From Clostridia bacterium (GTDB lineage: Bacteria; Bacillota; Clostridia; Oscillospirales; CAG-272): a DNA stretch of 64,000 nucleotides. Positions 1 through 64,000 of the stretch are shown here, piece by piece. The stretch is taken from assembly GCA_017502875.1 (NCBI GenBank), contig JAFVUF010000017.1, forward strand, positions 32,772 to 96,771. Direction: 5' to 3'. How positions within the stretch are numbered: position 1 is the first letter of the stretch; the number at the start of each line of letters is the position of its first letter. The notes under the pieces are model-generated. The model had not been told where the DNA came from and searched no databases. It saw nothing but the letters and a program-made list of their open reading frames with translations. Both the position numbers and the translations under genes were made by a program.

Positions 1-1037
1 TCCTCCTCAACGTATTCCTTTTCGTAAATAGTAAGAGGGGGAAGAAGACGCAGACGTTCTGCGGTCATCTGTATTAGTGTGTCAATATTATGCAGAGTTG
101 CGGCGGAAACGTAAATAAGCTCATATCCCTTTTCATCAATATAGCTCTCAAAAGCTTCAAGATCGATAAGCTCAGGGTCGAACGCGTCATATTTGTTTGC
201 CGCGATAATTCTCGGACGCCTTGCAAGCTCAGGACTGTATTTTTCAAGCTCAGCGGTTATCGTTTCGATATCCGCAATAGGATCTGTGCTTTCTATTCCC
301 GAAATATCAACAACGTGAATAAGCATTCTGCAACGGTCAATATGGCGAAGAAAATCAAGACCAAGCCCCGCGCCCTCAGCCGCGCCTTCAATCAGTCCGG
401 GGATATCGGCGCAAACAAAACCTTGGTTTTCACCGTAGCTTACAACACCGAGGTTAGGGGATAGCGTTGTGAAATGGTATGCGGCAATTTTAGGACGAGC
501 TGAGCTTATAACGGAGAGAATAGAGGATTTACCTGCGCTTGGAAGTCCGACGAGTCCAACGTCCGCAAGCATTTTCAGCTCCAAAACGACCTCTTTTTCC
601 TCGCCCTTCATTCCCATTTTTGCAAAACGGGGGATCTGACGCGTAGGAGTTGCGAAATGTCTGTTTCCCCAACCGCCTCTGCCGCCCTTACAGAGAATGA
701 AATCCTCACAGTTCGACATATCCTTGATTATCTGTCCGCTTTGCGCGTCTCGAACAACGGTTCCGGGAGGTACTGGAAGAATAACGTCGTCAGCAGTCGC
801 TCCGTGCTTTTTACCTGCTATTCCGTCGCCGCCGTTTGCGGCAACGAATTTCTTTCTGTTTTTATAGGCAAAGAGAGTATTGCTACCGTTCTCTATACGC
901 AGAACGATGTTTCCGCCTTTGCCTCCGTCTCCGCCGTCAGGACCGCCGTGGGAAACGTATTTTTCTCTGTGAAAAGAAACGCAGCCGTTTCCGCCGTTTC
1001 CTGCCTTGACGTATATTTTAACCTTATCTATAAACAA
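1..1037 (-). CDS. obg: GTPase Obg (3' end runs off the window)
   Basis: Reverse-strand translation from TTG at 1037-1035 reads LFIDKVKIYVKAGNGGNG (Obg glycine-rich fold). Around nt 520-570 it reads LADVGLVGLPSAGKSS (P-loop). GAGGTG SD lies just upstream. Absent from the ORF track because no stop lies inside the window. Confidence 0.85.
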   Translation of the reverse strand, partial: MFIDKVKIYVKAGNGGNGCVSFHREKYVSHGGPDGGDGGKGGNIVLRIENGSNTLFAYKNRKKFVAANGGDGIAGKKHGATADDVILPVPPGTVVRDAQSGQIIKDMSNCEDFILCKGGRGGWGNRHFATPTRQIPRFAKMGMKGEEKEVVLELKMLADVGLVGLPSAGKSSILSVISSARPKIAAYHFTTLSPNLGVVSYGENQGFVCADIPGLIEGAAEGAGLGLDFLRHIDRCRMLIHVVDISGIESTDPIADIETITAELEKYSPELARRPRIIAANKYDAFDPELIDLEAFESYIDEKGYELIYVSAATLHNIDTLIQMTAERLRLLPPLTIYEKEYVEE

Positions 1038-1113
1038 TTATATCACCTCATTAACTGATAATATATGCAGATTAATGATAATTAAATCAGAAAATATCAA
1101 AACCAGCACATTT

Positions 1114-3108
<1,995 letters not shown>

Positions 3109-3159
3109 CTACATATATATTATAACACAGCTTAAATTAAAAATCAAGATTTTTTACAT

Positions 3160-3196
3160 TAAAATGTAAAAAATCCGCAACATAGGTTGCGGATTT
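3160..3196 (-). terminator. Rho-independent terminator after rplA
   Basis: GC-rich hairpin AATCCGCAAC-ATAG-GTTGCGGATT (3172-3195), followed on the minus strand by a T-run. An adjacent AT palindrome TTTTTACATT/AATGTAAAAA is also present. Confidence 0.7.
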
Positions 3197-3224
3197 TTAA
3201 AACGTAAATTAATTTGTATTCAAA

Positions 3225-3914
3225 TTAACCAAGCTTTGCAGCGTTAACCTTGATGCCGGGGCCCATGGTAGAAGCTATTACGCAGCTCTTGATGTACTGA
3301 CCCTTAGCAGCTGCGGGCTTTGCCTTGATAATAGCGCCCATAAGAGTGTTGAAGTTCTCAGTGAGCTTCTCAGCGCCGAAGGAAGCCTTACCGATAGGGC
3401 AGTGAATGATGTTGGTCTTGTCAAGACGGTACTCAATTTTACCTGCCTTAGCTTCGGTAACCGCGCGGGCAACGTCCATAGTAACGGTACCTGCCTTGGG
3501 GTTAGGCATAAGTCCCTTAGGTCCAAGGACCTTACCGAGACGACCGATAACACCCATCATGTCGGGAGTAGCGATAACAACGTCGAACTCGAACCAGTTC
3601 TCTTTGGTAATCTTCTCAACGAAGTCAACGCCGCCAACGTAGTCAGCGCCTGCCTCCTTAGCAGCAGCGTAGAGGTTCTCCTTACAGAATACGAGGGTAC
3701 GAACAGTCTTACCGGTTCCGTTAGGAAGAACAACCGCGCCTCTGACCTGCTGGTCAGCATGACGGGAGTCAACACCGAGACGTACGTGAAGCTCGATGGT
3801 TTCATCGAACTTAGCCTTAGCGGTCTGGCAAACGAGAGCAAGAGCCTCGTTGCTGTCATACTGCTTGTTCTTTTCAATAAGCTTTAAGCTTTCATTATAC
3901 TTCTTGTTAGCCAT
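3225..3914 (-). CDS. rplA: 50S ribosomal protein L1
   Basis: 229-aa ORF with typical L1 sequence ([13 protein letters not shown]..., [19 protein letters not shown]). Confidence 0.97.
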
Positions 3915-3934
3915 TTCTCATTACCTCCCTTAAA

Positions 3935-4360
3935 TCACTCTTCGACAGTGATACCCATGGAACGTGCGGTTCCGGCTATCATGCTCATTGCGGTTTCGAT
4001 GGAAGCAGCGTTGAGGTCGGGCATCTTTGTTTCAGCTATCTGGCGAACCTGCTCCTTAGTAATGGAAGCAACCTTAGTCTTGTTAGGCGCGGCAGAAGCG
4101 GTCTCGATACCTGCAGCCTTCTTGATAAGAACGGGAGCAGGGGGAGTCTTGGTAATGAAAGTGAAGGAACGGTCAGCGTAAACCGTGATAACGACGGGGA
4201 TAATAAGACCCATCTGGTTCTTGGTTCTCTCGTTGAATTCCTTAGTAAATACGGGGATAGCTACGCCGTGCTGACCAAGAGCAGGTCCTATAGGCGGCTG
4301 GGGTGTTGCTTTACCTGCGGGTATCTGAAGCTTTATATACCCGGTGATCTTCTTTGCCAT
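3935..4360 (-). CDS. rplK: 50S ribosomal protein L11
   Basis: 141-aa ORF starting [33 protein letters not shown], the canonical L11 N-terminus. Confidence 0.97.
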
Positions 4361-4456
4361 TTTAAAAATCCTCCTATGTGGTTATTAATTCGGGAGACTT
4401 TCTCTCCCTCCCACGTAATAATGCGGTTTTTAGTACTCCGCAAAACTGATTTAGCA

Positions 4457-4984
4457 TTAGATAATGCGCTCGATCTGATTTGATTTGAGATCGACGGGAG
4501 TGCTTCTTCCAAACATGGAAGCGAGAACCGTAACAGTCTTCTTATCGTCGGATATAGACTGAACGACTCCGGAGTAGTTAGCGAGAGGACCGTCAATAAT
4601 CTTAACGGAGTCGCCAACCTCATAATCAAGAGTTACCACGGAAACCTCGATTCCCATTCTCGAGACCTCCTCGTCCGTAAGCGGAACCGGCTTGGAACCG
4701 GGGCCAACGAAGCCTGTAACACCCGTTATGTTTCTTACGACGTGCCAGTTAGCATCGTTCATAAGCATTTTTACGAGAACGTAGCTGGGCATAAGCTTTG
4801 CCTCGTACTCTTTATCACCGTCCATGCGAATTTCAACAGGAACAACGACGTCAACAATCTCGTCCTGAAGCTCGCGGTTTTCGATAATCTTTTCGAGGTT
4901 AGCCTTTACCTTGTTTTCGTATCCCGTGAAGGTGTGAACCACATACCAACGTATCTCTGGGATTGCATCGTTGAAATCACTCAT
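4457..4984 (-). CDS. nusG: Transcription termination/antitermination factor NusG
   Basis: 175-aa ORF with an NGN domain (WYVVHTFTGYENKVK) and a KOW motif (VGDSVKIIDGPLANYSGVV). It sits in the conserved secE-nusG-rplK order. Confidence 0.95.
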   Translation of the reverse strand: MSDFNDAIPEIRWYVVHTFTGYENKVKANLEKIIENRELQDEIVDVVVPVEIRMDGDKEYEAKLMPSYVLVKMLMNDANWHVVRNITGVTGFVGPGSKPVPLTDEEVSRMGIEVSVVTLDYEVGDSVKIIDGPLANYSGVVQSISDDKKTVTVLASMFGRSTPVDLKSNQIERII

Positions 4985-4999
4985 CTTTAATCACCTACA

Positions 5000-5365
5000 T
5001 TAAAAGAGATTAGCGAGCGCTTCGAGTCCGTTAGAGAAACCGAAGTCGAGCAAGCCGATAGCGATAGCGGCGACAGCCATAACAACCAGAACCAACAGTG
5101 TGCTTGTAAAGGTCTGCTTGCGGCTGAACCAGGTAACCTTTTTGAGTTCACTCTTCATTGTTTTCCAGAATCTCTTCAAAAGAGAACCGATACGGGCGAA
5201 GAAGCCCGGCTTCTTTTCATCCTTTGATTTCTTCTCGGATTTCTTTGCTTTCTTATCGTCTGCGCTTACGTCAGACACGGAATCGGTAGTCTCGATAGCT
5301 TCCTCGGTTACTTCAGTAGCCTCGGTTACCTCGGACTCCATATCCTTCATTTCTTTATCTGCCAT
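5000..5365 (-). CDS. secE: Preprotein translocase subunit SecE with a long charged N-terminal extension
   Basis: C-terminal 60 aa match SecE (ELKKVTWFSRKQTFTSTLLVLVVMAVAAIAIGLLD). The first ~55 aa are low-complexity E/K/S/T-rich. Its position between rpmG and nusG fits. Confidence 0.85.
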   Translation of the reverse strand: MADKEMKDMESEVTEATEVTEEAIETTDSVSDVSADDKKAKKSEKKSKDEKKPGFFARIGSLLKRFWKTMKSELKKVTWFSRKQTFTSTLLVLVVMAVAAIAIGLLDFGFSNGLEALANLF

Positions 5366-5377
5366 TATTTCCCCTCC

Positions 5378-5527
5378 TTATTTGGTTTCTTTGTGGGGAG
5401 TGTGCTTGCGGCAGAAACGACAGTACTTGCTCATTTCGAGTCTGTCAGGATCGTTTTTCTTGTTTTTCGTAGTATCGTAATTGCGCTGCTTGCATTCCGA
5501 ACATGCCAAGGTTATTTTTACTCTCAC
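5378..5527 (-). CDS. rpmG: 50S ribosomal protein L33
   Basis: GTG start at 5527 is preceded by AGGAGG 9 nt upstream and gives (M)[48 protein letters not shown], 49 aa. The longer 75-aa track ORF is an upstream read-in. Confidence 0.9.
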
Positions 5528-5634
5528 TTGGTTGCACCTCCTGGATTTTTGATTGAAACGGTAAATACCGTTTTTATTCTCCCTCAGTGGAAAAAACTTG
5601 CACACAAAAAAAGCCTCTCCACAGAGGTAAATCT

Positions 5635-5663
5635 ATTGTATCACAACTATTTTGTTTTGTCAA
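5635..5663 (-). promoter_or_regulatory. Sigma-A type promoter for rpmG-secE-nusG
   Basis: On the minus strand: TTGACA (5663-5658), 17-nt spacer, TACAAT (5640-5635). Confidence 0.55.
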
Positions 5664-5752
5664 TAGTTTTTGTAATATTTTTTATATTTTTATTTTATAT
5701 AGATAATGTAGCATTTACAGAAAAATTTATTGAAAAAATTTCAAAAAAAGTA

Positions 5753-5780
5753 TTGACAACATAGAAAAGTCGTATATAAT
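5753..5780 (+). promoter_or_regulatory. Near-consensus sigma-A promoter reading into the 5.87-6.5 kb ORFs
   Basis: TTGACA (5753-5758), 16-nt spacer, TATAAT (5775-5780). Confidence 0.5.
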
Positions 5781-5869
5781 GTTCCTTAATTATGAAATAT
5801 GAGAAATTCGTATATTCATAATAATAAATTTAAAAAGGTCGGAAATGCCGACCAAGGAGGAAAAAGAAG

Positions 5870-6169
5870 ATGACAGCAGCGGTGGATGAGCAGTATATGC
5901 AAGCCTACATGAAGGGCTATATGGAAGGGATTAAGGCCGAGCGAGGTGAGGCTGAAAAGCCTTACCTCGACGTCGAGGATGTTCGCGCCCGGTATGGCGG
6001 CATTGGAAAGCCCAAGGCGTTTGATATCATGAATGCAGTGAGGCATTACTGTAACGGCGGTAAGCTAAACCACAACGGAATGATATTACGCTCTGAGCTT
6101 GAGTATTGGGAGTCCATAGTGGAGAAGCGGTATATTGAGCGTCTTGGTGATAACAGAAAGACAAGATAG
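5870..6169 (+). CDS. Small hypothetical protein, possible HTH/excisionase-like protein from a mobile-element remnant
   Basis: 99-aa ORF with AAGGAGG SD 7 nt upstream. Local GC rises abruptly at ~5838 relative to the AT-rich intergenic DNA. No family assigned with confidence. Confidence 0.45.
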   Translation: MTAAVDEQYMQAYMKGYMEGIKAERGEAEKPYLDVEDVRARYGGIGKPKAFDIMNAVRHYCNGGKLNHNGMILRSELEYWESIVEKRYIERLGDNRKTR

Positions 6170-6219
6170 TCCGTCTTGATGAAAATGCGGCAAGGAAGCT
6201 CATCGGCAAGATAAAGGAT

Positions 6220-6501
6220 ATGAAGGCGGCGATAAAGTCGCTGGAAAGCAAGGAGTCAAGAGAGAAATATCTTAGACTCAGGGAAGCTGAAAAGCTGTTC
6301 TTGCAGGCGGCTGAGCAGTCCGGAAATGTAGACATTGCGAGATATATTCAAAGCGACCTTGAGGATGAGGAAGAAAAAGAGGTACAGGCGGCGTATATAA
6401 ATAAAGAAGAGCTTACGCATGTCTCTGCATCTGACCAAGTCAGCCGCCAGCTCACGTCCGAAACGTTGCATACTTCTCGCTCTTCTAATTTTAGAACATA
6501 A
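6220..6501 (+). pseudogene. Fragmentary ORF of a mobile-element-type gene family, paralogous to 46339-46590
   Basis: The open frame extends upstream to 6154 without a canonical start. It shares EKYLRLR(E/K)AEKLFLQAAEQSGNVD(I/L)ARYI with the ORF at 46339-46630 on the opposite strand. Confidence 0.35.
6271..6349 (+). repeat. 79-nt repeat, copy A (inverted partner at 46542-46620)
   Basis: CTTAGACTCAGGGAAGCTGAAAAGCTGTTCTTGCAGGCGGCTGAGCAGTCCGGAAATGTAGACATTGCGAGATATATTC matches the reverse complement of 46542-46620 with 2 mismatches by hand alignment. Confidence 0.9.
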
Positions 6502-6544
6502 AGGTGTACAACAAAAAAACTTAGTGGTAAAAGCTACAGTCATA

Positions 6545-6585
6545 CAAAAAACCGACCTCATTTTTGAGGTCGGTTTGCGATTTTT
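6545..6585. terminator. Bidirectional terminator hairpin
   Basis: ACCGACCTCA-TTTT-TGAGGTCGGT (6551-6574) is flanked by an A-run upstream and T-rich sequence downstream. It sits between the convergent 6220-6501 ORF and pfk. Confidence 0.7.
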
Positions 6586-6645
6586 AATTGACAAATGCTT
6601 ATTTTGTGATATAATAAAAACAGTTAAATAAGTTATTGACTCGTT

Positions 6646-7881
6646 TCAGAGCTTTGGGAAAATATAGTGCATCGGTATTCCGTTATCATACAGTGGCTTG
6701 GTTTCGCCGACTATCAGCGGGCGCAGATAAGCAAGTCCAGCCTCGGTTATACCGTTTCCGTCATTATTTATATACTCGCTTGGCACTGACTTTACCATGT
6801 TTGCGATAGACTTTATATCAAACGTCTTGTATTCGGTTTCATAGGGTTCATCGCTTTTTCTGACGATACCAGCCATTACACCGGTTTCGCCGCATAAAGC
6901 GCGCTCAACAGCGTAAGAGCCTACGCCAAAGCTTTCGGTAATATCGGTAAGTGAGCCGATATGTGAAGCGCAACGCTGAGGAGTATTAAGCTCAACTGAA
7001 CGCACCTTGCAGCCGAATTTGTCCTTAATTCTGCGCTCAAGCACCTTTGCGGCTCCCGATAGCTGAACGTGCCCGAATTTGTCAAGATTTGTGGAGTCCG
7101 CGCCTATATACGTTCCGTCAGCAAGACGGACACCCTCAGAAACAGCAATCAGGACATCGGGGTGGCTTTCCCATACTCTTTCGATATCTTTATATACTTT
7201 TTCGTATGATAAGGGAAGCTCAGGGAGATAAATAAGGTCAGCTCCCTCGGTATATTTTGTCTTGGAAAGAGCTGACGAGGCTGTAAGCCAGCCTGCGTCT
7301 CTGCCCATTACCTCAACAATTGTAACGCATTTTTGCGTATAAACCGCGGTATCACGGCGAAGCTCGGCAAAAACTGTTGCAACGTACTTTGCGGCAGAGC
7401 CAAATCCTGGGGTATGATCGGTACCGCATAGGTCGTTATCAACCGTCTTAGGTACACCGATGACGTTAATATCAACGCCATGTTCCATTGCGTACATCGA
7501 CACTTTTGCAGTGGTATCCATAGAGTCGTTTCCGCCTATGTAGAAAAAGTAGCCGATTTCGTACTTTTTAAGCAAAGCAAAGAGGCTTTCGTAGAACCTT
7601 GCGTCCTCATCAGGCTTAGGAAGCTTGAAGCGACAAGAGCCGAGCGCCGCGCCCGGAGTGTTTGTAAGAAGAGCAAGGTCGGTATCGTTTCCGTCAAAAA
7701 GCGAAGTGAGGTCGTAAAGACGCTCATTCATAAAGCCCGCTGCGCCGTTTGCCATACCGTAAACCTTACCTATTTCGCTTGACTTTACAGCGGCGTTAAT
7801 AACACCCGCAAGAGAAGCATTTATAGCGGCTGTCGGACCTCCTGACTGACCTACCACCGCGTTATTTCCGTATCTTATCAT
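6646..7881 (-). CDS. 6-phosphofructokinase, long PFK-A family form (phosphoryl donor ATP or PPi not resolved)
   Basis: 411-aa ORF with GQSGGPTAAINASLAG, IGGNDSMD, PKTVDNDL and MGRDAGW. The GGNDS variant does not let me assign ATP versus PPi by eye. Confidence 0.85.
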   Translation of the reverse strand: MIRYGNNAVVGQSGGPTAAINASLAGVINAAVKSSEIGKVYGMANGAAGFMNERLYDLTSLFDGNDTDLALLTNTPGAALGSCRFKLPKPDEDARFYESLFALLKKYEIGYFFYIGGNDSMDTTAKVSMYAMEHGVDINVIGVPKTVDNDLCGTDHTPGFGSAAKYVATVFAELRRDTAVYTQKCVTIVEVMGRDAGWLTASSALSKTKYTEGADLIYLPELPLSYEKVYKDIERVWESHPDVLIAVSEGVRLADGTYIGADSTNLDKFGHVQLSGAAKVLERRIKDKFGCKVRSVELNTPQRCASHIGSLTDITESFGVGSYAVERALCGETGVMAGIVRKSDEPYETEYKTFDIKSIANMVKSVPSEYINNDGNGITEAGLAYLRPLIVGETKPLYDNGIPMHYIFPKL

Positions 7882-7978
7882 TAGTACATTTCCTTTCGGT
7901 GAATTTACTTTTACTCATTATATCATATATCCGTAAAAAAAGCAATAATATTTTTGATTAAAGAATGGAGAACTGAAA

Positions 7979-8599
7979 ATGGCTGAAAATATCCAAAGGG
8001 ACGCTATATATAAATTAAGCTATGGCGTTTATGTGCTGACTACTCGCAGCGACGGAAAGGATAACGGCTGCATAATTAATACAGCAATGCTTGTGTCTGA
8101 AAAGCCATACCGTATGCTCGTAAGCGTAAATAAACAAAACTATACTTATGAAATGATCAACAAGAGTAAAGTGCTTAACGTTTCTGTTTTAAATGATAAT
8201 ACATCGTTTGAATTGATAAAACGCTTTGGATTTACAAGTGGTAGAGATACTAACAAGTATATAGACCTTGATGGCTGGGAACGCGCCGAGAACGATGTAA
8301 CCTACGTTACAGAGAACGCGATATCATGTCTTTGCGGTAAGGTTGAGCAGGTTATTGACGTTGGTACGCATGCTGTTTTCATATGTGAGATTACCGAGGC
8401 GTTCAGCTTTGGAGACGGTGAGCCGCTGACGTACGCTGAGTATCATAAGAGCGTAAAACCTAAGCCTGAGGCTAAAAAAACTGATAAGAAAACCTACGTT
8501 TGTTCAATATGCGGTTATGAATACGAGGGCGAAAGTCTACCTGAGGATTTCGTTTGCCCTTGGTGTAAGCACGGCGCTGACGCTTTTGAGCTTAAATAA
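7979..8599 (+). CDS. Flavin reductase-like domain fused to C-terminal rubredoxin (high-molecular-weight rubredoxin type)
   Basis: 206-aa ORF. The N-terminal ~160 aa resemble the flavin reductase fold. The C-terminus YVCSICGYEYEG...FVCPWCKHG carries the rubredoxin CxxC...CxxC motif. Confidence 0.8.
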   Translation: MAENIQRDAIYKLSYGVYVLTTRSDGKDNGCIINTAMLVSEKPYRMLVSVNKQNYTYEMINKSKVLNVSVLNDNTSFELIKRFGFTSGRDTNKYIDLDGWERAENDVTYVTENAISCLCGKVEQVIDVGTHAVFICEITEAFSFGDGEPLTYAEYHKSVKPKPEAKKTDKKTYVCSICGYEYEGESLPEDFVCPWCKHGADAFELK

Positions 8600-8646
8600 C
8601 ACTGCGTTCTATTGTAGAATAGTGAATATCTTTCAATATTATTAAT

Positions 8647-8685
8647 GCAAAGCGGGCTGTCGCGTTTCGCGACAGCCCGCTTTGC
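8647..8685. terminator. Perfect 18-bp-stem palindrome downstream of the rubredoxin-fusion gene
   Basis: GCAAAGCGGGCTGTCGCG-TTT-CGCGACAGCCCGCTTTGC. No clean T-run on either side, so terminator function is uncertain. Confidence 0.4.
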
Positions 8686-8826
8686 GTTAGGGCTCGGCGG
8701 ATTTAGAGCGAAAATCGGTGATTTTGACCCGTTAGGCGTACAATACGTCGAGGGTCAAAAGCGACGGTATAAAATGACTTAAATAAAATTCGGATTTCGT
8801 AGAAATCCTACCTTGTAACACACAAA

Positions 8827-8862
8827 AGAGGAGCTTTACACTAAAAGCCCCTCTTTTTCTTT
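8827..8862. terminator. Hairpin with T-run between convergent genes
   Basis: AGAGGAGC-N12-GCCCCTCT is followed by TTTTTCTTTG on the plus strand. It lies 58 nt downstream of the minus-strand AraC gene stop. Confidence 0.5.
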
Positions 8863-8911
8863 GTTATTTTGTCATTTTCGGTTACGCCTAAATGCGATAT
8901 CCCCTTTTATG

Positions 8912-9934
8912 TTAGTCAAGAATAAATGTCTTTTTCTTTTTCTTGGGTGTCTGAACAGGCTCTGGAGCTGCATCAGTGGGCTTAGCAGCCTTTGTTCTCG
9001 TTCTCTTGGGCTTAGGCGCAGGCTGTTCTTCAATAATTATGGGAGTTTCAATAAGCGCAGAGACTATTTCAACGTTTTCAAGAGATACGTCGGAATTAAC
9101 AATACCCTCGATACCGTCTATCTCAACAGGAACAGGCTTTGGAGCAGGAGTAACGAACTCGTCTCTGCCTATACGGTAGTTTCTGGGAGACTGACCTGTG
9201 CTGTCTCTGAAAACTCTATTGAAGGTACGCTGGTTTTCAAAGCCTGATGCCTCGTATATTTCTGCTACCGGAATATCTGTTGAACGGAGAATGCTCTTGG
9301 CGCACTCAACTCTGAGATTATTGAGGTATTCCTTGAAACCAATACCAAGCTTGTTAGAGAAAAGGTGAGAAAGATGGAATCTGCTGACTCCCATTGCCTC
9401 TGCAAGCTGGTCAAGAGAAATCTGCTCTCTGAAGTGTATACTTAAATATGTAAGAACTCTGTTGGAAAGGTCAGAGGTAACTCCGTCGTGTATCTCCGCA
9501 AAGCGAAGCTTTGAGGTTACTATGCTTACCATGAGGTGTATCCAGCTGTGAGCGATATTTTTGTCGCGCTCCGTTGAAAGAGCTGAGAGAGCGTAGAGAA
9601 GCTGACTTGGGACGTTTATCGCTTTCAGTACAGGCGAGGCAGGACGCAGACCGCTATATCTCTTTATAATGTCCGTGATAAGCTCACATTTAATATTAAT
9701 AACGTAGACAACCGTGTTCTCGCCATCCGGAATTATGCAGTGAAGCATACTTGGCATAATAAACACAAAGTCGCCCTTCGTGAGCTTATACTCAAGCGTT
9801 CCGGTTGTAAGAGCCGCCTCTCCTTTTTCAATAAACAGTAATTCGGCTGAAGTATGAAGGTGCGGCTGAATACGCATTCCTTCCACCTTTTGCAGGCGCA
9901 ATGCCTCAATCGGATTTTCACAGAACGAATTCAT
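8912..9934 (-). CDS. AraC family transcriptional regulator with cupin N-domain and a Pro/Lys-rich C-terminal tail
   Basis: 340-aa ORF. It has a cupin-like N-terminus, an AraC HTH (LDQLAEAMGVSRFHLSHLFSNKLG...GQSPRNYR), and then ~90 aa of low-complexity tail ending PKKKKKTFILD. Confidence 0.85.
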   Translation of the reverse strand: MNSFCENPIEALRLQKVEGMRIQPHLHTSAELLFIEKGEAALTTGTLEYKLTKGDFVFIMPSMLHCIIPDGENTVVYVINIKCELITDIIKRYSGLRPASPVLKAINVPSQLLYALSALSTERDKNIAHSWIHLMVSIVTSKLRFAEIHDGVTSDLSNRVLTYLSIHFREQISLDQLAEAMGVSRFHLSHLFSNKLGIGFKEYLNNLRVECAKSILRSTDIPVAEIYEASGFENQRTFNRVFRDSTGQSPRNYRIGRDEFVTPAPKPVPVEIDGIEGIVNSDVSLENVEIVSALIETPIIIEEQPAPKPKRTRTKAAKPTDAAPEPVQTPKKKKKTFILD

Positions 9935-10098
9935 TTTTAAGTTTCCTCATTTCACTATTTCGTATATTTACAACTTGTATTATAGCACAATTTTTTGCTA
10001 ATTGCAATAGAAAATTGCTATTTTTTTATTTTTTTCTTATTTTTTGTCATTTTATACCGCAATTTGATGATGATTTATGCCTGAAAATTAATTTTGTT

Positions 10099-10147
10099 TG
10101 TGAATATTATTTAGTGTTATGCAATGAATATTAATTAAATATGCAAT
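10099..10147. promoter_or_regulatory. Candidate ArgR/AhrC operator (ARG-box-like AT-rich dyads)
   Basis: TGTGAATATTATTTAG and AATGAATATTAATTAAAT resemble TNTGAATWWWWATTCANW. ATGCAATG is repeated 21 bp apart. The site lies ~100-150 bp upstream of the argG promoter. Confidence 0.3.
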
Positions 10148-10249
10148 GTTTTTTAGTACGAATATAACAAGGTTTACAGATTTTTTATTGGTTATATATG
10201 TTTAAGTATACAAAAAAGAAAAAGTATTCGATTATTTTCTGCAAAGCAC

Positions 10250-10277
10250 TTGACTTTTTTCGAAAAATATGTATAAT
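10250..10277 (+). promoter_or_regulatory. Sigma-A promoter of the argG operon
   Basis: TTGACT (10250-10255), 16-nt spacer, TATAAT (10272-10277). Confidence 0.55.
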
Positions 10278-10322
10278 AATTCATAAAGAAAAATGTGTAA
10301 AAACGTGAGGAGAATAAATAAA

Positions 10323-11552
10323 ATGGCTGATAAGAAAATTAAGAAGGTTGTTCTCGCTTATTCGGGCGGACTTGATACGTCTATCATTATCCCGTGGCTT
10401 AAAGAGAATTACGATAACTGTGAGGTAATCGCTGTTTCAGGAGACGTCGGACAGGGAACAGAGCTTGACGGACTTGAGGAGAAGGCTATAAAAACCGGTG
10501 CCTCTAAGCTTTACGTCATGGATCTTAAAAAGGATTACGTTGAGAATTACATATATCCCTGCTTAAAAGCCGGCGCGGATTACGAGACCTATCTTCTCGG
10601 AACCTCGCACGCCCGTCCCTGTATTGCGAAGGGACTTGTTGATATAGCAATAAAAGAGGGCGCGGACGCTATCTGCCACGGTTGTACCGGTAAGGGCAAC
10701 GACCAGGTTCGTTTCGAGCTTACTATTAAGGCATTTGCTCCAGATATGAAGATAATTGCTCCTTGGAGAGAGTGGGATATCAAGTCTCGCGATGAGGAGA
10801 TTGACTATGCTGAGGCGCATAATATTCCTCTGAAGATTAACCGTGAGACCAACTATTCTAAGGACAAGAACATCTGGCACCTTTCACATGAGGGACTTGA
10901 CCTTGAGGATCCCGCAAACGAGCCTCAGTATTCTAAGCCCGGCTTCCTTGAAATGAGTGTTGCTCCCGAGCAGGCGCCAAATGAGCCTACATACGTTACC
11001 ATCAGCTTTGAGAAGGGTATTCCTTATGCTATCGACGGAGAGAAGATGGACGCTGTCGCGCTTGTTGAGAAGCTCAATGCCATTGGCGGCGCAAACGGTA
11101 TCGGTCTGCTTGACCTTGTTGAAAACCGTCTTGTCGGTATGAAGAGCAGAGGCGTTTACGAGACTCCCGGCGGAGCTATTCTTTATAAGGCTCACGAGGT
11201 TCTGGAAACTATAACTCTTGACCGCGATACCTCTCACTACAAGAAGCTCGTTGCTCAGAAGTACGGAGAGCTTGTATACTTCGGTCAGTGGTTCACCCCT
11301 CTGCGTGTAGCTCTTGACGCATTCGTTGATTCGACTCAGCAGAGAGTAACCGGAGACGTTAAGCTCAAGCTTTACAAGGGCAATATGATAAACGCGGGCG
11401 TTACCTCTCCGTATTCGCTTTACGATGACGAGGTCGCTTCCTTCGGTGATGACGGCGGTGTTTACAATCAGGCTGATTCCGCTGGATTTATTAATCTTTT
11501 CGGGCTCCCGATAAGCGTTCAGGCAAAGCTTAATAAAAAGCTGGAAAAGTAA
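10323..11552 (+). CDS. argG: Argininosuccinate synthase
   Basis: Start chosen at [20 protein letters not shown] (GAGGAG SD upstream). AYSGGLDTS is the N-type ATP pyrophosphatase motif. Length and sequence are typical of ArgG. Confidence 0.95.
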
Positions 11553-11612
11553 TTTATTGTCTACCCGTCGTTTGTGATGCAATCGACGGGCAGATGTACG
11601 AAAGGGCAAAAT

Positions 11613-12827
11613 ATGAAGTATATTAACGGCGGTGTGTGCGCGGCGCAGGGCTTTAAGGCTGCGGGCATTCATTGCGGAATTCGTAAGAACAGGACTAAAA
11701 AGGACCTTGCGCTCATTATCAGCGAGAAGAAGTGCGCCGCGGCAAGCGTTTACACTACCAATCTCGTAAAGGGAGCGCCTATTACCGTTACTAAAAATAA
11801 CATTTGCGACGGATATGCTCAGGCGATTGTCTGCAACAGCGGCAACGCAAATACCTGTAACGCAAACGGTATTGAGATTGCTACCGATATGTGCAAGCTT
11901 GTAGAGAAATACACAGGTATAAAGGAGACGGACGTTATCTGCGCTTCTACCGGTGTTATAGGTCAGGTTCTTGACATCACGCCTATCGCTACTCATATGG
12001 AGGAGCTTGTTTCCCTACTTAGCGATAACGGAAGTGTTGAAGCCGCTAACGCTATTATGACTACCGATACCAAGCTTAAAGAGGTTGCGGTAGAATTCGA
12101 GGTTGGCGGTAAGATTTGCAAGATGGGCGGTATTGCAAAGGGCTCCGGAATGATACATCCCAATATGGCTACAATGCTCGTATTCATTACTACCGACTGT
12201 TGCATTTCTCCCGAAATGCTTAACAAGGCTATTAAGGCAGACGTAAAGGATACCTTTAACATGATATCCGTTGACGGAGATACGTCAACAAACGATATGC
12301 TTTCCGTTATCGCAAACGGCATGGCTGGAAACGCTGAGATTACCGTTGACAGCGCTGATTATCAGGCTTTTACTGAAGCGCTTCACGCGGTTACCACTCA
12401 GCTTTGCAGAGCTATCGCAAAGGACGGAGAGGGAGCTACTAAGCTTCTTGAATGTGAGGTTGTTGGCGCAAAGGATGCGGAGAACGCAAGAGCTATCGCT
12501 AAGAGCATTATCTGCTCGTCGCTTGTTAAGGCGGCTATGTTTGGCTCTGACGCTAACTGGGGAAGAGTACTTTGTGCTATCGGTTACAGCGGCGCTGATG
12601 TTGACGTAAATAGGGTAGGTGTGTCCTTTGAAAGTGAAAAGGGCAGTATTCCTGTTTGCGTAAACGGGGCAGGTATCGATTTTTCTGAGGAGAAGGCAAA
12701 GGAAATCCTTCTTTGCAGCGATATTAAGATAAAGGTAGCTTTGGGGGACGGCAGCGCTATCGCTACCGCCTATGGCTGCGACCTTACTTACGATTACGTA
12801 AAGATAAACGGTGATTACCGCACATAA
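11613..12827 (+). CDS. argJ: Bifunctional glutamate N-acetyltransferase / amino-acid acetyltransferase
   Basis: MKYINGGVCAAQGFKAAGIHCGIRK N-terminus and the autoproteolysis site HPNMATML. The 13 upstream codons of the track ORF are rejected. Confidence 0.93.
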   Translation: MKYINGGVCAAQGFKAAGIHCGIRKNRTKKDLALIISEKKCAAASVYTTNLVKGAPITVTKNNICDGYAQAIVCNSGNANTCNANGIEIATDMCKLVEKYTGIKETDVICASTGVIGQVLDITPIATHMEELVSLLSDNGSVEAANAIMTTDTKLKEVAVEFEVGGKICKMGGIAKGSGMIHPNMATMLVFITTDCCISPEMLNKAIKADVKDTFNMISVDGDTSTNDMLSVIANGMAGNAEITVDSADYQAFTEALHAVTTQLCRAIAKDGEGATKLLECEVVGAKDAENARAIAKSIICSSLVKAAMFGSDANWGRVLCAIGYSGADVDVNRVGVSFESEKGSIPVCVNGAGIDFSEEKAKEILLCSDIKIKVALGDGSAIATAYGCDLTYDYVKINGDYRT

Positions 12828-12911
12828 GAAGTTAAGCCTTGGTGTTATTTTAACGTCAAGGCTGCCTCTATGAATAAGGGACGATAACTAATTGTTTTTT
12901 AGGAGCAAAAA

Positions 12912-13556
12912 ATGGCGAAATGCAGAATAATTTTTGTCCGACACGGACAAAGCGAGGGTAATCTTGTAAGGTCGTTTCTTGGGCATACGGACCTTCCGCT
13001 TACTGAGCTTGGACATAAACAGGCTGAGGCTACCGCAAAATATCTGGACGGCACAGACATTGACATAATGTACGCAAGCGACTTAAAGAGAGCCTGGCAG
13101 ACCGCTGAGCATATTGCCGAGCGAAAGGAGCTTAGCATAATAGCTAATCCTATGCTAAGAGAAATATATGCGGGCGAATGGGAAAACGAGATGTTTGAGG
13201 AGCTTCCGAAGAAATTCGAAAAGGATTTTTCCGTGTGGCTAACTGATATAGGAAACGCTCGCTGTACGGGCGGTGAGAGCTTTGTTGAACTGTACAACCG
13301 AATAATTCCTGAGGTTATCAGGATATCCGAGATAAACGACGGGCTTACGGTTTGTATAGCAACGCACGCTACACCTATCAGGTGTGTAAGATTAAAGGCT
13401 CACGGCTATGGCTTTGATAAGGCGAAGGACATTGGTTGGACGTGTAACGCGTCGGTAACGGTCGTTGATGTTGAGGACGGAAAGTTCACGCTGGTAAACG
13501 AGCATCAGTATGAGCATCTCGGAGAGCTTGCGACAGGGCTTCCAAGAAGCGTTTGA
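12912..13556 (+). CDS. Histidine phosphatase family protein (phosphoglycerate mutase-like)
   Basis: RHGQSEGN catalytic motif at the N-terminus and a second His in IATHATPIR. 214 aa. Confidence 0.85.
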   Translation: MAKCRIIFVRHGQSEGNLVRSFLGHTDLPLTELGHKQAEATAKYLDGTDIDIMYASDLKRAWQTAEHIAERKELSIIANPMLREIYAGEWENEMFEELPKKFEKDFSVWLTDIGNARCTGGESFVELYNRIIPEVIRISEINDGLTVCIATHATPIRCVRLKAHGYGFDKAKDIGWTCNASVTVVDVEDGKFTLVNEHQYEHLGELATGLPRSV

Positions 13557-13623
13557 AAAAGTTAATTTTATACGGAAGCATATCGGTTTCCGTTATTGTG
13601 ATAAAAGAAAGGAATGACAAAAT

Positions 13624-14688
13624 ATGAAAAAAGGTTACATCGTTCTTGAAAACGGTCAGGTCTTTGAGGGACAGCGCTTCGGCTATGACGGTAACGCCAT
13701 AGGAGAGCTGGTTTTCAATACCTCTGCCGTTGGTTATATAGAAACCTTGACCGACGCCTGCTATCAGGGGCAGATTCTCGTACAGACCTTCCCGCTTATA
13801 GGCAACTACGGCTGGATAGATTCCGACACAAACGGAAAGGATATAAAGCTTAGCGCTTATATCGTACGCGAGTGGTGCGAGGCTCCGTCGAACTTCCGTT
13901 GCGAGGGAACTATTGACAGCGAGCTTAATAAAAGAAAAATTCCCGGAATTTTCGGTGTCGATACAAGACAGCTCACAAGAATTATAAGAGAAAACGGCGT
14001 TATGAACGCGATGATATGCGACGAGCCCGATAAGGTAGACCTTGAAGCGCTTAAAGCATACAGAAACGAAAACGTTCTCGAAAACGCAGGCATAGAGAAG
14101 AAGGTAACCGTATACAAGGCTGATGATGAAAAGCATAAGGTAACGGTTGTCAACTACGGAGAATATCTTGGCTTTATACCGAGTCTCGTTTCAAGAGGCT
14201 GTACAGTTACTGTCGTTCCTTACAATATGAGCGCAAAGGATATTCTTAATACCGAGCCTGACGGAATTCTTCTTTCAAGCGGCGCTGGCGACCCTAAGGA
14301 AAACGCCGAATGCATTAAGACGGTTGCGGCTTTGGTCGGTAAAAAGCCTATATTCGCAATCTCGCTCGGTCATCAGATACTTGCTCTGGCAAAGGGCGCT
14401 GATACCTACAAGCTTAAATACGGACACAGAGGCGCAAGTCAGCCTGTTAAGGATATTTCAAGCGGCAAGACTTACATCACCTCTCAGAATCACGGATACG
14501 CGGTTGACAGCGACTCTGCCTTAAAAGTAGGCGGAAGGATAACCTTTGTTAACGGCAACGATGCTACAAACGAGGGTGTTGAATATGCCGCGGACAAGGC
14601 GTTCTCGGTTCAGTTCATTCCCGAAAAGGGATTTGGTACTGAAAATACCGAGAAGGTTCTGTTTGATAAGTTCGTCGCAAGTCTTTGA
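13624..14688 (+). CDS. carA: Carbamoyl-phosphate synthase small subunit homologue with degenerate glutaminase active site
   Basis: Clear CarA-like sequence throughout. The GICLGHQ motif reads AISLGHQ (Ser247, TCG 14362-14364). The QxHPE motif reads QFIPE (Ile332, ATT 14617-14619). Confidence 0.9.
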   Translation: MKKGYIVLENGQVFEGQRFGYDGNAIGELVFNTSAVGYIETLTDACYQGQILVQTFPLIGNYGWIDSDTNGKDIKLSAYIVREWCEAPSNFRCEGTIDSELNKRKIPGIFGVDTRQLTRIIRENGVMNAMICDEPDKVDLEALKAYRNENVLENAGIEKKVTVYKADDEKHKVTVVNYGEYLGFIPSLVSRGCTVTVVPYNMSAKDILNTEPDGILLSSGAGDPKENAECIKTVAALVGKKPIFAISLGHQILALAKGADTYKLKYGHRGASQPVKDISSGKTYITSQNHGYAVDSDSALKVGGRITFVNGNDATNEGVEYAADKAFSVQFIPEKGFGTENTEKVLFDKFVASL

Positions 14689-14718
14689 GTTTGAAGGAAA
14701 GGAATTAGGTATAAAAAT

Positions 14719-17700
14719 ATGCCAATTTGTAAGGATATAAAAAAGGTTCTTGTTATCGGCTCAGGTCCTATCGTTATCGGTCAGGCTGCAGAGTTTGACT
14801 ACGCCGGAGCGCAGGCATGCCGCGTGCTTAAAGCAGAGGGCATTAATGTTGTTCTCGTTAACTCTAACCCTGCTACGATAATGACTGATAAGGCGCTTGC
14901 AGATGAAATATATCTTGAGCCTCTTACTGTTGATACCGTAAAGAGAATTATTGAAAAGGAAAAGCCCGACAGTATTCTTGCCGGTCTTGGCGGTCAGACG
15001 GGTCTGACTATCGCTATGCAGCTTGCAAAGGAGGGCTTCCTTGAAAAAACGGGCGTAAGGCTTCTTGGAACTAATGCCGAAGCGATAGATAAAGCGGAGG
15101 ATAGAGAGCTTTTCCGAGACACAATGAAAAAGATAGGTCAGCCCTGCATACCCTCTGATATAGCAACTACGCTTGAAAAGGCTGAGGAAATAGCTGAAAA
15201 GATAGGCTATCCCGTTATTATTCGACCCGCCTTTACGCTTGGCGGCGCGGGCGGCGGTGTCGCGTACAATCTTGACGACCTTCGTATTATCGCCAAGAAC
15301 GGACTTATGCTTTCTCCCATAACGCAGGTGCTTGTTGAGAAGTATATCTACGGCTGGAAGGAAATCGAGTTCGAGGTAATGCGCGACAGTGTTGGAAACG
15401 CTATCGCTATATGCTCTATGGAGAACGTTGACCCTGTTGGAGTTCATACGGGCGACTCAATAGTCGTCGCTCCCGCGGTATCGCTTTCCGCTAAGGAATA
15501 CAGCATGCTCCGCAACGCTTCGCTTGATATAATTACCGAGCTTGGTATTGAGGGCGGCTGTAACTGTCAGTTTGCGCTTGATCCTAACAGTATGGATTAC
15601 GCAGTTATCGAGGTTAACCCCCGTGTTTCCCGTTCCTCCGCACTTGCTTCAAAGGCGACGGGATATCCTATAGCCAAGGTTACCTCAAAGATTGCTCTCG
15701 GTTATACTCTTGATGAGATAAAGAATGACGTTACGGGAACTACCTACGCCTGCTTTGAGCCTGCGATAGACTACATCGTTGTAAAATTCCCGAAGTGGCC
15801 CTTTGACAAGTTCGTTCACGCCAGCAGAACGCTTGGAACGGCTATGAAGGCGACGGGCGAGGTTATGTCCATTGCGCCTACGTTTGAGATGGCGATAATG
15901 AAGGCGGTAAGAGGCGCGGAGATATCACTTGATACTCTTAACAATCCCGCTATACAGGCAACAGAAAATATCGTTGATAAGCTCGGTAACCGTGATGACA
16001 GACGTCTCTTTACAGTTTTTGAGGCTTTAAAGAGAGGTATTACTGTTGACGAGATAAACAGAATAACGAAAATTGATAAATGGTTTATTAATAAGCTTAA
16101 AAATCTTGCGGAATTTGAGGACGATATCGCGGGAGTTAAGCTTACCGATGAAAACTATATTAAGGGTAAAAAATTCGGTTATACCGATAAGGCACTTGAA
16201 AGAATAAGCGGATATCCGCTTCCCGCAAGTAAGGACGCCGCATTTAAGATGGTTGATACCTGCGCTGCGGAGTTTAAGGCGGTAACCCCTTACTTCTACT
16301 CGACATATGATGATGAGTGCGAGGCAAGAGAGCTTGTGGGCACTGAGTGTAATAAGGAAAGAATTATCGTTCTCGGCTCAGGTCCTATCCGTATAGGTCA
16401 GGGTATTGAGTTCGACTATTCGTCAGTACACTGTGTTTGGGCGCTCAAAAAGCTCGGTTATGAGGTCGTTATTATAAACAACAACCCCGAGACCGTTTCT
16501 ACCGACTTCGATACTGCCGACAGACTGTACTTCGAGCCGCTTACTCCCGAGGACGTTATGAACGTTATCAAGGTAGAGAAGCCTGTTGGAGTAGTTGTCG
16601 CGTTTGGCGGTCAGACGGCTATTAAGCTTACTAAGTTCCTTGATGAAAACGGAATACAGATTCTCGGCACGTCAGCGGACGGAATTGACGTAGCTGAGGA
16701 CAGAGAACGCTTTGACGCGCTTCTTGAATCCTTTAATATAAGACGTCCCAAGGGACTCTCGGTTATGACCGAGGCAGAGGCTCTTGAAGCGGCTGCTACG
16801 CTTGGATATCCCGTTCTTCTTCGTCCTTCCTACGTTATCGGCGGTCAGAATATGACAATCGCTCATACCGAGGAGGACGTAAAGAGATACATGAAGATAA
16901 TTCTCGCCCAGGGTATTGAAAACGCGGTTCTTGTTGACCAGTACCTTATGGGAACTGAGCTTGAGGTTGACGTTATATCTGACGGTGAGGACGTTCTTAT
17001 TCCCGGTATTATGGAGCATATTGAGCGCGCCGGTATTCACTCAGGAGACTCTATCGCGGTATATCCGCCCTATAACCTGAGCGACAAAATGCGTAAAACG
17101 GTTATTGACTGCTCAACCAAGCTCGCTCTTTCTCTTAAAACCAAGGGACTTGTTAATATTCAGTACCTTATTTACAGAAACGAGCTTTATGTTATAGAGG
17201 TTAACCCAAGAGCTTCAAGAACTGTTCCCTATATCAGTAAGGTAACAAACGTTCCGATGGTTGATCTTGCGTCAAAGATTATGGTCGGAGCAAAGCTAAA
17301 GGATTTTGATTATGGCACAGGTCTTTATAAGACTCCGCCTTACTATGCCGTAAAGGTTCCCGTGTTCTCCTTTGAGAAGCTTAATGACGTTAACTCGGCG
17401 CTCGGCCCTGAGATGAAATCAACGGGTGAGGTTCTCGGTATAGGTAAAACTCTTAACGAGGCTATATTCAAGGGAATGATTTCGGCGGGCTTTAAGCTTT
17501 ACGATCATACCGACAATGCGGCTAAGGGTGTATTTATCACCGTTTCCGATCAGGATCAGCTTGAAATTGTTAAGCTCGCTAAGAAGCTTGACGAGCTTGG
17601 CTTCCACATTTACGCTACAAGAGGAACGGGCAGAGAAATTGCATCTCTCGGTATAGACGTAACGATAGTAAGAAACCTCAGCAAGTCAAATGAGATAATG

Positions 17701-18762
17701 GAGCTTCTTGAAAGCGAAAAGCTTAACTATATCGTTTACACGGGTATCGGTCAGAAGAAGTCTATTGAGGACTTTATAAGACTCCACCGTCGCGCAACAC
17801 AGCTTGGTGTCGCTTGCCTCACGTCTCTTGATACGGCAAACGCACTTGCTGACATTATTGCGTCCAGATATACTGAGCAGAATACAGAGCTTGTCGATAT
17901 CAACTCGATGAGAACTGAAAAAATGCCGCTTAAATTCCTTAAAATGCAGAGCTGCGGCAACGACTATATTTTAGTCGATAACCGCGACGGCGCTATAACC
18001 TGTCCCGAATCTCTTACTCTTATGTATACAGACCGTCATTACGGCGTTGGCGCGGACGGACTCGTGCTTATTGAAAATTCCGAAACAGCAGACGCAAAGA
18101 TGAGAATGTTCAATATTGACGGTACAGAGGGAATGATGGCAGGTAACTGTATCCGCTGCGTAGCTAAGTATCTCTACGATAACGATATCGTAAAGAAGGA
18201 AGAGATGAGGATAGAAACCGCCAGCGGCGTTAAAGACGTAACAGTATACCTATCAAATGACCTCGTAACGTCTGCCTCTGTTTATATGGGTAAGGCTGAC
18301 TTTAATCCTAAGAGAGTTCCTGTTAAGCTCAAGGGAGAGAAGATACTTGATTATCCCGTTACAGTAGGCGATAAGGAGTATAACATCAGCTGTGTTTCTC
18401 TCGGAAATCCTCACTGCGTTGTATTCTGCGACAAGGTTGATGCGGTTGACGTTGAGACGGTAGGACCTCAGTTTGAGTGCAACAAGCTGTTCCCTGAGAG
18501 GATAAACACTGAGTTTGTCCGTGTGGTAAACAGAGGAATGCTCAAGATGAGAGTATGGGAGAGAGGAAACGGCGAAACTCTTGCCTGCGGAACAGGCGCA
18601 TGCGCTGCGGTTGCCGTAGCGTGCGAGCTTGGTCTTTGCGACAAGGGAACGGATATTACCGTTAAGGTAAAGGGCGGAGACCTTATAGTTAACTATTCTG
18701 ACGACGGAGTAGTTCTCACAGGTAACGCAAAGCTTGTTTACAGAGGCGAGCTTAAATACTAA
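14719..18762 (+). CDS. carB: Carbamoyl-phosphate synthase large subunit fused in frame to diaminopimelate epimerase
   Basis: 1347-aa uninterrupted ORF. Residues 1-1068 are CarB (two ATP-grasp halves and an MGS-like end ...LTSLDTANALADII). From ATG 17923 it reads MPLKFLKMQSCGNDYILVD...SLGNPHCVVF...LACGTGACAA, a full-length DapF with both catalytic Cys motifs. Confidence 0.9.
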   Translation: MPICKDIKKVLVIGSGPIVIGQAAEFDYAGAQACRVLKAEGINVVLVNSNPATIMTDKALADEIYLEPLTVDTVKRIIEKEKPDSILAGLGGQTGLTIAMQLAKEGFLEKTGVRLLGTNAEAIDKAEDRELFRDTMKKIGQPCIPSDIATTLEKAEEIAEKIGYPVIIRPAFTLGGAGGGVAYNLDDLRIIAKNGLMLSPITQVLVEKYIYGWKEIEFEVMRDSVGNAIAICSMENVDPVGVHTGDSIVVAPAVSLSAKEYSMLRNASLDIITELGIEGGCNCQFALDPNSMDYAVIEVNPRVSRSSALASKATGYPIAKVTSKIALGYTLDEIKNDVTGTTYACFEPAIDYIVVKFPKWPFDKFVHASRTLGTAMKATGEVMSIAPTFEMAIMKAVRGAEISLDTLNNPAIQATENIVDKLGNRDDRRLFTVFEALKRGITVDEINRITKIDKWFINKLKNLAEFEDDIAGVKLTDENYIKGKKFGYTDKALERISGYPLPASKDAAFKMVDTCAAEFKAVTPYFYSTYDDECEARELVGTECNKERIIVLGSGPIRIGQGIEFDYSSVHCVWALKKLGYEVVIINNNPETVSTDFDTADRLYFEPLTPEDVMNVIKVEKPVGVVVAFGGQTAIKLTKFLDENGIQILGTSADGIDVAEDRERFDALLESFNIRRPKGLSVMTEAEALEAAATLGYPVLLRPSYVIGGQNMTIAHTEEDVKRYMKIILAQGIENAVLVDQYLMGTELEVDVISDGEDVLIPGIMEHIERAGIHSGDSIAVYPPYNLSDKMRKTVIDCSTKLALSLKTKGLVNIQYLIYRNELYVIEVNPRASRTVPYISKVTNVPMVDLASKIMVGAKLKDFDYGTGLYKTPPYYAVKVPVFSFEKLNDVNSALGPEMKSTGEVLGIGKTLNEAIFKGMISAGFKLYDHTDNAAKGVFITVSDQDQLEIVKLAKKLDELGFHIYATRGTGREIASLGIDVTIVRNLSKSNEIMELLESEKLNYIVYTGIGQKKSIEDFIRLHRRATQLGVACLTSLDTANALADIIASRYTEQNTELVDINSMRTEKMPLKFLKMQSCGNDYILVDNRDGAITCPESLTLMYTDRHYGVGADGLVLIENSETADAKMRMFNIDGTEGMMAGNCIRCVAKYLYDNDIVKKEEMRIETASGVKDVTVYLSNDLVTSASVYMGKADFNPKRVPVKLKGEKILDYPVTVGDKEYNISCVSLGNPHCVVFCDKVDAVDVETVGPQFECNKLFPERINTEFVRVVNRGMLKMRVWERGNGETLACGTGACAAVAVACELGLCDKGTDITVKVKGGDLIVNYSDDGVVLTGNAKLVYRGELKY

Positions 18763-18777
18763 TTTAAAAAATATTTT

Positions 18778-19146
18778 GAGTGGACGGCGCAATTGCGTAA
18801 TATGTTGCCGAAAGGTATTATTGCGAGGAAAGTCCGGGCTTCATAGGGCAGGATAACTGATAACGTCAGCCGAGGGTGACCTCCGGGAAAGTGCAACAGA
18901 AATAAACCGCCGAGTTTTACTCGGTAAGGATGGAAAGGCGAGGTAAGAGCTCACCGGCAGCTTGGTAACAAGCTTGCAAATGTAAACCCTATCCGAAGCA
19001 ACACCGTAATGTGAAAGGAGCATAAGCTCACGTTTGCCCGACGGAATTTCATAGGTGGCGAGGAGCTTTATGGCGACATAAAGCCAAGATAGATAATTGC
19101 GGTCGGTTTTTAAAGCCGTCACAGAACCCGGCTTACAAGTCCACTC
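18778..19146 (+). ncRNA. rnpB: RNase P RNA, bacterial type A
   Basis: P1 pairing GAGTGGAC...GTCCACTC. Universal motifs GAGGAAAGTCCGGGCT, AGTGCAACAGA, GGTAAGAGCTCACC and ACAGAACCCGGCTTA are colinear with the E. coli M1 RNA layout. Confidence 0.93.
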
Positions 19147-19157
19147 AAAACCATTTT

Positions 19158-19195
19158 GACCGCAAAAAGAGCTTTCTTTTTGCGGTCTTGCTTTT
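19158..19195 (+). terminator. Rho-independent terminator after rnpB
   Basis: GACCGCAAAAAG-N6-CTTTTTGCGGTC followed by TTGCTTTT. Confidence 0.75.
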
Positions 19196-19213
19196 ATGAA
19201 GGGAGATACGTAA

Positions 19214-20560
19214 TTGAATAACGCTTGCTTTAATGATTTAAAAGGCGCGAGATGCAGAGTTTTCGGTCTTGGTAAATCAAACGAGGCGCTTATTTCGTAC
19301 CTTGATAAAAAAGGCGCGGAGATATACGTTTCGGATAAAAGGAAGTCGGAAAATGAGATTACGGACGTTCTTCAAAATAAAGGAATAAAAAAAGCAAGAG
19401 TATTGCCGTATTTAGATACTGTAAATACAGATTTTGTCTTTCGTACCCCATCGCTTCGCCCTGATGCTCCCGAAATTTTAAGCTCGACATCAAGCGGAGC
19501 GTTTCTTACAAGCGAGGTTGAGCTGTTTTTTGAGGTCGCAAAGGGTAAAATATATGGAATAACGGGAAGCGACGGCAAAACAACCACTACAACCCTTACT
19601 TATGAAATATTAAAAAGACAGTTCGGTAAAGATAATACCTTCGTTGGAGGTAATATAGGAATACCGCTGATTTCATTTGCGGATAAGCTTAATGATGAAA
19701 GTATTACGGTTTGTGAGCTATCAAGCTTTCAGCTTATGACCGTGAAGCGCTCGCCCAACTTCTCAGCAATCACTAATATCTCCGAAAATCATCTAGACTA
19801 TCATCTTGATATGGCTGAATATATCGGAGCTAAATGCAGGATTGCGGAATATGGGTGTGAAAGGCTCGTCGCTTATGATAAAGCCTTTAATTACGTAAAA
19901 AGCTACGCAAAACGACTTCCGAAAGATGTTGTATTTACGTCGTTTGAGCCGCTTAATCGTGGAGTTAATGCTTATAACGGGTATATTTGTAAAAACGGAG
20001 AAAAAATCCTCCCGATAGGCGAAATCAAGGTCCCCGGTAAATATAACATCGCTAATTTCATGACCGCGCTTGGTTTAACAGACGCGCCAAGCGAAGTAAT
20101 AGGCGCAGTCGCAAGGGTATTTAAGGGAGTAGAGCATAGAAACGAGCTTGTTTGCCAAAAGCGAGGAATAAGCTTTTATAACGCCTCTATTGATTCGACT
20201 CCGTCAAGAACGCTAGCGACTCTTTCCTGCCACGCAAACGAGGATATTACTCTTATTTTAGGCGGCTACGACAAGAATCTTGATTATTCAGAGCTTGCAA
20301 AGCGCTTAAATAATGCTGTTAAAAGAGTTGTCATAGTTGGAGAAAACAAGAATAAAATCAAAAGCGCAATAGATAGCTGCGCAGGTAAGGACATAAAGGT
20401 CTATATGTGCGAGGACTTTAAGGAGGCGGTTATGATCGCCTGTGATGTTTCAAGACAAGGCTCGACGGTTCTTTTGTCTCCCGCAAGCGCAAGCTTTGAT
20501 ATGTTTAAGGGTTTTGAATATAGAGGAAATGAGTTCAAAAATATCATTAATCAACTATAA
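19214..20560 (+). CDS. murD: UDP-N-acetylmuramoylalanine--D-glutamate ligase
   Basis: 448 aa with a TTG start and GGGAG SD. Mur ligase P-loop GITGSDGKTTTT and typical MurD C-terminal region. Confidence 0.92.
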   Translation: MNNACFNDLKGARCRVFGLGKSNEALISYLDKKGAEIYVSDKRKSENEITDVLQNKGIKKARVLPYLDTVNTDFVFRTPSLRPDAPEILSSTSSGAFLTSEVELFFEVAKGKIYGITGSDGKTTTTTLTYEILKRQFGKDNTFVGGNIGIPLISFADKLNDESITVCELSSFQLMTVKRSPNFSAITNISENHLDYHLDMAEYIGAKCRIAEYGCERLVAYDKAFNYVKSYAKRLPKDVVFTSFEPLNRGVNAYNGYICKNGEKILPIGEIKVPGKYNIANFMTALGLTDAPSEVIGAVARVFKGVEHRNELVCQKRGISFYNASIDSTPSRTLATLSCHANEDITLILGGYDKNLDYSELAKRLNNAVKRVVIVGENKNKIKSAIDSCAGKDIKVYMCEDFKEAVMIACDVSRQGSTVLLSPASASFDMFKGFEYRGNEFKNIINQL

Positions 20561-20591
20561 TTATCATTAAAGTATTAAAAGGATCTTTGTT

Positions 20592-21572
20592 TTGAAAACG
20601 GAAAATCAAAAGCTTAGAATTTTATATTTAATTGAAATTTTAACCAAATACACAGACGAAGAGCATCTTCTTAACTCTACGCAGATAATTGAAAAGCTTA
20701 GAGCATACGGGATTGAAGCTGAGCGAAAAACTGTTTACAGCGATATTAACGCGCTTGTTGACAGCGGATTTCTTGATGTTGAGCACGTAGGCGGTAGATA
20801 TGGCGGATTTCACGTTCTAAGCAGAAAATTTGAGCTTGCGGAGCTTAAAATGCTCGTTGACGCGGTTCAGGCATCTAAGTTTATTACCAATAAGCAATGC
20901 TCGTCTTTAATTAAAAAGATATCGGATTTTTCAAGCGTATACGATGAAAAAAAGCTATCAAGAAGCGTCTACATATACGACAGAGCGACAGATAAGACTA
21001 AAAACGCTTATTATATGATAGACTCTATTCATTGCGCGATATCTGAGAACCGTTCAATTCTGTTTCAGTATACGGAGATGACTCCGTCTAAGGAGCGTTA
21101 TAAAAGACATAACGGTGATTTTTATGCTGTTAGTCCGTACGCACTTATTTGGCGAGATGAAAATTACTATCTTGTGGCTTTTCATCACGATTCGGGTACG
21201 ATTCGTCATTACAGAGTCGATAAGATGGAGAATATTAAGGTAACAGAAAATGCCCGTGAGGGCGCTGAGGAATTTGAAAAGGTTTCACTAAGTAAGTATA
21301 GCTCAAACGTATTTGAGATGTTTCTCGGCAAGGAGTATATGGTACACTTCCGCTGTGATAATTCGCTTTCAGGCGCGATGTTTGATAGGTTTGGAGATGA
21401 CCTCAGAATAGAGGAGCACGGAGATTATTTTGAGTTTTACGCGCCTGTGCATATTAGCGTAAGATTTTTTGGTTGGGTGTTCGGATTTGACGGAGGACTG
21501 AAAATTCTTTCACCTGAAAACGTTGTCAAAGAATACAGGAAGCAGATTGAAAAGGTTATAAATTCGATTTGA
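20592..21572 (+). CDS. WYL domain transcriptional regulator (N-terminal wHTH)
   Basis: 326 aa. N-terminal HTH (KLRILYLIEILTKYTDEEHLLNSTQIIEKL) and a central WYL-type segment (YAVSPYALIWRDENYYLVAFHHDSGTIRHYRVDKM). Confidence 0.8.
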   Translation: MKTENQKLRILYLIEILTKYTDEEHLLNSTQIIEKLRAYGIEAERKTVYSDINALVDSGFLDVEHVGGRYGGFHVLSRKFELAELKMLVDAVQASKFITNKQCSSLIKKISDFSSVYDEKKLSRSVYIYDRATDKTKNAYYMIDSIHCAISENRSILFQYTEMTPSKERYKRHNGDFYAVSPYALIWRDENYYLVAFHHDSGTIRHYRVDKMENIKVTENAREGAEEFEKVSLSKYSSNVFEMFLGKEYMVHFRCDNSLSGAMFDRFGDDLRIEEHGDYFEFYAPVHISVRFFGWVFGFDGGLKILSPENVVKEYRKQIEKVINSI

Positions 21573-21587
21573 GTTCACATTATATGC

Positions 21588-21617
21588 TTGACAAAACGTA
21601 CTAATATATAGTAGAAT
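21588..21617 (+). promoter_or_regulatory. Sigma-A type promoter for the SPFH/zinc-ribbon gene
   Basis: TTGACA (21588-21593), 18-nt spacer, TAGAAT (21612-21617). Confidence 0.4.
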
Positions 21618-21653
21618 TATACCGTAAGTTTAATTTAGAAAGGAAATAATGCT

Positions 21654-22934
21654 ATGGGACTTATAAGAGCAGCTTTATCTGCTAGCGGCAGTGTTCTTGC
21701 TGATCAGTGGAAGGAATACTTCCAGGCAGATTCAATGTCAAACGATGACCTTATAGTCAAGGGATATAAAAAAACCAAGGGGAATAATAAGGGTGGAGAC
21801 GAGATTATCTCTAACGGCTCCGCTATCGCTGTCGGCGAGGGTCAGGCGGTTGTTATCGTTGAGGACGGTAAAATCGTTGAGTTCTGCGCTGAGCCGGGCA
21901 GATTTATATGGGACAGCTCAACCGAGCCTTCGGTTTTCTGCGGCGGCTTTGGAAAGGGAATAATAGATTCCTTTAAGAAATTCGGCGAGCGTTTTACCTT
22001 TGGCGGAGACAGAGCAAAGACCCAGAGAGTTTACTATATTAACACCAAGGAGATAATGGATAACAAGTTTGGAACTACCACACCTATGGTGTACGACGAT
22101 CAGTACTATAATACTGCTCTGTACATAAGGTATTTCGGACAGTTTTCCTTCCGTATATCTGACCCTATTATATTTTTCAGCCAGATATCAGGCGGTGTAA
22201 CGGAAAGGTATAACCGTTCTTCGCTTATGGATATGTGTAAGGACGAGTTTATGACAGCGCTCGATACCTCGCTTTCTCAGCTTGCCGCAGAAGGAATCAA
22301 GTTCAGTCAGCTTCCGACAAAGCAGAGAGAAATAGCAAAATACATGTCCGAAACTCTTGACGGTGAGTGGGGACAGAGAAGGGGTATGGAGGTTGTTTCG
22401 GTAGCTATCGCAAAGGTAACTCCCGATGAGAAGAGCCGCCAGAGAATAGAGCAGTTTGATACTAACGTTATGCACAGTAATCCTAACGCTATGGCAGGCG
22501 GACTTGCCTATGCGCAGATGCAGGCAATGCAGGACGCGGCTAAGAATTCTAACGGCGCGATGACAGGCTTTATGGGACTTGGCATGATGAACAACATGAT
22601 GGGAAATGCTGCCCCCTCTCAAAGCGCTCTGCTTAATACTGCGCAGGAGCTTCAAAGTAAACGGCAGAACGCTCCGTCAACCCCTTCGGCTGATGAGTGG
22701 ACCTGCTCTTGCGGAAATAAGTGTAGCGGTAAATTCTGCTCAAGCTGCGGCAGCAAAAGGCCTGAGGCTATTTCAGGTTGGAAGTGCGCTTGCGGCGCGA
22801 CTAATACGGGTAAATTCTGTTCAGAGTGCGGCTCAAAGAAGCCGAGCGACGGATATTTCTGCGCAAATTGCGGAAACAAAAGCGAAACACCCTTTAAATT
22901 CTGCGCAAACTGCGGAGCAAAATACGAAGGATAG
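21654..22934 (+). CDS. SPFH/virion-core-like protein (YdjI/COG4260 type) with three C-terminal zinc ribbons
   Basis: 426 aa. N-terminus MGLIRAALSASGSVLADQWKEYF...ISNGSAIAVGEGQAVVIVEDGKI resembles the YdjI family. The C-terminus has repeated CxCG...FCSxCG units. Confidence 0.7.
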   Translation: MGLIRAALSASGSVLADQWKEYFQADSMSNDDLIVKGYKKTKGNNKGGDEIISNGSAIAVGEGQAVVIVEDGKIVEFCAEPGRFIWDSSTEPSVFCGGFGKGIIDSFKKFGERFTFGGDRAKTQRVYYINTKEIMDNKFGTTTPMVYDDQYYNTALYIRYFGQFSFRISDPIIFFSQISGGVTERYNRSSLMDMCKDEFMTALDTSLSQLAAEGIKFSQLPTKQREIAKYMSETLDGEWGQRRGMEVVSVAIAKVTPDEKSRQRIEQFDTNVMHSNPNAMAGGLAYAQMQAMQDAAKNSNGAMTGFMGLGMMNNMMGNAAPSQSALLNTAQELQSKRQNAPSTPSADEWTCSCGNKCSGKFCSSCGSKRPEAISGWKCACGATNTGKFCSECGSKKPSDGYFCANCGNKSETPFKFCANCGAKYEG

Positions 22935-23080
22935 TAACGGCGCCTGAGCTCACTTTGAAAAAATCAATTCTATCAAAAGCTTTTTTATTAGGTAAAATCT
23001 GATTTGATTTTTAAATGGTTGAACTAATTCCTTTTTCTTGCGTATAATGAAGTAAAAACGTTATACGGAGGAAAAACGCT

Positions 23081-23644
23081 TTGATTAAAATTTTTATCGA
23101 TCAAGGACATAATCCGCAAAACCCCAACGCAGGCGCGGAGGGAAACGGATACAGAGAGCAGGATATTACTTATAAAATCGGAGTTGAGCTTGCAAGGCTT
23201 CTTAACGCAAATCCGAATTTTGAAGCAAGGCTTTCAAGAAATTCACCGACAGAAATTCTCGGAAAATCAAACGCTGAAAGCCTAAGAATACGGGTCGGTG
23301 AGGCTAACGCCTACGGCGCCGACGCGTTTATTTCCATTCATCTCAACGCTTCCAATATTACGTCGGCTACGGGAAGCGAGGCTTTTGTTTTTCGACTTGG
23401 AAATGCGGCTGAGGAGCTTGCGAGTGATATACTGTTAAGACTTACAGAAGCAACGGGTTATCAGAACAGAGGCGTCTTTGCAAGACCAACACTCTACGTT
23501 TTACGCAAAACGCAGATGCCGGCTACGCTTCTTGAGGTTGGATATATTTCTAATCCCGGTGAGGCTCGGTTTATGAACGATAATCCCGGACTGTACGCAA
23601 GGGGAATATATAACGGCATTTTAACCTATTACGGATTTCAGTAA
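23081..23644 (+). CDS. N-acetylmuramoyl-L-alanine amidase (Amidase_3 family)
   Basis: 187 aa with IFIDQGHN...EG...FISIHLNAS...GSEAFV zinc-ligand pattern. TTG start with GGAGG SD. Confidence 0.8.
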   Translation: MIKIFIDQGHNPQNPNAGAEGNGYREQDITYKIGVELARLLNANPNFEARLSRNSPTEILGKSNAESLRIRVGEANAYGADAFISIHLNASNITSATGSEAFVFRLGNAAEELASDILLRLTEATGYQNRGVFARPTLYVLRKTQMPATLLEVGYISNPGEARFMNDNPGLYARGIYNGILTYYGFQ

Positions 23645-23666
23645 TTAAATAAAAAAGGACGTAAAA

Positions 23667-24611
23667 ATGGATATTGTAAAGTTAAAGCCGTATTGCGCTA
23701 AGGCAATATGGGGAGGAAAAAATCTTAACCTTAAATACGGTAAAAAGGACTACGACGAAATAGCTGAATCGTGGGAGTTGTCGGGATATCCCGGCAAGGA
23801 AAGTATTGCGGTCGGCGGTAAGTATGACGGTAAAACGATTAATGAAATAATCAGTATCTGCGGAAAAGCGGTTCTCGGAACAAAAGCGGAGAAGTATGAT
23901 AAATTTCCTATGCTTATAAAGCTTATCGACGCCGCTTCACCTCTTTCCATTCAGGTTCACCCAAGCGACGAGAACGCTAAAGCTCTCGGCGCTGACGGCG
24001 GAAAAACGGAAATGTGGATAATTTGCGACTGTGAAAAGGACGCGTTTCTTTACTTTGGCGTTAAGGAAAGGCTATCTGCCGAGCAGTTTAAAAACGCCAT
24101 CCTTGACGGAAGTATAACCGAATACTTAAATAAAGTTCCCGTAAAGCCGGGAGATACGTTTTTTATCGAGGCGGGAACCATTCACGCAATTGGCGCGGGG
24201 ATAACCATCTGCGAGATACAGCAGACCTCGGATACAACCTACCGCCTTTATGACTATAAACGTAAGGACAAGGACGGAAACGAGAGGGAACTGCATATTG
24301 AAAAGGGAATGATAGCGTCCAATCTTGAACCGATAAGCGATTTTTACGAAAAGGGCGAGATGATAGGGAACGAGCTTCGCCTTGTAAGCTGTCCTTTCTT
24401 TAACGTAAGCAGAATAAACGTTAAAGGCTCAACCGATATAAATGTAGATTGCTCCAGCTTTGCCGCGCTTACGATAACTGAAGGTGTGGGTGAGATACAG
24501 AACGGTGATACCGTTATTGAAGTCAGCAAGGGCGACACTGTATTCGTGCCGGCATCGTCGGGCGATATTTATCTTGACGGCGTAATGACTGTTATTAAAT
24601 CAACACTTTAA
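23667..24611 (+). CDS. manA: Mannose-6-phosphate isomerase, class I
   Basis: 314 aa with WGG..., ESWELS, LSIQVHPSDE, KTEMWII and HAIGAGI motifs of type I PMI. Confidence 0.88.
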   Translation: MDIVKLKPYCAKAIWGGKNLNLKYGKKDYDEIAESWELSGYPGKESIAVGGKYDGKTINEIISICGKAVLGTKAEKYDKFPMLIKLIDAASPLSIQVHPSDENAKALGADGGKTEMWIICDCEKDAFLYFGVKERLSAEQFKNAILDGSITEYLNKVPVKPGDTFFIEAGTIHAIGAGITICEIQQTSDTTYRLYDYKRKDKDGNERELHIEKGMIASNLEPISDFYEKGEMIGNELRLVSCPFFNVSRINVKGSTDINVDCSSFAALTITEGVGEIQNGDTVIEVSKGDTVFVPASSGDIYLDGVMTVIKSTL

Positions 24612-24622
24612 GGAGAATTTCT

Positions 24623-25348
24623 ATGGAGCAGGAATTTTTTGGATTTAAAAGAATTGATTTTACTTTTCAGGGTAGAAATGCTATTATAGTTTTTCCAAAT
24701 AAAGCAAATGAGAAGAGGGAATGGTTGCTTAAATCCGAGTATTTCGGCGCGTTTCCCAAATTTGAAGCTGATATGCTTGCAAGAGGGTACCATCTCTGTT
24801 ACTTAGAGAACCTAAGCCGTTGGGGAACCGATGAGGATCAGAAGGCCAAGCGTGATTTTTCAGAGTTTCTGCAAAAGGAATACCGCCTTGCAAGAAAATG
24901 TATCTGCGTAGGAATGAGCTGCGGAGGTTTTCATGCGGTTAATTTTGCTTCGAGGTATCCGTCCTATGTTTCGGCGCTTTATCTTGACGCGCCCCTGCTT
25001 TCCTTTTATGGCTGGCACGATAGTTTTTCCGAGCTTGAACGTCAAGTATGGAGAGAGGAGCAGAAGAAGGCGTACGGCTTTAGGACCGATGCTGAGCTTC
25101 TTGTATACAATGACCAGCCAATAAACAGGCTTCGTACCCTTACTGAAAACAAGATACCCGTCGCGCTGGTTTACGGTGGAATCGATCTCGTTGTTGACTG
25201 CAAAAAGAACGCGGAGATGCTTATTCAGTATTATGCCATACAGCGAGCTCCGATTAAAGCATGGTGTAAGCCGGAATGCGATCATCATCCGCACGGCTTT
25301 GAAGATAATAGCGAATTAATTAGTTATATTGAGAATGTTAAGTTATAA
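24623..25348 (+). CDS. Alpha/beta hydrolase (esterase-like)
   Basis: 241 aa with nucleophile elbow GMSCGG and a C-terminal His (DHHPHG). Confidence 0.6.
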   Translation: MEQEFFGFKRIDFTFQGRNAIIVFPNKANEKREWLLKSEYFGAFPKFEADMLARGYHLCYLENLSRWGTDEDQKAKRDFSEFLQKEYRLARKCICVGMSCGGFHAVNFASRYPSYVSALYLDAPLLSFYGWHDSFSELERQVWREEQKKAYGFRTDAELLVYNDQPINRLRTLTENKIPVALVYGGIDLVVDCKKNAEMLIQYYAIQRAPIKAWCKPECDHHPHGFEDNSELISYIENVKL

Positions 25349-25354
25349 ATGATA

Positions 25355-25381
25355 AAAAGCGGTGCAATGCACCGCTTTTTT
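25355..25381. terminator. Bidirectional terminator
   Basis: AAAAAGCGGTGCA-ATGCACCGCTTTTTT lies between the convergent hydrolase and mnmA genes. Confidence 0.8.
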
Positions 25382-26453
25382 ATACTATTGTTCCGCCGCC
25401 GACTACTGTTTCACCGTCGTAAAATACCACTGCTTGACCTCTTGTTATAGCTCTTTGTGGCTCGTCGAAAATCACCTTTATTTCGTCCGCTTCCGTCTGT
25501 ATGAGAGTTGCGTCTGCCTCTGTCTGACGGTAGCGGATTTTTGCCTTGACTCGCATTTCACCGACAATTTCGGGAACGGATATAAGGTTGATGTTCTTTG
25601 CTGTAAGCTCGGTTTTATAAAGCTGCTCACTTTTTCCGAGAACCACGGTATTGCTTACGCTATCGACGTCGAGCACGTAAAGCGGCTCCGGTAGGATGAG
25701 CCCAAGCTTTTTACCTTGACCTACCGTGTACCTTATAATCCCCTTGTGCTTTCCAAGCACGTTGCCATCTGTGTCCACAAAATTGCCTTCGGGATAGCTT
25801 TTACCCGTATAACTCTCTATAAACTCAAAATACTTACAGTCCTTAATAAAACAGATGTCCTGACTGTCCTTTTTGTCGGCATTGATAAAGCCGTTTTCTA
25901 AGGCTACGTTCCTTACCTCGCTTTTATCCATATCTCCAAGTGGGAAATACGCCCTTGAAAGCTGCTTCTGTGAAAGAGAATACAGCACGTAGGTCTGGTC
26001 TTTGCTTAAGTCCTTTGCCTTTTTTAGTAGATAACGTCCGTTTTCCTCATTATATTCAACTCTTGCGTAATGACCGGTTACAACACAGTCCGCGCCGAGC
26101 TGCTCAGCCTCTGAAAAAAGCTTATCGAATTTCAGGTGTCTGTTGCACTGAACGCAGGGGTTCGGTGTCATTCCGTTTTCATAGCAACGGACGAAATTAT
26201 CAACGACCTTTTCCTTAAAGTTTGAGGAGAAATTGAAAATTCGATGCTCAATGCCAAGGCTCTTGCAGACCGAGGCCGCGTCCTCTATATCCTTGTCGGT
26301 GCAGCATGACGGTGAAATTTTAACCGTATCATCACTGATAAGCTTCATTGTAACGCCTATACATTCAACACCTTTATTTGTCAGTAGCATAGCCGCAACG
26401 CTTGAATCAACACCGCCGCTCATAGCTATAATTGCTTTTTTTATGTTCTTCAT
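25380..26453 (-). CDS. mnmA: tRNA 2-thiouridine(34) synthase
   Basis: 357 aa with the PP-loop AMSGGVDSSVAA, catalytic Cys region PNPCVQCNRHLKF and typical length. Confidence 0.95.
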   Translation of the reverse strand: MKNIKKAIIAMSGGVDSSVAAMLLTNKGVECIGVTMKLISDDTVKISPSCCTDKDIEDAASVCKSLGIEHRIFNFSSNFKEKVVDNFVRCYENGMTPNPCVQCNRHLKFDKLFSEAEQLGADCVVTGHYARVEYNEENGRYLLKKAKDLSKDQTYVLYSLSQKQLSRAYFPLGDMDKSEVRNVALENGFINADKKDSQDICFIKDCKYFEFIESYTGKSYPEGNFVDTDGNVLGKHKGIIRYTVGQGKKLGLILPEPLYVLDVDSVSNTVVLGKSEQLYKTELTAKNINLISVPEIVGEMRVKAKIRYRQTEADATLIQTEADEIKVIFDEPQRAITRGQAVVFYDGETVVGGGTIV

Positions 26454-26518
26454 TTACTTTTCCTAATGCTTTTTTCTTAATTATATAATATTTTTTTATA
26501 TATGTCAAGGTAAAATAA

Positions 26519-26547
26519 TTGACATACATATTTTATTGTGATATAAT
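26519..26547 (+). promoter_or_regulatory. Sigma-A promoter with extended -10, for the DUF1653-luxS-metH-fragment operon
   Basis: TTGACA (26519-26524), 17-nt spacer, TG-n-TATAAT (tataat at 26542-26547). Confidence 0.6.
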
Positions 26548-26579
26548 TTTACTGTAAATATTTGAATTTTGGGGTAGCT

Positions 26580-26795
26580 ATGGAAGATATAAGGCTTGGA
26601 AGGTACCGTCATTTCAAGGGAAATGAATATCAGGTAATAGGAATAGCAAAGCACAGCGAGACACTTGCGCCTATGGTAGTTTATAAGGCGCTTTACGGCG
26701 AGGGCGGGATTTGGGTTCGTCCTGCTGAAATGTGGAACGAAACCGTTGAACGCGACGGAAAAACATTTAAAAGATTTACCTACATAGGAGAATGA
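26580..26795 (+). CDS. DUF1653 family small protein
   Basis: GRYRHFKGNEYQVIGIAKHSETLAPMVVYKALYG is the DUF1653 signature. The ATG at 26580 is preferred over the track's upstream TTG. Confidence 0.75.
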   Translation: MEDIRLGRYRHFKGNEYQVIGIAKHSETLAPMVVYKALYGEGGIWVRPAEMWNETVERDGKTFKRFTYIGE

Positions 26796-26797
26796 AA

Positions 26798-27259
26798 ATG
26801 AAAAAGATTGCAAGCTTTACAGTTAATCACGATAAGCTCAAAAAGGGAATTTATATATCAAGAATTGACGGCGACGTCATAACGTACGACGTCAGATGTA
26901 AGATACCAAACGGCGGCGACTATCTCGAATGTCCCGCAATGCATACCTTTGAGCATCTTTTCGCCACTTATGCCAGAAACAGCGAATTTGAAAAGAGTGT
27001 TATTTACGTTGGACCTATGGGGTGCAGAACCGGTTTTTATTTACTGCTCCGTGATGACGTAAGCTATGAAAATGCCATAAAGCTTACATACGAGGCGTTT
27101 AAGTATACCGCTGAGTTTGAGGGAGTTATACCCGGAAGCAGTAAAATTGAATGCGGAAACTATCTTGAACACGACCTTGAAGGCGCAAAAGCGGTTGCGC
27201 GTGATATGATGAGCGTTCTTGAAAATTATACGCCTGAAATGATGACCTACGAGGTTTAA
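26798..27259 (+). CDS. luxS: S-ribosylhomocysteine lyase
   Basis: HTFEHLFA metal-binding motif and GPMGCRTGFY catalytic Cys. The second ATG (26798) has AGGAG 7 nt upstream; 26792 is the alternative start. Confidence 0.93.
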   Translation: MKKIASFTVNHDKLKKGIYISRIDGDVITYDVRCKIPNGGDYLECPAMHTFEHLFATYARNSEFEKSVIYVGPMGCRTGFYLLLRDDVSYENAIKLTYEAFKYTAEFEGVIPGSSKIECGNYLEHDLEGAKAVARDMMSVLENYTPEMMTYEV

Positions 27260-27265
27260 AATACT

Positions 27266-27865
27266 GTGGATTATTCAGTATTCAAGGAGCGCGTTTACGG
27301 TTACCTTTCCTTTGCGAAGATTGAGGAAAGCGATTTAACTAACCGTATAATCAGCGAAAGCCTTGAAAAGCTTTCGCTCAGCGACTCTTTTCGCTACCGC
27401 TGTGCCGAATACGCCTTACCGCTTGAATTTATGAAAAAAGAGCCGTATGCCTCGTTTTTAAGCGGCGCAAACGGCTATTTTCTTGTTGTAAGTACTCTTG
27501 GCGATGGCGCTGAAAATCATAAGGAAACTCTTGACGATAGAAGCAAACTTATATTTGATGCCTGCGCTAACGCTTACCTCGAACTTAAAAATGAGGAGCT
27601 TAGGGAGAGCCTATGCGATAATCTGAGCTATCTTTTTTGCCCCGGATATCAAGGGAGCGACGTGTCGGAAATAAAGTACATTCTTGACGAGCTTAAAGCA
27701 TATGAGCTTAGTATAGAGCTTCTTCCGTCGGGAATGATGACACCGCAAAAGAGCATGGCCGGAATTTACGCAAAAGGAGCTTCACCTCTTAAAAAATGCG
27801 GTAATTGTCTGAAAATCAACGATTGCGCATACAGAAAGGCAGGAAAACTATGCTTTCATCTATAA
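27266..27865 (+). CDS. Stand-alone methionine synthase reactivation (AdoMet-binding) domain protein
   Basis: 199 aa with a GTG start. CPGYQGSD resembles the (S/A)PGY(G/P) core of the MetH activation domain. It lies directly upstream of the Hcy-methyltransferase gene, as in split-MetH arrangements. Confidence 0.55.
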   Translation: MDYSVFKERVYGYLSFAKIEESDLTNRIISESLEKLSLSDSFRYRCAEYALPLEFMKKEPYASFLSGANGYFLVVSTLGDGAENHKETLDDRSKLIFDACANAYLELKNEELRESLCDNLSYLFCPGYQGSDVSEIKYILDELKAYELSIELLPSGMMTPQKSMAGIYAKGASPLKKCGNCLKINDCAYRKAGKLCFHL

Positions 27866-29007
27866 AAGAAATAATGATATTTGACGGCGGAATGGGAAGC
27901 GAGCTTGCAAAGGCAGGGATAAGCTATACCGTTCCCGAGGACCTTAATATCACTCACTCAGAGGTAATTCAGGGGATACATAAAAGCTATAAAGACGCCG
28001 ATTTTATAACGACAAACACATTCGGTCTTAACCGTATCAAATATAAAGGTAATTATTCTATTTCCGAGGTAGCAGAGAGGGCGATAGAAAATGCAAGAAG
28101 CGCCGAAAAAAAGGTTATGTTCGACATCGGTCCGACAGGCGCGCTCTTAAAGCCGCTCGGTAATCTTGCGTTTGATGAAGCGTACGAAGCCTTTAAAGAG
28201 GTGGTTGAAATCTCAAAGGATAAGGTTGACGGATATATAGTAGAAACCTTTTCCGACCTCTACGAGCTTAAAGCGGCAATGCTCGCCGTAAAGGAAAACT
28301 CAGATAAGCCAGTATTTGCTACTATGACCTTTGATAAAAGCGCGAGAACCTTAACAGGCACTACACCGGAGATAATGGTCGAGCTGCTTGAAGGACTTGG
28401 AGCTGACGCGGTTGGTGTAAACTGTTCGCTCGGTCCGAATGAGCTTTACGGAGTTATCGAGCGCATACTTAACTGCGCCCATGTTCCCGTAATTATCCAG
28501 CCAAACAGAGGTTTGCCTAAATACGAAAACGGCAAAACTTATTACAATATAACGGTAGAGGAGTTTACCGAGAGTGTAAAGCAGTATGCTAATATGGGCG
28601 TCAGCATTATCGGCGGCTGCTGTGGAACTGATCCCGATATTATTTCTTCGATTTCTAAATTCAAGGGTATGTCCGTTATAAAGCGTGATAACCCGCATAA
28701 AAAGGCTGTTACCTCTTATTCTGCGTATGCGGAGATAACCGATGAAACGGAATTTGCCGAGCTTACTGTTGATGAAAACGTAACCGAGGACGACTGTGAG
28801 GATATTGCGTACGACGTTCTTGATATGGCAGACGACGGCGCCGAGGTTGTGAATATTACGGTAAACGGCGCTAAGCCTGACGTCATAAAAGCTTTGGTAG
28901 AGAAGATACAGGAGTTTAGTAACGTGCCGCTTCGCCTCATTTCGTCTGATATAGAGGCTATTGAAATTTTCAAGAGGTATTATAACGGCAAACCCTTTAT
29001 AAACTGA
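27850..29007 (+). CDS. Homocysteine S-methyltransferase domain protein, apparently a truncated MetH (Hcy domain plus first third of the pterin-binding barrel)
   Basis: Start at MLSSIKEIMIFDGGMGSEL. Zn ligands in VNCSLGP and GGCCGT. The tail ...DDGAEVVNITVNG...VPLRLISSDIEAIEIFKRYYNGKPFIN stops where MetH pterin domains continue (...GK.iiNS). Confidence 0.8.
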   Translation: MLSSIKEIMIFDGGMGSELAKAGISYTVPEDLNITHSEVIQGIHKSYKDADFITTNTFGLNRIKYKGNYSISEVAERAIENARSAEKKVMFDIGPTGALLKPLGNLAFDEAYEAFKEVVEISKDKVDGYIVETFSDLYELKAAMLAVKENSDKPVFATMTFDKSARTLTGTTPEIMVELLEGLGADAVGVNCSLGPNELYGVIERILNCAHVPVIIQPNRGLPKYENGKTYYNITVEEFTESVKQYANMGVSIIGGCCGTDPDIISSISKFKGMSVIKRDNPHKKAVTSYSAYAEITDETEFAELTVDENVTEDDCEDIAYDVLDMADDGAEVVNITVNGAKPDVIKALVEKIQEFSNVPLRLISSDIEAIEIFKRYYNGKPFIN

Positions 29008-29012
29008 ATATT

Positions 29013-29046
29013 AAAAAGAACTTGGAATTAAACCAAGTTCTTTTTT
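29013..29046 (+). terminator. Rho-independent terminator
   Basis: AAAAAGAACTTGG-AATTAAA-CCAAGTTCTTTTTT. Confidence 0.8.
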
Positions 29047-29054
29047 ACTTTATA

Positions 29055-29083
29055 TTGACTTTTTCTAAATATTGTGATAGAAT
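29055..29083 (+). promoter_or_regulatory. Sigma-A promoter with extended -10
   Basis: TTGACT (29055-29060), 17-nt spacer, TGA-TAGAAT (29078-29083). Confidence 0.55.
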
Positions 29084-29089
29084 GTATTT

Positions 29090-29244
29090 GCGACACAACT
29101 GAATAATTAACACAACAAGTGTGTATTTTTTATTAATGGTAAAAATACAGGCTCTTTTTAGCATACTTGTTGTGTGGTAAAAGTTGTGTCGCAGCAATCG
29201 GAGTTATGTATTTTTCGTGCGTAGCTTCGGCTGCGCACTTTTTT
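29090..29244 (+). promoter_or_regulatory. Structured 5' leader with intrinsic terminator (unclassified riboswitch/attenuator-like element)
   Basis: Nested helices: GCGACACAACT (29090-29100) pairs with AGTTGTGTCGC (29182-29192); CACAACAAGT pairs with ACTTGTTGTG; GTATTTTT pairs with AAAAATAC. Then comes the terminator GTGCGTAGC-TTCG-GCTGCGCAC plus T6 (29217-29244), just before the GGAG SD of the lipoprotein gene. Confidence 0.5.
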
Positions 29245-29263
29245 ATTTTATGGAGTAAAAAGA

Positions 29264-30268
29264 ATGAAAAATCTAAAAAGAGTACTATGTATTTTTCTTT
29301 GCTTGGTTATGGTTGTTGCGGCGTTTGGTTGTGATAATAATAATTCCGATGATCCGGACAATGATAACGGGAACGGTGGTGGCGGCGGTGAAGGTAGCGG
29401 AGAAAATGGCGGTAACGGCGGCGGAGAGGATAATAAGTATTCGGAGTACAGCGAACTTCTCCAAGGGGTTCTCACTAATAGTACATATAATCAATTAATC
29501 ACCAAATTCAAATCTCAATCCAGATGCGAAGAAATACTAAACTATATTCACCCATTCGGCTTCTTAGAAGATGAAGGTTATGATATATCTGCCATCAAGG
29601 CTGGTAATCTAGAATGTCATACTTCACCATTTATATACAAAGATGAGCCCAATAATCTATATATGGCAGTAGCGGTAAAAGATGGTGATCATTATGCTAA
29701 CTATCTGTTGAAATATCAATTATTTGACCAAGAGATGAATGAGTATCGTACTTTTACTAGCAAGTACTCAACCTATCAAGCATATTTCTTTAATGATGCT
29801 ATCTCTCGAGCGAAGAATGCGACCATCATTAGTGAGACCTATTTATCTAGCGACACCTTCAATAGTGCACACCATCAATATTTTACTCAGACAGCACATA
29901 ATCATATATCTGACAAAGTCAGATATGGTGATGGTATCAAACCATTCTCGACTACTTTAGTGATACTCACAGATTATGATATAGAAGCTAAGAAGTTCTC
30001 AGTATTCGTAGTGCCTAGGGTTGACTATGGCGGTGATGTGACTATTGAAAATATAAATGTAGGTAAAATAGGATTACGAACTAAATATGATGCGCCTATT
30101 ACTATAGAAAATCATATATTTACTAATCCTGACAATTTATATGAAGATACTACGCCAACTTCTACTGATCCTAAAGATGCTTATGTGCCTATATATGCTG
30201 ATGCTACTACCATGTTAGAAGACATTGTTAATGCAGATACAGATTTTTCTATCTCTAATTATACTTAA
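29264..30268 (+). CDS. Hypothetical lipoprotein with Gly/Asn/Asp-rich linker; the gene body is AT-rich and compositionally atypical
   Basis: The signal peptide MKNLKRVLCIFLCLVMVVAAFGC has a lipobox-like Cys. The low-complexity stretch DNDNGNGGGGGEGSGENGGNGGGED follows. No recognisable domain in the remaining ~270 aa. Confidence 0.7.
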   Translation: MKNLKRVLCIFLCLVMVVAAFGCDNNNSDDPDNDNGNGGGGGEGSGENGGNGGGEDNKYSEYSELLQGVLTNSTYNQLITKFKSQSRCEEILNYIHPFGFLEDEGYDISAIKAGNLECHTSPFIYKDEPNNLYMAVAVKDGDHYANYLLKYQLFDQEMNEYRTFTSKYSTYQAYFFNDAISRAKNATIISETYLSSDTFNSAHHQYFTQTAHNHISDKVRYGDGIKPFSTTLVILTDYDIEAKKFSVFVVPRVDYGGDVTIENINVGKIGLRTKYDAPITIENHIFTNPDNLYEDTTPTSTDPKDAYVPIYADATTMLEDIVNADTDFSISNYT

Positions 30269-30277
30269 ATAACAATT

Positions 30278-30308
30278 AAAAAAGTGCAAGTTTATCTTGC
30301 ACTTTTTT
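30278..30308. terminator. Bidirectional terminator
   Basis: AAAAAAGTGCAAG-TTTAT-CTTGCACTTTTTT lies between the convergent lipoprotein and uxaC genes. Confidence 0.8.
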
Positions 30309-30353
30309 CATAGTCATCGGGCGGGAGCCCGTAAGCGGTGTCGCCGTTGCGAC

Positions 30354-31769
30354 TTAAAATCCAAAGAAATTCTTCGTGTTATTATAGCAAATATCCATTA
30401 CTATATTGGCAAGAGCCTCGAAATCCTGCGGATACTCGCCGTTTTCTACCCAGTCGCCGATAAGGTCGCAGAGTATTCTGCGGAAATACTCGTGGCGGGG
30501 GTAGGAGATAAAGCTGCGGCTGTCGGTAAGCATTCCGAGGAAGTTACCAAACGGAGCGAGGTTCGCAAAAGATATCATCTGGTTACGCATACCGACAAGG
30601 TTGTCGTTAAACCACCAAGCGCTGCCCTGCATAACTCTGGGCATTCCGCCCTCGCTGTCGCACTGAAACGAGCCGAGAAGCGTGCCGATACCCGCGTTTT
30701 CCTTCGGGTCGATAGGGTAGACAACCGTTCTTGGCATACCGTTATTTACAGTCATACGGTCAAATAGCCTTGCCAAATTTTCAATACTTCCGTTTGTGCT
30801 TCCAATCATATCAAAGCCCGTGTCAGCGCCAAGCTTTTTGAACCAAACGCTATTGGGATTACGGAGAACTCCGTAGTGAATTTGAAGCACCCATTTTCTC
30901 TTTGCGTACTCAGCGCCGAAGAAGATAAGCATAGCGGTAATGAACTTGTCGGTGTCGTCCATTGACATATTTCCGTCGTTTTCGTAAGCCTTAGTGAAGA
31001 TATCGTCAAGCTCCTTGTCGTTCTTTGCAAGCGCGAATGGAACGTAGTCAACTCCGTGGTCAGCGGTGCGACAGCCGAGACTGTCGAAGTAGTCAAGACG
31101 CTTGATATACGCTTCCTTTAAGCTCTTAACGTCCTTAATCTCAACGCCCGAAGCCTTTGAAAGCTCGTCAATGTAGGCTCTGTAACCGCCGAGGTTCATC
31201 TTCAGACCCTTGTCGGGACGCCATGCTGGCAGAACCTTAGCGGTAAACTCCTTGTCCTCGGCTATAATCTTGTGGTATTCAAGGGTATCGATAGGATCGT
31301 CGGTTGTGCAGAGCGCTTCAACACCCGAAGCCATAACTATCTTCTTTGCGGTCATATCAGGGGAAGCGAGCTTCTCGTTACAAAGGTTCCAGACCTCGTC
31401 GCAGGTCTGCTCGTTCAAAATGCCCTCGTAGCCGAAATATCTTTGAAGCTCAAGGTGCGACCAGTGGTAAAGAGGATTGCCGATAAGTTTAGGCATACAG
31501 CTTGCGTACGCCTTGAATTTCTCATAATCGGAGGCGTCTCCCGTTATATACTTTTCAGGAACACCGCAGGAGCGAATAGCTCTCCATTTATAGTGGTCTC
31601 CGCCGAGCCAAAGCTCTGTGATATTTGCGTAGCTCTTGTCCTCAGCCATTTCCTTTGGGCTTATATGACAGTGGTAGTCGATAATAGGGAGCTTACTCGC
31701 GTAATTATGATACAGCGCCTTTGCGGTATCGGTTTTCAGGAGAAAATCGTTATCAAGAAAATTTTTCAT
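30354..31769 (-). CDS. uxaC: Glucuronate isomerase
   Basis: MKNFLDNDFLLKTDTAKALYHNYA...PIIDYHCHISPKE is the canonical UxaC N-terminus. The track ORF starts 5 codons earlier (31784). Confidence 0.93.
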   Translation of the reverse strand: MKNFLDNDFLLKTDTAKALYHNYASKLPIIDYHCHISPKEMAEDKSYANITELWLGGDHYKWRAIRSCGVPEKYITGDASDYEKFKAYASCMPKLIGNPLYHWSHLELQRYFGYEGILNEQTCDEVWNLCNEKLASPDMTAKKIVMASGVEALCTTDDPIDTLEYHKIIAEDKEFTAKVLPAWRPDKGLKMNLGGYRAYIDELSKASGVEIKDVKSLKEAYIKRLDYFDSLGCRTADHGVDYVPFALAKNDKELDDIFTKAYENDGNMSMDDTDKFITAMLIFFGAEYAKRKWVLQIHYGVLRNPNSVWFKKLGADTGFDMIGSTNGSIENLARLFDRMTVNNGMPRTVVYPIDPKENAGIGTLLGSFQCDSEGGMPRVMQGSAWWFNDNLVGMRNQMISFANLAPFGNFLGMLTDSRSFISYPRHEYFRRILCDLIGDWVENGEYPQDFEALANIVMDICYNNTKNFFGF

Positions 31770-31930
31770 AGCCTTTCCTTTCATTTATCTATATTTATTA
31801 TTTTTATTATATATTTTTTTGCTCTAAACGACACCTGTTTTAAGAAAATTCATAATTTTAGCTTAAAGCTACGGCTAAAAAGCCTTTGTTAACTAAATAG
31901 TAATAAATATATCTAAAATGCGATATGTGA

Positions 31931-32740
31931 TTATAATTTATAAATGCCGAAATTAAAGCCGATTGTTGTTGTAAGCGAGGTAAGCGACATAGCCTTTTCG
32001 ATGTCGGTAGGAGAGGTCTTGTAGTAATACGGCGTCATTTTAAAGAGGTTTTGAATATCGGTTTTATTATCAAGTGTTATTTCCCACTCATTAACCGTTT
32101 CGCTGACTTTGGTTAGGATATTTGTAAGAAACGTTGACGGTGGATTTTTGTACGGCGTATCGTATACGGCGCTTTTGAGACCGAAAAGGTGATTTTCGGA
32201 CGGACTGACGGTAATCAATATGCCATTCTTATTCATTACCCTTGAAAACTCGGTCTCGCAAAGCGGAGCGAATAGAGATAAAACCGCGTCGAAGCTTTGG
32301 TTTTTAAAGGGCAAGGCGTTGACGGACGCCACCGAAAAAGAGATGTCCTTATATGCCTTTGCTGCTAGCGCCACCGCGTCCTTTGAGACGTCGATTCCGT
32401 AGGTTTCGGCTGCGATACCAAGCTCACTAAGCTTATTTTTTATACCTGATGTATAATATCCCTCTCCGCAGCCTGCGTCAAGAATTTTGATTTTATCTTT
32501 GTTTACCGAGCTTTTTATAATATCGGCAACGGTATTTATAATAGGAGAGTAGTGGCCGAGAGACAGAAACGCTCTGCGAGCCGTTATCATTTCTTTGTTA
32601 TCGCCGTGAACACCGGCTTTCGCTCCGAGCAGTAGGTTAACGTAGCCCTTTGCCGAGATATCAAAGCTGTGTTTATTTATACACTCAAGCCTTCTATCAA
32701 GGACTGTTAGCGGCTCGGAGCATTTAGGACAGATATACAT
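31931..32740 (-). CDS. rlmA: 23S rRNA (guanine-N1)-methyltransferase RlmA family
   Basis: N-terminal Zn finger (CPKCSEPL...CINKHSFD), GYVNLL, and the SAM motif ILDAGCGEGYY. Confidence 0.85.
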   Translation of the reverse strand: MYICPKCSEPLTVLDRRLECINKHSFDISAKGYVNLLLGAKAGVHGDNKEMITARRAFLSLGHYSPIINTVADIIKSSVNKDKIKILDAGCGEGYYTSGIKNKLSELGIAAETYGIDVSKDAVALAAKAYKDISFSVASVNALPFKNQSFDAVLSLFAPLCETEFSRVMNKNGILITVSPSENHLFGLKSAVYDTPYKNPPSTFLTNILTKVSETVNEWEITLDNKTDIQNLFKMTPYYYKTSPTDIEKAMSLTSLTTTIGFNFGIYKL

Positions 32741-32826
32741 TATTTTTTACCGCCTTTTTGCATATAAATTAAGTATATATCATAAGCCTCGATTTGTCAA
32801 GATAATGGTTAATTTACATTTTAGTA

Positions 32827-32855
32827 TTGAATTAATTTTTTATATAGATTATAAT
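32827..32855 (+). promoter_or_regulatory. Sigma-A promoter for the ACP-like small operon
   Basis: TTGAAT (32827-32832), 17-nt spacer, TATAAT (32850-32855). Confidence 0.5.
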
Positions 32856-32883
32856 AAAATAAACATGGCTTTTGGAGGCAGAT

Positions 32884-33168
32884 ATGGAAGTAAATCTTCT
32901 TGAGGAAATAATTTTTACGCTCGCGGAGCAGCTTTCGCTCGAAGCGGATGATATAACAGTTGATTCGGATATAACGGGCGAGCTTGGCGCTGATTCACTT
33001 GATATAGTAGAGCTTTGTGATATTTTTGAAAGGAAATATCAGATCACCGCGACAGACGAGGATATAATGTCTCTTTCTACGGTTGAAAGCGTGTATGATA
33101 TGATTGCGAATAAGCTTGGTTTAGTGCAAAAATCCGACAAAAAGAATAAAGACCAGATATCTTGGTAA
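32884..33168 (+). CDS. Orphan acyl carrier protein-like protein
   Basis: GELGADSLDIVEL contains the DSL phosphopantetheine attachment motif. ATG at 32884 has a GGAGG SD. 94 aa with a Lys-rich tail. Confidence 0.7.
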   Translation: MEVNLLEEIIFTLAEQLSLEADDITVDSDITGELGADSLDIVELCDIFERKYQITATDEDIMSLSTVESVYDMIANKLGLVQKSDKKNKDQISW

Positions 33169-33183
33169 CGGAGGATACGGGTT

Positions 33184-33543
33184 ATGGGTATAAAGGAAAC
33201 GTTTAAGAAGGCATGCACTGAGGTTAAGAGCACCGCTAAAAAGGTCAGCGACAGTGTAAAAAACGAATATAAAAGAAACCAGCTCCAAAACGAGCTTGAC
33301 GAGATGTATAACACACTCGGTAAGATCAGATTTCTCGAAATGGCGGAGAAGACCGAGAACACAGAGGACAGCGAAAAGCTTTTTGAGGAGATTTCAAGAC
33401 TCCTTTCCGAGCTTGAGATACTTGCTGACCGACAAGTTAAAACCAAGGCGTGTGAGGTATGCGGCAAGGAGCTTCCCGAAAATATCGTATACTGTCCCTA
33501 CTGCGGTACCGAGATAATAGAGGAGAAGGCGGATAAGGAGTAA
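33184..33543 (+). CDS. Hypothetical coiled-coil protein with C-terminal zinc ribbon
   Basis: 119 aa. CEVCGKELPENIVYCPYCGTEI at the C-terminus. Confidence 0.6.
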   Translation: MGIKETFKKACTEVKSTAKKVSDSVKNEYKRNQLQNELDEMYNTLGKIRFLEMAEKTENTEDSEKLFEEISRLLSELEILADRQVKTKACEVCGKELPENIVYCPYCGTEIIEEKADKE

Positions 33544-33887
33544 TGAATACGGAAGTTAAAAAGGCTATCGGAGTGTTTTTTATATCTTTATTTACTCTGG
33601 GACTTGCAAGTATAGTATTTGTGTATTTGATAAGCGACAGAGCGAAAACGGACTCAAATAATAAAATACTTTATCCTATGAGGGAATGTGTTTTATATAC
33701 TGTAACCTTAGGCTTTTACGGCTTTTTATGGATTTATAAGCTCGGTAGGCGTATAGACGTCGCGGAGGGTGAAAGTGATATAAGCGCACAGACAAAGGGA
33801 AGCGTTCTTCTTATGCTTCCTTTCCTTCGGAGTATAGGCGTGTCGTATACTTATTATAGACTTAAAATGGTATCAGACGCGACGTAA
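33543..33887 (+). CDS. Small membrane protein (DUF4234-like)
   Basis: 114 aa with hydrophobic segments and a TLGFYGFLWIYKLGRRID motif reminiscent of DUF4234. Its start overlaps the stop of the upstream gene. Confidence 0.55.
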   Translation: MNTEVKKAIGVFFISLFTLGLASIVFVYLISDRAKTDSNNKILYPMRECVLYTVTLGFYGFLWIYKLGRRIDVAEGESDISAQTKGSVLLMLPFLRSIGVSYTYYRLKMVSDAT

Positions 33888-33919
33888 TTTGTATTTTGGA
33901 GTTTTAAAGTAATAATATA

Positions 33920-35746
33920 ATGATAGCAATTGGATGTGAAAACATTTCTCTTTCATTCGGCGTTGACGTGATTTTGGATAAGGTTACGTTCAGTATAAAT
34001 GAAGGGGAGAGGCTTGGAATAGTCGGTGTTAACGGAGCTGGCAAAACCTCGCTTATCCGTATTCTTACGGGTGAGGCCGAGTCTGACGGGGGAAACGTTT
34101 ATATAGCGAAAAACGCTTCGGTGGGTGTGCTTAAGCAGCACGTCGGATATGAGAGCGAAAACGACGTTTATACGGCGCTTGTTTCCGAGTTTGACTTAAC
34201 TGAATTTAACGATATAAACGAGCTTGAAAAGAAAAAAGGGGAGTATATAAGTAGGGTAAAGGGATTTCTTAAAAACCTTGGATTTTCTGAGGACGAGATG
34301 TTTAATACTCCCGTAAGCGCATTAAGCGGCGGGCAGAAAACGAGAATAGCACTTGCGTCGCTTCTTCTTAAAAACCATGATATTCTTATACTCGACGAGC
34401 CCACTAACCATCTTGATATTTCGGCGCTCGCGTGGCTTGAGGAGCATATAAAAGCGATAAAGAAGACCGTTCTCGTTATCTCACACGACAGGTATTTTCT
34501 TGACAAGGTAACTACAAAAACACTTGAAATAGAGAATAAGAAGGCAAAGCTCTATAACGGTAATTACAGCTTTTATGCCAACCAAAAGAAGACTGATAGA
34601 GAAATCCAGGAAAAGCATTACAAAAATCAGCAAAAGGAAATAGCAAGGATAGAGGCGTACATTGAAAATCAGCGCCGCTGGAACAGAGAAAGAAACATAA
34701 TAGCCGCTGAAAGCAGGCAGAAGCAGCTTGATAAAATGGTTCGTGAAAAGCGCCCTGAGGCGCTTCCGGACAAGATTAAGCTTTCATTTGGTTCGGCTGG
34801 GCGTTCGGGAGACGACGTTCTTGCTCTGAGAGGAATAACTAAATCCTTTGGGAATAAAAATTTGTTTTCCGATATAGCCTTTGAGCTGCATTACAAGGAT
34901 AGAATGTTCCTTTTCGGTGAAAACGGCTGTGGAAAATCAACGCTTATAAAGATAATTGCAGGCAGAATACCCGCTGATAAGGGCGTGGTTGATATTGGAT
35001 ATAACGTTTATCCAGCGTATTATGACCAGGAAAACCAGGACCTTTGCAATGAAAATACCGTAATGGACGAGCTTTGGAGTATGAATGAAACGTTGTCTCC
35101 TGGTGAAATACGGGGTATTTTAGCGAGGTTTTTATTCCGCGGAGATGACTGCTTTAAGGTGGTTGGAACGCTTTCAGGAGGCGAAAGAGCAAGGCTGACC
35201 TTCGCCAAGCTTTTGATGTCAAAAAGTAACCTTTTAATACTTGACGAGCCTACGAATCATCTTGATATTGATAGCCGCGAGGCGCTTGAAAACGCGCTTT
35301 TTGAGTACGAGGGAACCATAATTGCGGTAAGCCATGACCGTTACTTTATAGATAAGCTTTCTACAAGAATGATGGTTTTCAATGCTCAGGAAAAGGGTAA
35401 GCTTTTTGATTATAAGGGCGGTTACAGCGACTACGTTGCGTATAGCGAGCAATATATGTCATCAGAGAACGCAGGCACAAACGAGCAGACTGTTTCGACA
35501 TCGAAAGCCGAATTTATGAACAAAAAAGCAGAGCTTGCCGAAAAGCGAAAGCTTCAAAACAAAATCGAGCGTTCAAAAAAAGAGGTTGTAGAGATTGAAG
35601 CAAGAATGACCGAGATTGATAAGGAGTGCGAAGCTGCGGCAACCGATCATAATAGACTTTCGCAGCTTTATGAAGAAAAGGAACGCTTAGATGAAAGATT
35701 GCTTGAGCTATATGAGTTCCTGACGGACAATGGAATTGAATTATAA
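33920..35746 (+). CDS. ABC-F family ATPase (two ABC cassettes, no TM domain, C-terminal coiled coil)
   Basis: Walker A GVNGAGKTS and GENGCGKST, signature LSGGQKTR / LSGGERAR, an inter-domain linker and a charged C-terminal helix. Confidence 0.9.
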   Translation: MIAIGCENISLSFGVDVILDKVTFSINEGERLGIVGVNGAGKTSLIRILTGEAESDGGNVYIAKNASVGVLKQHVGYESENDVYTALVSEFDLTEFNDINELEKKKGEYISRVKGFLKNLGFSEDEMFNTPVSALSGGQKTRIALASLLLKNHDILILDEPTNHLDISALAWLEEHIKAIKKTVLVISHDRYFLDKVTTKTLEIENKKAKLYNGNYSFYANQKKTDREIQEKHYKNQQKEIARIEAYIENQRRWNRERNIIAAESRQKQLDKMVREKRPEALPDKIKLSFGSAGRSGDDVLALRGITKSFGNKNLFSDIAFELHYKDRMFLFGENGCGKSTLIKIIAGRIPADKGVVDIGYNVYPAYYDQENQDLCNENTVMDELWSMNETLSPGEIRGILARFLFRGDDCFKVVGTLSGGERARLTFAKLLMSKSNLLILDEPTNHLDIDSREALENALFEYEGTIIAVSHDRYFIDKLSTRMMVFNAQEKGKLFDYKGGYSDYVAYSEQYMSSENAGTNEQTVSTSKAEFMNKKAELAEKRKLQNKIERSKKEVVEIEARMTEIDKECEAAATDHNRLSQLYEEKERLDERLLELYEFLTDNGIEL

Positions 35747-35751
35747 AAAAC

Positions 35752-35783
35752 AAAAGCACCGAAATCGGTGCTTTTAATTTTTT
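35752..35783 (+). terminator. Rho-independent terminator
   Basis: AAAAGCACCG-AAAT-CGGTGCTTTT followed by AATTTTTT. Confidence 0.8.
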
Positions 35784-35840
35784 AACTACATATTATACTA
35801 AATAATAATTATTTGATAATAATGTGTTTTATAAAAAATT

Positions 35841-36100
35841 AACGGGAGCGTTTATTATGACCAAATATATTAATCGGAAGCTCCCATTAAGAAATATGCC
35901 TAACAGCTAATGGGAGCGCTTGGTATGAGTAAATGTATTAATCGGAAGCTCCCATTAAGAAATACGGCTCACAGCCAATGGGAACGTTTGGTATGAGTAA
36001 ATGTATTAATCGGGGGCTCCCATTAAGAAATAAGGTTCACAGCCAATGGGAGCGCTTGGCATGAGTAAATGTATTAGCCGGAAGCTCCCATTAAGAAATA
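35841..36100 (+). repeat. Four tandem 68-bp units, each with a GGGAG SD-like motif, an ATG small ORF and a 9-bp-stem hairpin
   Basis: Unit starts at 35841, 35909, 35977 and 36045. Consensus AATGGGAGCGYTTGGTATGAGTAAATGTATTAATCGGAAGCTCCCATTAAGAAATAYGGYTCACAGCC. Small ORFs at 35857-35910, 35925-35996, 35993-36064 and 36061-36270. Confidence 0.9.
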
Positions 36101-36272
36101 TGGAAAATACAAACGTTAAATTTAAAAATAACTTAGATATATATAATCCCCTATGTTTATGTTCTCTCTATTCTGCTAAACTTTCATTTAGTATAATAAG
36201 CAATGTGTGTTTTGCGGGAAACAGAAAAATGCGACAGTTGATTCTCTCAGCTATTACACTTCTCCGCTAAGT

Positions 36273-36298
36273 AATATTTTCAAATCTGTTCGCATATA
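36273..36298 (+). promoter_or_regulatory. Candidate sigma-E type promoter of the spoIIIA operon
   Basis: AATATT (36273-36278), 14 nt, CATATA-T (36293-36299), resembling the ATATT-N14-CATACA-T forespore-engulfment-stage mother-cell promoter pattern. It lies ~35 nt upstream of spoIIIAA. Confidence 0.4.
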
Positions 36299-36334
36299 TT
36301 TGAAGAAAGACGGACAAGCCGAGGAGGTCTACCA

Positions 36335-37234
36335 ATGCTTAAAGATTACACTGATATAAAAATGAAAATGCTTAGCTATGCCGTTTCGTTGCTTCCGGAA
36401 AGATTTCGCTCAGCCTGCAATAACTACCTTCTTGCTTATCCTGATATTTGTGAAATACGACTGCGTATAGACTCTCCGCTTTCATTTACTCTTTCTGCAA
36501 GCAATCTGATTACCGGTATGATGATAAGCCGTGAGGATATCCGTTTTACTCTTGATAAGATGACTGACGGTAATTATTTTAAAAACGAGGAGCTTATGAG
36601 AGGCGGTTATATCAGTCTTTTGTACGGAATTCGTGTTGGTGTATGCGGCGACGTTTTTGTAAGCGGTGGCGCAGTAAAAACGTTAAAATATGTAAATTAC
36701 ATAAATATCCGATTACCGTCAGCCTTTATTTCCGACTGCTCTCCCCTGATTTCTTATATTGAAAGCTCATTGTTTTCGGCTTCTGTACTTGTTATTTCAC
36801 CGCCATGCTGCGGTAAAACCACACTTTTGCGTTCTGCTGCGCTAACACTTGCAAGCGCGCCTTACAATAAGCGTGTTTGTGTGGTTGATACCAACAGAGA
36901 GCTGCTTCTCCCCTCCTCGTTTGGTGTCGGTCTATGTGAATATATGGTTGGTTATCCAAAGGCTTACGGTATTAACGTAGCGATGAGATATATGAATCCA
37001 CAGTATATTATTTGTGATGAAATAGGTGGAAGCGATGAGGCTGAGGCTATATGCGAGCTTCAGCATTCCGGAGTTCCCTTTCTTGCCTCTGCTCACGCGG
37101 ACACGTTTGCTTCACTTAAAATGCGTAAAAATATAGATATTATGCTCCAAAACGGTGTTTTTGAGGCTGTTTTGAGAATAAAAAGGACAGGGAAATCCTT
37201 TGAATACGAAATTAAAAGGGTGAGTGAATTATGA
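36335..37234 (+). CDS. spoIIIAA: Stage III sporulation protein AA (ATPase)
   Basis: 299 aa with Walker A SPPCCGKTTLLR. First gene of a colinear AA-AG set with overlapping starts and stops. Confidence 0.88.
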   Translation: MLKDYTDIKMKMLSYAVSLLPERFRSACNNYLLAYPDICEIRLRIDSPLSFTLSASNLITGMMISREDIRFTLDKMTDGNYFKNEELMRGGYISLLYGIRVGVCGDVFVSGGAVKTLKYVNYINIRLPSAFISDCSPLISYIESSLFSASVLVISPPCCGKTTLLRSAALTLASAPYNKRVCVVDTNRELLLPSSFGVGLCEYMVGYPKAYGINVAMRYMNPQYIICDEIGGSDEAEAICELQHSGVPFLASAHADTFASLKMRKNIDIMLQNGVFEAVLRIKRTGKSFEYEIKRVSEL

Positions 37235-37692
37235 GGACGGTAATAGGTATTCTCATATTAGCTTTCTCGGTGGTTTTGGCGTATATAAGGTATTATAATT
37301 TAAACAAAAGTCTAAAAATTAATCAATTTTTCTGTCTCTTGGCTGAAAAAAACGTTAAAAACAATCTACGGGAGATGCTTCCCTTTTCGGTGTTGTTTAG
37401 CGAGCTTTACCAAGCTCATTTTGATGAATGCGTTACTCTTAACGGAAGCGATGAGGTTTTTGAGTATATTGAAAGCAATATGCAACCCTTTTATAATTCA
37501 AGTAAAATTATCTCAGCGTTTAAGGCTTTCGCTTCATCAACTGAAAGTGAGCTTGAGGCTTGCGCAAAGGCCCTGATTGATGAAACCCAAGCAGGATATG
37601 AATCAGCAAAGGATTCGTTTCAGAGGTACGGCAAGGTATCATTTATTTTATACCCCTCCTGCTCTGCTATGGCTATGCTTATAATGCTATAA
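37231..37692 (+). CDS. spoIIIAB: Stage III sporulation protein AB
   Basis: 153 aa with an N-terminal TM helix. Position and size match SpoIIIAB, and it is translationally coupled to AA. Confidence 0.75.
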   Translation: MRTVIGILILAFSVVLAYIRYYNLNKSLKINQFFCLLAEKNVKNNLREMLPFSVLFSELYQAHFDECVTLNGSDEVFEYIESNMQPFYNSSKIISAFKAFASSTESELEACAKALIDETQAGYESAKDSFQRYGKVSFILYPSCSAMAMLIML

Positions 37693-37711
37693 TAAATAGG
37701 AAGAAAATGAT

Positions 37712-37909
37712 ATGGATGTTGGACTTATATTAAGGATTGGCGGAATCGGACTTATAGTCATGGTGCTGAATATATTTTTAAGCAAGAACGGACGCGATGA
37801 CCATGCAAATCTTGTTGCTCTCGCAGGAGTGATAATCGCAATATTATTACTTGTTACAAAGCTTGGCGAGCTGCTTGACATGATAAGCGGGGTGTTTGGT
37901 GTTGGCTGA
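37712..37909 (+). CDS. spoIIIAC: Stage III sporulation protein AC
   Basis: 65 aa with two TM helices. MDVGLILRIGGIGLIV...NGRDDHANLVALAGV is typical of SpoIIIAC. Confidence 0.85.
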   Translation: MDVGLILRIGGIGLIVMVLNIFLSKNGRDDHANLVALAGVIIAILLLVTKLGELLDMISGVFGVG

Positions 37910-38294
37910 GATATACAAGGCGTGCGGAGTTGCGATAATTGCTCTCGTGCTTACCGCAGTTCTGAAAAACCAAAGCGCGCAAATCGCCCCGTACATCACG
38001 CAAATCAGCGCAATAATTATAATTATAAGCTCAATTTCAGCTTTAATACCTGTTTTTACCTATATAAGAGAGCTATCGAGTGGACAAGCTACTGACATAA
38101 ATAATATTTATTTAGTCGTGCTTGCGGGAGCAATTGCGTTTGTAGGAGGAGTAGCAAGTGAGCTTTGTAAGGAAAACGGGGCAAATATGCTTAAAAACGC
38201 GCTTGATTTTTCCGTTAACGCAAATATTATGCTTCTTTCGCTTCCGCTTATCAAGGAGCTTGTTGTTAAAGCTACTGATATATTAAAGCTATGA
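37896..38294 (+). CDS. spoIIIAD: Stage III sporulation protein AD
   Basis: 132-aa polytopic membrane protein related to AC. Position is conserved. Confidence 0.8.
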   Translation: MVLAEIYKACGVAIIALVLTAVLKNQSAQIAPYITQISAIIIIISSISALIPVFTYIRELSSGQATDINNIYLVVLAGAIAFVGGVASELCKENGANMLKNALDFSVNANIMLLSLPLIKELVVKATDILKL

Positions 38295-39382
38295 GAAAAA
38301 TGGTTATTTTCTTATTTACCTTGGTTTTGCTTACAAGACCGTGCTTTGCGGAGGAATACGTTATAGACGGTGAAGGTGAAGACAATAGCTTTAAGACTGA
38401 GGATTATCTTCCGCAAGATGTTCTGGAAATACTGAATAATAACGGCATAACAGAGCCGGAAAAAGTAAGCGGAACGGATATTATAAAATTGCTTATTGAT
38501 TACCTCTTAAACGGCGCGGACAAGTATTCGAAAATCGCAATTGAGCTAATTGGAATAGCGATAATTGTATCAATAATCAAAAGAATTAATGATAATAATA
38601 CTAACTTATTGATTATAAGTCTTATTTGTTGTTTGGCTATATGTACTGTTATGCTTTCCGTTTTTAATGATATATGCATAAGAGCTAATGAATCACTTTC
38701 ATCATTATCCGAGCTTTTGAGCCTTTTATTGCCTTCTTTTGTGTCTGTGTATATGCTCGGTGGCGAGGCATTATCGAGCGCAGCATCTGCAACCTCTTTT
38801 GGAGCTGTTCTTGCTCTACTTGAAATATTTCTATCGGGTATTATAGAGGGGATGGTAAGCATAATGGTCGTTATTTCTGTTTTTGAGAGAGTATCCCCTT
38901 CTTTAAACGTATTCGGAATAGTTAAAACAGTAAAAAAGTATTCTATAATGCTTATTTCCTTTATAACAACAGTCATGTTAACCGTTCTGTCCTATCAGAA
39001 TATAATAAGCGCGCGCGCGGATTCTATATCAACAAGAACCGTTAGGTTTGCCGCGGCGAATTTTATACCGATAGTAGGAAACGCAGTCGGAGAATCATTA
39101 AAAACTGTTACAAAAGGTGTTTCTTATCTTAAAGCTTCAGTTGGCGTATCCGCCTCGCTTGCCTTATTTTTTTGCATCTTGCCATTCATTTGCGAGCTTG
39201 TTATATTGAAGCTGATAGTATCTTTTGTATCAGTTTTCTTTACTGCTTTAGGGTGTGAGCAAGAGGGTTCGTATATTTCATCTTGTGTTGGATTTATTGA
39301 TATTATCCTATCAATTATCATTTGTTGCCTAATATTATCATTTCTATTGATTTATTTGTTTACTATTGTTACGGTTGGATAA
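38291..39382 (+). CDS. spoIIIAE: Stage III sporulation protein AE
   Basis: 363 aa with a signal peptide and multiple TM helices. The ANFIPIVGNAVGESLKTV motif is typical of SpoIIIAE. Confidence 0.85.
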   Translation: MRKMVIFLFTLVLLTRPCFAEEYVIDGEGEDNSFKTEDYLPQDVLEILNNNGITEPEKVSGTDIIKLLIDYLLNGADKYSKIAIELIGIAIIVSIIKRINDNNTNLLIISLICCLAICTVMLSVFNDICIRANESLSSLSELLSLLLPSFVSVYMLGGEALSSAASATSFGAVLALLEIFLSGIIEGMVSIMVVISVFERVSPSLNVFGIVKTVKKYSIMLISFITTVMLTVLSYQNIISARADSISTRTVRFAAANFIPIVGNAVGESLKTVTKGVSYLKASVGVSASLALFFCILPFICELVILKLIVSFVSVFFTALGCEQEGSYISSCVGFIDIILSIIICCLILSFLLIYLFTIVTVG

Positions 39383-39387
39383 GGCGT

Positions 39388-39888
39388 ATGAAGGAGTTTT
39401 TTTCGAGTTACGTATATGCGCTTATTGTTGTTTCAGTTATAACAGCGCTTGTTTCCGCTATTGTTTTCCACTCTCCGTTTAAAGGCTCGGTTAACACTGT
39501 GTGCGCTCTTGCTGTGCTTAGTACTTTAATTTCAGTATTCTCACCCGTAATTTCTTTTTTAAATGAAATAGATTTCAAGGCTCAGCCTGATGATACATCT
39601 CCTCCCGAATTTTCGTTAAACGACGAGACTCAGATTAAAGAAACGGGCAGGTATATTTGCGTATTTACCGAGGAAATGCTTGTATCGAGACTTGGGCTTG
39701 ATAAAGATGACTTTTCTGTTGCTATAACGCTGGATTTTGACGGTGAAAACCCAGTTTCAATAAAGACAGTAACAGTTACCCTTAATAAAAACGTAAGCGT
39801 TTCTGCAGCCGTTATTTCCGAACTTGTTTCCGATACACTTATGTGTGAATGCCTTGTTATTACCCCTGAAACTGCTAACAGCGAATGA
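39388..39888 (+). CDS. spoIIIAF: Stage III sporulation protein AF
   Basis: Start at MKEFFSSYVYALIVVSVI (internal ATG of the track ORF, which otherwise overlaps AE). Two N-terminal TM helices and a soluble domain. Confidence 0.7.
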   Translation: MKEFFSSYVYALIVVSVITALVSAIVFHSPFKGSVNTVCALAVLSTLISVFSPVISFLNEIDFKAQPDDTSPPEFSLNDETQIKETGRYICVFTEEMLVSRLGLDKDDFSVAITLDFDGENPVSIKTVTVTLNKNVSVSAAVISELVSDTLMCECLVITPETANSE

Positions 39889-39897
39889 AAGGAATAA

Positions 39898-40392
39898 ATG
39901 ATGAAAATATTAAAGAAAGTATTTGAAAACAGGAATATACTTATGATATTTTGCGGAGTTTTAGTTGGCGCTCTGCTTATTGTTTTTGGCGCGACAAGGG
40001 ATAGTGGCGGAGAGAAAACTGATTTAGATGAAGGCACAACGAAATACTCAAGCGAGGAGCTTGAGAGCTATACTGATTCCATTGAGGCAAAGCTAAAAGA
40101 ACATCTTGAGAAGATTGGCGGTGTAAGCGACGTTAGCGTTATTGTAACTATTGAAGGTACAAATGAGGCGGTTTACGCAACGGACGGAAGCAATAAAGAC
40201 TACGTAATAGTCAAGGATTCATCGGGTAATGAAAGCGCTCTTATGCTTATGGAGATAAACGCAAACGTAAGAGGAATAGCAGTTGTATGTAATTACGAAA
40301 ACAACGAGTTACTTAAACAGAAGATTATAGAAATGCTTTCTTCTCTATTCAATATCGGCGCTAATAGAATTTCCGTTATGTCATCGTGTTGA
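39898..40392 (+). CDS. spoIIIAG: Stage III sporulation protein AG
   Basis: 164 aa with an N-terminal TM helix. The C-terminal region VSVIVTIEGT...VRGIAVVCNYENN...NRISVM is typical of SpoIIIAG. Confidence 0.8.
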   Translation: MMKILKKVFENRNILMIFCGVLVGALLIVFGATRDSGGEKTDLDEGTTKYSSEELESYTDSIEAKLKEHLEKIGGVSDVSVIVTIEGTNEAVYATDGSNKDYVIVKDSSGNESALMLMEINANVRGIAVVCNYENNELLKQKIIEMLSSLFNIGANRISVMSSC

Positions 40393-40544
40393 TTTTATAC
40401 TACAAAAATGATTTGTTTTATGTAAGAAAATTTATAAAAATCGCAGAAATTGTAACGTTTTTCAAAAAATACTCGTCAACCTCTTTACAAACATATAAAA
40501 ATAGTATAATATATACTTAATATACTTTGTCTATGGAGGAAGAA

Positions 40545-41999
40545 ATGAACAGAAATTATTTAGCGGAAAACATGACTATGCTCTGCGATTTTTATGAGCT
40601 TACCATGTCAAATGGCTATTTTAAGACCGACATTAAGAATAAAATAACGTATTTCGACGTTTTTTTCAGAAAAATACCGGACGGCGGAGGATTTGCTATT
40701 GCTTGCGGTCTTGAGCAGATAATCGATTATATCCTTGAGCTCAAGTTTACCGATACTGATATTGATTATCTTCGCTCAAGAAATATATTTGACGAGCAGT
40801 TTCTTGAGTATCTGAGGACATTTAAATTTACCGGCGATATTTACGCCGTTCCCGAAGGAACACCGGTTTTTCCGGGTGAGCCGGTGATAACTGTTCGAGC
40901 TCCGGCAATAGAGGCGCAGTTTATTGAGACTTACCTGCTTCTCATGTTTAATCATCAGTCTCTTGTTGCGACAAAAACTAACCGTATAGTTCGCGCGGCA
41001 GACGGAAGACCTGTTAGCGAGTTTGGAAGCAGACGAGCTCAGGGAGCTGAGGGCGCTATTCTTGGCGCTAGAGCAGCGTTTATAGGCGGCGCCGCTAATT
41101 CCGCGTGTACGATTTCCGATATACGCTACGGTGTTCCTGCCGGTGGAACGATGGCGCACAGCTGGATAATGATGTACGATGATGAATATACGGCGTTTAA
41201 GACCTACTGTGAAATTTATCCTGAAAATGCCACTCTTCTCGTGGATACCTATAACGTTTTAAAAAGCGGTATTCCCAATGCAATCAAGGCTTTTAAAGAA
41301 GTTCTTGAGCCTAAGGGAATAAGAAAATGCGCAATAAGAATTGATTCTGGAGACCTTGCGTATTTAACTAAAAAAGCAAGAAAAATGCTTGATGATGCGG
41401 GTCTTGATTATTGCAGAATAGTTGTTTCCAACTCTCTTGATGAGTATGTTATTAAGGATCTTCTCCGTCAAGGCGCTAAGATTGATGCCTTCGGAGTTGG
41501 TGAAAGGCTTATAACATCAAAGTCTGATCCTGTTTTCGGCGGTGTTTATAAGATATGCGCCATCGAGGACGAAAACGGTAATATCGTGCCGAAAATCAAG
41601 CTTAGTGAAAACGCAGCAAAAATAACCAATCCGCATTATAAAAAGCTTTACCGTATTTACGACAAGGAGAACGGCAAGGCAATAGCAGACCTTATGACTG
41701 TTTACGATGAGGTTATTGATGAAAGTAAGCCGCTTGAAATATTCGATCCTAATTACACCTGGAAGCGTAAAACTCTTACAAATTACAAGGCTATTGAACT
41801 TCAAAAGCCTGTATTTTTAAACGGAAGATGCGTTTATCCCAGATATACCACCGACGAGATACGTGATTACTGCGCGGCTCAGCTTGAGCTTCAGTGGGAC
41901 GAGGTAAAGCGCTTTGAAAATCCCCATAATTATTACGTGGATCTCTCACAGAAGCTTTGGGACGTAAAGCACGAGCTTTTAAAGAAAAACAATATGTAA
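40545..41999 (+). CDS. pncB: Nicotinate phosphoribosyltransferase
   Basis: MLCDFYELTMSNGYF N-terminus and GTMAHSWIM phosphohistidine region. The ATG at 40545 has GGAGGAAGAA upstream. Confidence 0.92.
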   Translation: MNRNYLAENMTMLCDFYELTMSNGYFKTDIKNKITYFDVFFRKIPDGGGFAIACGLEQIIDYILELKFTDTDIDYLRSRNIFDEQFLEYLRTFKFTGDIYAVPEGTPVFPGEPVITVRAPAIEAQFIETYLLLMFNHQSLVATKTNRIVRAADGRPVSEFGSRRAQGAEGAILGARAAFIGGAANSACTISDIRYGVPAGGTMAHSWIMMYDDEYTAFKTYCEIYPENATLLVDTYNVLKSGIPNAIKAFKEVLEPKGIRKCAIRIDSGDLAYLTKKARKMLDDAGLDYCRIVVSNSLDEYVIKDLLRQGAKIDAFGVGERLITSKSDPVFGGVYKICAIEDENGNIVPKIKLSENAAKITNPHYKKLYRIYDKENGKAIADLMTVYDEVIDESKPLEIFDPNYTWKRKTLTNYKAIELQKPVFLNGRCVYPRYTTDEIRDYCAAQLELQWDEVKRFENPHNYYVDLSQKLWDVKHELLKKNNM

Positions 42000-42011
42000 A
42001 GGACAGTTAAA

Positions 42012-43268
42012 ATGATACAGAAACCAAGAGGAACAATGGATATCCTCCCAAAAGAATCAAAGAAATGGCAGTTCATTGAAAAGGTAGCGCGCGACGTCTG
42101 CCGTAAGCACGGCTTTGGAGAGATTCGCTTCCCTACCTTTGAGGAAACTCAGCTCTTTAAGAGAGGTGTCGGGGACACAACTGACGTAGTTCAGAAGGAA
42201 ATGTATACGTTTACTGACCGGGATGGGACAAGCTACACCCTCCGCCCTGAAGGCACCGCATGCGTTGCCAGATCTGTAATCGAAAACGGTCTATCCGGCG
42301 ACACAATGCCGCTTAAGCTCTTCTACATTATAAACTGCTTCCGCCACGAGCGTCCTCAGGCGGGCAGATACAGAGAGTTTTATCAGTTCGGAGCTGAGCT
42401 TTTCGGCGCTACTACTCCCTCTGCTGATACTGAGCTTATATGTCTTGCGGACGACTTTTTGAAGGGAATTGGAATTAACAATACTACCCTTCACGTAAAT
42501 TCTATCGGTTGTCCTGAGTGCCGCCCACAGTATAAGTCGGCGCTCGTTGAGTACTTCTCTGGCAGACAGGACGAGCTTTGCGATACCTGCAAGAGCAGAC
42601 TTCACAGCAATCCCCTTCGTATTCTTGACTGTAAGAGCCCTATATGCTCCGCTATTGCTAAGGACGCTCCTAAGACTATTGACCACCTTTGCGACGCTTG
42701 TAAGGAGCATTTTGAAGGACTTAAAGCGCGTCTTAACGTAAGCGGTATAGACTATGAGATCGACTGCAACATAGTTCGCGGTCTTGACTATTACAGCAGA
42801 ACTGTATTTGAGTTTATAAGCGAGGGCATAGGCTCTCAAAGCACAGTTTGCGGCGGAGGCCGCTATGACGGTCTTGTTGAGCAGATCGGAGGCCCGAAGC
42901 TTGCGGGAATTGGCTTTGCCGCGGGTATTAACCGCCTTATACTCACAATGGAGAACGGTTCAAGCTACGTTGAGGACGACGGAGGTGCGGACATATACAT
43001 TGCGCCTCTCGGTGAAGCGGCGTCAGTTAAGGCCAATGAGATATGCGCTTTTCTTCGTAAAAAGGATATCGTATGCGATACCGACCTCGTTGGAAGAAGC
43101 TTAAAGGCTCAGATGAAATACGCAAATAAGATAAACGCAAAAAATACTCTCATAATAGGCGACGGCGAGCTTGAAAACGGAAAAGCTCAGTTAAGGAATA
43201 TGCTTAACGGCGAGCAGACCGAGGTTTCTCTTAGCGACCTTGAGGCTATTTACGATATTATAAAATAA
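42012..43268 (+). CDS. hisS: Histidine--tRNA ligase
   Basis: PRGTMDILP, TLRPEGTA, FRHERPQAGRYREFYQ and GGGRYDGL class II motifs. Confidence 0.96.
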   Translation: MIQKPRGTMDILPKESKKWQFIEKVARDVCRKHGFGEIRFPTFEETQLFKRGVGDTTDVVQKEMYTFTDRDGTSYTLRPEGTACVARSVIENGLSGDTMPLKLFYIINCFRHERPQAGRYREFYQFGAELFGATTPSADTELICLADDFLKGIGINNTTLHVNSIGCPECRPQYKSALVEYFSGRQDELCDTCKSRLHSNPLRILDCKSPICSAIAKDAPKTIDHLCDACKEHFEGLKARLNVSGIDYEIDCNIVRGLDYYSRTVFEFISEGIGSQSTVCGGGRYDGLVEQIGGPKLAGIGFAAGINRLILTMENGSSYVEDDGGADIYIAPLGEAASVKANEICAFLRKKDIVCDTDLVGRSLKAQMKYANKINAKNTLIIGDGELENGKAQLRNMLNGEQTEVSLSDLEAIYDIIK

Positions 43269-43283
43269 GGACGGACGTTTGAA

Positions 43284-45080
43284 ATGGCAGAATTACTCAG
43301 TAAAAACGATAAAAGAACAAAGTATTGCGGAGAGTTTTCGACAGCTGACATAGGCTCAAGCGTGTGCGTTATGGGTTGGGCTCAGAAGCAAAGAGACCTC
43401 GGCGGTCTTATCTTCATTGACCTTCGTGATAGAAGCGGTATAATTCAGCTTGCCTTCGACGAGAACACTCCTGAGGAGGTATATAAGTCCGCTTTTAAAG
43501 TAAGAAGCGAGTTTGTTCTCTGCGCTAAGGGTGTTGTACGAGCCAGAGGCGAGGGCGCGGTAAATAAGAATATTCCCACAGGCGAAATAGAAATAGCTGT
43601 AAATGAGCTTAAAATCCTTTCCGCTGCGGCTACTCCCCCATTTGCTATTGTCGAAAACAGCGACGTTAAGGCTGAGCTTCGCTTAAAGCACCGTTACCTT
43701 GACCTTCGCCGCCCCGATATGCAAAGCCGTATCATTGCGAGAAGTAAGATAGCTAAGATAACCCGCGACTACTTTGAGGAGCAGGGCTTTATCGAAATAG
43801 AAACGCCTAACCTCGTTAAGCCTACGCCTGAGGGAGCAAGAGATTACCTTGTTCCCAGCCGAGTTCATCCCGGCTCCTTCTATGCGCTTCCCCAATCTCC
43901 CCAGCTTTATAAGCAGCTTCTTATGCTTTCGGGCTTCGACCGCTATCTCCAGATTGCGAGATGCTACCGTGATGAAGACCTGCGCGCTGACCGTCAGCCT
44001 GAGTTTACCCAGATTGACGAGGAGCTTTCATTTGTAACGCAGGACGACGTTATTGAAATAAACGAGGGATTTTTAAAGAGAGTTTTCAAGGAGTTCCTCG
44101 GCAGAGATATAGAGCTTCCCCTCCCCCGTATGACATATGCGGAGGCAATGGAACGTTTTGGCTCTGATAAGCCTGACCTTCGCTTTGGATATGAGCTTAA
44201 AAACCTTTCCGAAATTGTTAAGAACAGTGAATTCAAGGTGTTCTCCGGCGCCGTTGAGGCAGGCGGCTCGGTACGCGCTATCAATATCGATGGCGGCGCA
44301 AGGATGTCCAGAAAAGAGATAGATTCCCTTGTTGAGTTTGTAAAGACCTATCGCGCGAAGGGACTTGCGTGGTATAAGTACGCAGAGGACGGAACATTCT
44401 CATCGTCTTACGCGAAATTCCTTACAGATGATGAAAATAAGGCTATCCTTGACGCTATGAACGCAAAGCCGGGAGACCTTATCCTTATCGTTGCCGACGC
44501 AAAGAATAACGTAGTATTCGACTCTCTCGGCGCTCTTCGCCGTGAGATTGCGTTCCGACTTAACGTTATCAAGCCCGGAGATTTCAAGATGCTCTGGATA
44601 ACCGAGTTCCCGCTTCTTGAGTATGATGACGAGGACGGACGCTTCTACGCCAAGCACCACCCCTTCACAATGCCTATGGAGGAGGATTTAGAGTATCTTG
44701 ATACCGATCCCGGCAGAGTCCGTGCTATCGCTTATGATATCGTTATTAACGGTACAGAGGCAGGCGGTGGCTCAGTCCGTATAAATATTCCCGAAATTCA
44801 GCAGAAGATGTTCTCCGTTCTCGGAATGGAAAAGGAGGAATACGAGGAAAAGTTCGGATTCCTGCTTGAAGCATACCGCTACGGCGCGCCTCCGCACGCA
44901 GGACTTGCCTTCGGCTTTGACCGTCTTGTTTCTCTCCTCCTTGAAATTGAGGATATACGCGACGTAATTGCCTTCCCGAAGGTTCAGAACGCAAGCGAGC
45001 TTATGACGGGCGCTCCCGCCCCAACAGATATGAAAGCGCTAAATGAGCTTTCTATTGCTGTTGTTAATGAAGAAGAATAA
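43284..45080 (+). CDS. aspS: Aspartate--tRNA ligase
   Basis: 598 aa with an OB-fold N-terminus, FYALPQSPQLYKQLLM, CYRDEDLRADRQPEFTQID and GGGSVRI. Confidence 0.96.
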   Translation: MAELLSKNDKRTKYCGEFSTADIGSSVCVMGWAQKQRDLGGLIFIDLRDRSGIIQLAFDENTPEEVYKSAFKVRSEFVLCAKGVVRARGEGAVNKNIPTGEIEIAVNELKILSAAATPPFAIVENSDVKAELRLKHRYLDLRRPDMQSRIIARSKIAKITRDYFEEQGFIEIETPNLVKPTPEGARDYLVPSRVHPGSFYALPQSPQLYKQLLMLSGFDRYLQIARCYRDEDLRADRQPEFTQIDEELSFVTQDDVIEINEGFLKRVFKEFLGRDIELPLPRMTYAEAMERFGSDKPDLRFGYELKNLSEIVKNSEFKVFSGAVEAGGSVRAINIDGGARMSRKEIDSLVEFVKTYRAKGLAWYKYAEDGTFSSSYAKFLTDDENKAILDAMNAKPGDLILIVADAKNNVVFDSLGALRREIAFRLNVIKPGDFKMLWITEFPLLEYDDEDGRFYAKHHPFTMPMEEDLEYLDTDPGRVRAIAYDIVINGTEAGGGSVRINIPEIQQKMFSVLGMEKEEYEEKFGFLLEAYRYGAPPHAGLAFGFDRLVSLLLEIEDIRDVIAFPKVQNASELMTGAPAPTDMKALNELSIAVVNEEE

Positions 45081-45122
45081 AAAGGTCGTCGTAACATAAA
45101 AAGACAAAAAAGCAAAGAAAAA

Positions 45123-45154
45123 GAGGAGCTTCTAGCGAAAAGCTCCTCATTTTT
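45123..45154. terminator. Bidirectional terminator
   Basis: GAGGAGCTT-N8-AAGCTCCTC is flanked by an A-run and a T-run. It lies between the convergent aspS and glycosyltransferase genes. Confidence 0.8.
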
Positions 45155-45161
45155 ATGTGAT

Positions 45162-46259
45162 TTATTTGCATGCTACTTCAAATAGCTTCTCAGCAGCATT
45201 CTTTTTACCGAGCAATGAAGCTGAATGAGCAAGTGAAGCGCGGAGGTTGCTGTTAGTTAAAAAGTCTTTAACCGCCTCGTCAACCTTTTTGTCTTTCGAT
45301 ATTTCGATAGCCGCGCCGTTGTCAACAATAAAGCGAAGATTTCTCTCCTCATGTCCGGGAATTGGGTGAGATAGTATCATCGGTAACTCACGTGAAAGTG
45401 ATTCAGAAACTGATAATCCGCCGGGTTTAGTGATAATACAGTCCGATGCATCCATAATGATATTAATTTTATCAGTAAACCCAAGCTTAATAACCTTATG
45501 TTTAAAATGCTCCCTTTCGAGCTTTTTTAGTTCCTTTTTTGATGAGCCGCAGACAGCGACTATCTGGAAGCAGCTATTGATTTTATCAAGCGCCTTTACG
45601 GTATTCGTAAGACCTCCGTAGCACATACTGCCGCTCATTACTGTAATAACAGGTTTGTCGGGCATAAGACCGATCTGTTCTCTTGCCTCTGATTTGGTCA
45701 AAACATTAGAAAACTTCTGCTGTATCGGCACTCCGATAGGAAGTATCTGCTCCGGCTTATATCCCTTAGCTATGCACTCGTCAGCAAGCTTTTCCGAGGG
45801 AATAACGATGTAATCAATCGCAGTCGCTTCCTCCCAATACGGATGGAGCGTAAAGTCTGTAAGTATGCCAATAGTTTTTGCGTTAAGCTCACCGCTTAAA
45901 ATAAAGGGTTTAATCACCATAGCGGCAAGTACGTGCGTACACACCACAACGTCGGGCGCATATTCAAGCAGTTGCTCCTTGTACTTTTTAGAAAGGTAGG
46001 AAGCAAGGCGAACAGTAACGTCCTTCTTCCCCGCTTCTCTTTCAAGCAGCTTGGTGTAGACAACAGAATAAGGCTTTTTCAGTAATTTGACAGAGGCAAG
46101 ATAGCCTTTGTCAATAATAAAACCAATAGCTTTGTTGTTTTCGTAGCATATATCAACTATCTTACATTCATTTCCGTTTTGGGAGAATGCTGTTTTTACA
46201 GCAGCGGCAGTAGAATTATGACCGTAACCTGCGGTAACTGTTAGAATAAGAGTTTTCAT
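45162..46259 (-). CDS. Glycolipid (MGDG/diglucosyl-DAG synthase-like) glycosyltransferase
   Basis: 365 aa. N-terminus ILTVTAGYGHNSTAAAV is typical of the MGDG synthase/UgtP family, with a GT-B C-terminal half. Confidence 0.75.
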   Translation of the reverse strand: MKTLILTVTAGYGHNSTAAAVKTAFSQNGNECKIVDICYENNKAIGFIIDKGYLASVKLLKKPYSVVYTKLLEREAGKKDVTVRLASYLSKKYKEQLLEYAPDVVVCTHVLAAMVIKPFILSGELNAKTIGILTDFTLHPYWEEATAIDYIVIPSEKLADECIAKGYKPEQILPIGVPIQQKFSNVLTKSEAREQIGLMPDKPVITVMSGSMCYGGLTNTVKALDKINSCFQIVAVCGSSKKELKKLEREHFKHKVIKLGFTDKINIIMDASDCIITKPGGLSVSESLSRELPMILSHPIPGHEERNLRFIVDNGAAIEISKDKKVDEAVKDFLTNSNLRASLAHSASLLGKKNAAEKLFEVACK

Positions 46260-46338
46260 GTATTTTTGTTCCTTAGACTTTGATATTTGTTATATTATAC
46301 CATATTAAATTGATTATTTCAAGAGTTTTTTCAACAAG

Positions 46339-46590
46339 CTAGCTCTTGTCCTTTATAACGCCTTGGGTACCGTCATTGAAATTAAGAACGTTATGAGCAA
46401 TACTGCTTATTTTTCCAATTTTTTCTTTAAAAAGTTCCCAATCTTCTAATGATAGAAGATTCTTCGCCCATGTTCTTTTGCTATTATAATTATACTGCAC
46501 CTCTTTTTCTTTGTCAACATCTTCCTCGTCATCTTCGTCAAGAATATATCTCGCAAGGTCTACATTTCCGGACTGCTCAGCCGCCTGCAA
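46339..46590 (-). pseudogene. Fragmentary ORF paralogous to 6220-6501 (5'-truncated mobile-element-type gene)
   Basis: The homology EKYLRLRKAEKLFLQAAEQSGNVDLARYI starts immediately after an in-frame TGA (near 46630). Only a TTG start is available. Confidence 0.35.
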
Positions 46591-46620
46591 GAACAGCTTT
46601 TCAGCTTTCCTGAGTCTAAG
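46542..46620 (-). repeat. 79-nt repeat, copy B (inverted partner of 6271-6349)
   Basis: Its reverse complement equals copy A except for 2 substitutions (G/A and A/C), by hand alignment. Confidence 0.9.
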
Positions 46621-46649
46621 GTATTTTTCTCATAAGAAGCTAATTAACT

Positions 46650-46683
46650 AAAAAAATAAGACGGACAGTTAAAATCGTCCGTC
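46650..46683 (-). terminator. Rho-independent terminator ending the methyltransferase cluster
   Basis: On the minus strand: GACGGACG-ATTTTAAC-TGTCCGTC followed by TTATTTTTTT. Confidence 0.8.
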
Positions 46684-46693
46684 CTATATAATC

Positions 46694-48106
46694 TCAAAAT
46701 TCCATATTCATAAAGAACAATTCGGAAAACAAAAGGTCAGCCGAAAGATCTATGTACTCCGCTTTTTCTGTAAACACATCAAGTTCATTTCTCTCGATTG
46801 CGTATTTTACAGTACCGAGCAAGCTACTGTTATTAACCGGTACAAACTTATCAAGAAGCTCGTTTGGTATGAGTCCAACGAAAGCGGCATTCTTCGAATC
46901 AATACTCGCTGAAAAACCGCCTGCTACATACAAAGCCTCAATATCGTCAAATGAAGCTCCTGCTCTTTTAATAAGGCAAATAATTGCTGAAAGCACTGCG
47001 GATTTAGCGAGCTGAAACTCTCTAACATCCCTTTGAGTAAGAGTAACAGAGTCCGTTATACTAAACTCCTCATCCTCCATATATCCGCTATTGTCAATAA
47101 TCTTATTTCGGACAAGATAAGCTATTATGTCTACAAGTCCGGTAGCGCAAAGTCCGATAGGAGCAATATTACCTATTACCTTATAATTACCGTCAGACTG
47201 ATATACGGAAATTGCTCCGTTTATAGCGCTCATTCCGCATGAAATATTGGCGCCCTCAAAGCAAGGACCTGCCGCAGCCGCAGTTGAATACGCCTTGTCT
47301 TTACTAAAAAGAACTACTTCGGCGTTTGTTCCGAGATCAACAAGAAGGGCATACTTACTCTCGCTTGGCGTCCCTATATAATTCATACCGGCTACTATAT
47401 CAGCTCCTACAAATGCGGATATACTCGGAAGTGAGCGTACAGTATCAACCTTGTCAATACCTAATGCTTCTCCCTTTACGCACATGGCTTCTGTAAAGCT
47501 CGGAGTATATGGCGCGACGCCCATTGACGAACAATCTACACCGAAAAAGATATGTAGCATTGTTGCGTTACCTGATACGAGCATTTCCGGAAAAGATGAA
47601 AGACCGTACTGCTTTGTAATTTCAGCTATCATTTCGTTTACGGCGCCTTTTATAGCTTCGTAAAGCGCAACAACGCCGTTTTTACGGCAGTGATCAATTC
47701 TTGATATAACATCAGCGCCAAAGGCTCTTTGCGGATTAGTTTTTGTAATTACCTTTATTATACTCCTATCATCAAGAGATACAAGCGCAAGCGCAAGGGT
47801 TGTTGTTCCTATGTCAAGACAAAGACAGATATTCTTTGTCAGACAACCTTTTTCCTCTGCTCCGCTTACTGAAATCATCTCTGTCTGCTCAGGAATACTT
47901 ACGGTAATATCACAGTTAACCTTATACTGACACGATAGCTCCGGCTTGCCGTTAACGTAAACAGTACACTTTTTGCAGCTTCCCTTTCCGCCGCACAAAT
48001 GCTCAACGTATACTCCGTTTGAATTTAAAAGCTCAGAGAGCATACGTTCTCCCTCAAAGCTTATTATACTATGTTCACCGTTACCGATGACCTTTACATT
48101 GGGCAT
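46694..48106 (-). CDS. Corrinoid reductive activase (2Fe-2S ferredoxin domain plus ASKHA ATPase, RACE/DUF4445 type)
   Basis: 470 aa. N-terminal LCGGKGSCKKCTV...C ferredoxin motif. ASKHA phosphate motifs LDIGTTTLALAL and VDLGTNAEVVL. Confidence 0.85.
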   Translation of the reverse strand: MPNVKVIGNGEHSIISFEGERMLSELLNSNGVYVEHLCGGKGSCKKCTVYVNGKPELSCQYKVNCDITVSIPEQTEMISVSGAEEKGCLTKNICLCLDIGTTTLALALVSLDDRSIIKVITKTNPQRAFGADVISRIDHCRKNGVVALYEAIKGAVNEMIAEITKQYGLSSFPEMLVSGNATMLHIFFGVDCSSMGVAPYTPSFTEAMCVKGEALGIDKVDTVRSLPSISAFVGADIVAGMNYIGTPSESKYALLVDLGTNAEVVLFSKDKAYSTAAAAGPCFEGANISCGMSAINGAISVYQSDGNYKVIGNIAPIGLCATGLVDIIAYLVRNKIIDNSGYMEDEEFSITDSVTLTQRDVREFQLAKSAVLSAIICLIKRAGASFDDIEALYVAGGFSASIDSKNAAFVGLIPNELLDKFVPVNNSSLLGTVKYAIERNELDVFTEKAEYIDLSADLLFSELFFMNMEF

Positions 48107-48107
48107 T

Positions 48108-48665
48108 TTAATTCTCCTTGAAAAGTACTGCGCCGAAATATGTTACGGTATCCTGACCGTTTATGTATTTCATACCTGCTGCCGGCGCAAGCTGAGATAC
48201 GTTTACACCGTATGCTTCAAGCGATGGCATAGCCAGCTCAGGGAAACGGCATGGCTCACCGGTCCTCTTTGAACACACCTCGCACACACCGCAACCGCCC
48301 GCACCGAGATGCAGAGCATTGGTTATATTCATATCCTTGAACACGTTACGCAGCTTTTGAGCAATTGGATAAGTAGATTTTTTTGCCTCAACCATTCCCT
48401 CAAAATCGAAGCTGTCTTCAAGCTCAGTTACAGTCTGATAAACGAGTGCGTAGTCGTATTTTCCGACCTCTGCCATAAGCATGTCGATATCTCCAACATC
48501 GGGTGGGCACATCCAGCACTTGCCGTATACTCCGCAAGCATTTGTTTCGCACATATTACGAAAAGCTCTGTCAAGAGATATTTTATTTACAGCAATTACA
48601 TTTGCCTTATAGGCGCCGAGATTTTTTACTTCCTCGATAAGCCTTTCGAACAACTTATTTTCCAT
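48108..48665 (-). CDS. DUF2284 metal-binding protein
   Basis: Cys-rich CETNACGVYGKCWMCPP and GGCGVCEVC. The ATG at 48665 overlaps the stop of the upstream gene (ATGGAAAATAA). Confidence 0.7.
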   Translation of the reverse strand: MENKLFERLIEEVKNLGAYKANVIAVNKISLDRAFRNMCETNACGVYGKCWMCPPDVGDIDMLMAEVGKYDYALVYQTVTELEDSFDFEGMVEAKKSTYPIAQKLRNVFKDMNITNALHLGAGGCGVCEVCSKRTGEPCRFPELAMPSLEAYGVNVSQLAPAAGMKYINGQDTVTYFGAVLFKEN

Positions 48666-49668
48666 AGAATTCCTCTGATGCCGCAAAGAACGCATCAATA
48701 TTCTTCCAAGGAGTCATAGGCGGCATATCACAGCCTGATGACAGAACGAAGTTTTCATATTTACAGCATTTTTCCATAAGAGAAATCGTAGCTTCTCTTA
48801 CGCCTTCGGGAGTTCCCATACGGAGCACGCCCGCAGGATCAATGTTGCCCATTACTACGGTATCCGCGGGAACCTGGGAGATTATATCCTTCTCCATATC
48901 AACGGCGTTACCGAAATGGTACGCCGCGCAGCCCGTACTGAGTATTGAGTCAAGCATTTTGGGAACGTTATCTCCGCAGTTGTGATAGATGAGAACGAAC
49001 TCATCATCCTGTATCGCCTCAGCAATCTTCTTTACGTAAGGCGAGGAAAATTCCTCCTCAAGCGAGGGAGAGAGCAATCCTGCTACCGGCTCTGCCATTA
49101 CTATTCCGTTAGCGCCAACAGCCTTGTATGCCTTTGCGTATTCGATAAGAAAATCCGTAACCTTTTCCATTACGAGATGTACCATATCGGGATCGTCGTA
49201 GCAGTCCATCATAATCTCTGAAACGTCAAGAAGTCTTGCCGCCAATGAAAACGGACCTATCATTCCCGCAAGCACAGGGCGGTCGGTAATTATTTCGGAC
49301 GCCTTTTTGATTGCATCAATGTATATCTGCGTTCTACCGCTTCCGATAGCAGGAACTTCAAGCGCCTGCGCTTCGTCCATATCGTTGATAATTCTTCCCT
49401 TAACAGTAGGAACCTCGTCATCAGATACGGAAACTGTCGCGCCAAAGCACTCAGCCTCGACTGATAAATCCATGAAGCTTACAGAGGCGGCGGCGTCTGT
49501 TCTGTCCGCGACAAGCTTCATTCCCTTTGCCTGAAGCGCGCTGTCGGATATGAGCTCACGAACAGTTATGCCAAGAAGGCTTACGCAAGGAAATGAAAGC
49601 ACAGGTATAGGCTTTTTAGGTTGTGTTCCTTTTAAGCTCTCTACCCAATTTTTCATATTGTATTTCAC
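48655..49668 (-). CDS. MtaA/CmuA-type methylcobamide methyltransferase (URO-D superfamily, Zn site present)
   Basis: 337 aa. IYHNCGD and SSGCDMPP give the His-x-Cys...Cys zinc triad typical of MtaA/MtbA-like MT-II enzymes. Confidence 0.8.
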   Translation of the reverse strand: MKYNMKNWVESLKGTQPKKPIPVLSFPCVSLLGITVRELISDSALQAKGMKLVADRTDAAASVSFMDLSVEAECFGATVSVSDDEVPTVKGRIINDMDEAQALEVPAIGSGRTQIYIDAIKKASEIITDRPVLAGMIGPFSLAARLLDVSEIMMDCYDDPDMVHLVMEKVTDFLIEYAKAYKAVGANGIVMAEPVAGLLSPSLEEEFSSPYVKKIAEAIQDDEFVLIYHNCGDNVPKMLDSILSTGCAAYHFGNAVDMEKDIISQVPADTVVMGNIDPAGVLRMGTPEGVREATISLMEKCCKYENFVLSSGCDMPPMTPWKNIDAFFAASEEFYGK

Positions 49669-49690
49669 AGAGAATTCTCCTTTTCAAAAT

Positions 49691-50752
49691 TCATCTCTTT
49701 CTCATTCTTTCAAAGCACTCATTATACCAGAGCGCGTTTTCAACAGGAGTGTTTGCAGGTATGTGATTTCCCACCGCCATAATGAAACCGGGACACTTCT
49801 TTCCAATATCCATACAGCGCTTTACTTCGTTTTCTATAGCTTCTTTAGTTCCACTCAGAAGTATTCTCGTATCCGCATTTCCAATAAACGAATGTGTTCT
49901 TCCGTATTTCTGAGCAATATACTCCATATCAGTAGTAGGCTCCATAACAAATCCGTCAAATCCACATTCAGCTATATCATCAATAAACACATTATACGTA
50001 CCGTCGGAAGTGAAAAGAACCTTTTTCCCAGCCTGCTTGAGAGGATCGAGATATCTTTTATAACAGGGGAAAACGTATTTTCTGTACCATTCAGGTGATA
50101 CAAACGGTCCTGATGTCCATACAATATCGTCATGTATCATAATGACAGGCGCATCACTGTCTGCAAAAGCATTATAGTATTTTTGAATCCACTGGGAATA
50201 GCGTTCGAGCACCTTTCCCATTTGTTCAGAATCCTCTGCTAATCCATCAAGCAAAAGCTCCCAGCCGAACAGATCTATGAGCGCAGAAACAGCCGTTACG
50301 TATGTCCCCATCGTATTTACAAGATCAGGATCTCTACTGCACTTAGATGCATATCCATTATTGAACCTTTTTACAAGCTCACTATGTGTATATGAAGGCA
50401 ACAATTTCATCGCATCAAAGCTTAAAACGTCATCAACATTATTAAAATAAGACTTTATTTCGCTATCATAATCCGTGTTTCCGGCACTGTAAGCCGCGTG
50501 TCCCATTTTTGTACGTACTTCACCGAACTCAGATGCTTCAACATCTATAGACCATTCAAGCCCGTAATCCCAAGCCTTTCTGAATTCTGATCCAGCCTTC
50601 CTCTTGTCGTCTTCACTTGACGTAGGTGTAAGAGTCGTTCCGAGAACAGCATTAATAAGATCTAAATGATATAAAGCGGCTGAGTACTCTGTTCGTGGAA
50701 CTCTGTCGGGCATTTCTAGATTAATCGCCGCTATACCGTCACTATATGACAT
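49691..50752 (-). CDS. URO-D superfamily methyltransferase paralogue (putative substrate:corrinoid MT-I)
   Basis: 353 aa with a MPDRVPRTE N-terminus and a TIM-barrel-like URO-D pattern. It lacks the HxC motif of the MtaA-like neighbour. Confidence 0.6.
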   Translation of the reverse strand: MSYSDGIAAINLEMPDRVPRTEYSAALYHLDLINAVLGTTLTPTSSEDDKRKAGSEFRKAWDYGLEWSIDVEASEFGEVRTKMGHAAYSAGNTDYDSEIKSYFNNVDDVLSFDAMKLLPSYTHSELVKRFNNGYASKCSRDPDLVNTMGTYVTAVSALIDLFGWELLLDGLAEDSEQMGKVLERYSQWIQKYYNAFADSDAPVIMIHDDIVWTSGPFVSPEWYRKYVFPCYKRYLDPLKQAGKKVLFTSDGTYNVFIDDIAECGFDGFVMEPTTDMEYIAQKYGRTHSFIGNADTRILLSGTKEAIENEVKRCMDIGKKCPGFIMAVGNHIPANTPVENALWYNECFERMRKR

Positions 50753-50771
50753 TTATATCAGCCCCTTTAAT

Positions 50772-51401
50772 TTATTTGCAAAGCTCGACTGCTGCGTCAG
50801 CAGCGGAAGCCGCGTCAGAGGTGTAGCAATCTGCACCAATCATACGGCAGAATTCCTCGGAAACGGGAGCGCCACCTATCATTATCTTTACCTTATCACG
50901 AATACCCGCATCTTCCGCAGCCTTAACTACGTCGCCCATAACGCCCATTGTGGTCGTAAGAAGCGCAGAGCAGCAGATGATCTGACAGTCATTCTCGATG
51001 GCGGCATTTACAAATGCTTCGGGAGATACGTCGGTTCCGAGGTCAATAACCTCAAGGCCCTTGCCCTCAAGCATCATTTTTACAAGGTTCTTACCGATAT
51101 CGTGAAGGTCTCCCTGAACGGTACCTATGCAAACCTTACCCTTTGCCTGTACTCCATCGCTTGCGAGCAGAGGCTTGAGAACCTGCATACCCATATTCAT
51201 AGCTCTTGCCGCAACAAGAACCTCAGGAACGTAAACCTCGTTATTCTTGAACTTTTCGCCAATAACGTTCATTCCGTCAAGCAGCGCGGAAAGAATATCC
51301 TTGCTTGCGACGCCCTCGTCAATTGCGGTCTGTACCTGCTCCTTTACGAGCTTTGCTTTGCCCTTCTGAAGATTTTCGCTGATTTCGTTGATAATGCTCA
51401 T
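50772..51401 (-). CDS. Corrinoid (cobalamin-binding) protein
   Basis: 209 aa. Helical cap plus Rossmann domain with the DxHxxG motif in GTVQGDLHDIGKNLV. Confidence 0.92.
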   Translation of the reverse strand: MSIINEISENLQKGKAKLVKEQVQTAIDEGVASKDILSALLDGMNVIGEKFKNNEVYVPEVLVAARAMNMGMQVLKPLLASDGVQAKGKVCIGTVQGDLHDIGKNLVKMMLEGKGLEVIDLGTDVSPEAFVNAAIENDCQIICCSALLTTTMGVMGDVVKAAEDAGIRDKVKIMIGGAPVSEEFCRMIGADCYTSDAASAADAAVELCK

Positions 51402-51475
51402 TGTTTTTTTCTCCTTGATTTATAAAAAAATATTTATTACAGTTTTCTCAGCCTCAGTCTCATCGTTAAATGAAG

Positions 51476-53032
51476 CTAATGCTCTTTGTTATCATTAAAT
51501 TCACAGCAAATTTTATAAGCAATATTTGCGCAAGTTGCGGCATCAGAGCTATAAAAGTCTGCTCCAATCTCTCGGCAGTATCTCTCTGAAACCGGCGCTC
51601 CGCCGATAAGAATCTTAACCTTATCGCGAATCCCGGCTTCGACTGCCTTCTTTACAACGTCTGCCATTACTCCAAGCGTAGTAGTTAAGAGAGCCGAGCA
51701 GCATATCGCGCGGCAGTCTTGTTCTATCGCTGTTTTTATGAATTCATCAGGGGAAACGTCGGTTCCGAGATCGATAACCTCTATTCCTCTTCCCTCCAGC
51801 ATCATTTTGACGAGGTTCTTTCCTATGTCGTGAAGATCACCTTGAACCGTTCCTATACAAACTCTACCTACAGGCTTTATTCCATCTTTAACAAGCAAGG
51901 GACGTAGCAACTGAATACCGGTATTCATCGCTCGGGCTGAGACTAAAACCTCCGGAACGTACGCACGGTTGTTAATAAACTTCTCTCCAACCGTATTCAT
52001 ACCGTTTAGAAGCGCGTTAAGAATTTCCTGAGTGGTGATTTTAAGGTTAATTGCTTCTTCTATCAGTTCCTTTATTTTCTTTGACTCACCCGATGAAATT
52101 GCCTCAGTTATTTCATTAAGTACGCTTCCTATACGTTTATCAAACTTACTTTTGGATACGAATACCTGCTGTCTGTACTGCTTCGGAGTCATACCTATAA
52201 GCTGTTGGAAATTGCGGTAAAATGACGGCAAATCCTTCAGTCCGCACCTTGAAACCACCTCATCTACCGCAACGTCAGTATACTGCAACAGACGGCAAGC
52301 GTGGCTGATTCTTACTCTGCGAAGATAACTTGAAAAGGGTTCGCCGGTAAGTCGGTTAAAAATACGGCTGAGCTGTGATTTACTTATGTAAAGCGATAGC
52401 GCTATGCTTTCAAGAGTAAGCTCGCTGTCCTGAAATCTATCGGTTACCATACGTATAGCCGACGATACTATGTGCCATTCCTTTGGCGGAAAGGTCTGGG
52501 CGTTTCTTATCGCGCTGTTGACGTAACGGCAAAGCGTTATAAACGTCAGCGTAATATTTGCCCTTACTGCCGATAGCCATTCCTGCTTTTTATCCTTTAT
52601 TTCATCGCTTATTTTGTCAAAAAGCTGTTCAAGCTCCGCTTTTGTTTTTGAATTAAGCATAGCATATGCTGATATCGAATTATCCCTGAATAACCCAAAG
52701 CAAAACCTTGTATCTCCGGGTATCTCCGTTCCGTCCGAATAAAACGCGTTAAGATCTACAAGAACGCGACGAATATTAAGAGACGTGTTTTCTTTATTAA
52801 CAAAATACGCATGCGGAATATGCGCAGGTATCAGAAATATATCGTTTTCTTTGCAGGGGACCGTTTGATTCATTATCTGATGTATACCGCTTCCGGATAC
52901 GATAAGTGCTATTTCAAGCTTGTCGCATGCTTCTACCCTTGAAAATGAAACGGTTGGATCGTATAATTCACTTACACTGTCCAGACTGTAGCAAATCGGA
53001 GACAGCGAATTATTACATTGAGGTTTACTCAT
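51476..53032 (-). CDS. AraC family regulator fused to a C-terminal corrinoid-binding module
   Basis: 518 aa. Cupin-like N-terminus, then AraC HTH (SQLSRIFNRLTGEPFSSYLRRVRISHACRLL...GMTPKQYR). From ~aa 300 there is a B12 cap plus Rossmann domain with GTVQGDLHDIGKNLVKMMLEG. Confidence 0.85.
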   Translation of the reverse strand: MSKPQCNNSLSPICYSLDSVSELYDPTVSFSRVEACDKLEIALIVSGSGIHQIMNQTVPCKENDIFLIPAHIPHAYFVNKENTSLNIRRVLVDLNAFYSDGTEIPGDTRFCFGLFRDNSISAYAMLNSKTKAELEQLFDKISDEIKDKKQEWLSAVRANITLTFITLCRYVNSAIRNAQTFPPKEWHIVSSAIRMVTDRFQDSELTLESIALSLYISKSQLSRIFNRLTGEPFSSYLRRVRISHACRLLQYTDVAVDEVVSRCGLKDLPSFYRNFQQLIGMTPKQYRQQVFVSKSKFDKRIGSVLNEITEAISSGESKKIKELIEEAINLKITTQEILNALLNGMNTVGEKFINNRAYVPEVLVSARAMNTGIQLLRPLLVKDGIKPVGRVCIGTVQGDLHDIGKNLVKMMLEGRGIEVIDLGTDVSPDEFIKTAIEQDCRAICCSALLTTTLGVMADVVKKAVEAGIRDKVKILIGGAPVSERYCREIGADFYSSDAATCANIAYKICCEFNDNKEH

Positions 53033-53079
53033 TACTGAAACATCTCCATTAAGAATTTACAGTTTGAATAATGGTTATA

Positions 53080-54198
53080 TTAAGGCTTAATCTTCTTGAT
53101 TTCATCTGCGTAATACTGAACAAGCTCGAATTTAGTGCCGGGCATAAGTAAATGGTCGGGGCAAGGAATAAATCCACCAAGTGATGCAAGACGCTTCATT
53201 CTCTCAATCTCAGCGTCAACCGCCGCCTTATCCTCTCGCAGCACTCTTTTATCCATTCCGCCAACGCCAAGCATTCCTTTTCCAAAGCGCTTTCTCGCAG
53301 GCTCAAATTGGTCTCCCCAAACACCTACTTCTATTGGAAACATCGTGTTTACACCGTTTTCAAACCAAACAGGCAGCAGCTGTTCGACAACACCGTCGCA
53401 GTCCAGGGAAATTATATCTATTCCGTGTTTATGGCATAGGTCATTACGTTTTTTGTAGTGCTTAGCGCAAAGCTCTTCGAATTTATCGGGGGCAACAAGC
53501 GGTCCGTTTTTAAAGCATATATCCTCCCAATAGTGCGCGAAATCAAATTTTACGCCCGTATTAAGCACAGCCTCAATACATTTATACTGCATATCGGCGT
53601 AAGCGTCAATGATATCAGCAAGTAAATCCTCGTCCTCGTCATACATAAGATAACTCATGCCGAGAACACTAGTCATACTTCTTATATCACCAAGTACACT
53701 TCCAATACTAATACCTCTCGGTCTGTCATATTTTTCCATATCGTTGTATTTTTCGAAAAACTCAGCAGATACTCTATCAGGTGTGAATTGCATTTTCGGA
53801 AGATATAGCTCTTCAAACGCAGCTCTGTCCTTTAACGTGTAGTCGTCTTCTGAGGGAATGGAGGTCTTTCCGGGTTTTACTCTTTCAATAATACCTTCAT
53901 TATTTATTATGCGGCGTTCTCCGTTTGGAAGAACCTCAAGCACCTTTTTTTCAAATTGTGGCAAAAGCTTGTGCTTGGGTTCGATAGCGCACGCCCAGTT
54001 AAAATCCCAACCTATGAGCTTATCAAGCTCTGCATCAGCTTCATTTGATTGGCGCCAATTTTCCGCAAGACTTTTCGGGATTTTTCCTTGCTTAGCCCAC
54101 TCGTAAAGGAGCTCTTCCCAATATCCGAAATGAACAGCAGGAAGTCTGTCCACAGGCTTATAATGAAGTAAATTAAGCGCTCTTTCTCTATTTGTCAT
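53080..54198 (-). CDS. URO-D superfamily methyltransferase paralogue (putative substrate:corrinoid MT-I)
   Basis: Start at MTNRERALNLL (GGAGG 6 nt upstream; the track ORF is 6 codons longer). URO-D-like C-terminal half (FENGVNTMFPIEV...GGFIPCPDH). Confidence 0.65.
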   Translation of the reverse strand: MTNRERALNLLHYKPVDRLPAVHFGYWEELLYEWAKQGKIPKSLAENWRQSNEADAELDKLIGWDFNWACAIEPKHKLLPQFEKKVLEVLPNGERRIINNEGIIERVKPGKTSIPSEDDYTLKDRAAFEELYLPKMQFTPDRVSAEFFEKYNDMEKYDRPRGISIGSVLGDIRSMTSVLGMSYLMYDEDEDLLADIIDAYADMQYKCIEAVLNTGVKFDFAHYWEDICFKNGPLVAPDKFEELCAKHYKKRNDLCHKHGIDIISLDCDGVVEQLLPVWFENGVNTMFPIEVGVWGDQFEPARKRFGKGMLGVGGMDKRVLREDKAAVDAEIERMKRLASLGGFIPCPDHLLMPGTKFELVQYYADEIKKIKP

Positions 54199-54285
54199 AA
54201 AAACCTCCAAAAACATCTATGTCGATTTTCAATCTGTGGTCTTAAATAAACAAAGTTAAACATATCAGACGCGCAGTATACAAAT

Positions 54286-54313
54286 ATTATAACAGAAAAA
54301 AACTAAAAGTAAA
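54286..54313 (-). promoter_or_regulatory. Candidate promoter of the methyltransferase cluster
   Basis: On the minus strand: TTTACT (54313-54308), 16 nt, TGT-TATAAT (tataat at 54291-54286). It lies ~80 nt upstream of the first gene. Confidence 0.4.
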
Positions 54314-54554
54314 TGCGGTACTGTTCTTTTTTTGTACCCCTTATGCAACAAAACCAAGTATAATTTAAACAACGCATGAATTAAGGATATTATGCGCTCA
54401 AAAAGATATTCGGAAAAATAAAAACTTTGGCACTCTGAAACGCTACATAAAAAAATGCGTAAAATCAAAATTAAATGATATTGTTCGTAAATAAATGATA
54501 ATTTAGCAACAAATTATGTGCAGATTTATAAAATTGAATTAATATTAACACACG

Positions 54555-55568
54555 CTAATTCACCTTATTTTTAGGTTCGCCGCGCAAAAAAGCAGCGATG
54601 TTTTCGGCTGCTATATTGACAAGTCGCTGTCTTGTTTCCTTTGCCGCCCACGCTATGTGAGGTGTAATATAGCAGTTATCTATGCCGTAAAGCGCGCAGT
54701 CCTTTTGCATAGGCTCTATCGAAACGGTATCGACGCAAGCGGCGTATATACTGCCGTTTTTTAATGCGTTTGCGAGAGCTTCCTCATCTACTACTCCGCC
54801 TCTTGCCGTATTAATCAGCACCGCAGTTTTTTTCATAAGTGAAAGCGTATCCTCATTCACTATTTTAGCGGTATCAGAATTAAGCGGACAGTGTACGGTA
54901 AGGTAATCGCTTCTTGAAAACAGCTCTTCCTTTGTAACAAATTCATAAGGACAGCCGTTATTTCTTCTCGAATGTACAATTATCTGCATTCCATAGACCT
55001 TGGCAATCTCCGCAACCCTTTTACCTATGCTTCCGTAGCCAAGTATTCCAAGGGTTTTTCCTTTAAGCTCCGTTATCGGAAAAGGATAGTAGCAAAACGA
55101 CTTGGATTTTTTCCAATCACCCGAATTTACGGAATCAATGTATTTTCCAAGCGATGATGAAACGTACAAAATAAAGCTAAACACGTGCTGAGCAACCGCA
55201 TCGGTTGAATATCCCGCAACGTTACAGACTGTTATTCCCTTTTGGCTTGCGTAATCGATATCGATATTGTTATATCCCGTTGCAAAAAGCCCTATATATT
55301 TTAGCTTCGGACAGGCATCGATAACAGTCCTGTCAATGACGGTTTTATTTACGATTACTCCGTCATAGTTTTTAACCGTTTCAATGACCTTATCTTTATC
55401 TATTCTTGCGTAATAATCAATATCGGCGGCGTTTTCAAGCAGCGAAAAATCAATATCGCCGTTAGTTACGCTATCACGCTCCAGTACTGCAATCTTCATG
55501 TTTAAAATATTTACGTTTAAACCACAAACACAAGATTTAAAGGTACAGTCTTCAGGATTCACATACAT
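54555..55568 (-). CDS. D-isomer-specific 2-hydroxyacid dehydrogenase
   Basis: NAD motif GILGYGSIGKRVA and catalytic R/E/H (TARGGVVDEEAL, ITPHIAW). Start is uncertain: 55568 has an AAAGGTGG SD, while 55499 gives the family-typical MKIAVL N-terminus. Confidence 0.85.
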   Translation of the reverse strand: MYVNPEDCTFKSCVCGLNVNILNMKIAVLERDSVTNGDIDFSLLENAADIDYYARIDKDKVIETVKNYDGVIVNKTVIDRTVIDACPKLKYIGLFATGYNNIDIDYASQKGITVCNVAGYSTDAVAQHVFSFILYVSSSLGKYIDSVNSGDWKKSKSFCYYPFPITELKGKTLGILGYGSIGKRVAEIAKVYGMQIIVHSRRNNGCPYEFVTKEELFSRSDYLTVHCPLNSDTAKIVNEDTLSLMKKTAVLINTARGGVVDEEALANALKNGSIYAACVDTVSIEPMQKDCALYGIDNCYITPHIAWAAKETRQRLVNIAAENIAAFLRGEPKNKVN

Positions 55569-55823
55569 AATATAAACCACCTTTCCCACCGATGCGTAGC
55601 TCTTTTTCGGCATAATCGTTTATGCTGCTCTAAATAAAGTCGAGTATTTCGCACGTAGTGTGTAAGTCATTATCATTCTTTTTCAGTCGCAACACAGTTG
55701 CACAAATACATTATATAGTTTTAAACTTTACTTGTCAAGATATCTTTATTTTGGTTGTAATATTGACATTGGTATTGTTTAATGATATAATTAATTGATA
55801 TAAAACAAAAAGAGGCAAATAAT

Positions 55824-57026
55824 ATGTCCAATATATACTTAGACAATTCAGCGACAACAAAGCCGTGCGACGAGGCGATACACGCTATGGTTGAGGCTAT
55901 GAGCGAAAATTACGGTAATCCGTCCTCGCTTCACATGGCAGGAACCAGGGCCGCAGAGCTTCTTTTAAGCTCGCGCAACACTGTACTTGCAGCCTTATGG
56001 GGTACATATGTACGCTCAAAGCTTCCGAGAAAGCCTATGATGCGCGGCGGTGAGGAATACGGACGGCTTATATTCACCGCAAGCGGGACTGAATCAAACA
56101 ATCTCGCCATATTCGGAGCCGTAGAATCCTGCAAAATTAACGCGCCGGAAATAATTACGACTGACAGCGAGCACCCGGCTGTGCTGAGAGCCGTAGAAAA
56201 GCTTCAAGAAAAGGGTGTTAAGGTTTTCAAGCTTAAAACACTTGGCGGACGGATAGATATTGACGAGCTGAAATCGCTACTGTCGCCTAAAACAGCTCTT
56301 GTTTCGGTTATGTACGTTAACAACGAAACGGGTGCAATATACGACGTTGCTGAAATCTTTAAAACAGTTAAGTCTATCTCCCCTAATGCCGTATGTCATA
56401 CCGACTGCGTTCAGGCATTCCAGAAGCTTCCGTTTACTCCCAAAACGCTTAACGCCGATATGATAACAGTAAGCGCCCACAAGGTACACGGTCCGAAGGG
56501 TGTCGGCGCTCTTTGGGTAAGCCGTGAGCTTATAAACAAAAACAGACCGTTCCCTATCATTTTCGGCGGTGGCCAGGAAAGCTCCTTCCGTTCCGGGACT
56601 GAAAACATTCCCGGAATAGCTGCGTTTGCTGCCGCAACCGAGGCAAACGGCGGAGCTAAGGCTTATGAGGAATTTGGACGAAAAACAGAGGCATTAAAGA
56701 GGCTGCTTATACAGAGCCTGCCAGACGGCGTATCAGTAAACACGCCTCTTGGCAACAGCGCGCCTTATATCATCAGCCTTGCCTTGCCACTTCCAAAGAG
56801 CCAACCGATGCTTAACTATCTTTCGGCGCTTGGTATTTACGTTTCATCAGGCTCTGCCTGTTCTTCGCATAAAAATACAGTCAGCCACGTGCTTACCGCC
56901 TTCGGTATTTCAAACGCCGTTGCTGACGGTACTATACGAGTAAGTCTTGATATTTCAAATACCGAGGAAGAAATCCTTACATTTTGCGATGCTCTGTCGC
57001 AAGGGATAACAAAATTGGCAAAATAA
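55824..57026 (+). CDS. Cysteine desulfurase (NifS/IscS-like, class V aminotransferase)
   Basis: 400 aa with PLP lysine in SAHKVHGPKG and catalytic Cys in SSGSACSS. Confidence 0.9.
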   Translation: MSNIYLDNSATTKPCDEAIHAMVEAMSENYGNPSSLHMAGTRAAELLLSSRNTVLAALWGTYVRSKLPRKPMMRGGEEYGRLIFTASGTESNNLAIFGAVESCKINAPEIITTDSEHPAVLRAVEKLQEKGVKVFKLKTLGGRIDIDELKSLLSPKTALVSVMYVNNETGAIYDVAEIFKTVKSISPNAVCHTDCVQAFQKLPFTPKTLNADMITVSAHKVHGPKGVGALWVSRELINKNRPFPIIFGGGQESSFRSGTENIPGIAAFAAATEANGGAKAYEEFGRKTEALKRLLIQSLPDGVSVNTPLGNSAPYIISLALPLPKSQPMLNYLSALGIYVSSGSACSSHKNTVSHVLTAFGISNAVADGTIRVSLDISNTEEEILTFCDALSQGITKLAK

Positions 57027-57050
57027 AAAAGAGCGCTTAAAGCGCTCTTA
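57025..57050. terminator. Bidirectional terminator
   Basis: AGAGCGC-TTAAA-GCGCTCT with a flanking A-run, between the convergent desulfurase and spoIIIAH genes. Confidence 0.65.
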
Positions 57051-57056
57051 TGTAGC

Positions 57057-57644
57057 TTAGCATTTTTCGGTTATCTTGATGTTTTCGGGGGATATTCCGG
57101 ACTGCTCTATTACTATTTCCATTATCTGAGCAACCTCGTTTTGCATAAGCGCTCCATCAGTCTTGACGACTATATTTGCGTTTCCGTCATTGATGACCGC
57201 TATACATTCCTCAAAGCCCTTTGCCTTGATGAGTGTTTCGATATTTGCCTCCGATGCTATCTCGTCGGCTATTCGCGAAACGTCCGCTATTGCCTCAGCC
57301 TTTGCGCTTTCTATTGCGCTATCGCTGTCAATAACGAGCTGAAGCACCTCAAGCGCTTCGTCTCTTGCTTGCTGACGGCTTATCTGTACGGACGCAAAAT
57401 AGCTTGCGACGTTTTCGCTGCCGTTACCCGAATCGGTGCTTACCTGCTCGTTTCCGCCTGACTGCTCGCTATCGGACGGGATATCCTCTATTGGATCTTG
57501 ATTTCCGGAATACAGCGCCCAATTAATGCAAACAGCCGCCGCTACGAGTAATACCGCGGCGCATATAACGATATTTCTTTTTCCTACCTTTTTGAAGCCC
57601 TGCGCTATGTTTTCCGCGCTCTTTTTGATTTTTTCTCCTACCAT
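57057..57644 (-). CDS. spoIIIAH: Stage III sporulation protein AH-like
   Basis: 195 aa with an N-terminal TM anchor. YFASVQISRQQARDEALEVLQ and ETLIKAKGFEECIAVINDGNANIVVKT...L match the SpoIIIAH (YscJ/FliF-like) pattern. Confidence 0.75.
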   Translation of the reverse strand: MVGEKIKKSAENIAQGFKKVGKRNIVICAAVLLVAAAVCINWALYSGNQDPIEDIPSDSEQSGGNEQVSTDSGNGSENVASYFASVQISRQQARDEALEVLQLVIDSDSAIESAKAEAIADVSRIADEIASEANIETLIKAKGFEECIAVINDGNANIVVKTDGALMQNEVAQIMEIVIEQSGISPENIKITEKC

Positions 57645-57796
57645 AATGTTATTTCCTTTCTTCTGTTTGTAAACTCGGGACGTTTTACCCCTGCTTTTAC
57701 TCGTTAGTTAAGTTTATTCAAAATGAGCCGATTTTAGAACTAAAAAATGAATTTTATCTTTTCTTCTTGAATATCATATGCCAAAAGGAGATTATT

Positions 57797-58069
57797 ATGA
57801 TACATATAAACATTGATATCGACGGTATTGACTACGAAAAGGCTGTTCCGGTTATCGTACCGCTGATAATAAGCAATCCAATAGCCGCAAAGGCGGCTCA
57901 GTTAGCGCTTTTATCTAAATTTAAGAACAAATCTCAGTCTGAGCGCAACGCGATGTTCGTCAATTTTATTAACGAGCATAAAAACAAAATCATTAAGACC
58001 TGCAATGAAAAGGTCAATGAAAACGGCACTCTCGGTTATCTGTGCAACGTAAGCGCAGATATGATTTGA
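57797..58069 (+). CDS. Hypothetical small protein
   Basis: 90 aa from the ATG with an AAGGAG SD. No recognisable motif. Confidence 0.5.
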   Translation: MIHINIDIDGIDYEKAVPVIVPLIISNPIAAKAAQLALLSKFKNKSQSERNAMFVNFINEHKNKIIKTCNEKVNENGTLGYLCNVSADMI

Positions 58070-58091
58070 TAATCAAGGAAAGGACTTTAAA

Positions 58092-59819
58092 ATGAGACGC
58101 CTCCTCTCTTATATGAAAAAATACCGCAAGGAATCCTTTATAGCTCCGTTATTTAAACTGCTTGAAGCTTCCTTTGAGCTGATAGTTCCGCTTATAATCG
58201 CCGCGCTTATCGACAAAGGAATAGAAACAAAAAACGTTTCGCTCATTGTAAAATACAGCTTTATTCTCGTTTTACTTGCCGTTATCGGTTGGGTATGCGC
58301 GGTAATAGCGCAGTATTACGCGGCAAAGGCGGCTGTCGGAACAACGGCAGAAATCAAAAGCTCGCTTTTCCGTAAAATACAGTCGCTTTCAAACACCGAA
58401 TATGACACTCTTGGAAATTCAACGATGATTACGAGAATGACCTCGGACTGTAATCAAGTACAGAACGCCGTCAACCTCTTTCTCCGCCTTTTCCTCCGCG
58501 CTCCGATAATCGTTTTCGGCGCGATGATAATGGCATTTACCGTTTCGCCGAGGGCAGCGCTGATATTCGTGGCGGTTATTCCTTTACTCGCAATCGTTGT
58601 ATACGGAATAATGCTACTTACAGTTCCGCTTTACAAAAAGGTGCAGAGTAAGCTCGACTCACTTCTTGCAATTACAAGAGAAAATTTAAACGGCGCTCGT
58701 GTAATAAGAGCCTTCTGCCGAGAAGATGACGAAACCGAGCGTTTTGATAAGACAAACACTGAGCTTTCCACTATGCAGCGCTTTGTAGGAAAGCTTTCCG
58801 CCCTTACAAATCCCGTAACCTTTTTACTGATAAACGTCGCAATAATAGTCCTTATTTACGTCGGCGCTATTCAGGTAAACGTAGGCGAGCTTTCACAGGG
58901 CGAGGTAATAGCTCTTTACAACTACATGTCTCAGATACTTGTTGAGCTTATAAAGCTCGCTAACCTTATCGTAACTGTTACGAAGGGTGTTGCGAGTATG
59001 CACCGCATAGACTCCGTTATGGAGCTTAAATCCTCAATAAGCTTTGACGGTAACGGCGCTGTTGAAAATGGAAGCGTAGTATTTAAAAACGTCGGTCTTA
59101 CCTATAAAAACGCGGGAGCACCCTCGCTTACAGACATAAGTTTTGAGGCAAAAGCGGGTGATACTGTAGGTATAATCGGAGGCACAGGCTCGGGTAAATC
59201 TTCAGTTATAAATCTTATTCCTCGTTTTTATGAAGCAACCGAGGGCGAGATACTTATCGACGGAAAGGATATTAAGAGCTTTTCCGAGGACGGACTTCGG
59301 GATATGATAGGCGTAGTGCCGCAGCACGCCAAGCTTTTTAAGGGAACAATAAGGGATAATATAAGGGTTGGTAACCAAAACGCGACGGACGATGAAATCA
59401 CCGAGGCGTTAAAGGAAGCTCAGGCTTACGACTTCGTCAAGGAAAAGGACGGTTATCTTGACTATATGATTGAAAGCGGCGGAAGGAATCTATCAGGCGG
59501 TCAAAAGCAAAGATTAACTGTTGCAAGAGCTATCGTACGTAAGCCTCGTATACTCATTCTTGACGATAGCGCCTCGGCGCTTGACTATCGAACAGACGCA
59601 GCTCTGCGGGAAGCTATAAAAGGGCTCAGCTTCCGTCCGACCACCTTCATAGTCTCGCAAAGAGCTTCATCGGTACTGCACGCAGATAAGATTCTTGTGC
59701 TTGAGGACGGTGAATGCGTGGGCTACGGAACTCACGGTGAGCTTATCGAAGGCTGTGAGGTTTATAAGGAAATATATTACTGTCAGTTCCCCGATGAAAT
59801 GAAAGGGGGCGCAAGATAA
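58092..59819 (+). CDS. ABC exporter, fused permease/ATPase (heterodimer partner 1)
   Basis: 575 aa with six TM helices, then Walker A GGTGSGKSS and signature LSGGQKQR. Confidence 0.9.
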   Translation: MRRLLSYMKKYRKESFIAPLFKLLEASFELIVPLIIAALIDKGIETKNVSLIVKYSFILVLLAVIGWVCAVIAQYYAAKAAVGTTAEIKSSLFRKIQSLSNTEYDTLGNSTMITRMTSDCNQVQNAVNLFLRLFLRAPIIVFGAMIMAFTVSPRAALIFVAVIPLLAIVVYGIMLLTVPLYKKVQSKLDSLLAITRENLNGARVIRAFCREDDETERFDKTNTELSTMQRFVGKLSALTNPVTFLLINVAIIVLIYVGAIQVNVGELSQGEVIALYNYMSQILVELIKLANLIVTVTKGVASMHRIDSVMELKSSISFDGNGAVENGSVVFKNVGLTYKNAGAPSLTDISFEAKAGDTVGIIGGTGSGKSSVINLIPRFYEATEGEILIDGKDIKSFSEDGLRDMIGVVPQHAKLFKGTIRDNIRVGNQNATDDEITEALKEAQAYDFVKEKDGYLDYMIESGGRNLSGGQKQRLTVARAIVRKPRILILDDSASALDYRTDAALREAIKGLSFRPTTFIVSQRASSVLHADKILVLEDGECVGYGTHGELIEGCEVYKEIYYCQFPDEMKGGAR

Positions 59820-61618
59820 TGAAAAACAAAAACAAAATAAGTAAAGGCACCGTAAAAAGAATAATAAGCTACATCAAAGGTTACAAGCTTCTTTTTCTTG
59901 CGGCTCTACTGATGGGGGCAGTTAGCGTAGCGCTTTCACTATATATTCCGCTTCTCATCGGCGATGCTATCGACTTTATAACCTATAAGGATAACGTTCA
60001 GCTTGTTGAAATTTTCAGAATACTGATTACAGGCGCTATTTGCGTTTTTGTTGCGGCATTTTCTCAATGGATAATGAACATTATCAATAACAAGATAACA
60101 TATAACGTTATCCGCGATATTAGACGCGATGCCTTTGGCAAGCTTGAAAGACTTCCCCTCGGTTATATTGATACTCACCCAACGGGCGAAACTGTCAGCA
60201 GAATTATAAGCGATGTTGATCAGTTTGCCGACGGACTTTTAATGGGATTTTCTCAGCTGTTCACAGGCGCTCTTACCATTATCGGAACACTCGCCTTTAT
60301 GGTAACTATTAGCCCTTCGATTACCGTTATGGTCGTTGTTTTAACACCTATTTCCCTATTCGTTGCGGCGTTCATTGCTAAGAACACTCACGATATGTTT
60401 ATGCTCAGAGCAAAAACCAATGCCGAGCAGACTGCTTTTATTGACGAAACAATATCAGCTGAGGGTGTTGTAAGCGCTTTCGGTATTAAAGATGAAAAGC
60501 AGGCTCAGTTTGACGAGATAAACGAAAGATTTAAAAAATGCTCGGTAAGAGCGATATTCTTCTCATCACTCACCAACCCCTGTACCAGATTTGTAAACGC
60601 CATCGTTTACGCCGCTGTTGCTTTGGTAGGCGCTTTTTCGGTTTTGAATACCGACGGAAGCTTCGGATCTCTGCTTCCCTATATAACCGTCGGCGGTCTT
60701 TCCACCCTTTTAAGCTACGCAAATCAGTACACTAAGCCTTTTAACGAGATTTCAGGAGTTATTACCGAGCTTCAAAACTCTATTGCCTGTATTGACAGGG
60801 TTTTCACGCTTATTAACGAGGAGACCGAAATACCGGATAATGAAAACGCTTATTCTGACATCATACCAAGCGGAAAAATTGTATTTGATAACGTTTCCTT
60901 CTCGTATACTCCCGATAAAAAGCTTATTGAAAATCTCTCGCTTTACGTTGAAAGCGGTAAAAAGGTAGCGATAGTTGGACCGACAGGCTGCGGAAAAACC
61001 ACTCTTATTAACCTCATAATGCGCTTTTACGACGTAAATAATGGAAGTATATCGGTTGGATTTGATACAGAAAACGGTGAAACGGTTGCGGATATTCGAG
61101 ACATCAGGCGTAATTCACTTCGCTCGTGCTACGGAATGGTGCTCCAGGAAACGTGGCTTAAACGTGGAACGGTAAAGGATAATATTCTTATCGGTAAGCC
61201 CGACGCCACCGATGAGGAGATAGTTACAGCGGCAAAGGCGGCGCACGCGCATAGCTTTATTAAGCGTCTGCCAAACGGATACGACACCGTTATAGGCGAG
61301 GACGGCGGAAGCCTTTCACAAGGTCAAAAGCAGCTGCTCTGTATTACCAGAGTAATGCTCTGCATGCCTCCTATGCTCATTCTTGATGAGGCAACCTCCT
61401 CTATCGATACGAGAACTGAGCAGAAAATTCAGTCGGCGTTTAACACCATTATGCAAGGAAGAACGTCTTTTATCGTCGCTCACAGGCTTTCTACAATTCG
61501 CTCAGCCGACCTTATCTTAGTTATGAAGGACGGAAACGTAATAGAGCAAGGCACGCATGAGCAGCTTATAAATCAGAACGGCTTCTACGCTACGCTTCAC
61601 GCGGCTGGACAAAGCTAA
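59819..61618 (+). CDS. ABC exporter, fused permease/ATPase (heterodimer partner 2)
   Basis: 599 aa with Walker A GPTGCGKTT and signature LSQGQKQL. Its start overlaps the upstream stop (ATAATG). Confidence 0.9.
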   Translation: MKNKNKISKGTVKRIISYIKGYKLLFLAALLMGAVSVALSLYIPLLIGDAIDFITYKDNVQLVEIFRILITGAICVFVAAFSQWIMNIINNKITYNVIRDIRRDAFGKLERLPLGYIDTHPTGETVSRIISDVDQFADGLLMGFSQLFTGALTIIGTLAFMVTISPSITVMVVVLTPISLFVAAFIAKNTHDMFMLRAKTNAEQTAFIDETISAEGVVSAFGIKDEKQAQFDEINERFKKCSVRAIFFSSLTNPCTRFVNAIVYAAVALVGAFSVLNTDGSFGSLLPYITVGGLSTLLSYANQYTKPFNEISGVITELQNSIACIDRVFTLINEETEIPDNENAYSDIIPSGKIVFDNVSFSYTPDKKLIENLSLYVESGKKVAIVGPTGCGKTTLINLIMRFYDVNNGSISVGFDTENGETVADIRDIRRNSLRSCYGMVLQETWLKRGTVKDNILIGKPDATDEEIVTAAKAAHAHSFIKRLPNGYDTVIGEDGGSLSQGQKQLLCITRVMLCMPPMLILDEATSSIDTRTEQKIQSAFNTIMQGRTSFIVAHRLSTIRSADLILVMKDGNVIEQGTHEQLINQNGFYATLHAAGQS

Positions 61619-61707
61619 TAAATAACCGCATAAATGCGTATTATCACCCTAAAAGACTTACTGAATGAGGTAAAAACTTTTTTTACCTAAAATAAAGGAT
61701 TATAAAA

Positions 61708-64000
61708 ATGCTGAAACTAATCTACGGACCTCCCGGAAGCGGTAAGACGTATTATTCCGATTCACTTGCGCTCGAAGCGCTAAAGAACGGAAAAAAGGTT
61801 ATACTTCTCGTTCCTGAGCAGGAGGCAATAGAAGCGGAAAACCGTATCTATGACAGAGCTAACGACGCCAATATAGCTATTGAACGTCTAAGCGTCGTAT
61901 CCTTTCGCCGACTCGCGAATCTCGCTTTCAGAAAGCACGGCGGAATCGAATACGAGAGCATTGGCGAGGGCGGAAGGCTCGTGCTGCTTTGGCGTAGCAT
62001 TGAGGAGCTTGCTCCCCTGCTTAAATGCTACGGGGCGAGCCGGGACCGTTCATTCGTTGAGCTTATGCTCAAGGTTTGCGACGAGCTTAAGCGCTACTGT
62101 GTAACGGGAACCGCTATATCCGCCGCTTCTGACAGAGTAAGTGATGAACTTTTTAAAAATAAGCTTCACGACATTGCTCTGATATACACCTTTTATACTG
62201 CTCAAATGCAGTCTCTCTATTCCGACAGCTCGGACGACGTAAACAGACTTGCAGAGATTTACCGAACTGAAAAGCCCGACTCTGAAGAGGTTTTCTTCAT
62301 AGACTCTTTTAACGGCTTCACTTCTCCCGAGTTTAACGTCATCGAGTCGCTCATCAAATATTGCGACGTTACGGTAACTGTAAACAGATTCCGCGACGTC
62401 GGAAAAACGGGCTTTTTGACCGTTGAAAAGACGGAAAAGGAGTTAACTGAGCTTGCTAAAAAAACAGGCGTAAGCGTTGAGGTTTTAAACGTACTTGGCG
62501 AGGACGACCCGTATTCAAACGAAGAATTCAAGCTAATTAAAAGCAAGCTGTACGATTACGCATACCGTTCCGACGATTCATACGGCTCCGACAACGTTAA
62601 GCTTGCCGTATGTAAAGACGCCTTTTCCCAGGCGGAATATATAGCTATAAGCATTTGTAAGCTTATAAGAGAGGGCGCAAGATACAGAGATATAGCCGTT
62701 ATAAGCAGAAGCACTGAAAAATATGAGGGAGTTCTTGATGTTGTATTTGAAAAATACGGCATACCTCTTTTTCTTTCCGCGCGCTCTCCGCTTACCCGAA
62801 CTGCTCTTTACCGCGCGGTAAGCTCAGCTCTTGAGGTTATCGCAAGCGGCTTTCACACAGAGGACGTTATCAGCTATATAAAATCGGGTGTGTGCGGTCT
62901 TTCTCTTGAAGATATTGATTTAATTGAGAAGTACGTTTACCTTTGGAATATAGCCGGCAAACGTTGGACTGATGAAAACGATTGGACGATGAATCCAAAC
63001 GGCTTCACCGACAGAAAAAGCTCAAATGATAGCAATACTCTTGATAGGATAAATTCCATAAAAAGAAGTATAATTCTTCCTCTGACCGAGCTTGCCGAGG
63101 ACATCAAGGGTCAAAGCGCTAAGGAGGCATGTGTAGCGCTATATAATTTTTTAATCAAAAGCGGAATATCTGAGCATTTCAAGAAAAGCGCTGACCGAAG
63201 CGACGTTACGGTATATAACACCTTTATAAAGCTTATTGATACGCTTGCCAAAATCGCAAACGACATACCTGTAAACGCTCATATGCTTTCTTCCCTACTT
63301 TATCTGATGGCAAAAAACACCGATTACGGAAAAATCCCGTCAAGCTTTGACAGAGTAACCGCAGGAGACGCCTCGATAATCAGATGTAACGGAATTAAGC
63401 ACGTATTTCTTACCGACTGCGAAAGCGGTGTCTTTCCCGCGACTGTAACAGACGACAGCTTTTTTACCGATAAGGAAAAGGACTCCCTTTCCGAGCTTGG
63501 TATAAAGCTTTCTCCCGACATAAAAGAAAAAAACGACCTCGAAGCCTTTTATTTTTTAAGAAGCGCAGGCGGAGCAACAGATACGTTAACCGCCACCTTA
63601 TGCTTAAAAGACGGAAAGGCTTACGAGTCAATTGGATTTCAAAGACTTTGCGCCCTTTTCCCTAAAAATGAAATAATAAAATATCCCTCGCAAAGCAGCG
63701 TAACCGATAGATTTCAGTCAGTTGGCACCGCAAAGGAGCTGCTTGCCGCGCTTGGAAACACTGAGACGGGAGAGATACTTAAAGAGGTATTTAATGAGCT
63801 TGGTATATCCACAAATATAAATTCAAGTCCTATTTCTGACTGCAGTGAAACGCTGTCAGCCGATACTGTAAACAACCTATTTGGAAACGGAATAAATATG
63901 ACTTACTCACGTCTTGAAAGCTACGTAAAGTGTCCGTTTTCATATTTTTGCAACTATGTACTCAAGCTTCGACCTCAAAAATACAATTTCTTTATGGCTT
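61708..64000 (+). CDS. addB: ATP-dependent helicase/nuclease subunit B (3' end runs off the window)
   Basis: Open frame from ATG 61708 to the window edge reads MLKLIYGPPGSGKTYYSD...VILLVPEQ. Near the end, CPFSYFCNYVLKL marks the start of the AddB nuclease/Fe-S region. Not in the ORF track because there is no stop in the window. Confidence 0.85.
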   Translation, partial: MLKLIYGPPGSGKTYYSDSLALEALKNGKKVILLVPEQEAIEAENRIYDRANDANIAIERLSVVSFRRLANLAFRKHGGIEYESIGEGGRLVLLWRSIEELAPLLKCYGASRDRSFVELMLKVCDELKRYCVTGTAISAASDRVSDELFKNKLHDIALIYTFYTAQMQSLYSDSSDDVNRLAEIYRTEKPDSEEVFFIDSFNGFTSPEFNVIESLIKYCDVTVTVNRFRDVGKTGFLTVEKTEKELTELAKKTGVSVEVLNVLGEDDPYSNEEFKLIKSKLYDYAYRSDDSYGSDNVKLAVCKDAFSQAEYIAISICKLIREGARYRDIAVISRSTEKYEGVLDVVFEKYGIPLFLSARSPLTRTALYRAVSSALEVIASGFHTEDVISYIKSGVCGLSLEDIDLIEKYVYLWNIAGKRWTDENDWTMNPNGFTDRKSSNDSNTLDRINSIKRSIILPLTELAEDIKGQSAKEACVALYNFLIKSGISEHFKKSADRSDVTVYNTFIKLIDTLAKIANDIPVNAHMLSSLLYLMAKNTDYGKIPSSFDRVTAGDASIIRCNGIKHVFLTDCESGVFPATVTDDSFFTDKEKDSLSELGIKLSPDIKEKNDLEAFYFLRSAGGATDTLTATLCLKDGKAYESIGFQRLCALFPKNEIIKYPSQSSVTDRFQSVGTAKELLAALGNTETGEILKEVFNELGISTNINSSPISDCSETLSADTVNNLFGNGINMTYSRLESYVKCPFSYFCNYVLKLRPQKYNFFMA

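Follow-up and report, generated by a model that had tools for sequence, protein, structure and literature searches.

The carA-like gene in the arginine operon of the 64-kb window (the whole stretch of DNA analysed here, 64,000 nucleotides) encodes a carbamoyl phosphate synthetase (CPS) small subunit which has lost the catalytic Cys and His of its glutaminase site. Judging from work on E. coli mutants and from CPS1, the operon probably specifies an ammonia-dependent CPS, in which the pseudo-glutaminase CarA would be kept as a structural subunit. The triad has been lost repeatedly, and its absence is a clade-wide trait among gut Oscillospiraceae/Ruminococcus-type Clostridia. A literature search turned up no description of a triad-less CarA in bacteria or of a CarB-DapF fusion. 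The features of the locus are given in Table 1.

Table 1. Coordinates of the carA gene, its catalytic and tunnel columns and the surrounding operon in the window
Feature	Position	Strand	Remark
AraC/cupin regulator gene	8912..9934	-	Divergent; syntenic in related loci
Sigma-70-like promoter, best match (TTGACT-16-TATAAT, 11/12)	10250..10277	+	Just 5' of argG; consensus match only
argG, argininosuccinate synthase	10293..11552	+	First operon gene
argJ, ornithine acetyltransferase / N-acetylglutamate synthase	11574..12827	+	
Histidine-phosphatase-family gene	12912..13556	+	Conserved at this place, 3' of argJ and 5' of carA, in every locus of the group
carA-like gene, 354 aa	13624..14688	+	N-terminal CPSase small-chain domain and class-I GATase-fold domain without catalytic Cys and His
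Ala35 codon	13726..13728	+	Column of E. coli Met36
TGC codon, Cys46	13759..13761	+	Column of E. coli Ser47
TCG codon, Ser247	14362-14364	+	Column of E. coli CarA nucleophile Cys269; context F-A-I-S-L-G-H-Q
ATT codon, Ile332	14617-14619	+	Column of catalytic base His353; context S-V-Q-F-I-P-E-K-G-F-G-T
Glu334 (retained triad Glu355) and loop K335-G-F-G-T-E340	14623..14643	+	Canonical loop is A-C/S-S/P-G-P-H
carB::dapF fusion, 1347 aa	14719..18762	+	CPS large subunit, residues 1-1051; diaminopimelate epimerase, about 1072-1346
RNase P RNA gene	18777-19151	+	Rfam scan
Terminator-like hairpin, strong	19158-19187	+	

The initial annotation described a protein colinear with CarA in which Ser and Ile replace the catalytic Cys and His and the loop after the triad motif is noncanonical, and each of these points was borne out. 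In a whole-protein phmmer alignment against the PDB (E = 4e-68), Cys269, His353 and Glu355 of E. coli CarA pair with Ser247, Ile332 and Glu334 of the query, free of gaps around both motifs, and the pairing is unchanged in MAFFT alignments of E. coli CarA with 119 or with 150 homologs. The assignment is thus unambiguous; both codons were read directly, and K-G-F-G-T follows Glu334. The alignments put no Cys or His at the catalytic columns. The query scores 376.4 bits against TIGR01368 (cut-off 307.35). PF00988 spans residues 6-131 and PF00117 residues 187-351, and the AlphaFold model (pLDDT 92.7) matches E. coli CarA (1cs0_B) with a TM of 0.91. The top PDB match is 1c30, the engineered C269S mutant.

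Three features of class-I amidotransferases are missing from the query: the nucleophile Cys in the G-x-C-x-G elbow, His353 and Ser47. We take Ser47 of E. coli CarA to be the oxyanion-stabilising serine, a role reportedly described by Thoden et al. in 1999. With this column replaced along with the Cys and the His, the loss of triad-type glutaminase chemistry proposed initially is strongly supported. The glutamine-binding scaffold is complete by alignment (G220, G222, L248, Q251, N289, G291 and Y292, corresponding to G241, G243, L270, Q273, N311, G313 and F/Y314 in E. coli numbering). The technical alternative, that TCG and ATT are errors of sequencing or assembly, is refuted: 7 contigs from at least five independent assemblies of ruminant gut metagenomes encode the identical 354-aa protein, and relatives at about 60-98% identity have the same substitutions.

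Both Cys and His are missing in 51 of the 119 closest homologs; among the nearest cluster representatives at 50% identity, 85 of 150 lack the two residues. Among the matches listed in a CarA scan of GTDB genomes, the relatives, at 54% identity or lower, are nearly all canonical. In the CarB tree, triad-less loci occupy four separate positions among canonical relatives, and one triad-less locus (L090) has a CarB 90.7% identical to that of the canonical locus L087; the losses were therefore independent and occurred at least four times. The L087 CarA (P0025) has the canonical triad, and its synteny is identical to that of the argG-argJ-phosphatase-carA-carB::dapF locus in the window. As this ortholog at the same locus has kept its triad, the loss occurred in place. 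Intermediates also survive, some without the Cys and with the His, others without the His and with the Cys, besides the orthologs with intact triads in the same locus.

The substitutions appear to extend to the wall of the ammonia tunnel. Ser is found at column 47 in 62/62 near canonical relatives and in 49/50 canonical cluster representatives, while Cys stands there in 30 of the 51 near triad-less relatives. At column 36, presumably a tunnel residue in E. coli CarA (Met36), Met is present in all 62 canonical relatives, and Ala or Val in 46/51 triad-less ones. The E. coli loop residues P358, G359, P360 and H361 are part of the tunnel wall. A356, G359 and P360 are present in all 62 canonical relatives, whereas triad-less relatives carry K/A/D at 356, F/A/S at 358 and T/E/Q/K at 360. 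The recurrence of the loss, the intact-triad ortholog at the same locus, the CarB-DapF fusion and the apparently remodelled tunnel wall all go beyond the initial annotation.

The triad-less carA is still under purifying selection, which is relaxed mainly in the amidotransferase domain. For the whole gene, dN/dS was 0.062 against P0002 and 0.105 against P0009, and for the GATase domain it was 0.06-0.13, with synonymous sites near saturation. The ratio of CarA to CarB divergence was 3.5 in triad-less pairs; for 32 canonical pairs its median was 1.5. Relative to CarB, triad-less CarA thus evolves about 2-2.5 times faster than its canonical counterpart. Within triad-less pairs the GATase domain outpaces the N-terminal domain by a factor of 1.3-1.6, compared with 1.0 in canonical pairs. 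CarB is intact (1401 bits against TIGR01369) and strongly constrained, with a carB dN/dS of 0.015-0.034 against close relatives. A non-catalytic role as the reason for keeping the small subunit, as proposed earlier, agrees with the intact open reading frame, its coupling to carB, the low dN/dS and the better conservation of the CarB-binding N-terminal domain.

The carAB genes lie inside an arginine operon with the order argG-argJ-phosphatase-carA-carB::dapF. The start of carB is 30 nt 3' of the carA stop, in the same orientation; carA is translationally coupled to carB, and the carA-carB arrangement is kept in all related loci. An Rfam scan of the operon detected no riboswitch or leader, only the RNase P RNA downstream, and the transcription unit ends with this gene and the hairpin behind it (18777..19187). 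No second, canonical carA and no second CPS is present within the 64-kb window. In the allosteric domain of CarB, residues which we take to bind the phosphate of UMP/IMP in E. coli are partly altered in the window: K954, K993, N1015 and T1017 are not conserved, T974 and T977 are.

According to these data, CarA would keep its fold and its partnership with CarB, and would have given up glutamine hydrolysis by the Cys-His-Glu mechanism. Since that hydrolysis would be lost, ammonia is most likely the nitrogen donor, and CarA-CarB(::DapF) would use free ammonia, bicarbonate and two ATP to form carbamoyl phosphate. CarA may be retained for the folding, stability or activity of CarB and not for chemistry. 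The driver could be the ammonia-rich, energy-limited environment of the gut, where a CPS that does without glutamine would save the ATP spent by glutamine synthetase; the origin of the samples in ruminant gut metagenomes is in line with this. It is possible, if rather doubtful, that this enzyme is the only CPS of the cell, a convergent bacterial CPS-I-like enzyme through which free ammonia would supply arginine as well as pyrimidine synthesis. A point against ammonia dependence is that the CPS of E. coli has a poor Km for ammonia; a physiologically useful ammonia-dependent enzyme would need adaptations. These were looked for in CarB, where four substitutions tracking triad loss, all weak candidates, were detected (E187D/A, T255S, D258A/P and G864D/E), with only T255S and D258A as weak candidates for adaptation to ammonia. 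As none of the four is common to all lineages with a dead site, CarB offers no convincing signature of an ammonia portal.

Other readings of the same locus must be weighed against an ammonia-dependent CPS. The carA gene might be a dispensable remnant, decaying neutrally toward loss while a second, canonical CPS does the work. Such an enzyme may exist elsewhere in the genome and handle the greater part of the flux. Decay is favoured by the arginine-specific setting of the operon, as in Bacillus, which has a second, pyrimidine-specific CPS besides the arginine-specific one, and by the faster evolution of CarA relative to CarB. Against this, dN/dS is low despite near-saturated synonymous sites, dozens of lineages, some only about 40% identical, have full-length, intact open reading frames, with no frameshifts or truncations seen in carA, and the partner CarB is very strongly constrained. 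A pseudogene does not look like this, and we consider neutral decay improbable. Somewhat less improbable, though still unlikely, is that the dead pocket works as a sensor, with CarA binding glutamine or a related ligand without hydrolysing it and signalling nitrogen status allosterically to CarB. The scaffold is invariant or nearly so in near relatives (G220, G222, L248, G249, H250, Q251, Q288, N289, H290, G291 and Y292), and the invariance of Q251, N289, H290, G291 and Y292 in the query clade would fit continued ligand binding. A Ser at the nucleophile column should also permit binding, given the crystal of the C269S mutant (1c30), reportedly solved as a glutamine complex by Thoden et al. in 1999. 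However, the glycines and the nucleophile-elbow motif may have been kept for structure only, and across the wider triad-less set the pocket has decayed (Q273 kept in 51/85 clusters, G313 in 60/85 and S47 in 15/85), which argues against ligand binding as a general function. A sensor of this kind is compatible with ammonia-dependent synthesis and does not exclude it.

Catalysis might instead have been rebuilt, with another nucleophile, Cys46 or Ser247, possibly aided by Glu334-Lys335, hydrolysing glutamine or another amide. In this scheme the thiol would have moved from column 269 to column 47, with Ser247 hydrogen-bonding and Glu334-Lys335 standing in for His353, giving a Cys/Glu/Lys-type amide hydrolase in the class-I GATase fold; we regard both the general idea and this detailed version as highly improbable. 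In its favour, the query clade has kept Cys46, Ser247, Glu334 and Lys335, and Cys47 occurs in degenerate CarAs only (30/51 near relatives and 14 cluster representatives, against 0/62 and 0/50 canonical ones) and is seen in at least three separate groups. One relative, P0111, combines Gly269, His353, Glu355 and Cys47, and could be an intermediate in such a rewiring. Nevertheless, within the query clade itself Ser247 has become Gly in P0015 and Glu334 has become Ile or Gln in P0008 and P0021, and His353 has no replacement general base. A relocated nucleophile was further downgraded because column 47 drifts to many residues across the 85 triad-less clusters (A23/S15/C13/N10/G7/R7/T5); together with column 269, which is Gly in 71 of the 85, it has the pattern expected when a site is released, and not that of a new active site.

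An ammonia-dependent CPS with a pseudo-glutaminase subunit, the reading we favour, has its closest functional counterpart in vertebrate CPS1 (EC 6.3.4.16; PDB 5dot/5dou), the glutaminase-like domain of which is homologous to the query (phmmer E = 2e-57, TM 0.87). In both, the catalytic Cys has become Ser (Ser247 in the query, Ser294 in the human enzyme), and both belong to the arginine/urea pathway. According to the human CPS1 structure paper, every CPS type except CPS1 uses glutamine, and the human enzyme is unable to do so because Ser294 replaces the catalytic Cys, taking environmental ammonia in its place (PMC4655335). CPS1 is a single polypeptide of 1500 residues which needs N-acetylglutamate and which, per the same paper, has lost only the Cys; by contrast, the query has separate carA and carB reading frames, also lacks the His, and has a CarB with a C-terminal DapF. 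The product of argJ, in the window's operon, forms N-acetylglutamate, but this does not count as evidence that the bacterial enzyme needs that activator. The bacterial case is most likely a functional parallel to vertebrate CPS I that arose independently and kept the two-subunit format.

In E. coli CarA, the C269S, C269G and H353N mutations reportedly abolish glutamine-dependent synthesis and leave ammonia-dependent synthesis in place. The C269S mutant (PDB 1c30, 1c3o) has the same nucleophile substitution as the query. The tunnel-block mutant G359F (PDB 1m6v) is also comparable, as the query has a bulky Phe337 beside Gly338 in the same loop. Whereas the E. coli mutants are single laboratory changes, the query holds several coupled changes that are naturally fixed and conserved. 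The title of Huang & Raushel (2000) states that an engineered block of the E. coli ammonia tunnel, as in G359F, stops the use of glutamine and not that of ammonia.

Bacillus and Lactobacillus resemble the query in having arginine-specific carAB genes within an arg operon, and differ from it in that their enzymes, with the triad intact, are glutamine-dependent. The P0049 lineage has the operon order argG-argH-argF-carA-carB. Nearer to the query are the canonical carA-carB::dapF loci of Oscillospiraceae/Christensenellales (for example Dysosmobacter, Oscillibacter and L087), which are orthologous to it and carry the same CarB::DapF fusion, with CarB 70-85% identical to that of the window; in L087 the order argJ-phosphatase-carA is also the same. 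Their CarA proteins keep Cys269, His353, Glu355, Ser47, Met36 and the A-C-S-G-P loop, unlike the query.

If these enzymes are ammonia-dependent, the transition from CPS II to CPS I would have been repeated in gut Clostridia, and the surviving intermediates would form a natural series in which to follow the passage from amidotransferase to pseudoenzyme, the remodelling of the tunnel and the gain of affinity for free ammonia. Nitrogen economy in rumen and gut is concerned as well, since arginine made directly from ammonia would cost one ATP less for each carbamoyl phosphate formed. In NCBI, at least one of the triad-less relatives is called "glutamine-hydrolyzing", and metabolic models built on such names would thus assign the wrong nitrogen donor.

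The window's carA encodes a protein that scored 376.4 bits against TIGR01368, the NCBIfam model of the glutamine-hydrolysing CPS small subunit (cut-off 307.35), and contains both CarA domains in Pfam (PF00988 at residues 6-131 and PF00117 at residues 187-351). A phmmer search of the PDB aligned it over its full length with E. coli CarA (E = 4e-68), without gaps near the catalytic motifs, so the colinearity claimed in the initial annotation holds. F-A-I-S247-L-G-H-Q lies opposite F-G-I-C269-L-G-H-Q, and Q-F-I332-P-E334 opposite Q-G-H353-P-E355. The proposed loss of the catalytic Cys and His is thus confirmed, with Ser247 (TCG, 14362-14364) in the column of Cys269 and Ile332 (ATT, 14617-14619) in that of His353, both codons being read in the sequence. 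The top-scoring PDB sequence was 1c30, the engineered C269S mutant of E. coli CarA. An AlphaFold model with 43 homologs as input (mean pLDDT 92.7, pTM 0.91) gave a TM of 0.91 on E. coli CarA and 0.87 on the N-terminal moiety of human CPS1. The defining chemistry of class-I amidotransferases is closed to this protein.

Sequencing error at the triad codons is refuted, since exactly the same protein occurs on 7 contigs, which come from at least five independent assemblies. Among these are ENA ERZ28653793 (a 286.9-kb scaffold), ERZ28654312 and ERZ27256848 and Logan SRR12529312 and SRR12529278; going by the names of the records, their origin is a set of ruminant gut metagenomes. The 120 closest database homologs were aligned, 119 of them full-length, with E. 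coli CarA as reference. Close relatives, to which the initial annotation had drawn attention, share the losses: all those from 98% to about 62% identity lack the Cys (S/G/A) and the His (I/V/T), and the first canonical sequence, with Cys/His/Glu intact, is P0025 at 61%. The 119 comprise 62 canonical sequences, 51 that lack both Cys and His (triad-less) and 6 that lack one. HMMER was also run over 1.84 billion cluster representatives, and of the best 150 clusters at 50% identity 85 had lost both residues and 10 had lost one, 50 were canonical and 5 had a gap at one column; these counts are not a census because dead copies, evolving fast, are spread over more clusters. They do show the triad-less CarAs as a large and diverse group, the few named members of which are labelled Clostridia bacterium, Ruminococcus sp. 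or Oscillospiraceae MAGs. The triad-less cluster of P0139 (P0318, P0319; FGIGLGHQ ... VQFAPV), from Ruminococcus sp. and Oscillospiraceae MAGs, bears the NCBI name 'glutamine-hydrolyzing carbamoyl-phosphate synthase small subunit', which is probably an over-annotation.

In a tree built from the partner protein CarB, and so independent of the CarA sites at issue, triad-less loci take four separate positions, each beside canonical loci: the window with L086; L090, with a CarB 90.7% identical to that of canonical L087 and only 83.7% to that of the window; L092 among canonical L014, L018 and L025; and L041 beside canonical L043. The triad was therefore lost independently at least four times, and the CarA tree suggests more than four losses. 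That tree also holds partial states, with Gly269 but His and Glu retained (P0032, P0111) or with His gone and Cys retained (P0052, P0115, P0120).

The window carA belongs to a co-oriented cluster (see table). The triad-less P0009, P0022 and P0029 loci share with it a divergent AraC gene and the order argG-argJ-phosphatase-carA-carB::dapF, the last gene being an in-frame fusion of carB with diaminopimelate epimerase, and triad-less P0049, of another lineage, lies in the order argG-argH-argF-carA-carB::dapF. Since canonical P0025 occupies the same argG-argJ-phosphatase-carA-carB::dapF locus as in the window, the two genes are orthologs, and the loss of the triad took place at this locus, not in a divergent paralog. 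All loci of the group, canonical ortholog included, have the histidine-phosphatase gene between argJ and carA; its window copy does not reach the cut-off of either the CobC or the PspA model. The AraC/cupin regulator, syntenic in L086, L089 and L090, may control the arginine operon instead of ArgR. A 93-aa ORF at 18841-19122 (-) is spurious because the RNase P RNA gene occupies that stretch. No second CPS and no pyr genes were found within the 64-kb window.

Features of the arginine and carbamoyl phosphate gene cluster (window positions)
Feature	Position	Strand	Remark
AraC/cupin regulator	8912-9934	-	divergent from argG
Promoter-like site, near-consensus	10250-10277		upstream of argG
argG	10293-11552	+	gene 1 of cluster
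argJ	11574-12827	+	gene 2
Histidine-phosphatase-family gene (PF00300)	12912-13556	+	gene 3
carA	13624-14688	+	gene 4; ORF of 354 residues
carB	14719-18762	+	gene 5; carB::dapF
RNase P RNA gene (Rfam RF00010, 271 bits)	18777-19151		15 nt past carB::dapF stop
Strong terminator-like hairpin, 13-bp stem	19158-19187		after RNase P RNA gene

Triad-less carA is clearly constrained within its clade: dN/dS was 0.062 against P0002 (dS 1.4) and 0.105 against P0009 (dS 1.7), with 0.06-0.13 for the GATase domain alone, 0.044-0.053 for the N-terminal, CarB-binding domain and 0.015-0.034 for the partner CarB. Compared with canonical CarA, this constraint is relaxed. Where two CarBs were 90-99.9% identical (identical pairs left out), the CarA/CarB divergence ratio was 1.5 at the median over 32 canonical pairs and 3.5 in the triad-less pair; L087/L090, one canonical and one triad-less, likewise gave 3.5. 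Divergence of the GATase relative to the N-terminal domain was 1.01 in canonical pairs and 1.3-1.6 in pairs with dead copies, the GATase being faster; independent dead pairs are few, and the direction is consistent over about three. The pattern points to release of catalysis and retention of the protein.

Other sites changed along with the triad. Ser47, Met36 and the A356-C-S-G359-P360 loop are among the residues invariant in the 62 canonical sequences and changed in triad-less ones. In the 51 triad-less near relatives column 47 holds Cys in 30 and Ser in 17, the rest being Asn or Ala, and column 36, Met in canonical sequences, is Ala or Val in 46. The altered loop after the triad was also borne out by the alignment of 119 homologs, K-G-F-G-T replacing the canonical residues in the query; in the P0049 lineage it reads D/N-W-A-G-Q/E. 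From the Raushel/Holden work, we take Ser47 Oγ to contribute to oxyanion stabilisation and Ser35, Met36, Pro358 and Gly359 to line the ammonia tunnel. In the same work Pro360 and His361 with CarB Arg265 reportedly form a tunnel wall that was perforated experimentally, and G359F is said to block the tunnel. Phe337 of the query clade and Trp of the P0049 lineage are bulky aromatics that therefore arose independently in the loop of two dead lineages; conjecturally, they would be compatible with a disused, plugged tunnel. Near relatives retain the pocket scaffold (G241, G243, L270, G271, H272, Q273, Q310, N311, H312, G313, Y314). Over the 85 triad-less clusters it erodes: Q273 is retained in 51 and G313 in 60, column 269 is Gly in 71, and column 47 reads A23/S15/C13/N10/G7/R7/T5. 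Such a pattern marks an active site that has been abandoned while its fold-critical glycines persist. No convincing compensatory signature was seen in CarB across five dead lineages, where only E187, T255, D258 and G864 differ in at least two.

In E. coli, single replacement of Cys269 or His353 reportedly abolished glutamine-dependent synthesis and kept ammonia-dependent synthesis (Rubino 1986, Miran 1991, Huang & Raushel 1999). The CPS of the window would most likely depend on ammonia and serve the arginine operon. The same logic occurs naturally in human CPS1, where Ser294 in place of the catalytic Cys prevents glutamine use and the ammonia comes from outside; all other CPS types use glutamine (PMC4655335). 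According to a list in that article, engineered tunnel blockage stops glutamine use and not ammonia use; external ammonia therefore needs no small-subunit route. CarA would then be kept for a structural or kinetic need of the large subunit. As rumen and hindgut are ammonia-rich and their anaerobes energy-limited, bypassing glutamine would save the ATP of glutamine synthetase.

That the dead pocket senses glutamine is unlikely, yet such a role would be compatible with ammonia-dependent synthesis and does not exclude it. Neutral decay of carA alongside a second CPS is quite improbable, being contradicted both by the dN/dS values and by the many intact ORFs. An active site rebuilt from Cys46 or Ser247 with Glu334/Lys335 is very improbable, as position 247 is Gly in P0015, Glu334 is missing in P0008 and P0021, and column 47 drifts across the broad triad-less set.

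A second CPS in the genome would make this a bacterial counterpart to the vertebrate division of labour, in which CPS I uses ammonia for arginine and urea and CPS II uses glutamine for pyrimidines; without one, all cellular carbamoyl phosphate would come from free ammonia. The component parts, CarA, CarB and the CPS I precedent, are all of known kinds, and a full-text literature search found no description of a natural bacterial triad-less CarA. Its interest rests on the recurrence of the loss and the surviving intermediates.

The carB product (1347 residues) joins a complete CarB (TIGR01369, 1401 bits) in frame to a diaminopimelate epimerase (TIGR00652, 273 bits; residues about 1072-1346) with both catalytic-Cys motifs intact. 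Read from adjacent tblastn hits, the carB-dapF arrangement occurs in about 35 GTDB genomes among the matches listed (Oscillospiraceae, Christensenellales, Mobilibacterium and others), and L087, L090 and L092 have fused gene calls of 1344-1345 aa. Such hits are widespread among Oscillospiraceae, Christensenellales and relatives with canonical CarA; the arrangement is a lineage trait unconnected with triad loss. A literature search found no paper on a CarB-DapF fusion. In L086 (11083-15126; MAG GCA_054290425.1) carB::dapF is called as two ORFs of 878 and 449 aa, either through a frameshift or assembly error or as a genuine split. Three MAGs have canonical carA followed directly by dapF (L019 11088-11924, L027 11186-12019, L034 4899-5738), with no carB hit anywhere within the fetched locus, which hints at a rearranged ancestral carA-carB-dapF order. 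Just downstream of the fusion lie murD and a cell-wall amidase gene.

Elsewhere in the window, a corrinoid methyltransferase-type cluster at 46694-54216 (-) comprises three URO-D/MtaA-like genes, a B12-binding protein, a RACo-type reductive activator, a DUF2284 gene and, at 51476-53032, a regulator with AraC ligand-binding and HTH domains joined to B12-binding domains. The stretches 36335-39400 and 57057-57644 hold genes of the spoIIIA operon (AA, AE) and, apart from these, a spoIIIAH-like gene, and the organism is therefore probably a spore-forming Clostridium-class bacterium. The GC content of the window is 43%.

Follow-up and report, generated by a model that had tools for sequence, protein, structure and literature searches.

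Results

A 68-bp tandem array lies between an ABC-F gene and the spoIIIA operon

The stretch of Clostridia DNA analysed here (the window, 64 kb) carries an ABC-F ATPase gene that is followed by spoIIIAA and then by the remaining spoIIIA operon. The intergenic gap from the ABC-F stop (35746) to the spoIIIAA ATG (36335) is 588 nt long. It contains, behind a strong bidirectional terminator, an indel-free array of 3.85 copies of a 68-bp unit (Table 1). Tandem Repeats Finder (TRF) placed this array at 35844-36103, with a period of 68, 3.8 copies, 87% matches, 0% indels and a score of 387. It is the strongest tandem repeat of the window, as all other TRF rows score 54 or less. A separate repeat-family search also returned the 68-bp spacing from 35841 together with the complementary arms. 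These results confirm that the tandem array reported in the initial annotation is real. Of the four units described there, three are full-length and the fourth is truncated after approximately column 58.

Each unit has two complementary 9-nt arms, AATGGGAGC and GCTCCCATT, that can pair within the unit or between neighbouring units. The 9-bp stem proposed for each unit therefore holds as far as the presence of the arms is concerned, but only two of the four left arms are exact and the intra-unit loop between the arms is 30 nt rather than 31 nt. The left-arm mismatches in U1 (AACGGGAGC) and U3 (AATGGGAAC) are both uncompensated. Since the right arms pair with the left arm of the following unit (loop of 18-20 nt) as well as with their own, the hairpin register is ambiguous. 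Exact copies of AATGGGAGC were counted on both strands of the window, and all six lie inside the array. Matches with one mismatch outside the array numbered 10, compared to a chance expectation of 12 +/- 3.3 for the whole window. We found no unique spacers of the kind expected in a CRISPR, because the entire 68-bp unit repeats at 87-90% identity, and no cas gene in the gene table around the locus.

Table 1. Features of the array locus and their positions in the window
Feature	Position	Strand	Remarks
ABC-F ATPase gene	33920-35746		upstream flank
Bidirectional terminator	35752-35775		strong; between the ABC-F gene and the array
Extra palindrome arm	35791-35803	.	TATTATACTAAAT; just past the ABC-F terminator
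Degenerate copy of the other arm	35811-35830		ATTTGATAATAATGTGTTTT; after the extra arm
Segment between the palindrome copies	35804-36168	.	365 nt: 37-nt AT-rich head, array, 66-nt tail
68-bp minisatellite	35841-36102	.	3 full units and 1 truncated unit; TRF, repeat families, unit alignments
Unit U1	35841-35908
Unit U2	35909-35976
Unit U3	35977-36044
Unit U4	36045-36102		truncated after about column 58
Left arm of U1	35841-35849	+	AACGGGAGC; one mismatch to the right arm
Left arm of U2	35909-35917	+	exact
Left arm of U3	35977-35985	+	AATGGGAAC; one mismatch
Left arm of U4	36045-36053	+	exact
Right arm and flank, 17-mer	35880-35896	+	GCTCCCATTAAGAAATA; recurs at 35948, 36016 and 36084
First small ORF	35857-35910	+
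Second small ORF	35925-35996	+
Third small ORF	35993-36064	+
Fourth, run-on ORF	36061-36270	+
Full 13-4-13 palindrome	36169-36198	.	TATTCTGCTAAAC-TTTC-ATTTAGTATAATA; three left-arm mismatches
spoIIIAA	36335-37234		followed by the remaining spoIIIA operon

The small ORFs are probably not translated genes

The small ORFs of the initial annotation, with a GGGAG located 8 nt before the ATG in every unit and a last ORF that runs on to 36270, were all recovered, as was their placement in the gap between the ABC-F gene and spoIIIA. ATGA stop/start overlaps at 35993 and 36061 join the ORFs of units 2 to 4, and 28-aa ORF versions that start at an ATG inside the left arm are also present in the ORF listing. 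All small ORFs stay open in both alleles of the array (described below). Such an arrangement would be expected if the units encoded translationally coupled basic peptides of 17-23 aa, with the consensus MSKCINRKLPLRN... However, the period of 68 equals 69 minus 1, so that an ATGA in a stop-free unit produces the stop/start overlap automatically. Because the units are copies of one sequence, the four combinations of SD, ATG and hairpin also amount to one observation and not to four.

The pattern of substitutions argues against these peptides. Between two strains, the small ORFs differ by six nonsynonymous changes and one synonymous change (two with the longer ORF version), whereas the two flanking genes of the same strain pair differ by seven nonsynonymous and 21 synonymous changes (Fisher p 0.006-0.016 relative to the small ORFs). 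The 19 variable columns of the unit fall 6/7/6 over the codon positions, revealing no codon-position bias. The 74-aa ORF had no homologue among 5.8 billion protein clusters; it did not have even a self-match there, because no gene caller ever called it. Comparison of the small ORFs to Pfam gave no family above the cut-off, and the gene callers predicted no gene at the array in any contig. Unlike type I toxins, the peptides are hydrophilic, and the neighbourhood lacks the maturase that would be expected for a RiPP. Readings of the units as RiPP precursors or as type I toxins were dropped as their defining features are absent. Collectively, these results suggest that the small ORFs are probably not translated genes, and the family of tiny translated peptides put forward in the initial annotation now appears extremely improbable.

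The units fold into hairpins on both strands with negligible covariation

We next consider the array as a structured molecule. Folding energies are -16.6 kcal/mol (z = -3.1) for one unit and -84 kcal/mol (z = -4.8) for the complete array. The minus strand comes close to this (z = -4.1), and good folding on both strands is what any inverted repeat would give. The hairpins also form with DNA parameters (-8 and -6.9 kcal/mol). Across the seven units of the two alleles, the 9-bp outer stem has zero covariation and two uncompensated mismatches. Inside it lies a helix of 5 bp formed by columns 12-16 with columns 33-37, which is rich in G-U pairs and exists on the + strand only, since these G-U pairs are used. 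One two-sided change, from U16-A33 to C-G, was observed in this inner helix in U4 and in V3, its counterpart in the other allele, and two one-sided changes (GU to GC and UG to UA) also support it. Its covariation score was reached by 31 of 500 shuffles, and the helix is broken in U1 and V1. Stem covariation is negligible.

The right arm together with AAGAAATA is constant in all seven units. This run of 17 (permutation p ~0.03), which is the 17-mer GCTCCCATTAAGAAATA, is the longest invariant run of the unit in both alleles. Variable columns account for 2 of 18 positions in the arms and for 17 of 50 in the rest of the unit (p 0.07). The invariant run and the low variation of the arms give a weak hint of constraint, and gene conversion could also produce both.

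These properties bear on whether the array could function as a structured RNA of the + strand, as part of a leader or as a small RNA. The units of such an RNA would each form a two-tier hairpin consisting of the 9-bp outer stem and the inner 5-bp stem, with the GGGAG buried and the ATG in an internal loop, and its possible roles would include a multi-hairpin stabiliser, a decoy or translation control of the tiny ORFs. The folding energies of the unit and of the array are consistent with this model, as are the inner helix, with its strand specificity and its UA to CG change accompanied by two one-sided changes, and our failure to find a terminator between the array and spoIIIAA. Against the model, the compensatory change occurred once, in one corresponding unit, and 31 of the 500 shuffles match the covariation score, the outer-stem mismatches are uncompensated, the inner helix is interrupted in one unit of each allele and the minus strand is nearly equal in folding. 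Transcription signals also argue against it, as no convincing sigma-70-type promoter was found upstream of the array, which is preceded by the strong bidirectional terminator.

Searches of Rfam gave a similar result. No model matched the array at gathering thresholds, and the sole match in the window with a gathering score was RNase P RNA (18777-19151). At E<=10, one match overlapped 35832-35984 with E=9.9, far below its gathering score, and looks like chance; the remaining matches lay outside the array, mostly on the ABC-F terminator. The earlier statement that the array is no named element is supported by this lack of a meaningful Rfam match. Given also its absence from relatives (see below), we consider a structured RNA function of the array unlikely, and the multi-copy structured RNA offered in the initial annotation did not find support.

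The array varies in copy number and diverges faster than its surroundings

The four-unit allele of the window (intergenic gap of 588 nt) is also present in two independent metagenome contigs (L001 and L002), the intergenic regions of which are identical to that of the window. In four samples, JGI contigs L100, L101, L102 and L110 carry a three-unit allele with a gap of 520 nt. A second SpoIIIAA variant, in the same 90% cluster, accounted for three of these samples, and a further ABC-F variant supplied the fourth. Variation in unit count, which had been proposed as a property to look for, is thus found between strains. The array consists of a head-to-tail unit of at least 10 bp, and its copy number is polymorphic among strains as represented by short-read assemblies, which are the two features of a VNTR or minisatellite. 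Two further contigs, L003 and L103, have their break within the array or directly beside it. Because the array disrupts short-read assembly in this manner, the contigs with three units could have arisen by collapse of two identical units during assembly.

Identity between the two alleles is 98.7% for the ABC-F gene and 99.6% for spoIIIAA. The corresponding units have 8 differences in 194 nt, compared to 1.3% for the ABC-F gene and 0.4% for spoIIIAA, and the array therefore diverges faster than its surroundings. Certain bases are specific to one strain and shared by its units, for example AGG and CCTGAC in V1 and V2. This indicates concerted evolution of the units within a strain.

No further copies of the unit were detected

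To place the array among repeats elsewhere, several collections were searched. A covariance model built from the seven units recovered the array only, in 164 kb comprising the window and relatives. An exact scan with the 17-mer over 185,579 species genomes gave 78 single hits compared to ~70 estimated by chance, and these hits are attributed to chance because local alignment shows no extension beyond the core. In the JGI metagenome collection, a pattern of 19 specified bases gave one unrelated chance match, a negative that is weaker than it looks because the scan missed the JGI contigs that carry the array, the collection being incomplete for this organism. Scans of IMG/VR viral sequences with a 16-mer and with both hairpin registers gave chance matches only, and blastn of the 365-nt segment that holds the array (Table 1) against phage and plasmid collections returned nothing.

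These searches bear on whether the array belongs, as one cluster, to a REP/BIME-, MITE- or MIRU-type family dispersed in this genome. In E. coli, REP density is ~1 per 8 kb, and an equal density would give several copies in 64 kb. The tandem units with alternating inverted arms just after a gene terminator are arranged as in BIME clusters, and the unit ORFs with their 4-nt overlaps recall MIRUs (PMC12548453). However, neither the 64-kb window nor the 164 kb covered by the covariance model yielded a second copy, and none was seen in the species-representative genomes, the metagenome collection or the viral collection; the unit ORFs are also uncoupled from both flanking genes. Low-copy dispersal beyond the 64 kb searched of this genome is possible. 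On balance, membership of a dispersed family is very unlikely, and these searches gave no support to a dispersed REP/MITE-type repeat, an identity that the initial annotation had named as one that would count against its proposals.

A duplicated palindrome brackets the array segment

The array lies between two copies of a palindromic site (Table 1). On the right is a full 13-4-13 palindrome, which is the sole match to the palindrome in the window, where 0 would be expected by chance. As judged from the sequence, it may represent an attR-like or attB-like boundary. On the left, the extra arm and the degenerate copy of the other arm may together form an attL-like boundary of the array segment. 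The three-unit strain has the same G-to-A change at 35826 and at 36209, in both boundary copies. This parallel change suggests that the two boundaries may still exchange sequence. The segment between them is carried by both alleles of the species.

To determine how the site is occupied elsewhere, the locus was compared in relatives. SpoIIIAA of the window matches a protein from an uncultured Clostridia MAG at full identity. The nearest non-identical SpoIIIAA relative is 75% identical and the others are 63% identical or lower. The array is absent in all seven relatives with 56-75% SpoIIIAA identity (L092, L095, L096, L104, L106, L115 and L118), and absence from close relatives is an outcome that the initial annotation had itself held against its proposals. 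The L118 contig begins with AATGGGAGC, which reads as the 3' end of an upstream ORF in otherwise dissimilar sequence and is probably there by chance. The palindrome, TATTATACTAAAT-N4-ATTTAGTATAATA, sits ~110-200 nt upstream of the spoIIIAA start in the relatives and is kept there in L104, L115, L118, L095, L092 and L096. It is perfect in L115, has one mismatch (a G in the right arm) in L104 and is degenerate in its left arm in L118, as in the right-hand copy of the window. In L096 it is split by a 5.2-kb element. The chromosomal dif site is one candidate identity of the palindrome. Its arms are inside-out relative to the dif consensus, and the cumulative GC skew of the window peaks near 45 kb rather than 36 kb.

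L096 has the synteny of the window, but with 5.2 kb between the ABC-F gene and spoIIIA. This insert is bordered by direct repeats of the palindrome core (at 4601 and 9801). Its genes specify a rolling-circle initiator of the Rep_OBD family (E 1.3e-23), a number of small membrane proteins and a P-loop ATPase of 300 aa that is weakly Zot-like, and no integrase was found in it. Distant relatives of its Rep are located on IMG/VR contigs of 4.4-5.1 kb. The gene content and the size of these contigs suggest that the L096 insert is probably a small filamentous-phage-like prophage. Filamentous-phage-like prophages of gut Clostridia are flanked by direct repeats (PMC10061712). In L092, the closest relative, a related Rep gene (50% identity) abuts the same palindrome arm. 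The boundary arrangement at the left end of the window segment also recurs, in L104 at 7481-7493 and in L096 at 4589-4618, and in L104 the same bracket surrounds an unrelated, non-repetitive segment of ~380 nt. Site copies are therefore present at both ends of the array segment, and the same site is occupied by an element in L096.

The sequence of the array segment was also compared to these elements directly. The 365-nt segment has no similarity to the L096 element, the L092 element or the L104 spacer. No tandem arrays were found in the L096 and L092 elements or in four distant IMG/VR Rep relatives. We found no Rep_OBD homologue in the 64-kb window by tblastn with the L096 element proteins (E of at least 0.15). 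The L096 element has a candidate nick-site hairpin at ~4888-4918, with the loop GCACTACGTG, as judged by comparison with the pMV158 nick sequence. With respect to an origin or iteron array of the Rep_OBD (pMV158) type, the window locus has no adjacent rep gene and the unit has no counterpart of the nick-site hairpin. Similarity between the unit and the attachment palindrome was not significant (p 0.13-0.87).

Discussion

The array as a probable young VNTR in leftover mobile-element cargo

The explanation that we favour, and which we consider reasonably probable, is that the array is a young, lineage-specific VNTR in the leftover cargo of a mobile element, changed by slippage and gene conversion and without a coding or conserved regulatory role. 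According to this scenario, a 68-bp piece in which an inverted repeat of 9 bp and an SD-like GGGAG ahead of an ATG occurred by chance would have been duplicated head to tail. Slippage during replication or unequal recombination would now change the copy number, a process that the hairpin-forming arms probably assist, and gene conversion would have partly homogenised the units. The 365-nt segment bearing the array would be the leftover cargo of a small integrated element, at a hotspot between the ABC-F gene and spoIIIA. We infer that leftover cargo is the most likely nature of the segment because the site that brackets it flanks the L096 element and adjoins the Rep gene in L092. It is the position of the segment that points to this mobile-element origin, since the array itself is unlike the elements of the relatives, which have no tandem arrays.

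An alternative, which takes up the phased protein-binding half sites of the initial annotation, is that the array may act as DNA or single-stranded DNA, in the form of eight phased 9-10-mer sites or four hairpins for a mobile-element protein. It could, for example, be the site at which a miniature non-autonomous element is replicated, packaged or partitioned, an element that would share its palindromic attachment site with the Rep_OBD elements, or it could be a decoy for such a protein. Consistent with this, conservation within the unit is highest in the arms and the right arm is invariant, the array is bracketed by two copies of the site that flanks the L096 element, the parallel G-to-A changes suggest exchange between the boundaries and hairpins are predicted with DNA parameters. 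In contrast, the window has no such Rep, partition or recombinase gene (tblastn, E of at least 0.15), the loop of the L096 nick-site hairpin is without counterpart in the unit, and neither the elements of the relatives nor the distant Rep relatives have comparable repeats. Distances of 39 and 29 bp between arm centres would also be unusual for dimeric DNA binders, and the unit shows no significant similarity to the attachment site. A role of the array at the DNA level is doubtful. Readings of the unit as an integron attC site, as a CsrA sponge or as a cre, Fur or SpoIIID operator were dropped because their defining features are absent.

A more specific possibility, which we regard as decidedly improbable, is that the 365-nt segment is a non-autonomous satellite that uses the 13-4-13 palindrome. 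A filamentous-phage-like helper would recognise the hairpins of the segment, as single-stranded DNA or RNA, through its replication or packaging machinery, or the hairpins would be a decoy that titrates this machinery; in a variant of this proposal, a + strand multi-hairpin RNA would be made beside the spoIIIA promoter.

As it stands, the array is of little importance, being a polymorphic marker for one uncultured Clostridia species that breaks short-read assemblies. The conserved palindrome and its use by Rep-encoding elements beside spoIIIA provide a more promising lead. This 30-bp palindrome is kept upstream of spoIIIAA across lineages in which the neighbouring intergenic DNA is otherwise unalignable, and it borders, in at least one relative, a small element that has a rolling-circle Rep gene but no integrase. 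If the palindrome is truly a host recombination site for filamentous-type phages of gut or rumen Clostridia, the array segment would be an example of the remains of such an integration. There is also a general lesson in the array: when each of four tandem units carries an SD, an ATG and an occluding hairpin, the combination has been observed once and not four times.

Comparison with known repeat systems

The array has features in common with several known systems. MIRU units are tens of bp long. They lie in tandem between genes and carry a small ORF with a stop/start overlap of 4 nt (PMC12548453), and the array units likewise have small ORFs with 4-nt stop/start overlaps. MIRUs, however, occur at many loci, with ORFs coupled to the start codons of flanking genes, whereas the array was found at a single locus in the sequence searched. 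Here a terminator precedes the first unit, which begins 95 nt past the ABC-F stop, and 65 nt separate the end of the last ORF (36270) from the spoIIIAA ATG.

The REP/BIME elements of enterobacteria consist of alternating inverted palindromic motifs with a period of roughly 70-80 bp, located just after the 3' end of a gene, and BIME families have hundreds of dispersed copies. The array resembles them in its tandem inverted motifs after a gene 3' end, but no other copy of it was detected. The neisserial NIME/dRS3 elements form an intergenic mosaic with short inverted-repeat sites that are used by Nf filamentous prophages for integration, and every NIME repeat unit is flanked by a dRS3 site. The layout of the window locus is similar, except that the palindrome brackets the whole 365-nt segment and not each 68-bp unit. 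Plasmid centromeres and iteron arrays, such as F sopC with its 12 x 43 bp tandem repeats that each have an inverted repeat, are also composed of tandem direct repeats containing an inverted repeat. In the array, by contrast, the arms are 30 bp apart rather than adjacent, and there is no neighbouring par or rep gene.

With bacterial VNTRs and minisatellites the array shares intergenic head-to-tail units of tens of bp, the lack of indels between units, a copy number that differs between strains (four compared to three) and partial homogenisation within a strain. The array is of this class, and is not a CRISPR, a member of an Rfam family or a recognisable origin. It differs from a generic VNTR in that each unit has a 9-bp inverted repeat that pairs in two registers, and in that it lies, as a locus that is solitary in the sequence searched, between duplicated copies of a conserved palindrome.

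A palindrome upstream of spoIIIAA

A 13-4-13 palindrome, TATTATACTAAAT-N4-ATTTAGTATAATA, with TATAAT present on both strands, was found in the window and, whole or as a single arm, in relatives without the 68-bp array (see table). Its position ~110-200 nt 5' of spoIIIAA is kept, while the remaining intergenic DNA of these lineages is unalignable. In L096, the palindrome lies on both sides of a 5.2-kb element that encodes a Rep_OBD protein and a weakly Zot-like ATPase and lacks an integrase. In L092, a Rep gene related to that of L096 adjoins one palindrome arm. The palindrome may be a host recombination site, or else an operator or promoter. It does not appear to fit the dif consensus. The cumulative GC skew of the window has its maximum at ~44000-46000, where the sign changes from + to -. 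This switch could be a local change of gene orientation or nearness to the replication terminus, and the peak bears on a dif-type reading of the palindrome 9 kb away.

Coordinates of features in the window and in related contigs
Feature	Sequence	Coordinates	Details
Palindrome / arm copies	window	36169-36198 and 35791-35803	
Palindrome / arm copies	L104	7875-7904 and 7481-7493	
Palindrome / arm copies	L096	4589-4618 and 9806-9818	
Palindrome	L115	303-332	
Palindrome	L118	142-171	
Palindrome	L095	1-27	
Palindrome arm	L092	2398-2410	
Candidate sigma-E promoter	window	36272-36300	
Putative SpoIIID box	window	36312-36319	
Bidirectional intrinsic terminator	window	35752-35775	3' of ABC-F gene; 10-11-bp stem, T runs both sides
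Bacterial RNase P class A RNA	window	18777-19151	Rfam, 271 bits
AATGGGAGC	L118	2-10	contig start
Candidate origin hairpin	L096	4888-4918	non-coding part of element

Array boundaries and assembly

In the three-unit strain of the same species (L101, L110), TGTATTTT replaces ..TGTGTTTT.. in each of the boundary copies bracketing the 365-nt array segment, the changed positions being window 35826 and 36209. Against a background divergence of ~1%, an identical substitution in both copies suggests that the two boundaries have undergone gene conversion or recombination with each other. L003 and L103, independent short-read contigs, begin inside the array (36055) and directly after it (36114), respectively. 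The 68-bp repeat disrupts assembly, which may explain why the locus is missing from the species-representative genome scan results. The L118 contig (SpoIIIAA identity 62%) opens with AATGGGAGC, ~140 nt 5' of its palindrome. Since translation of this stretch gives the C-terminus of an upstream ORF (..NGSTAFDQSITQGYAVKKAVK-stop) and similarity to the 68-bp unit stops there, the match is probably due to chance. The RNase P RNA was the sole gathering-score Rfam match in the window; the terminator attracts weak, meaningless sRNA matches, such as STnc40.

Candidate promoter and origin sequences

The candidate sigma-E promoter upstream of spoIIIAA, TAATATT-14 nt-CATATATT, lies ~170-430 nt downstream of the array and agrees with the Bacillus sigma-E consensus, kmATATT / CATACAmT. 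Immediately 5' of the spoIIIAA ribosome-binding site, GGACAAGC fits a putative SpoIIID box, of which a GACAAG-type or shorter (ACAA) remnant is found in most relatives read. GCATATATT is kept upstream of spoIIIAA in all relatives read (L092, L095, L096, L104, L106, L115) except L118, which has TCATATATT instead. The L096 element contains a hairpin, CCACTTGCA-GCACTACGTG-TGCAAGTGG, which is a candidate double-strand origin because its loop, GCACTACGTG, resembles the pMV158-type nick sequence, TACTACG/AC.

Follow-up and report, generated by a model that had tools for sequence, protein, structure and literature searches.

The window, that is the whole stretch of 64,000 nucleotides analysed here, carries on its minus strand an operon in which an AraC-type regulator and a corrinoid protein are encoded as one polypeptide. 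From promoter to terminator, the features of the operon are as follows.

54286..54355, minus strand: operon promoter with a family-specific operator-like element (promoter prediction, pattern search, and cross-locus alignment)
54345-54355, minus strand: box 1 of the element, GGTTTTGTTGC
54311-54318, minus strand: box 2 of the element, CCGCATTT, overlapping the -35 TTTACT at 54308-54313
Ending at 54286, minus strand: extended -10, TGTTATAAT
53080..54216, minus strand: divergent URO-D-like methyltransferase, first gene of the operon, candidate substrate-specific MT-I (PF01208, 27.9 bits)
51476..53032, minus strand: AraC-corrinoid chimera gene (single unbroken ORF, 518 aa, four Pfam domains)
50772..51401, minus strand: free 209-aa corrinoid protein, CoP (Pfam, and BLASTP against the fused module)
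49691..50752, minus strand: URO-D-family methyltransferase, 353 aa, second candidate MT-I (PF01208, 105 bits)
48655..49668, minus strand: MtaA-like URO-D methyltransferase, 337 aa, candidate MT-II (PF01208, 197.6 bits)
48108..48698, minus strand: DUF2284 metal-binding protein (PF10050, 158.7 bits)
46694..48106, minus strand: RACo-type reductive activator of corrinoid proteins (PF14574, 182 bits; PF17651, 137 bits)
46656..46687, minus strand: intrinsic terminator-like hairpin, 12 pairs and a T-run, directly 3' of the RACo gene

The MtaA-like methyltransferase matches PDB entry 4ay7 (E = 1.8e-19) and accompanies the fusion more constantly than any other partner, being found in most fusion loci. 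The first gene has its likely true start at an ATG at 54198, preceded by GGAGG; a PDB sequence search with its product (378 aa) gave no match, and 372-aa orthologues adjoin fusions in many loci. The RACo-type protein consists of Fer2, RACo middle, and ASKHA domains, and the hairpin downstream of its gene likely marks the end of the operon. No internal promoter was predicted in the gaps of 47 nt and 74 nt that flank the regulator gene, which makes 53033-53079, one of two stretches that an earlier note on this DNA had put forward for EMSA, a poor candidate for binding assays. No cobalamin riboswitch or other known RNA was found in the operon leader, the sole Rfam match in the window being RNase P (18777-19151).

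The predicted operator has the consensus GGTTTTGTTKC-N24-30-CCNYATTT, with the window's copy at 54311-54355. This composite pattern occurs once in the window (0 occurrences expected by chance), precedes the fusion operon in 19 further loci, and is present in 28/41 fusion loci when one mismatch is allowed. It emerged only by locus-to-locus comparison. A generic repeat search of the leader (54190-54570) returned just short, chance-like, AT-rich two-copy repeats, and a direct repeat spotted by eye near 54470-54500, TATCATTTA, was discarded, since relatives do not conserve it. In locus L134, the predicted operator also stands upstream of an unfused cupin-AraC relative, and this links the operator with the AraC half of the chimera. 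On the strength of this conservation, the AraC half is predicted to bind DNA and control transcription. The second stretch proposed for EMSA, 54217-54320, takes in box 2 together with the -35 and the -10 but misses box 1; the predicted operator is offered as a starting point for such assays.

Architecture of the AraC-corrinoid chimera

The claim that this one ORF joins a cupin-like domain, an AraC HTH, a B12 cap, and a Rossmann domain is confirmed by four Pfam domains. Along the gene, the parts of the protein are arranged as follows.

52448..53032, minus strand (aa 1-195): cupin-type AraC effector/dimerisation domain, then two long helices (PF02311, AF2, Foldseek)
52157..52447, minus strand: HTH region (PF12833, 75.5 bits; PF00165, 49.8 bits)
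52127..52156, minus strand (aa 293-302): variable linker from HTH to B12 cap (pLDDT, family identity, alignment length)
51899..52126, minus strand (aa 303-378): four-helix B12 cap (B12-binding_2) of the methyl-carrier type (PF02607, no Wx9EH)
51476..51898, minus strand (aa 379-518): Rossmann B12-binding domain and stop codon (PF02310, motifs)

All Pfam matches exceed the gathering cut-offs. They are AraC_binding (PF02311) at aa 24-111 (33.1 bits, cut-off 21.1), HTH_18 (PF12833) at aa 213-289 (cut-off 33.6), B12-binding_2 (PF02607) at aa 305-376 (58.9 bits), and B12-binding (PF02310) at aa 390-493 (86.3 bits), along with HTH_AraC (PF00165), which matches in two stretches (cut-off 26.6). The 518-aa protein thus has both a separate effector/dimerisation domain and a double HTH, by which AraC/XylS proteins are recognised, and its Pfam scan found no MerR, no PocR (PF10114), and no Ada Zn domain. 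The NCBI entry for the chimera, MBR2474510.1, is annotated merely as 'cobalamin-dependent protein'. The identical protein occurs on 5 contigs from several sources, the exact matches including a Clostridia MAG.

In the AF2 model, the N-terminal part forms strands at aa 13-92 and helices at aa 128-174, and its cupin portion is matched by Foldseek to ToxT and Rns. Across 146 sequences, E40, G47, G49, H51, C60, D64, H74, C111, G113, F115, E144, W152, and R169 of the N-terminal part are near-invariant. The linker has pLDDT values <50 at aa 292-294, is 17-29% identical across the family, and varies in length in the alignment. The individual domains are modelled confidently, with the linker disordered, a pTM of only 0.46, and no fixed inter-domain contact; because the mutual arrangement of the domains is not confident, we draw no inference on contacts between them. 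In the Rossmann domain, the DxHxxG motif of His-on/base-off binding is formed by D399/H401/G404 (aa 399-404; nt 51821-51838), and SALLTT and GGAP motifs are found there as well. The DxHxxG motif had been described as intact, and it is kept in 146/146 full-length family members.

The fused module, the free corrinoid protein, and the family

The B12 half of the chimera had been said to align colinearly with the neighbouring 209-aa CoP, and BLASTP gives a gap-free alignment in which 137/207 residues are identical (66%, E = 3e-98). An earlier hand count of 112/153 identical positions is reproduced exactly over aa 357-509, and the 24-residue block of identity, VCIGTVQGDLHDIGKNLVKMMLEG, was recovered at aa 391 of the regulator and aa 90 of the CoP. 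In DNA, the two are 65% identical, with a longest exact run of 14 nt, the same codon at only 52/132 identical residues, and 13 synonymous differences within the 24-residue block. The label 'close paralogue' is therefore apt at the protein level but not at the DNA level, where synonymous sites are scrambled. These values rule out recent duplication or gene conversion, and the scattered synonymous differences indicate that the likeness is old and maintained by selection. With fused modules of other family members, the free CoP shares up to 85% identity.

The fused B12 module belongs to the methyl-carrier type. Its best structures in Foldseek are 7xcn, 3ezx, 4jgi, and 2i2x, and the proteins matched best are MttC, MtaC, the D. 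hafniense CoP, and MetH, with TM values of 0.77-0.81 (target-normalised) to MttC and the D. hafniense CoP. Methyl carriers match at 30-36% identity and CarH-type domains, among the weaker matches, at 18-22%. The Wx9EH motif is present in 0/146 family members, and the protein is not of the MerR/CarH type. In NCBIfam, the fused protein is matched best by MtgC and TIGR02370, and the 25 best families listed for it do not include the CarH model; against the neighbouring free CoP, the CarH model gives a weak 32.8 bits (cut-off 400). The curated TIGR02370 cut-off of 215.3 bits is missed by the fused protein (169.6) and by the free CoP (176.6) alike, so this cut-off leaves out a whole bacterial branch and not merely the fusion.

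More than 140 non-redundant full-length homologues are found in independent assemblies of gut and rumen Clostridia, and at least 120 proteins of 503-568 aa with the HTH and both B12 domains are among the database matches listed. The motifs of the B12 module are present in 145-146 of the 146 non-redundant full-length members, and the fusion persists over deep divergence, the N-terminal half falling to ~32% identity. The fusion gene always sits in operons of the URO-D methyltransferase/DUF2284/RACo kind. Beyond the window's clade, 34 loci, surveyed over the contig or ±10 kb at most around the gene, have the fused module as the sole B12-binding protein nearby; methyltransferase genes are present in them, and most of the longer ones also have DUF2284 and RACo genes. 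The picture of a regulator with a borrowed copy of a corrinoid protein, drawn originally from the window, consequently does not hold family-wide.

The fusion gene frequently shares some reading-frame overlap with an adjacent gene, and start/stop overlaps of 4 nt connect it with neighbouring enzyme genes in L001, L005, L008, L098, L126, and L131. In loci without a free CoP, identity is 71% for the cap, 76% for the Rossmann domain, 54% for the HTH, and 42% for the N-domain. The fused module is up to 91% identical to the free CoP of L018, whose operon is equivalent and bears the same promoter element. This 91% identity, together with the lack of any other B12 protein nearby in the 34 loci, suggests that the fused module probably serves, in loci beyond the window's clade, as the operon's working methyl carrier and not as a decoy. 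In most relatives, whose only nearby B12 carrier is the fused part, one protein probably both does chemistry and controls genes.

Unfused cupin-AraC relatives adjoin the same kind of genes in L104 and L134, from which it follows that the regulator half can work without a B12 module. PocR-AraC regulators of the MtaR type lie directly upstream of a free CoP in L009, L011, L017, L029, L036, L037, L039, L040, L053, and L071; PF10114 was detected in the regulators of L009, L017, and L039. On a contig of 3x coverage (P0122/L133), the fusion is split into an AraC and cap ORF and a Rossmann ORF. Fragments and frameshifted fusions such as P0122 blur the fused and unfused shares of the cupin-AraC subfamily.

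A free CoP alongside the fusion was seen only in the window's clade, in 7/10 loci, the other three (L127, L130, and L131) ending early downstream of the gene. Compared over the same locus pairs of this clade, free CoPs are 86-96% identical and fused modules 59-84%. Here the fused module changes about as fast as the HTH and retains all cofactor-binding motifs, with the clade-specific substitutions located in the first cap helices (I312, S313, E316, I320, and K331). In an NJ tree without bootstrap, the root-to-tip distance is 0.37 for the window-clade fused modules, compared with 0.18 in the remaining fused modules and 0.155 in free CoPs. Clusters of this clade contain up to about nine URO-D-like genes.

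Readings of the chimera

In this family, a cupin-type AraC/XylS regulator and a complete corrinoid protein of the methyltransferase type are joined by a linker that is short and flexible. The reading we favour, though we consider it evenly poised between right and wrong, is that of a carrier-regulator chimera (a 'trigger' protein), which in the window would serve mainly as a pathway reporter coupling flux to transcription. The AraC half would bind the promoter element and regulate its own operon, probably acting as an activator of the class II type. In most members, MT-I would place a methyl group on the Co(I) of the fused module, MT-II would take it off again, and RACo would restore the reduced state. 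In the window's clade, the free, highly conserved CoP would have taken over or would share the carrier role, and the fused module would have drifted, mostly in the first cap helices, with its cofactor motifs intact. It is this combination of a free carrier and a drifted, motif-complete module that leads us to propose that the window's module mainly reports on the pathway; the protein is probably specialised towards sensing the corrinoid state, with a putative coupling to its AraC half. The presence, methylation, or oxidation of the cobamide, or docked MT-I, MT-II, or RACo, could affect how the AraC half binds DNA or activates, and so couple substrate flux to transcription. The earlier idea of a sensor or decoy fits the window's protein, with its free CoP and faster-changing fused module; elsewhere the module is probably the carrier itself.

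In a tentative, more specific form of the proposal, the chimera would act as a transcription factor for which its own catalytic methyl-cobamide serves as the 'ligand', and the AraC half would be switched either by the relative amounts of CH3-Co(III), Co(I), and Co(II) or by a docked partner. MT-I would methylate the fused corrinoid when substrate is present and MT-II would demethylate it, so that flux would be read and not a metabolite concentration.

Joining of separate regulator and CoP genes by a missed stop or frameshift, a possibility raised in the earlier note, now has practically no probability. Broken versions are indeed seen on contigs of low coverage (P0122/L133, 3x), but the window's reading frame is unbroken, with neither fault at the domain junction, and the artefact is refuted by this ORF, by the same protein on 5 contigs of several sources, and by the independently assembled homologues. 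A light sensor of the CarH/LitR kind, which would bind AdoCbl and change state on photolysis, is highly improbable. Such a sensor would account for the fusion of a B12-binding to a DNA-binding domain, and CarH-type domains do figure among the weaker structural matches; however, methyl carriers match best, the DNA-binding domain is AraC and not MerR, the operon partners are methyltransferases and RACo, and the host bacteria, strict anaerobes of gut and rumen, live in darkness. A CarH-like photoreceptor was rejected on these structural matches and on the absence throughout the family of Wx9EH, the adenosyl-holding motif of CarH.

It is possible, if on the whole doubtful, that one chain carries two independent functions, with the cupin domain sensing an effector (substrate or product) and the B12 module being just a carrier, free of any allosteric link. 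The fusion would then have been born from the common gene order of AraC regulator followed by CoP and kept since it guarantees co-production. It is indeed common for an AraC-type regulator gene to lie immediately upstream of a free CoP gene (the ten PocR-AraC loci), the unfused relatives of L104 and L134 have the same operon type and the same operator, and the flexible linker and low pTM agree with uncoupled halves. The cupin pocket residues are strongly conserved, and from these the cupin domain may be the only sensor. The window-clade module could on this account be a second carrier serving some MT-I paralogues, two carriers being plausible in clusters of up to about nine URO-D-like genes. 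Against independence stand the stability of the fusion over deep divergence and the window-clade module itself, which keeps its cofactor motifs despite a far better-conserved free CoP and changes at the pace of the regulator; a regulator in carrier amounts, or a carrier in regulator amounts, is also hard to square with full independence. We regard as improbable a gate on cofactor availability, in which the B12 module would report apo versus holo and the costly operon would be on only once cobamide had been obtained, as a protein counterpart of the cobalamin riboswitch with the opposite sign. Many gut Clostridia rely on imported cobamides, all cofactor-binding motifs are conserved, and no cobalamin riboswitch occurs anywhere in the window; yet a pure binding sensor need not stay up to 91% identical to working CoPs, and the absence of other nearby carriers in most operons would be left unexplained.

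Relation to known systems

Corrinoid-dependent demethylases allow gut, rumen, and sediment anaerobes to demethylate plant methoxy-aromatics, drugs, amines, and halomethanes. According to a 2026 paper, the regulation of such systems 'remains largely unexplored' (PMC13222342), and the only characterised regulator that we found for them is the PocR-AraC protein MtaR (PMC13602510). MtaR of Eubacterium limosum activates the methanol methyltransferase operon from a site just upstream of the -35, with PocR as an AraC-linked regulator domain in corrinoid metabolism, and it resembles the chimera as an AraC-type activator encoded in a corrinoid methyltransferase operon (PMC13602510). The operators differ, GAAAAT/ATTTCC repeats being proposed for MtaR (PMC13602510) and GGTTTTGTTKC...CCNYATTT being predicted for the chimera family. 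MtaR has a PocR sensor and no B12 module; in the chimera family the sensor is a cupin, and a CoP is fused to the regulator.

Free CoPs (MtaC, MttC, MtbC, MtgC, and the D. hafniense O-demethylase CoP, 4JGI) have the same two-domain fold, motifs, and operon partners as the chimera's module. They are ~210-260 aa long and without a DNA-binding part, whereas this module is preceded by 300 residues of AraC regulator. CarH/LitR proteins also combine a DNA-binding domain with a four-helix cap and a Rossmann B12 domain with a His lower ligand, and in them the cofactor state controls transcription. Their HTH is MerR, however, and that of the 518-aa protein AraC; CarH holds AdoCbl by Wx9EH, which the chimera lacks, undergoes a light-driven oligomer change, and is not known to have methyltransferase or RACo partners. 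EutR and PocR are AraC-family proteins that respond to AdoCbl or control B12-dependent pathways and are not known to have a canonical B12-binding domain; their likeness to the chimera is that of AraC-family regulators tied to cobamide-dependent metabolism. CoP modules are often fused to partners, as in CmuA, MetH, and MtsF-type proteins, in which the corrinoid module is joined to methyltransferase domains. The fusion partner there is an enzyme domain, and in the chimera it is a transcription factor.

Ada of Escherichia coli, an AraC-family DNA-binding protein that becomes an activator once it has accepted a methyl group, is a precedent for the idea of a methylated regulator. Ada takes up its methyl group irreversibly, on a cysteine bound to Zn, and responds to DNA damage; in the chimera, which has no detected Ada Zn domain, the acceptor would be a cobamide and the transfer reversible. 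In the trigger enzymes PutA, BirA, and NadR, a part of a pathway and its transcriptional regulator form one polypeptide, and catalytic engagement sets regulation. These differ in fold and chemistry, and none of them is known to use a corrinoid or an AraC domain. The chimera likewise unites a DNA-binding domain with a component of the pathway in a single chain, whose gene lies in the operon that it is presumed to regulate. In the open-access papers searched, we found none joining 'trigger enzyme' with 'corrinoid' and none describing an AraC-B12 fusion, an absence that is not proof.

The family provides a widespread test case of a regulator physically joined to a methyl carrier. If it reads methyl flux as proposed, it would represent a second, light-independent class of B12-dependent transcription factor and the first regulator described for bacterial URO-D/corrinoid demethylase operons, a large family. 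If the corrinoid state controls DNA binding, B12-based gene control would extend beyond riboswitches and light sensors, and synthetic biology would gain a switch that reports, in the absence of oxygen, on cobamide supply or on the flux of methyl transfer. Even with independent halves, a carrier role for an annotated 'HTH protein' would change how operons are read in metagenomes: operons seemingly without a corrinoid protein do carry one, as the fused module.

Architecture and extent of the family

The fusion gene, located at 51476–53032 (–), is a single open reading frame of 518 codons. As the earlier note had proposed, a cupin, an AraC HTH, and both parts of a B12 module are joined in it, and Pfam places all four above the curated cut-offs:

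aa 24–111, AraC-type cupin
aa 213–289, AraC double HTH
aa 305–376, B12 cap
aa 390–493, B12 Rossmann domain

The DxHxxG motif is intact (aa 399–404). Over its C-terminal 207 residues, the fusion aligns gap-free with the stand-alone 209-amino acid corrinoid protein (free CoP; 50772–51401) at 66% identity, and the previous hand count of 112 identities in 153 positions and the 24-residue identical block were reproduced exactly. The NCBI entry identical to the fusion is MBR2474510.1, a ‘cobalamin-dependent protein’ of a Clostridia MAG; the free CoP is MBR2474509.1.

A search of 5.8 billion proteins yielded, among the matches listed, at least 120 proteins of 503–568 amino acids (48–98% identity), all with the HTH and both B12 domains. 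Pooling of search matches with fetched loci gave 146 non-redundant full-length members, of which all 146 have DxHxxG and 145 have GDLHDIGK. With an uninterrupted frame and this many homologues, there is next to no chance that the fusion is an artefact. In databases it is labelled just ‘HTH domain-containing’ or, in other entries, ‘cobalamin-dependent protein’; no NCBIfam model covers it, and the open-access full-text literature searched describes it nowhere. B12-domain transcription factors and trigger enzymes are already known kinds.

The two B12 genes of the window are only 65% identical in DNA, just 52 of the 132 identical residues share a codon, and the 24-residue block contains 13 synonymous changes. 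Because of this divergence, the similarity of fused and free modules is, as judged from sequence, old and maintained by selection, not the mark of a recent duplicate.

Within the cupin region (aa 1–195; 52448–53032), residues E40, H51, C60, D64, H74, and C111 are near-invariant across the 146 sequences. These residues could bind a ligand or metal, and the set points to a metal centre or a site sensitive to redox state more than to a simple pocket of the sugar type.

Clustered at 50%, the cupin-AraC subfamily comprises 33 representatives at E ≤1e-30, 7 of them fused and ~20 near 280–350 amino acids, some of the latter being broken fusions. In one such case (P0122, locus L133, 6009–7508), the gene is split into AraC-plus-cap (343 aa) and Rossmann (143 aa) ORFs on a contig of 3x coverage, probably by a sequencing frameshift; fragments of this kind raise the apparent count of unfused relatives. 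Unfused relatives were found in loci L104 and L134. The L104 system (1705–5713) is composed of a 294-amino acid cupin-AraC protein without a B12 module, an MtaA-like methyltransferase, a free 210-amino acid CoP, and the reductive activator RACo.

Operon and candidate operator

The fusion gene belongs to a series of seven same-strand genes (54216 to 46694) with gaps of 1–74 nt, bounded by the following:

54313–54286 (–), –35/extended –10 promoter-like site
46687–46656 (–), strong terminator-like hairpin

For the first methyltransferase ORF, the listed start is the ATG at 54216; another ATG, at 54198, is preceded by GGAGG and gives 372 amino acids, the length of orthologues elsewhere. Just upstream of the promoter, on the same strand, is a D-2-hydroxyacid dehydrogenase gene (54555–55613 (–); 1073–2086 in L124, the locus of a 98% relative).

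Alignment of relatives' operon leaders revealed conserved blocks forming the composite GGTTTTGTTKC-N24-30-CCNYATTT, which occurs once in the window (54311–54355 (–); none expected by chance). Its 3' box overlaps the –35, and the extended –10 then follows. Of 134 loci, 20 have a single copy of the composite, in every case ahead of the first gene and on the strand of the operon; these are 19 fusion loci and L018:

L001, L002, L003, L005, L018, L085, L087, L089–L093, L095, L096, L099, L101, L124, L126, L127, L132

With one mismatch allowed, it is present in 28 of 41 fusion loci versus 8 of 94 others. Almost all fusion loci without it are on short contigs that include little or none of the upstream DNA; the others are L007 and L008, in which the leader has a diverged copy. 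Two of the eight other matches are in genuine relatives, L018 and L134, and six are chance-like (five on the opposite strand, one without the box 2 consensus). Since the composite precedes the unfused cupin-AraC gene of L134 and is absent from fetched loci having PocR-AraC regulators and a CoP, it goes with the cupin-AraC half, fused or unfused. It is probably the binding site of this half, placed as for a class-II activator.

In the fetched loci, a gene for a PocR-AraC regulator of the MtaR type lies directly upstream of many free CoP genes, making an AraC regulator beside a CoP a common layout that could have given rise to the fusion. MtaR itself is a demonstrated activator of the methanol operon of E. 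limosum (PMC13602510).

The fused module inside and outside the window's clade

Loci were fetched from genomes and from metagenomes (the latter with the regulator half only as query) and annotated using proteins of the window as probes. Outside the window's clade (8 genome and 23 metagenome loci), the genes usually run in the order fusion, MtaA-like methyltransferase, 372-amino acid URO-D-like methyltransferase, DUF2284, and RACo. These loci, covering at most ±10 kb around the gene and often on much shorter contigs, contain no free CoP ORF, and neither do three further loci assessed by independent gene calls and Pfam labels, one of which has six URO-D-like genes. The fusion gene is closely packed among the enzyme genes, and its start or stop overlaps a neighbouring one by 4 nt in L001, L005, L008, L098, L126, and L131. 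Methyltransferases and a reductive activator require a corrinoid protein as their substrate, and in operons without a nearby free CoP the fused module is most simply read as that protein. In loci outside the window's clade, the B12 half is conserved far better than the rest of the fusion (cap 71%, Rossmann 76%, N-domain 42%, HTH 54% identity), and the free CoP of L018, from an equivalent operon, shares 91% identity with the fused module of L094. In L135, from a Clostridia MAG, the whole fusion operon is flanked by two phage-type integrase genes (3946–5076, 16010–17206) and phage-like genes (ERF, YonV_C), a hint that a mobile island can carry it.

In the window's clade, the clusters of the relatives (P0001–P0010, 54–98% identity) are larger and contain many URO-D-like genes as well as a free CoP, which is seen in 7 of 10 loci; the other three, L127, L130, and L131, are truncated downstream of the fusion gene. 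Compared with fused modules of other members, the free CoP of the window reaches 85% identity, versus 66% with the fused module next to it. When the same locus pairs are compared, identity is 86–96% between free CoPs and 59–84% between fused modules, which change about as fast as the HTH domain. In a neighbour-joining tree without support values, the root-to-tip distance is 0.37 for the clade's fused modules, 0.18 for other fused modules, and 0.155 for the free CoPs. Clade-specific substitutions are mostly in the first cap helices, and all cofactor-binding motifs are kept. Conserved free CoPs beside faster-changing but motif-complete fused modules fit subfunctionalisation, in which the free CoP would carry methyl groups and the fused module would be partly relieved yet still selected for cobamide binding. 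Alternatively, the fused module might serve a subset of MT-I paralogues, the methyltransferases that methylate the corrinoid. Several 350–410-amino acid proteins in L126, L128, and L132 (e.g., L128 8753–9976, 11561–12628, 13731–14789) have no Pfam match or a faint one to URO-D and are probably substrate-specific methyltransferases that have diverged strongly. The earlier suggestion of a sensor or decoy copy of the CoP fits the pattern of the window's clade, whereas the lack of a nearby free CoP speaks against it elsewhere.

Possible mechanism and structural relatives

Beyond the architecture, family, operon membership, promoter element, and evolutionary pattern, which the sequences show, we propose that the AraC half would bind the composite and autoregulate the operon. 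Outside the window's clade, the fused module would be a working carrier and the protein a chimera of carrier and regulator, comparable to trigger enzymes; within the clade, the module may mainly signal to the AraC half the state of the cobamide or the docking of a partner. A precedent for such reporting is Ada, an AraC-type protein that becomes active on accepting a methyl group. That the chain simply carries two independent functions is a serious but less likely alternative, and a gate set by the apo or holo state of the cofactor is unlikely. A light sensor is highly improbable: CarH-type domains match the fusion weakly in Foldseek (18–22% identity), and the Wx9EH motif is found in none of the 146 members.

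The best Foldseek matches of the C-terminal half in the PDB (30–36% identity) are MttC (7xcn), MMCP (3ezx), the D. hafniense O-demethylase CoP (4jgi), MtaC (2i2x), and MetH, while ToxT and Rns are matched by the N-terminal half. The PDB has no structure spanning both halves, nor a relative of the 378-amino acid methyltransferase. In the AF2 model (mean pLDDT 81.9, pTM 0.46, disordered stretch at 292–294), the predicted domains are well defined but their mutual arrangement is not.

Elsewhere in the window, far from the operon, a second, unrelated AraC-family ORF (8912–9934 (–), 340 aa) matches weakly through its HTH only. The sole Rfam match is a bacterial class A RNase P RNA at 18777–19151 (+) (271 bits).
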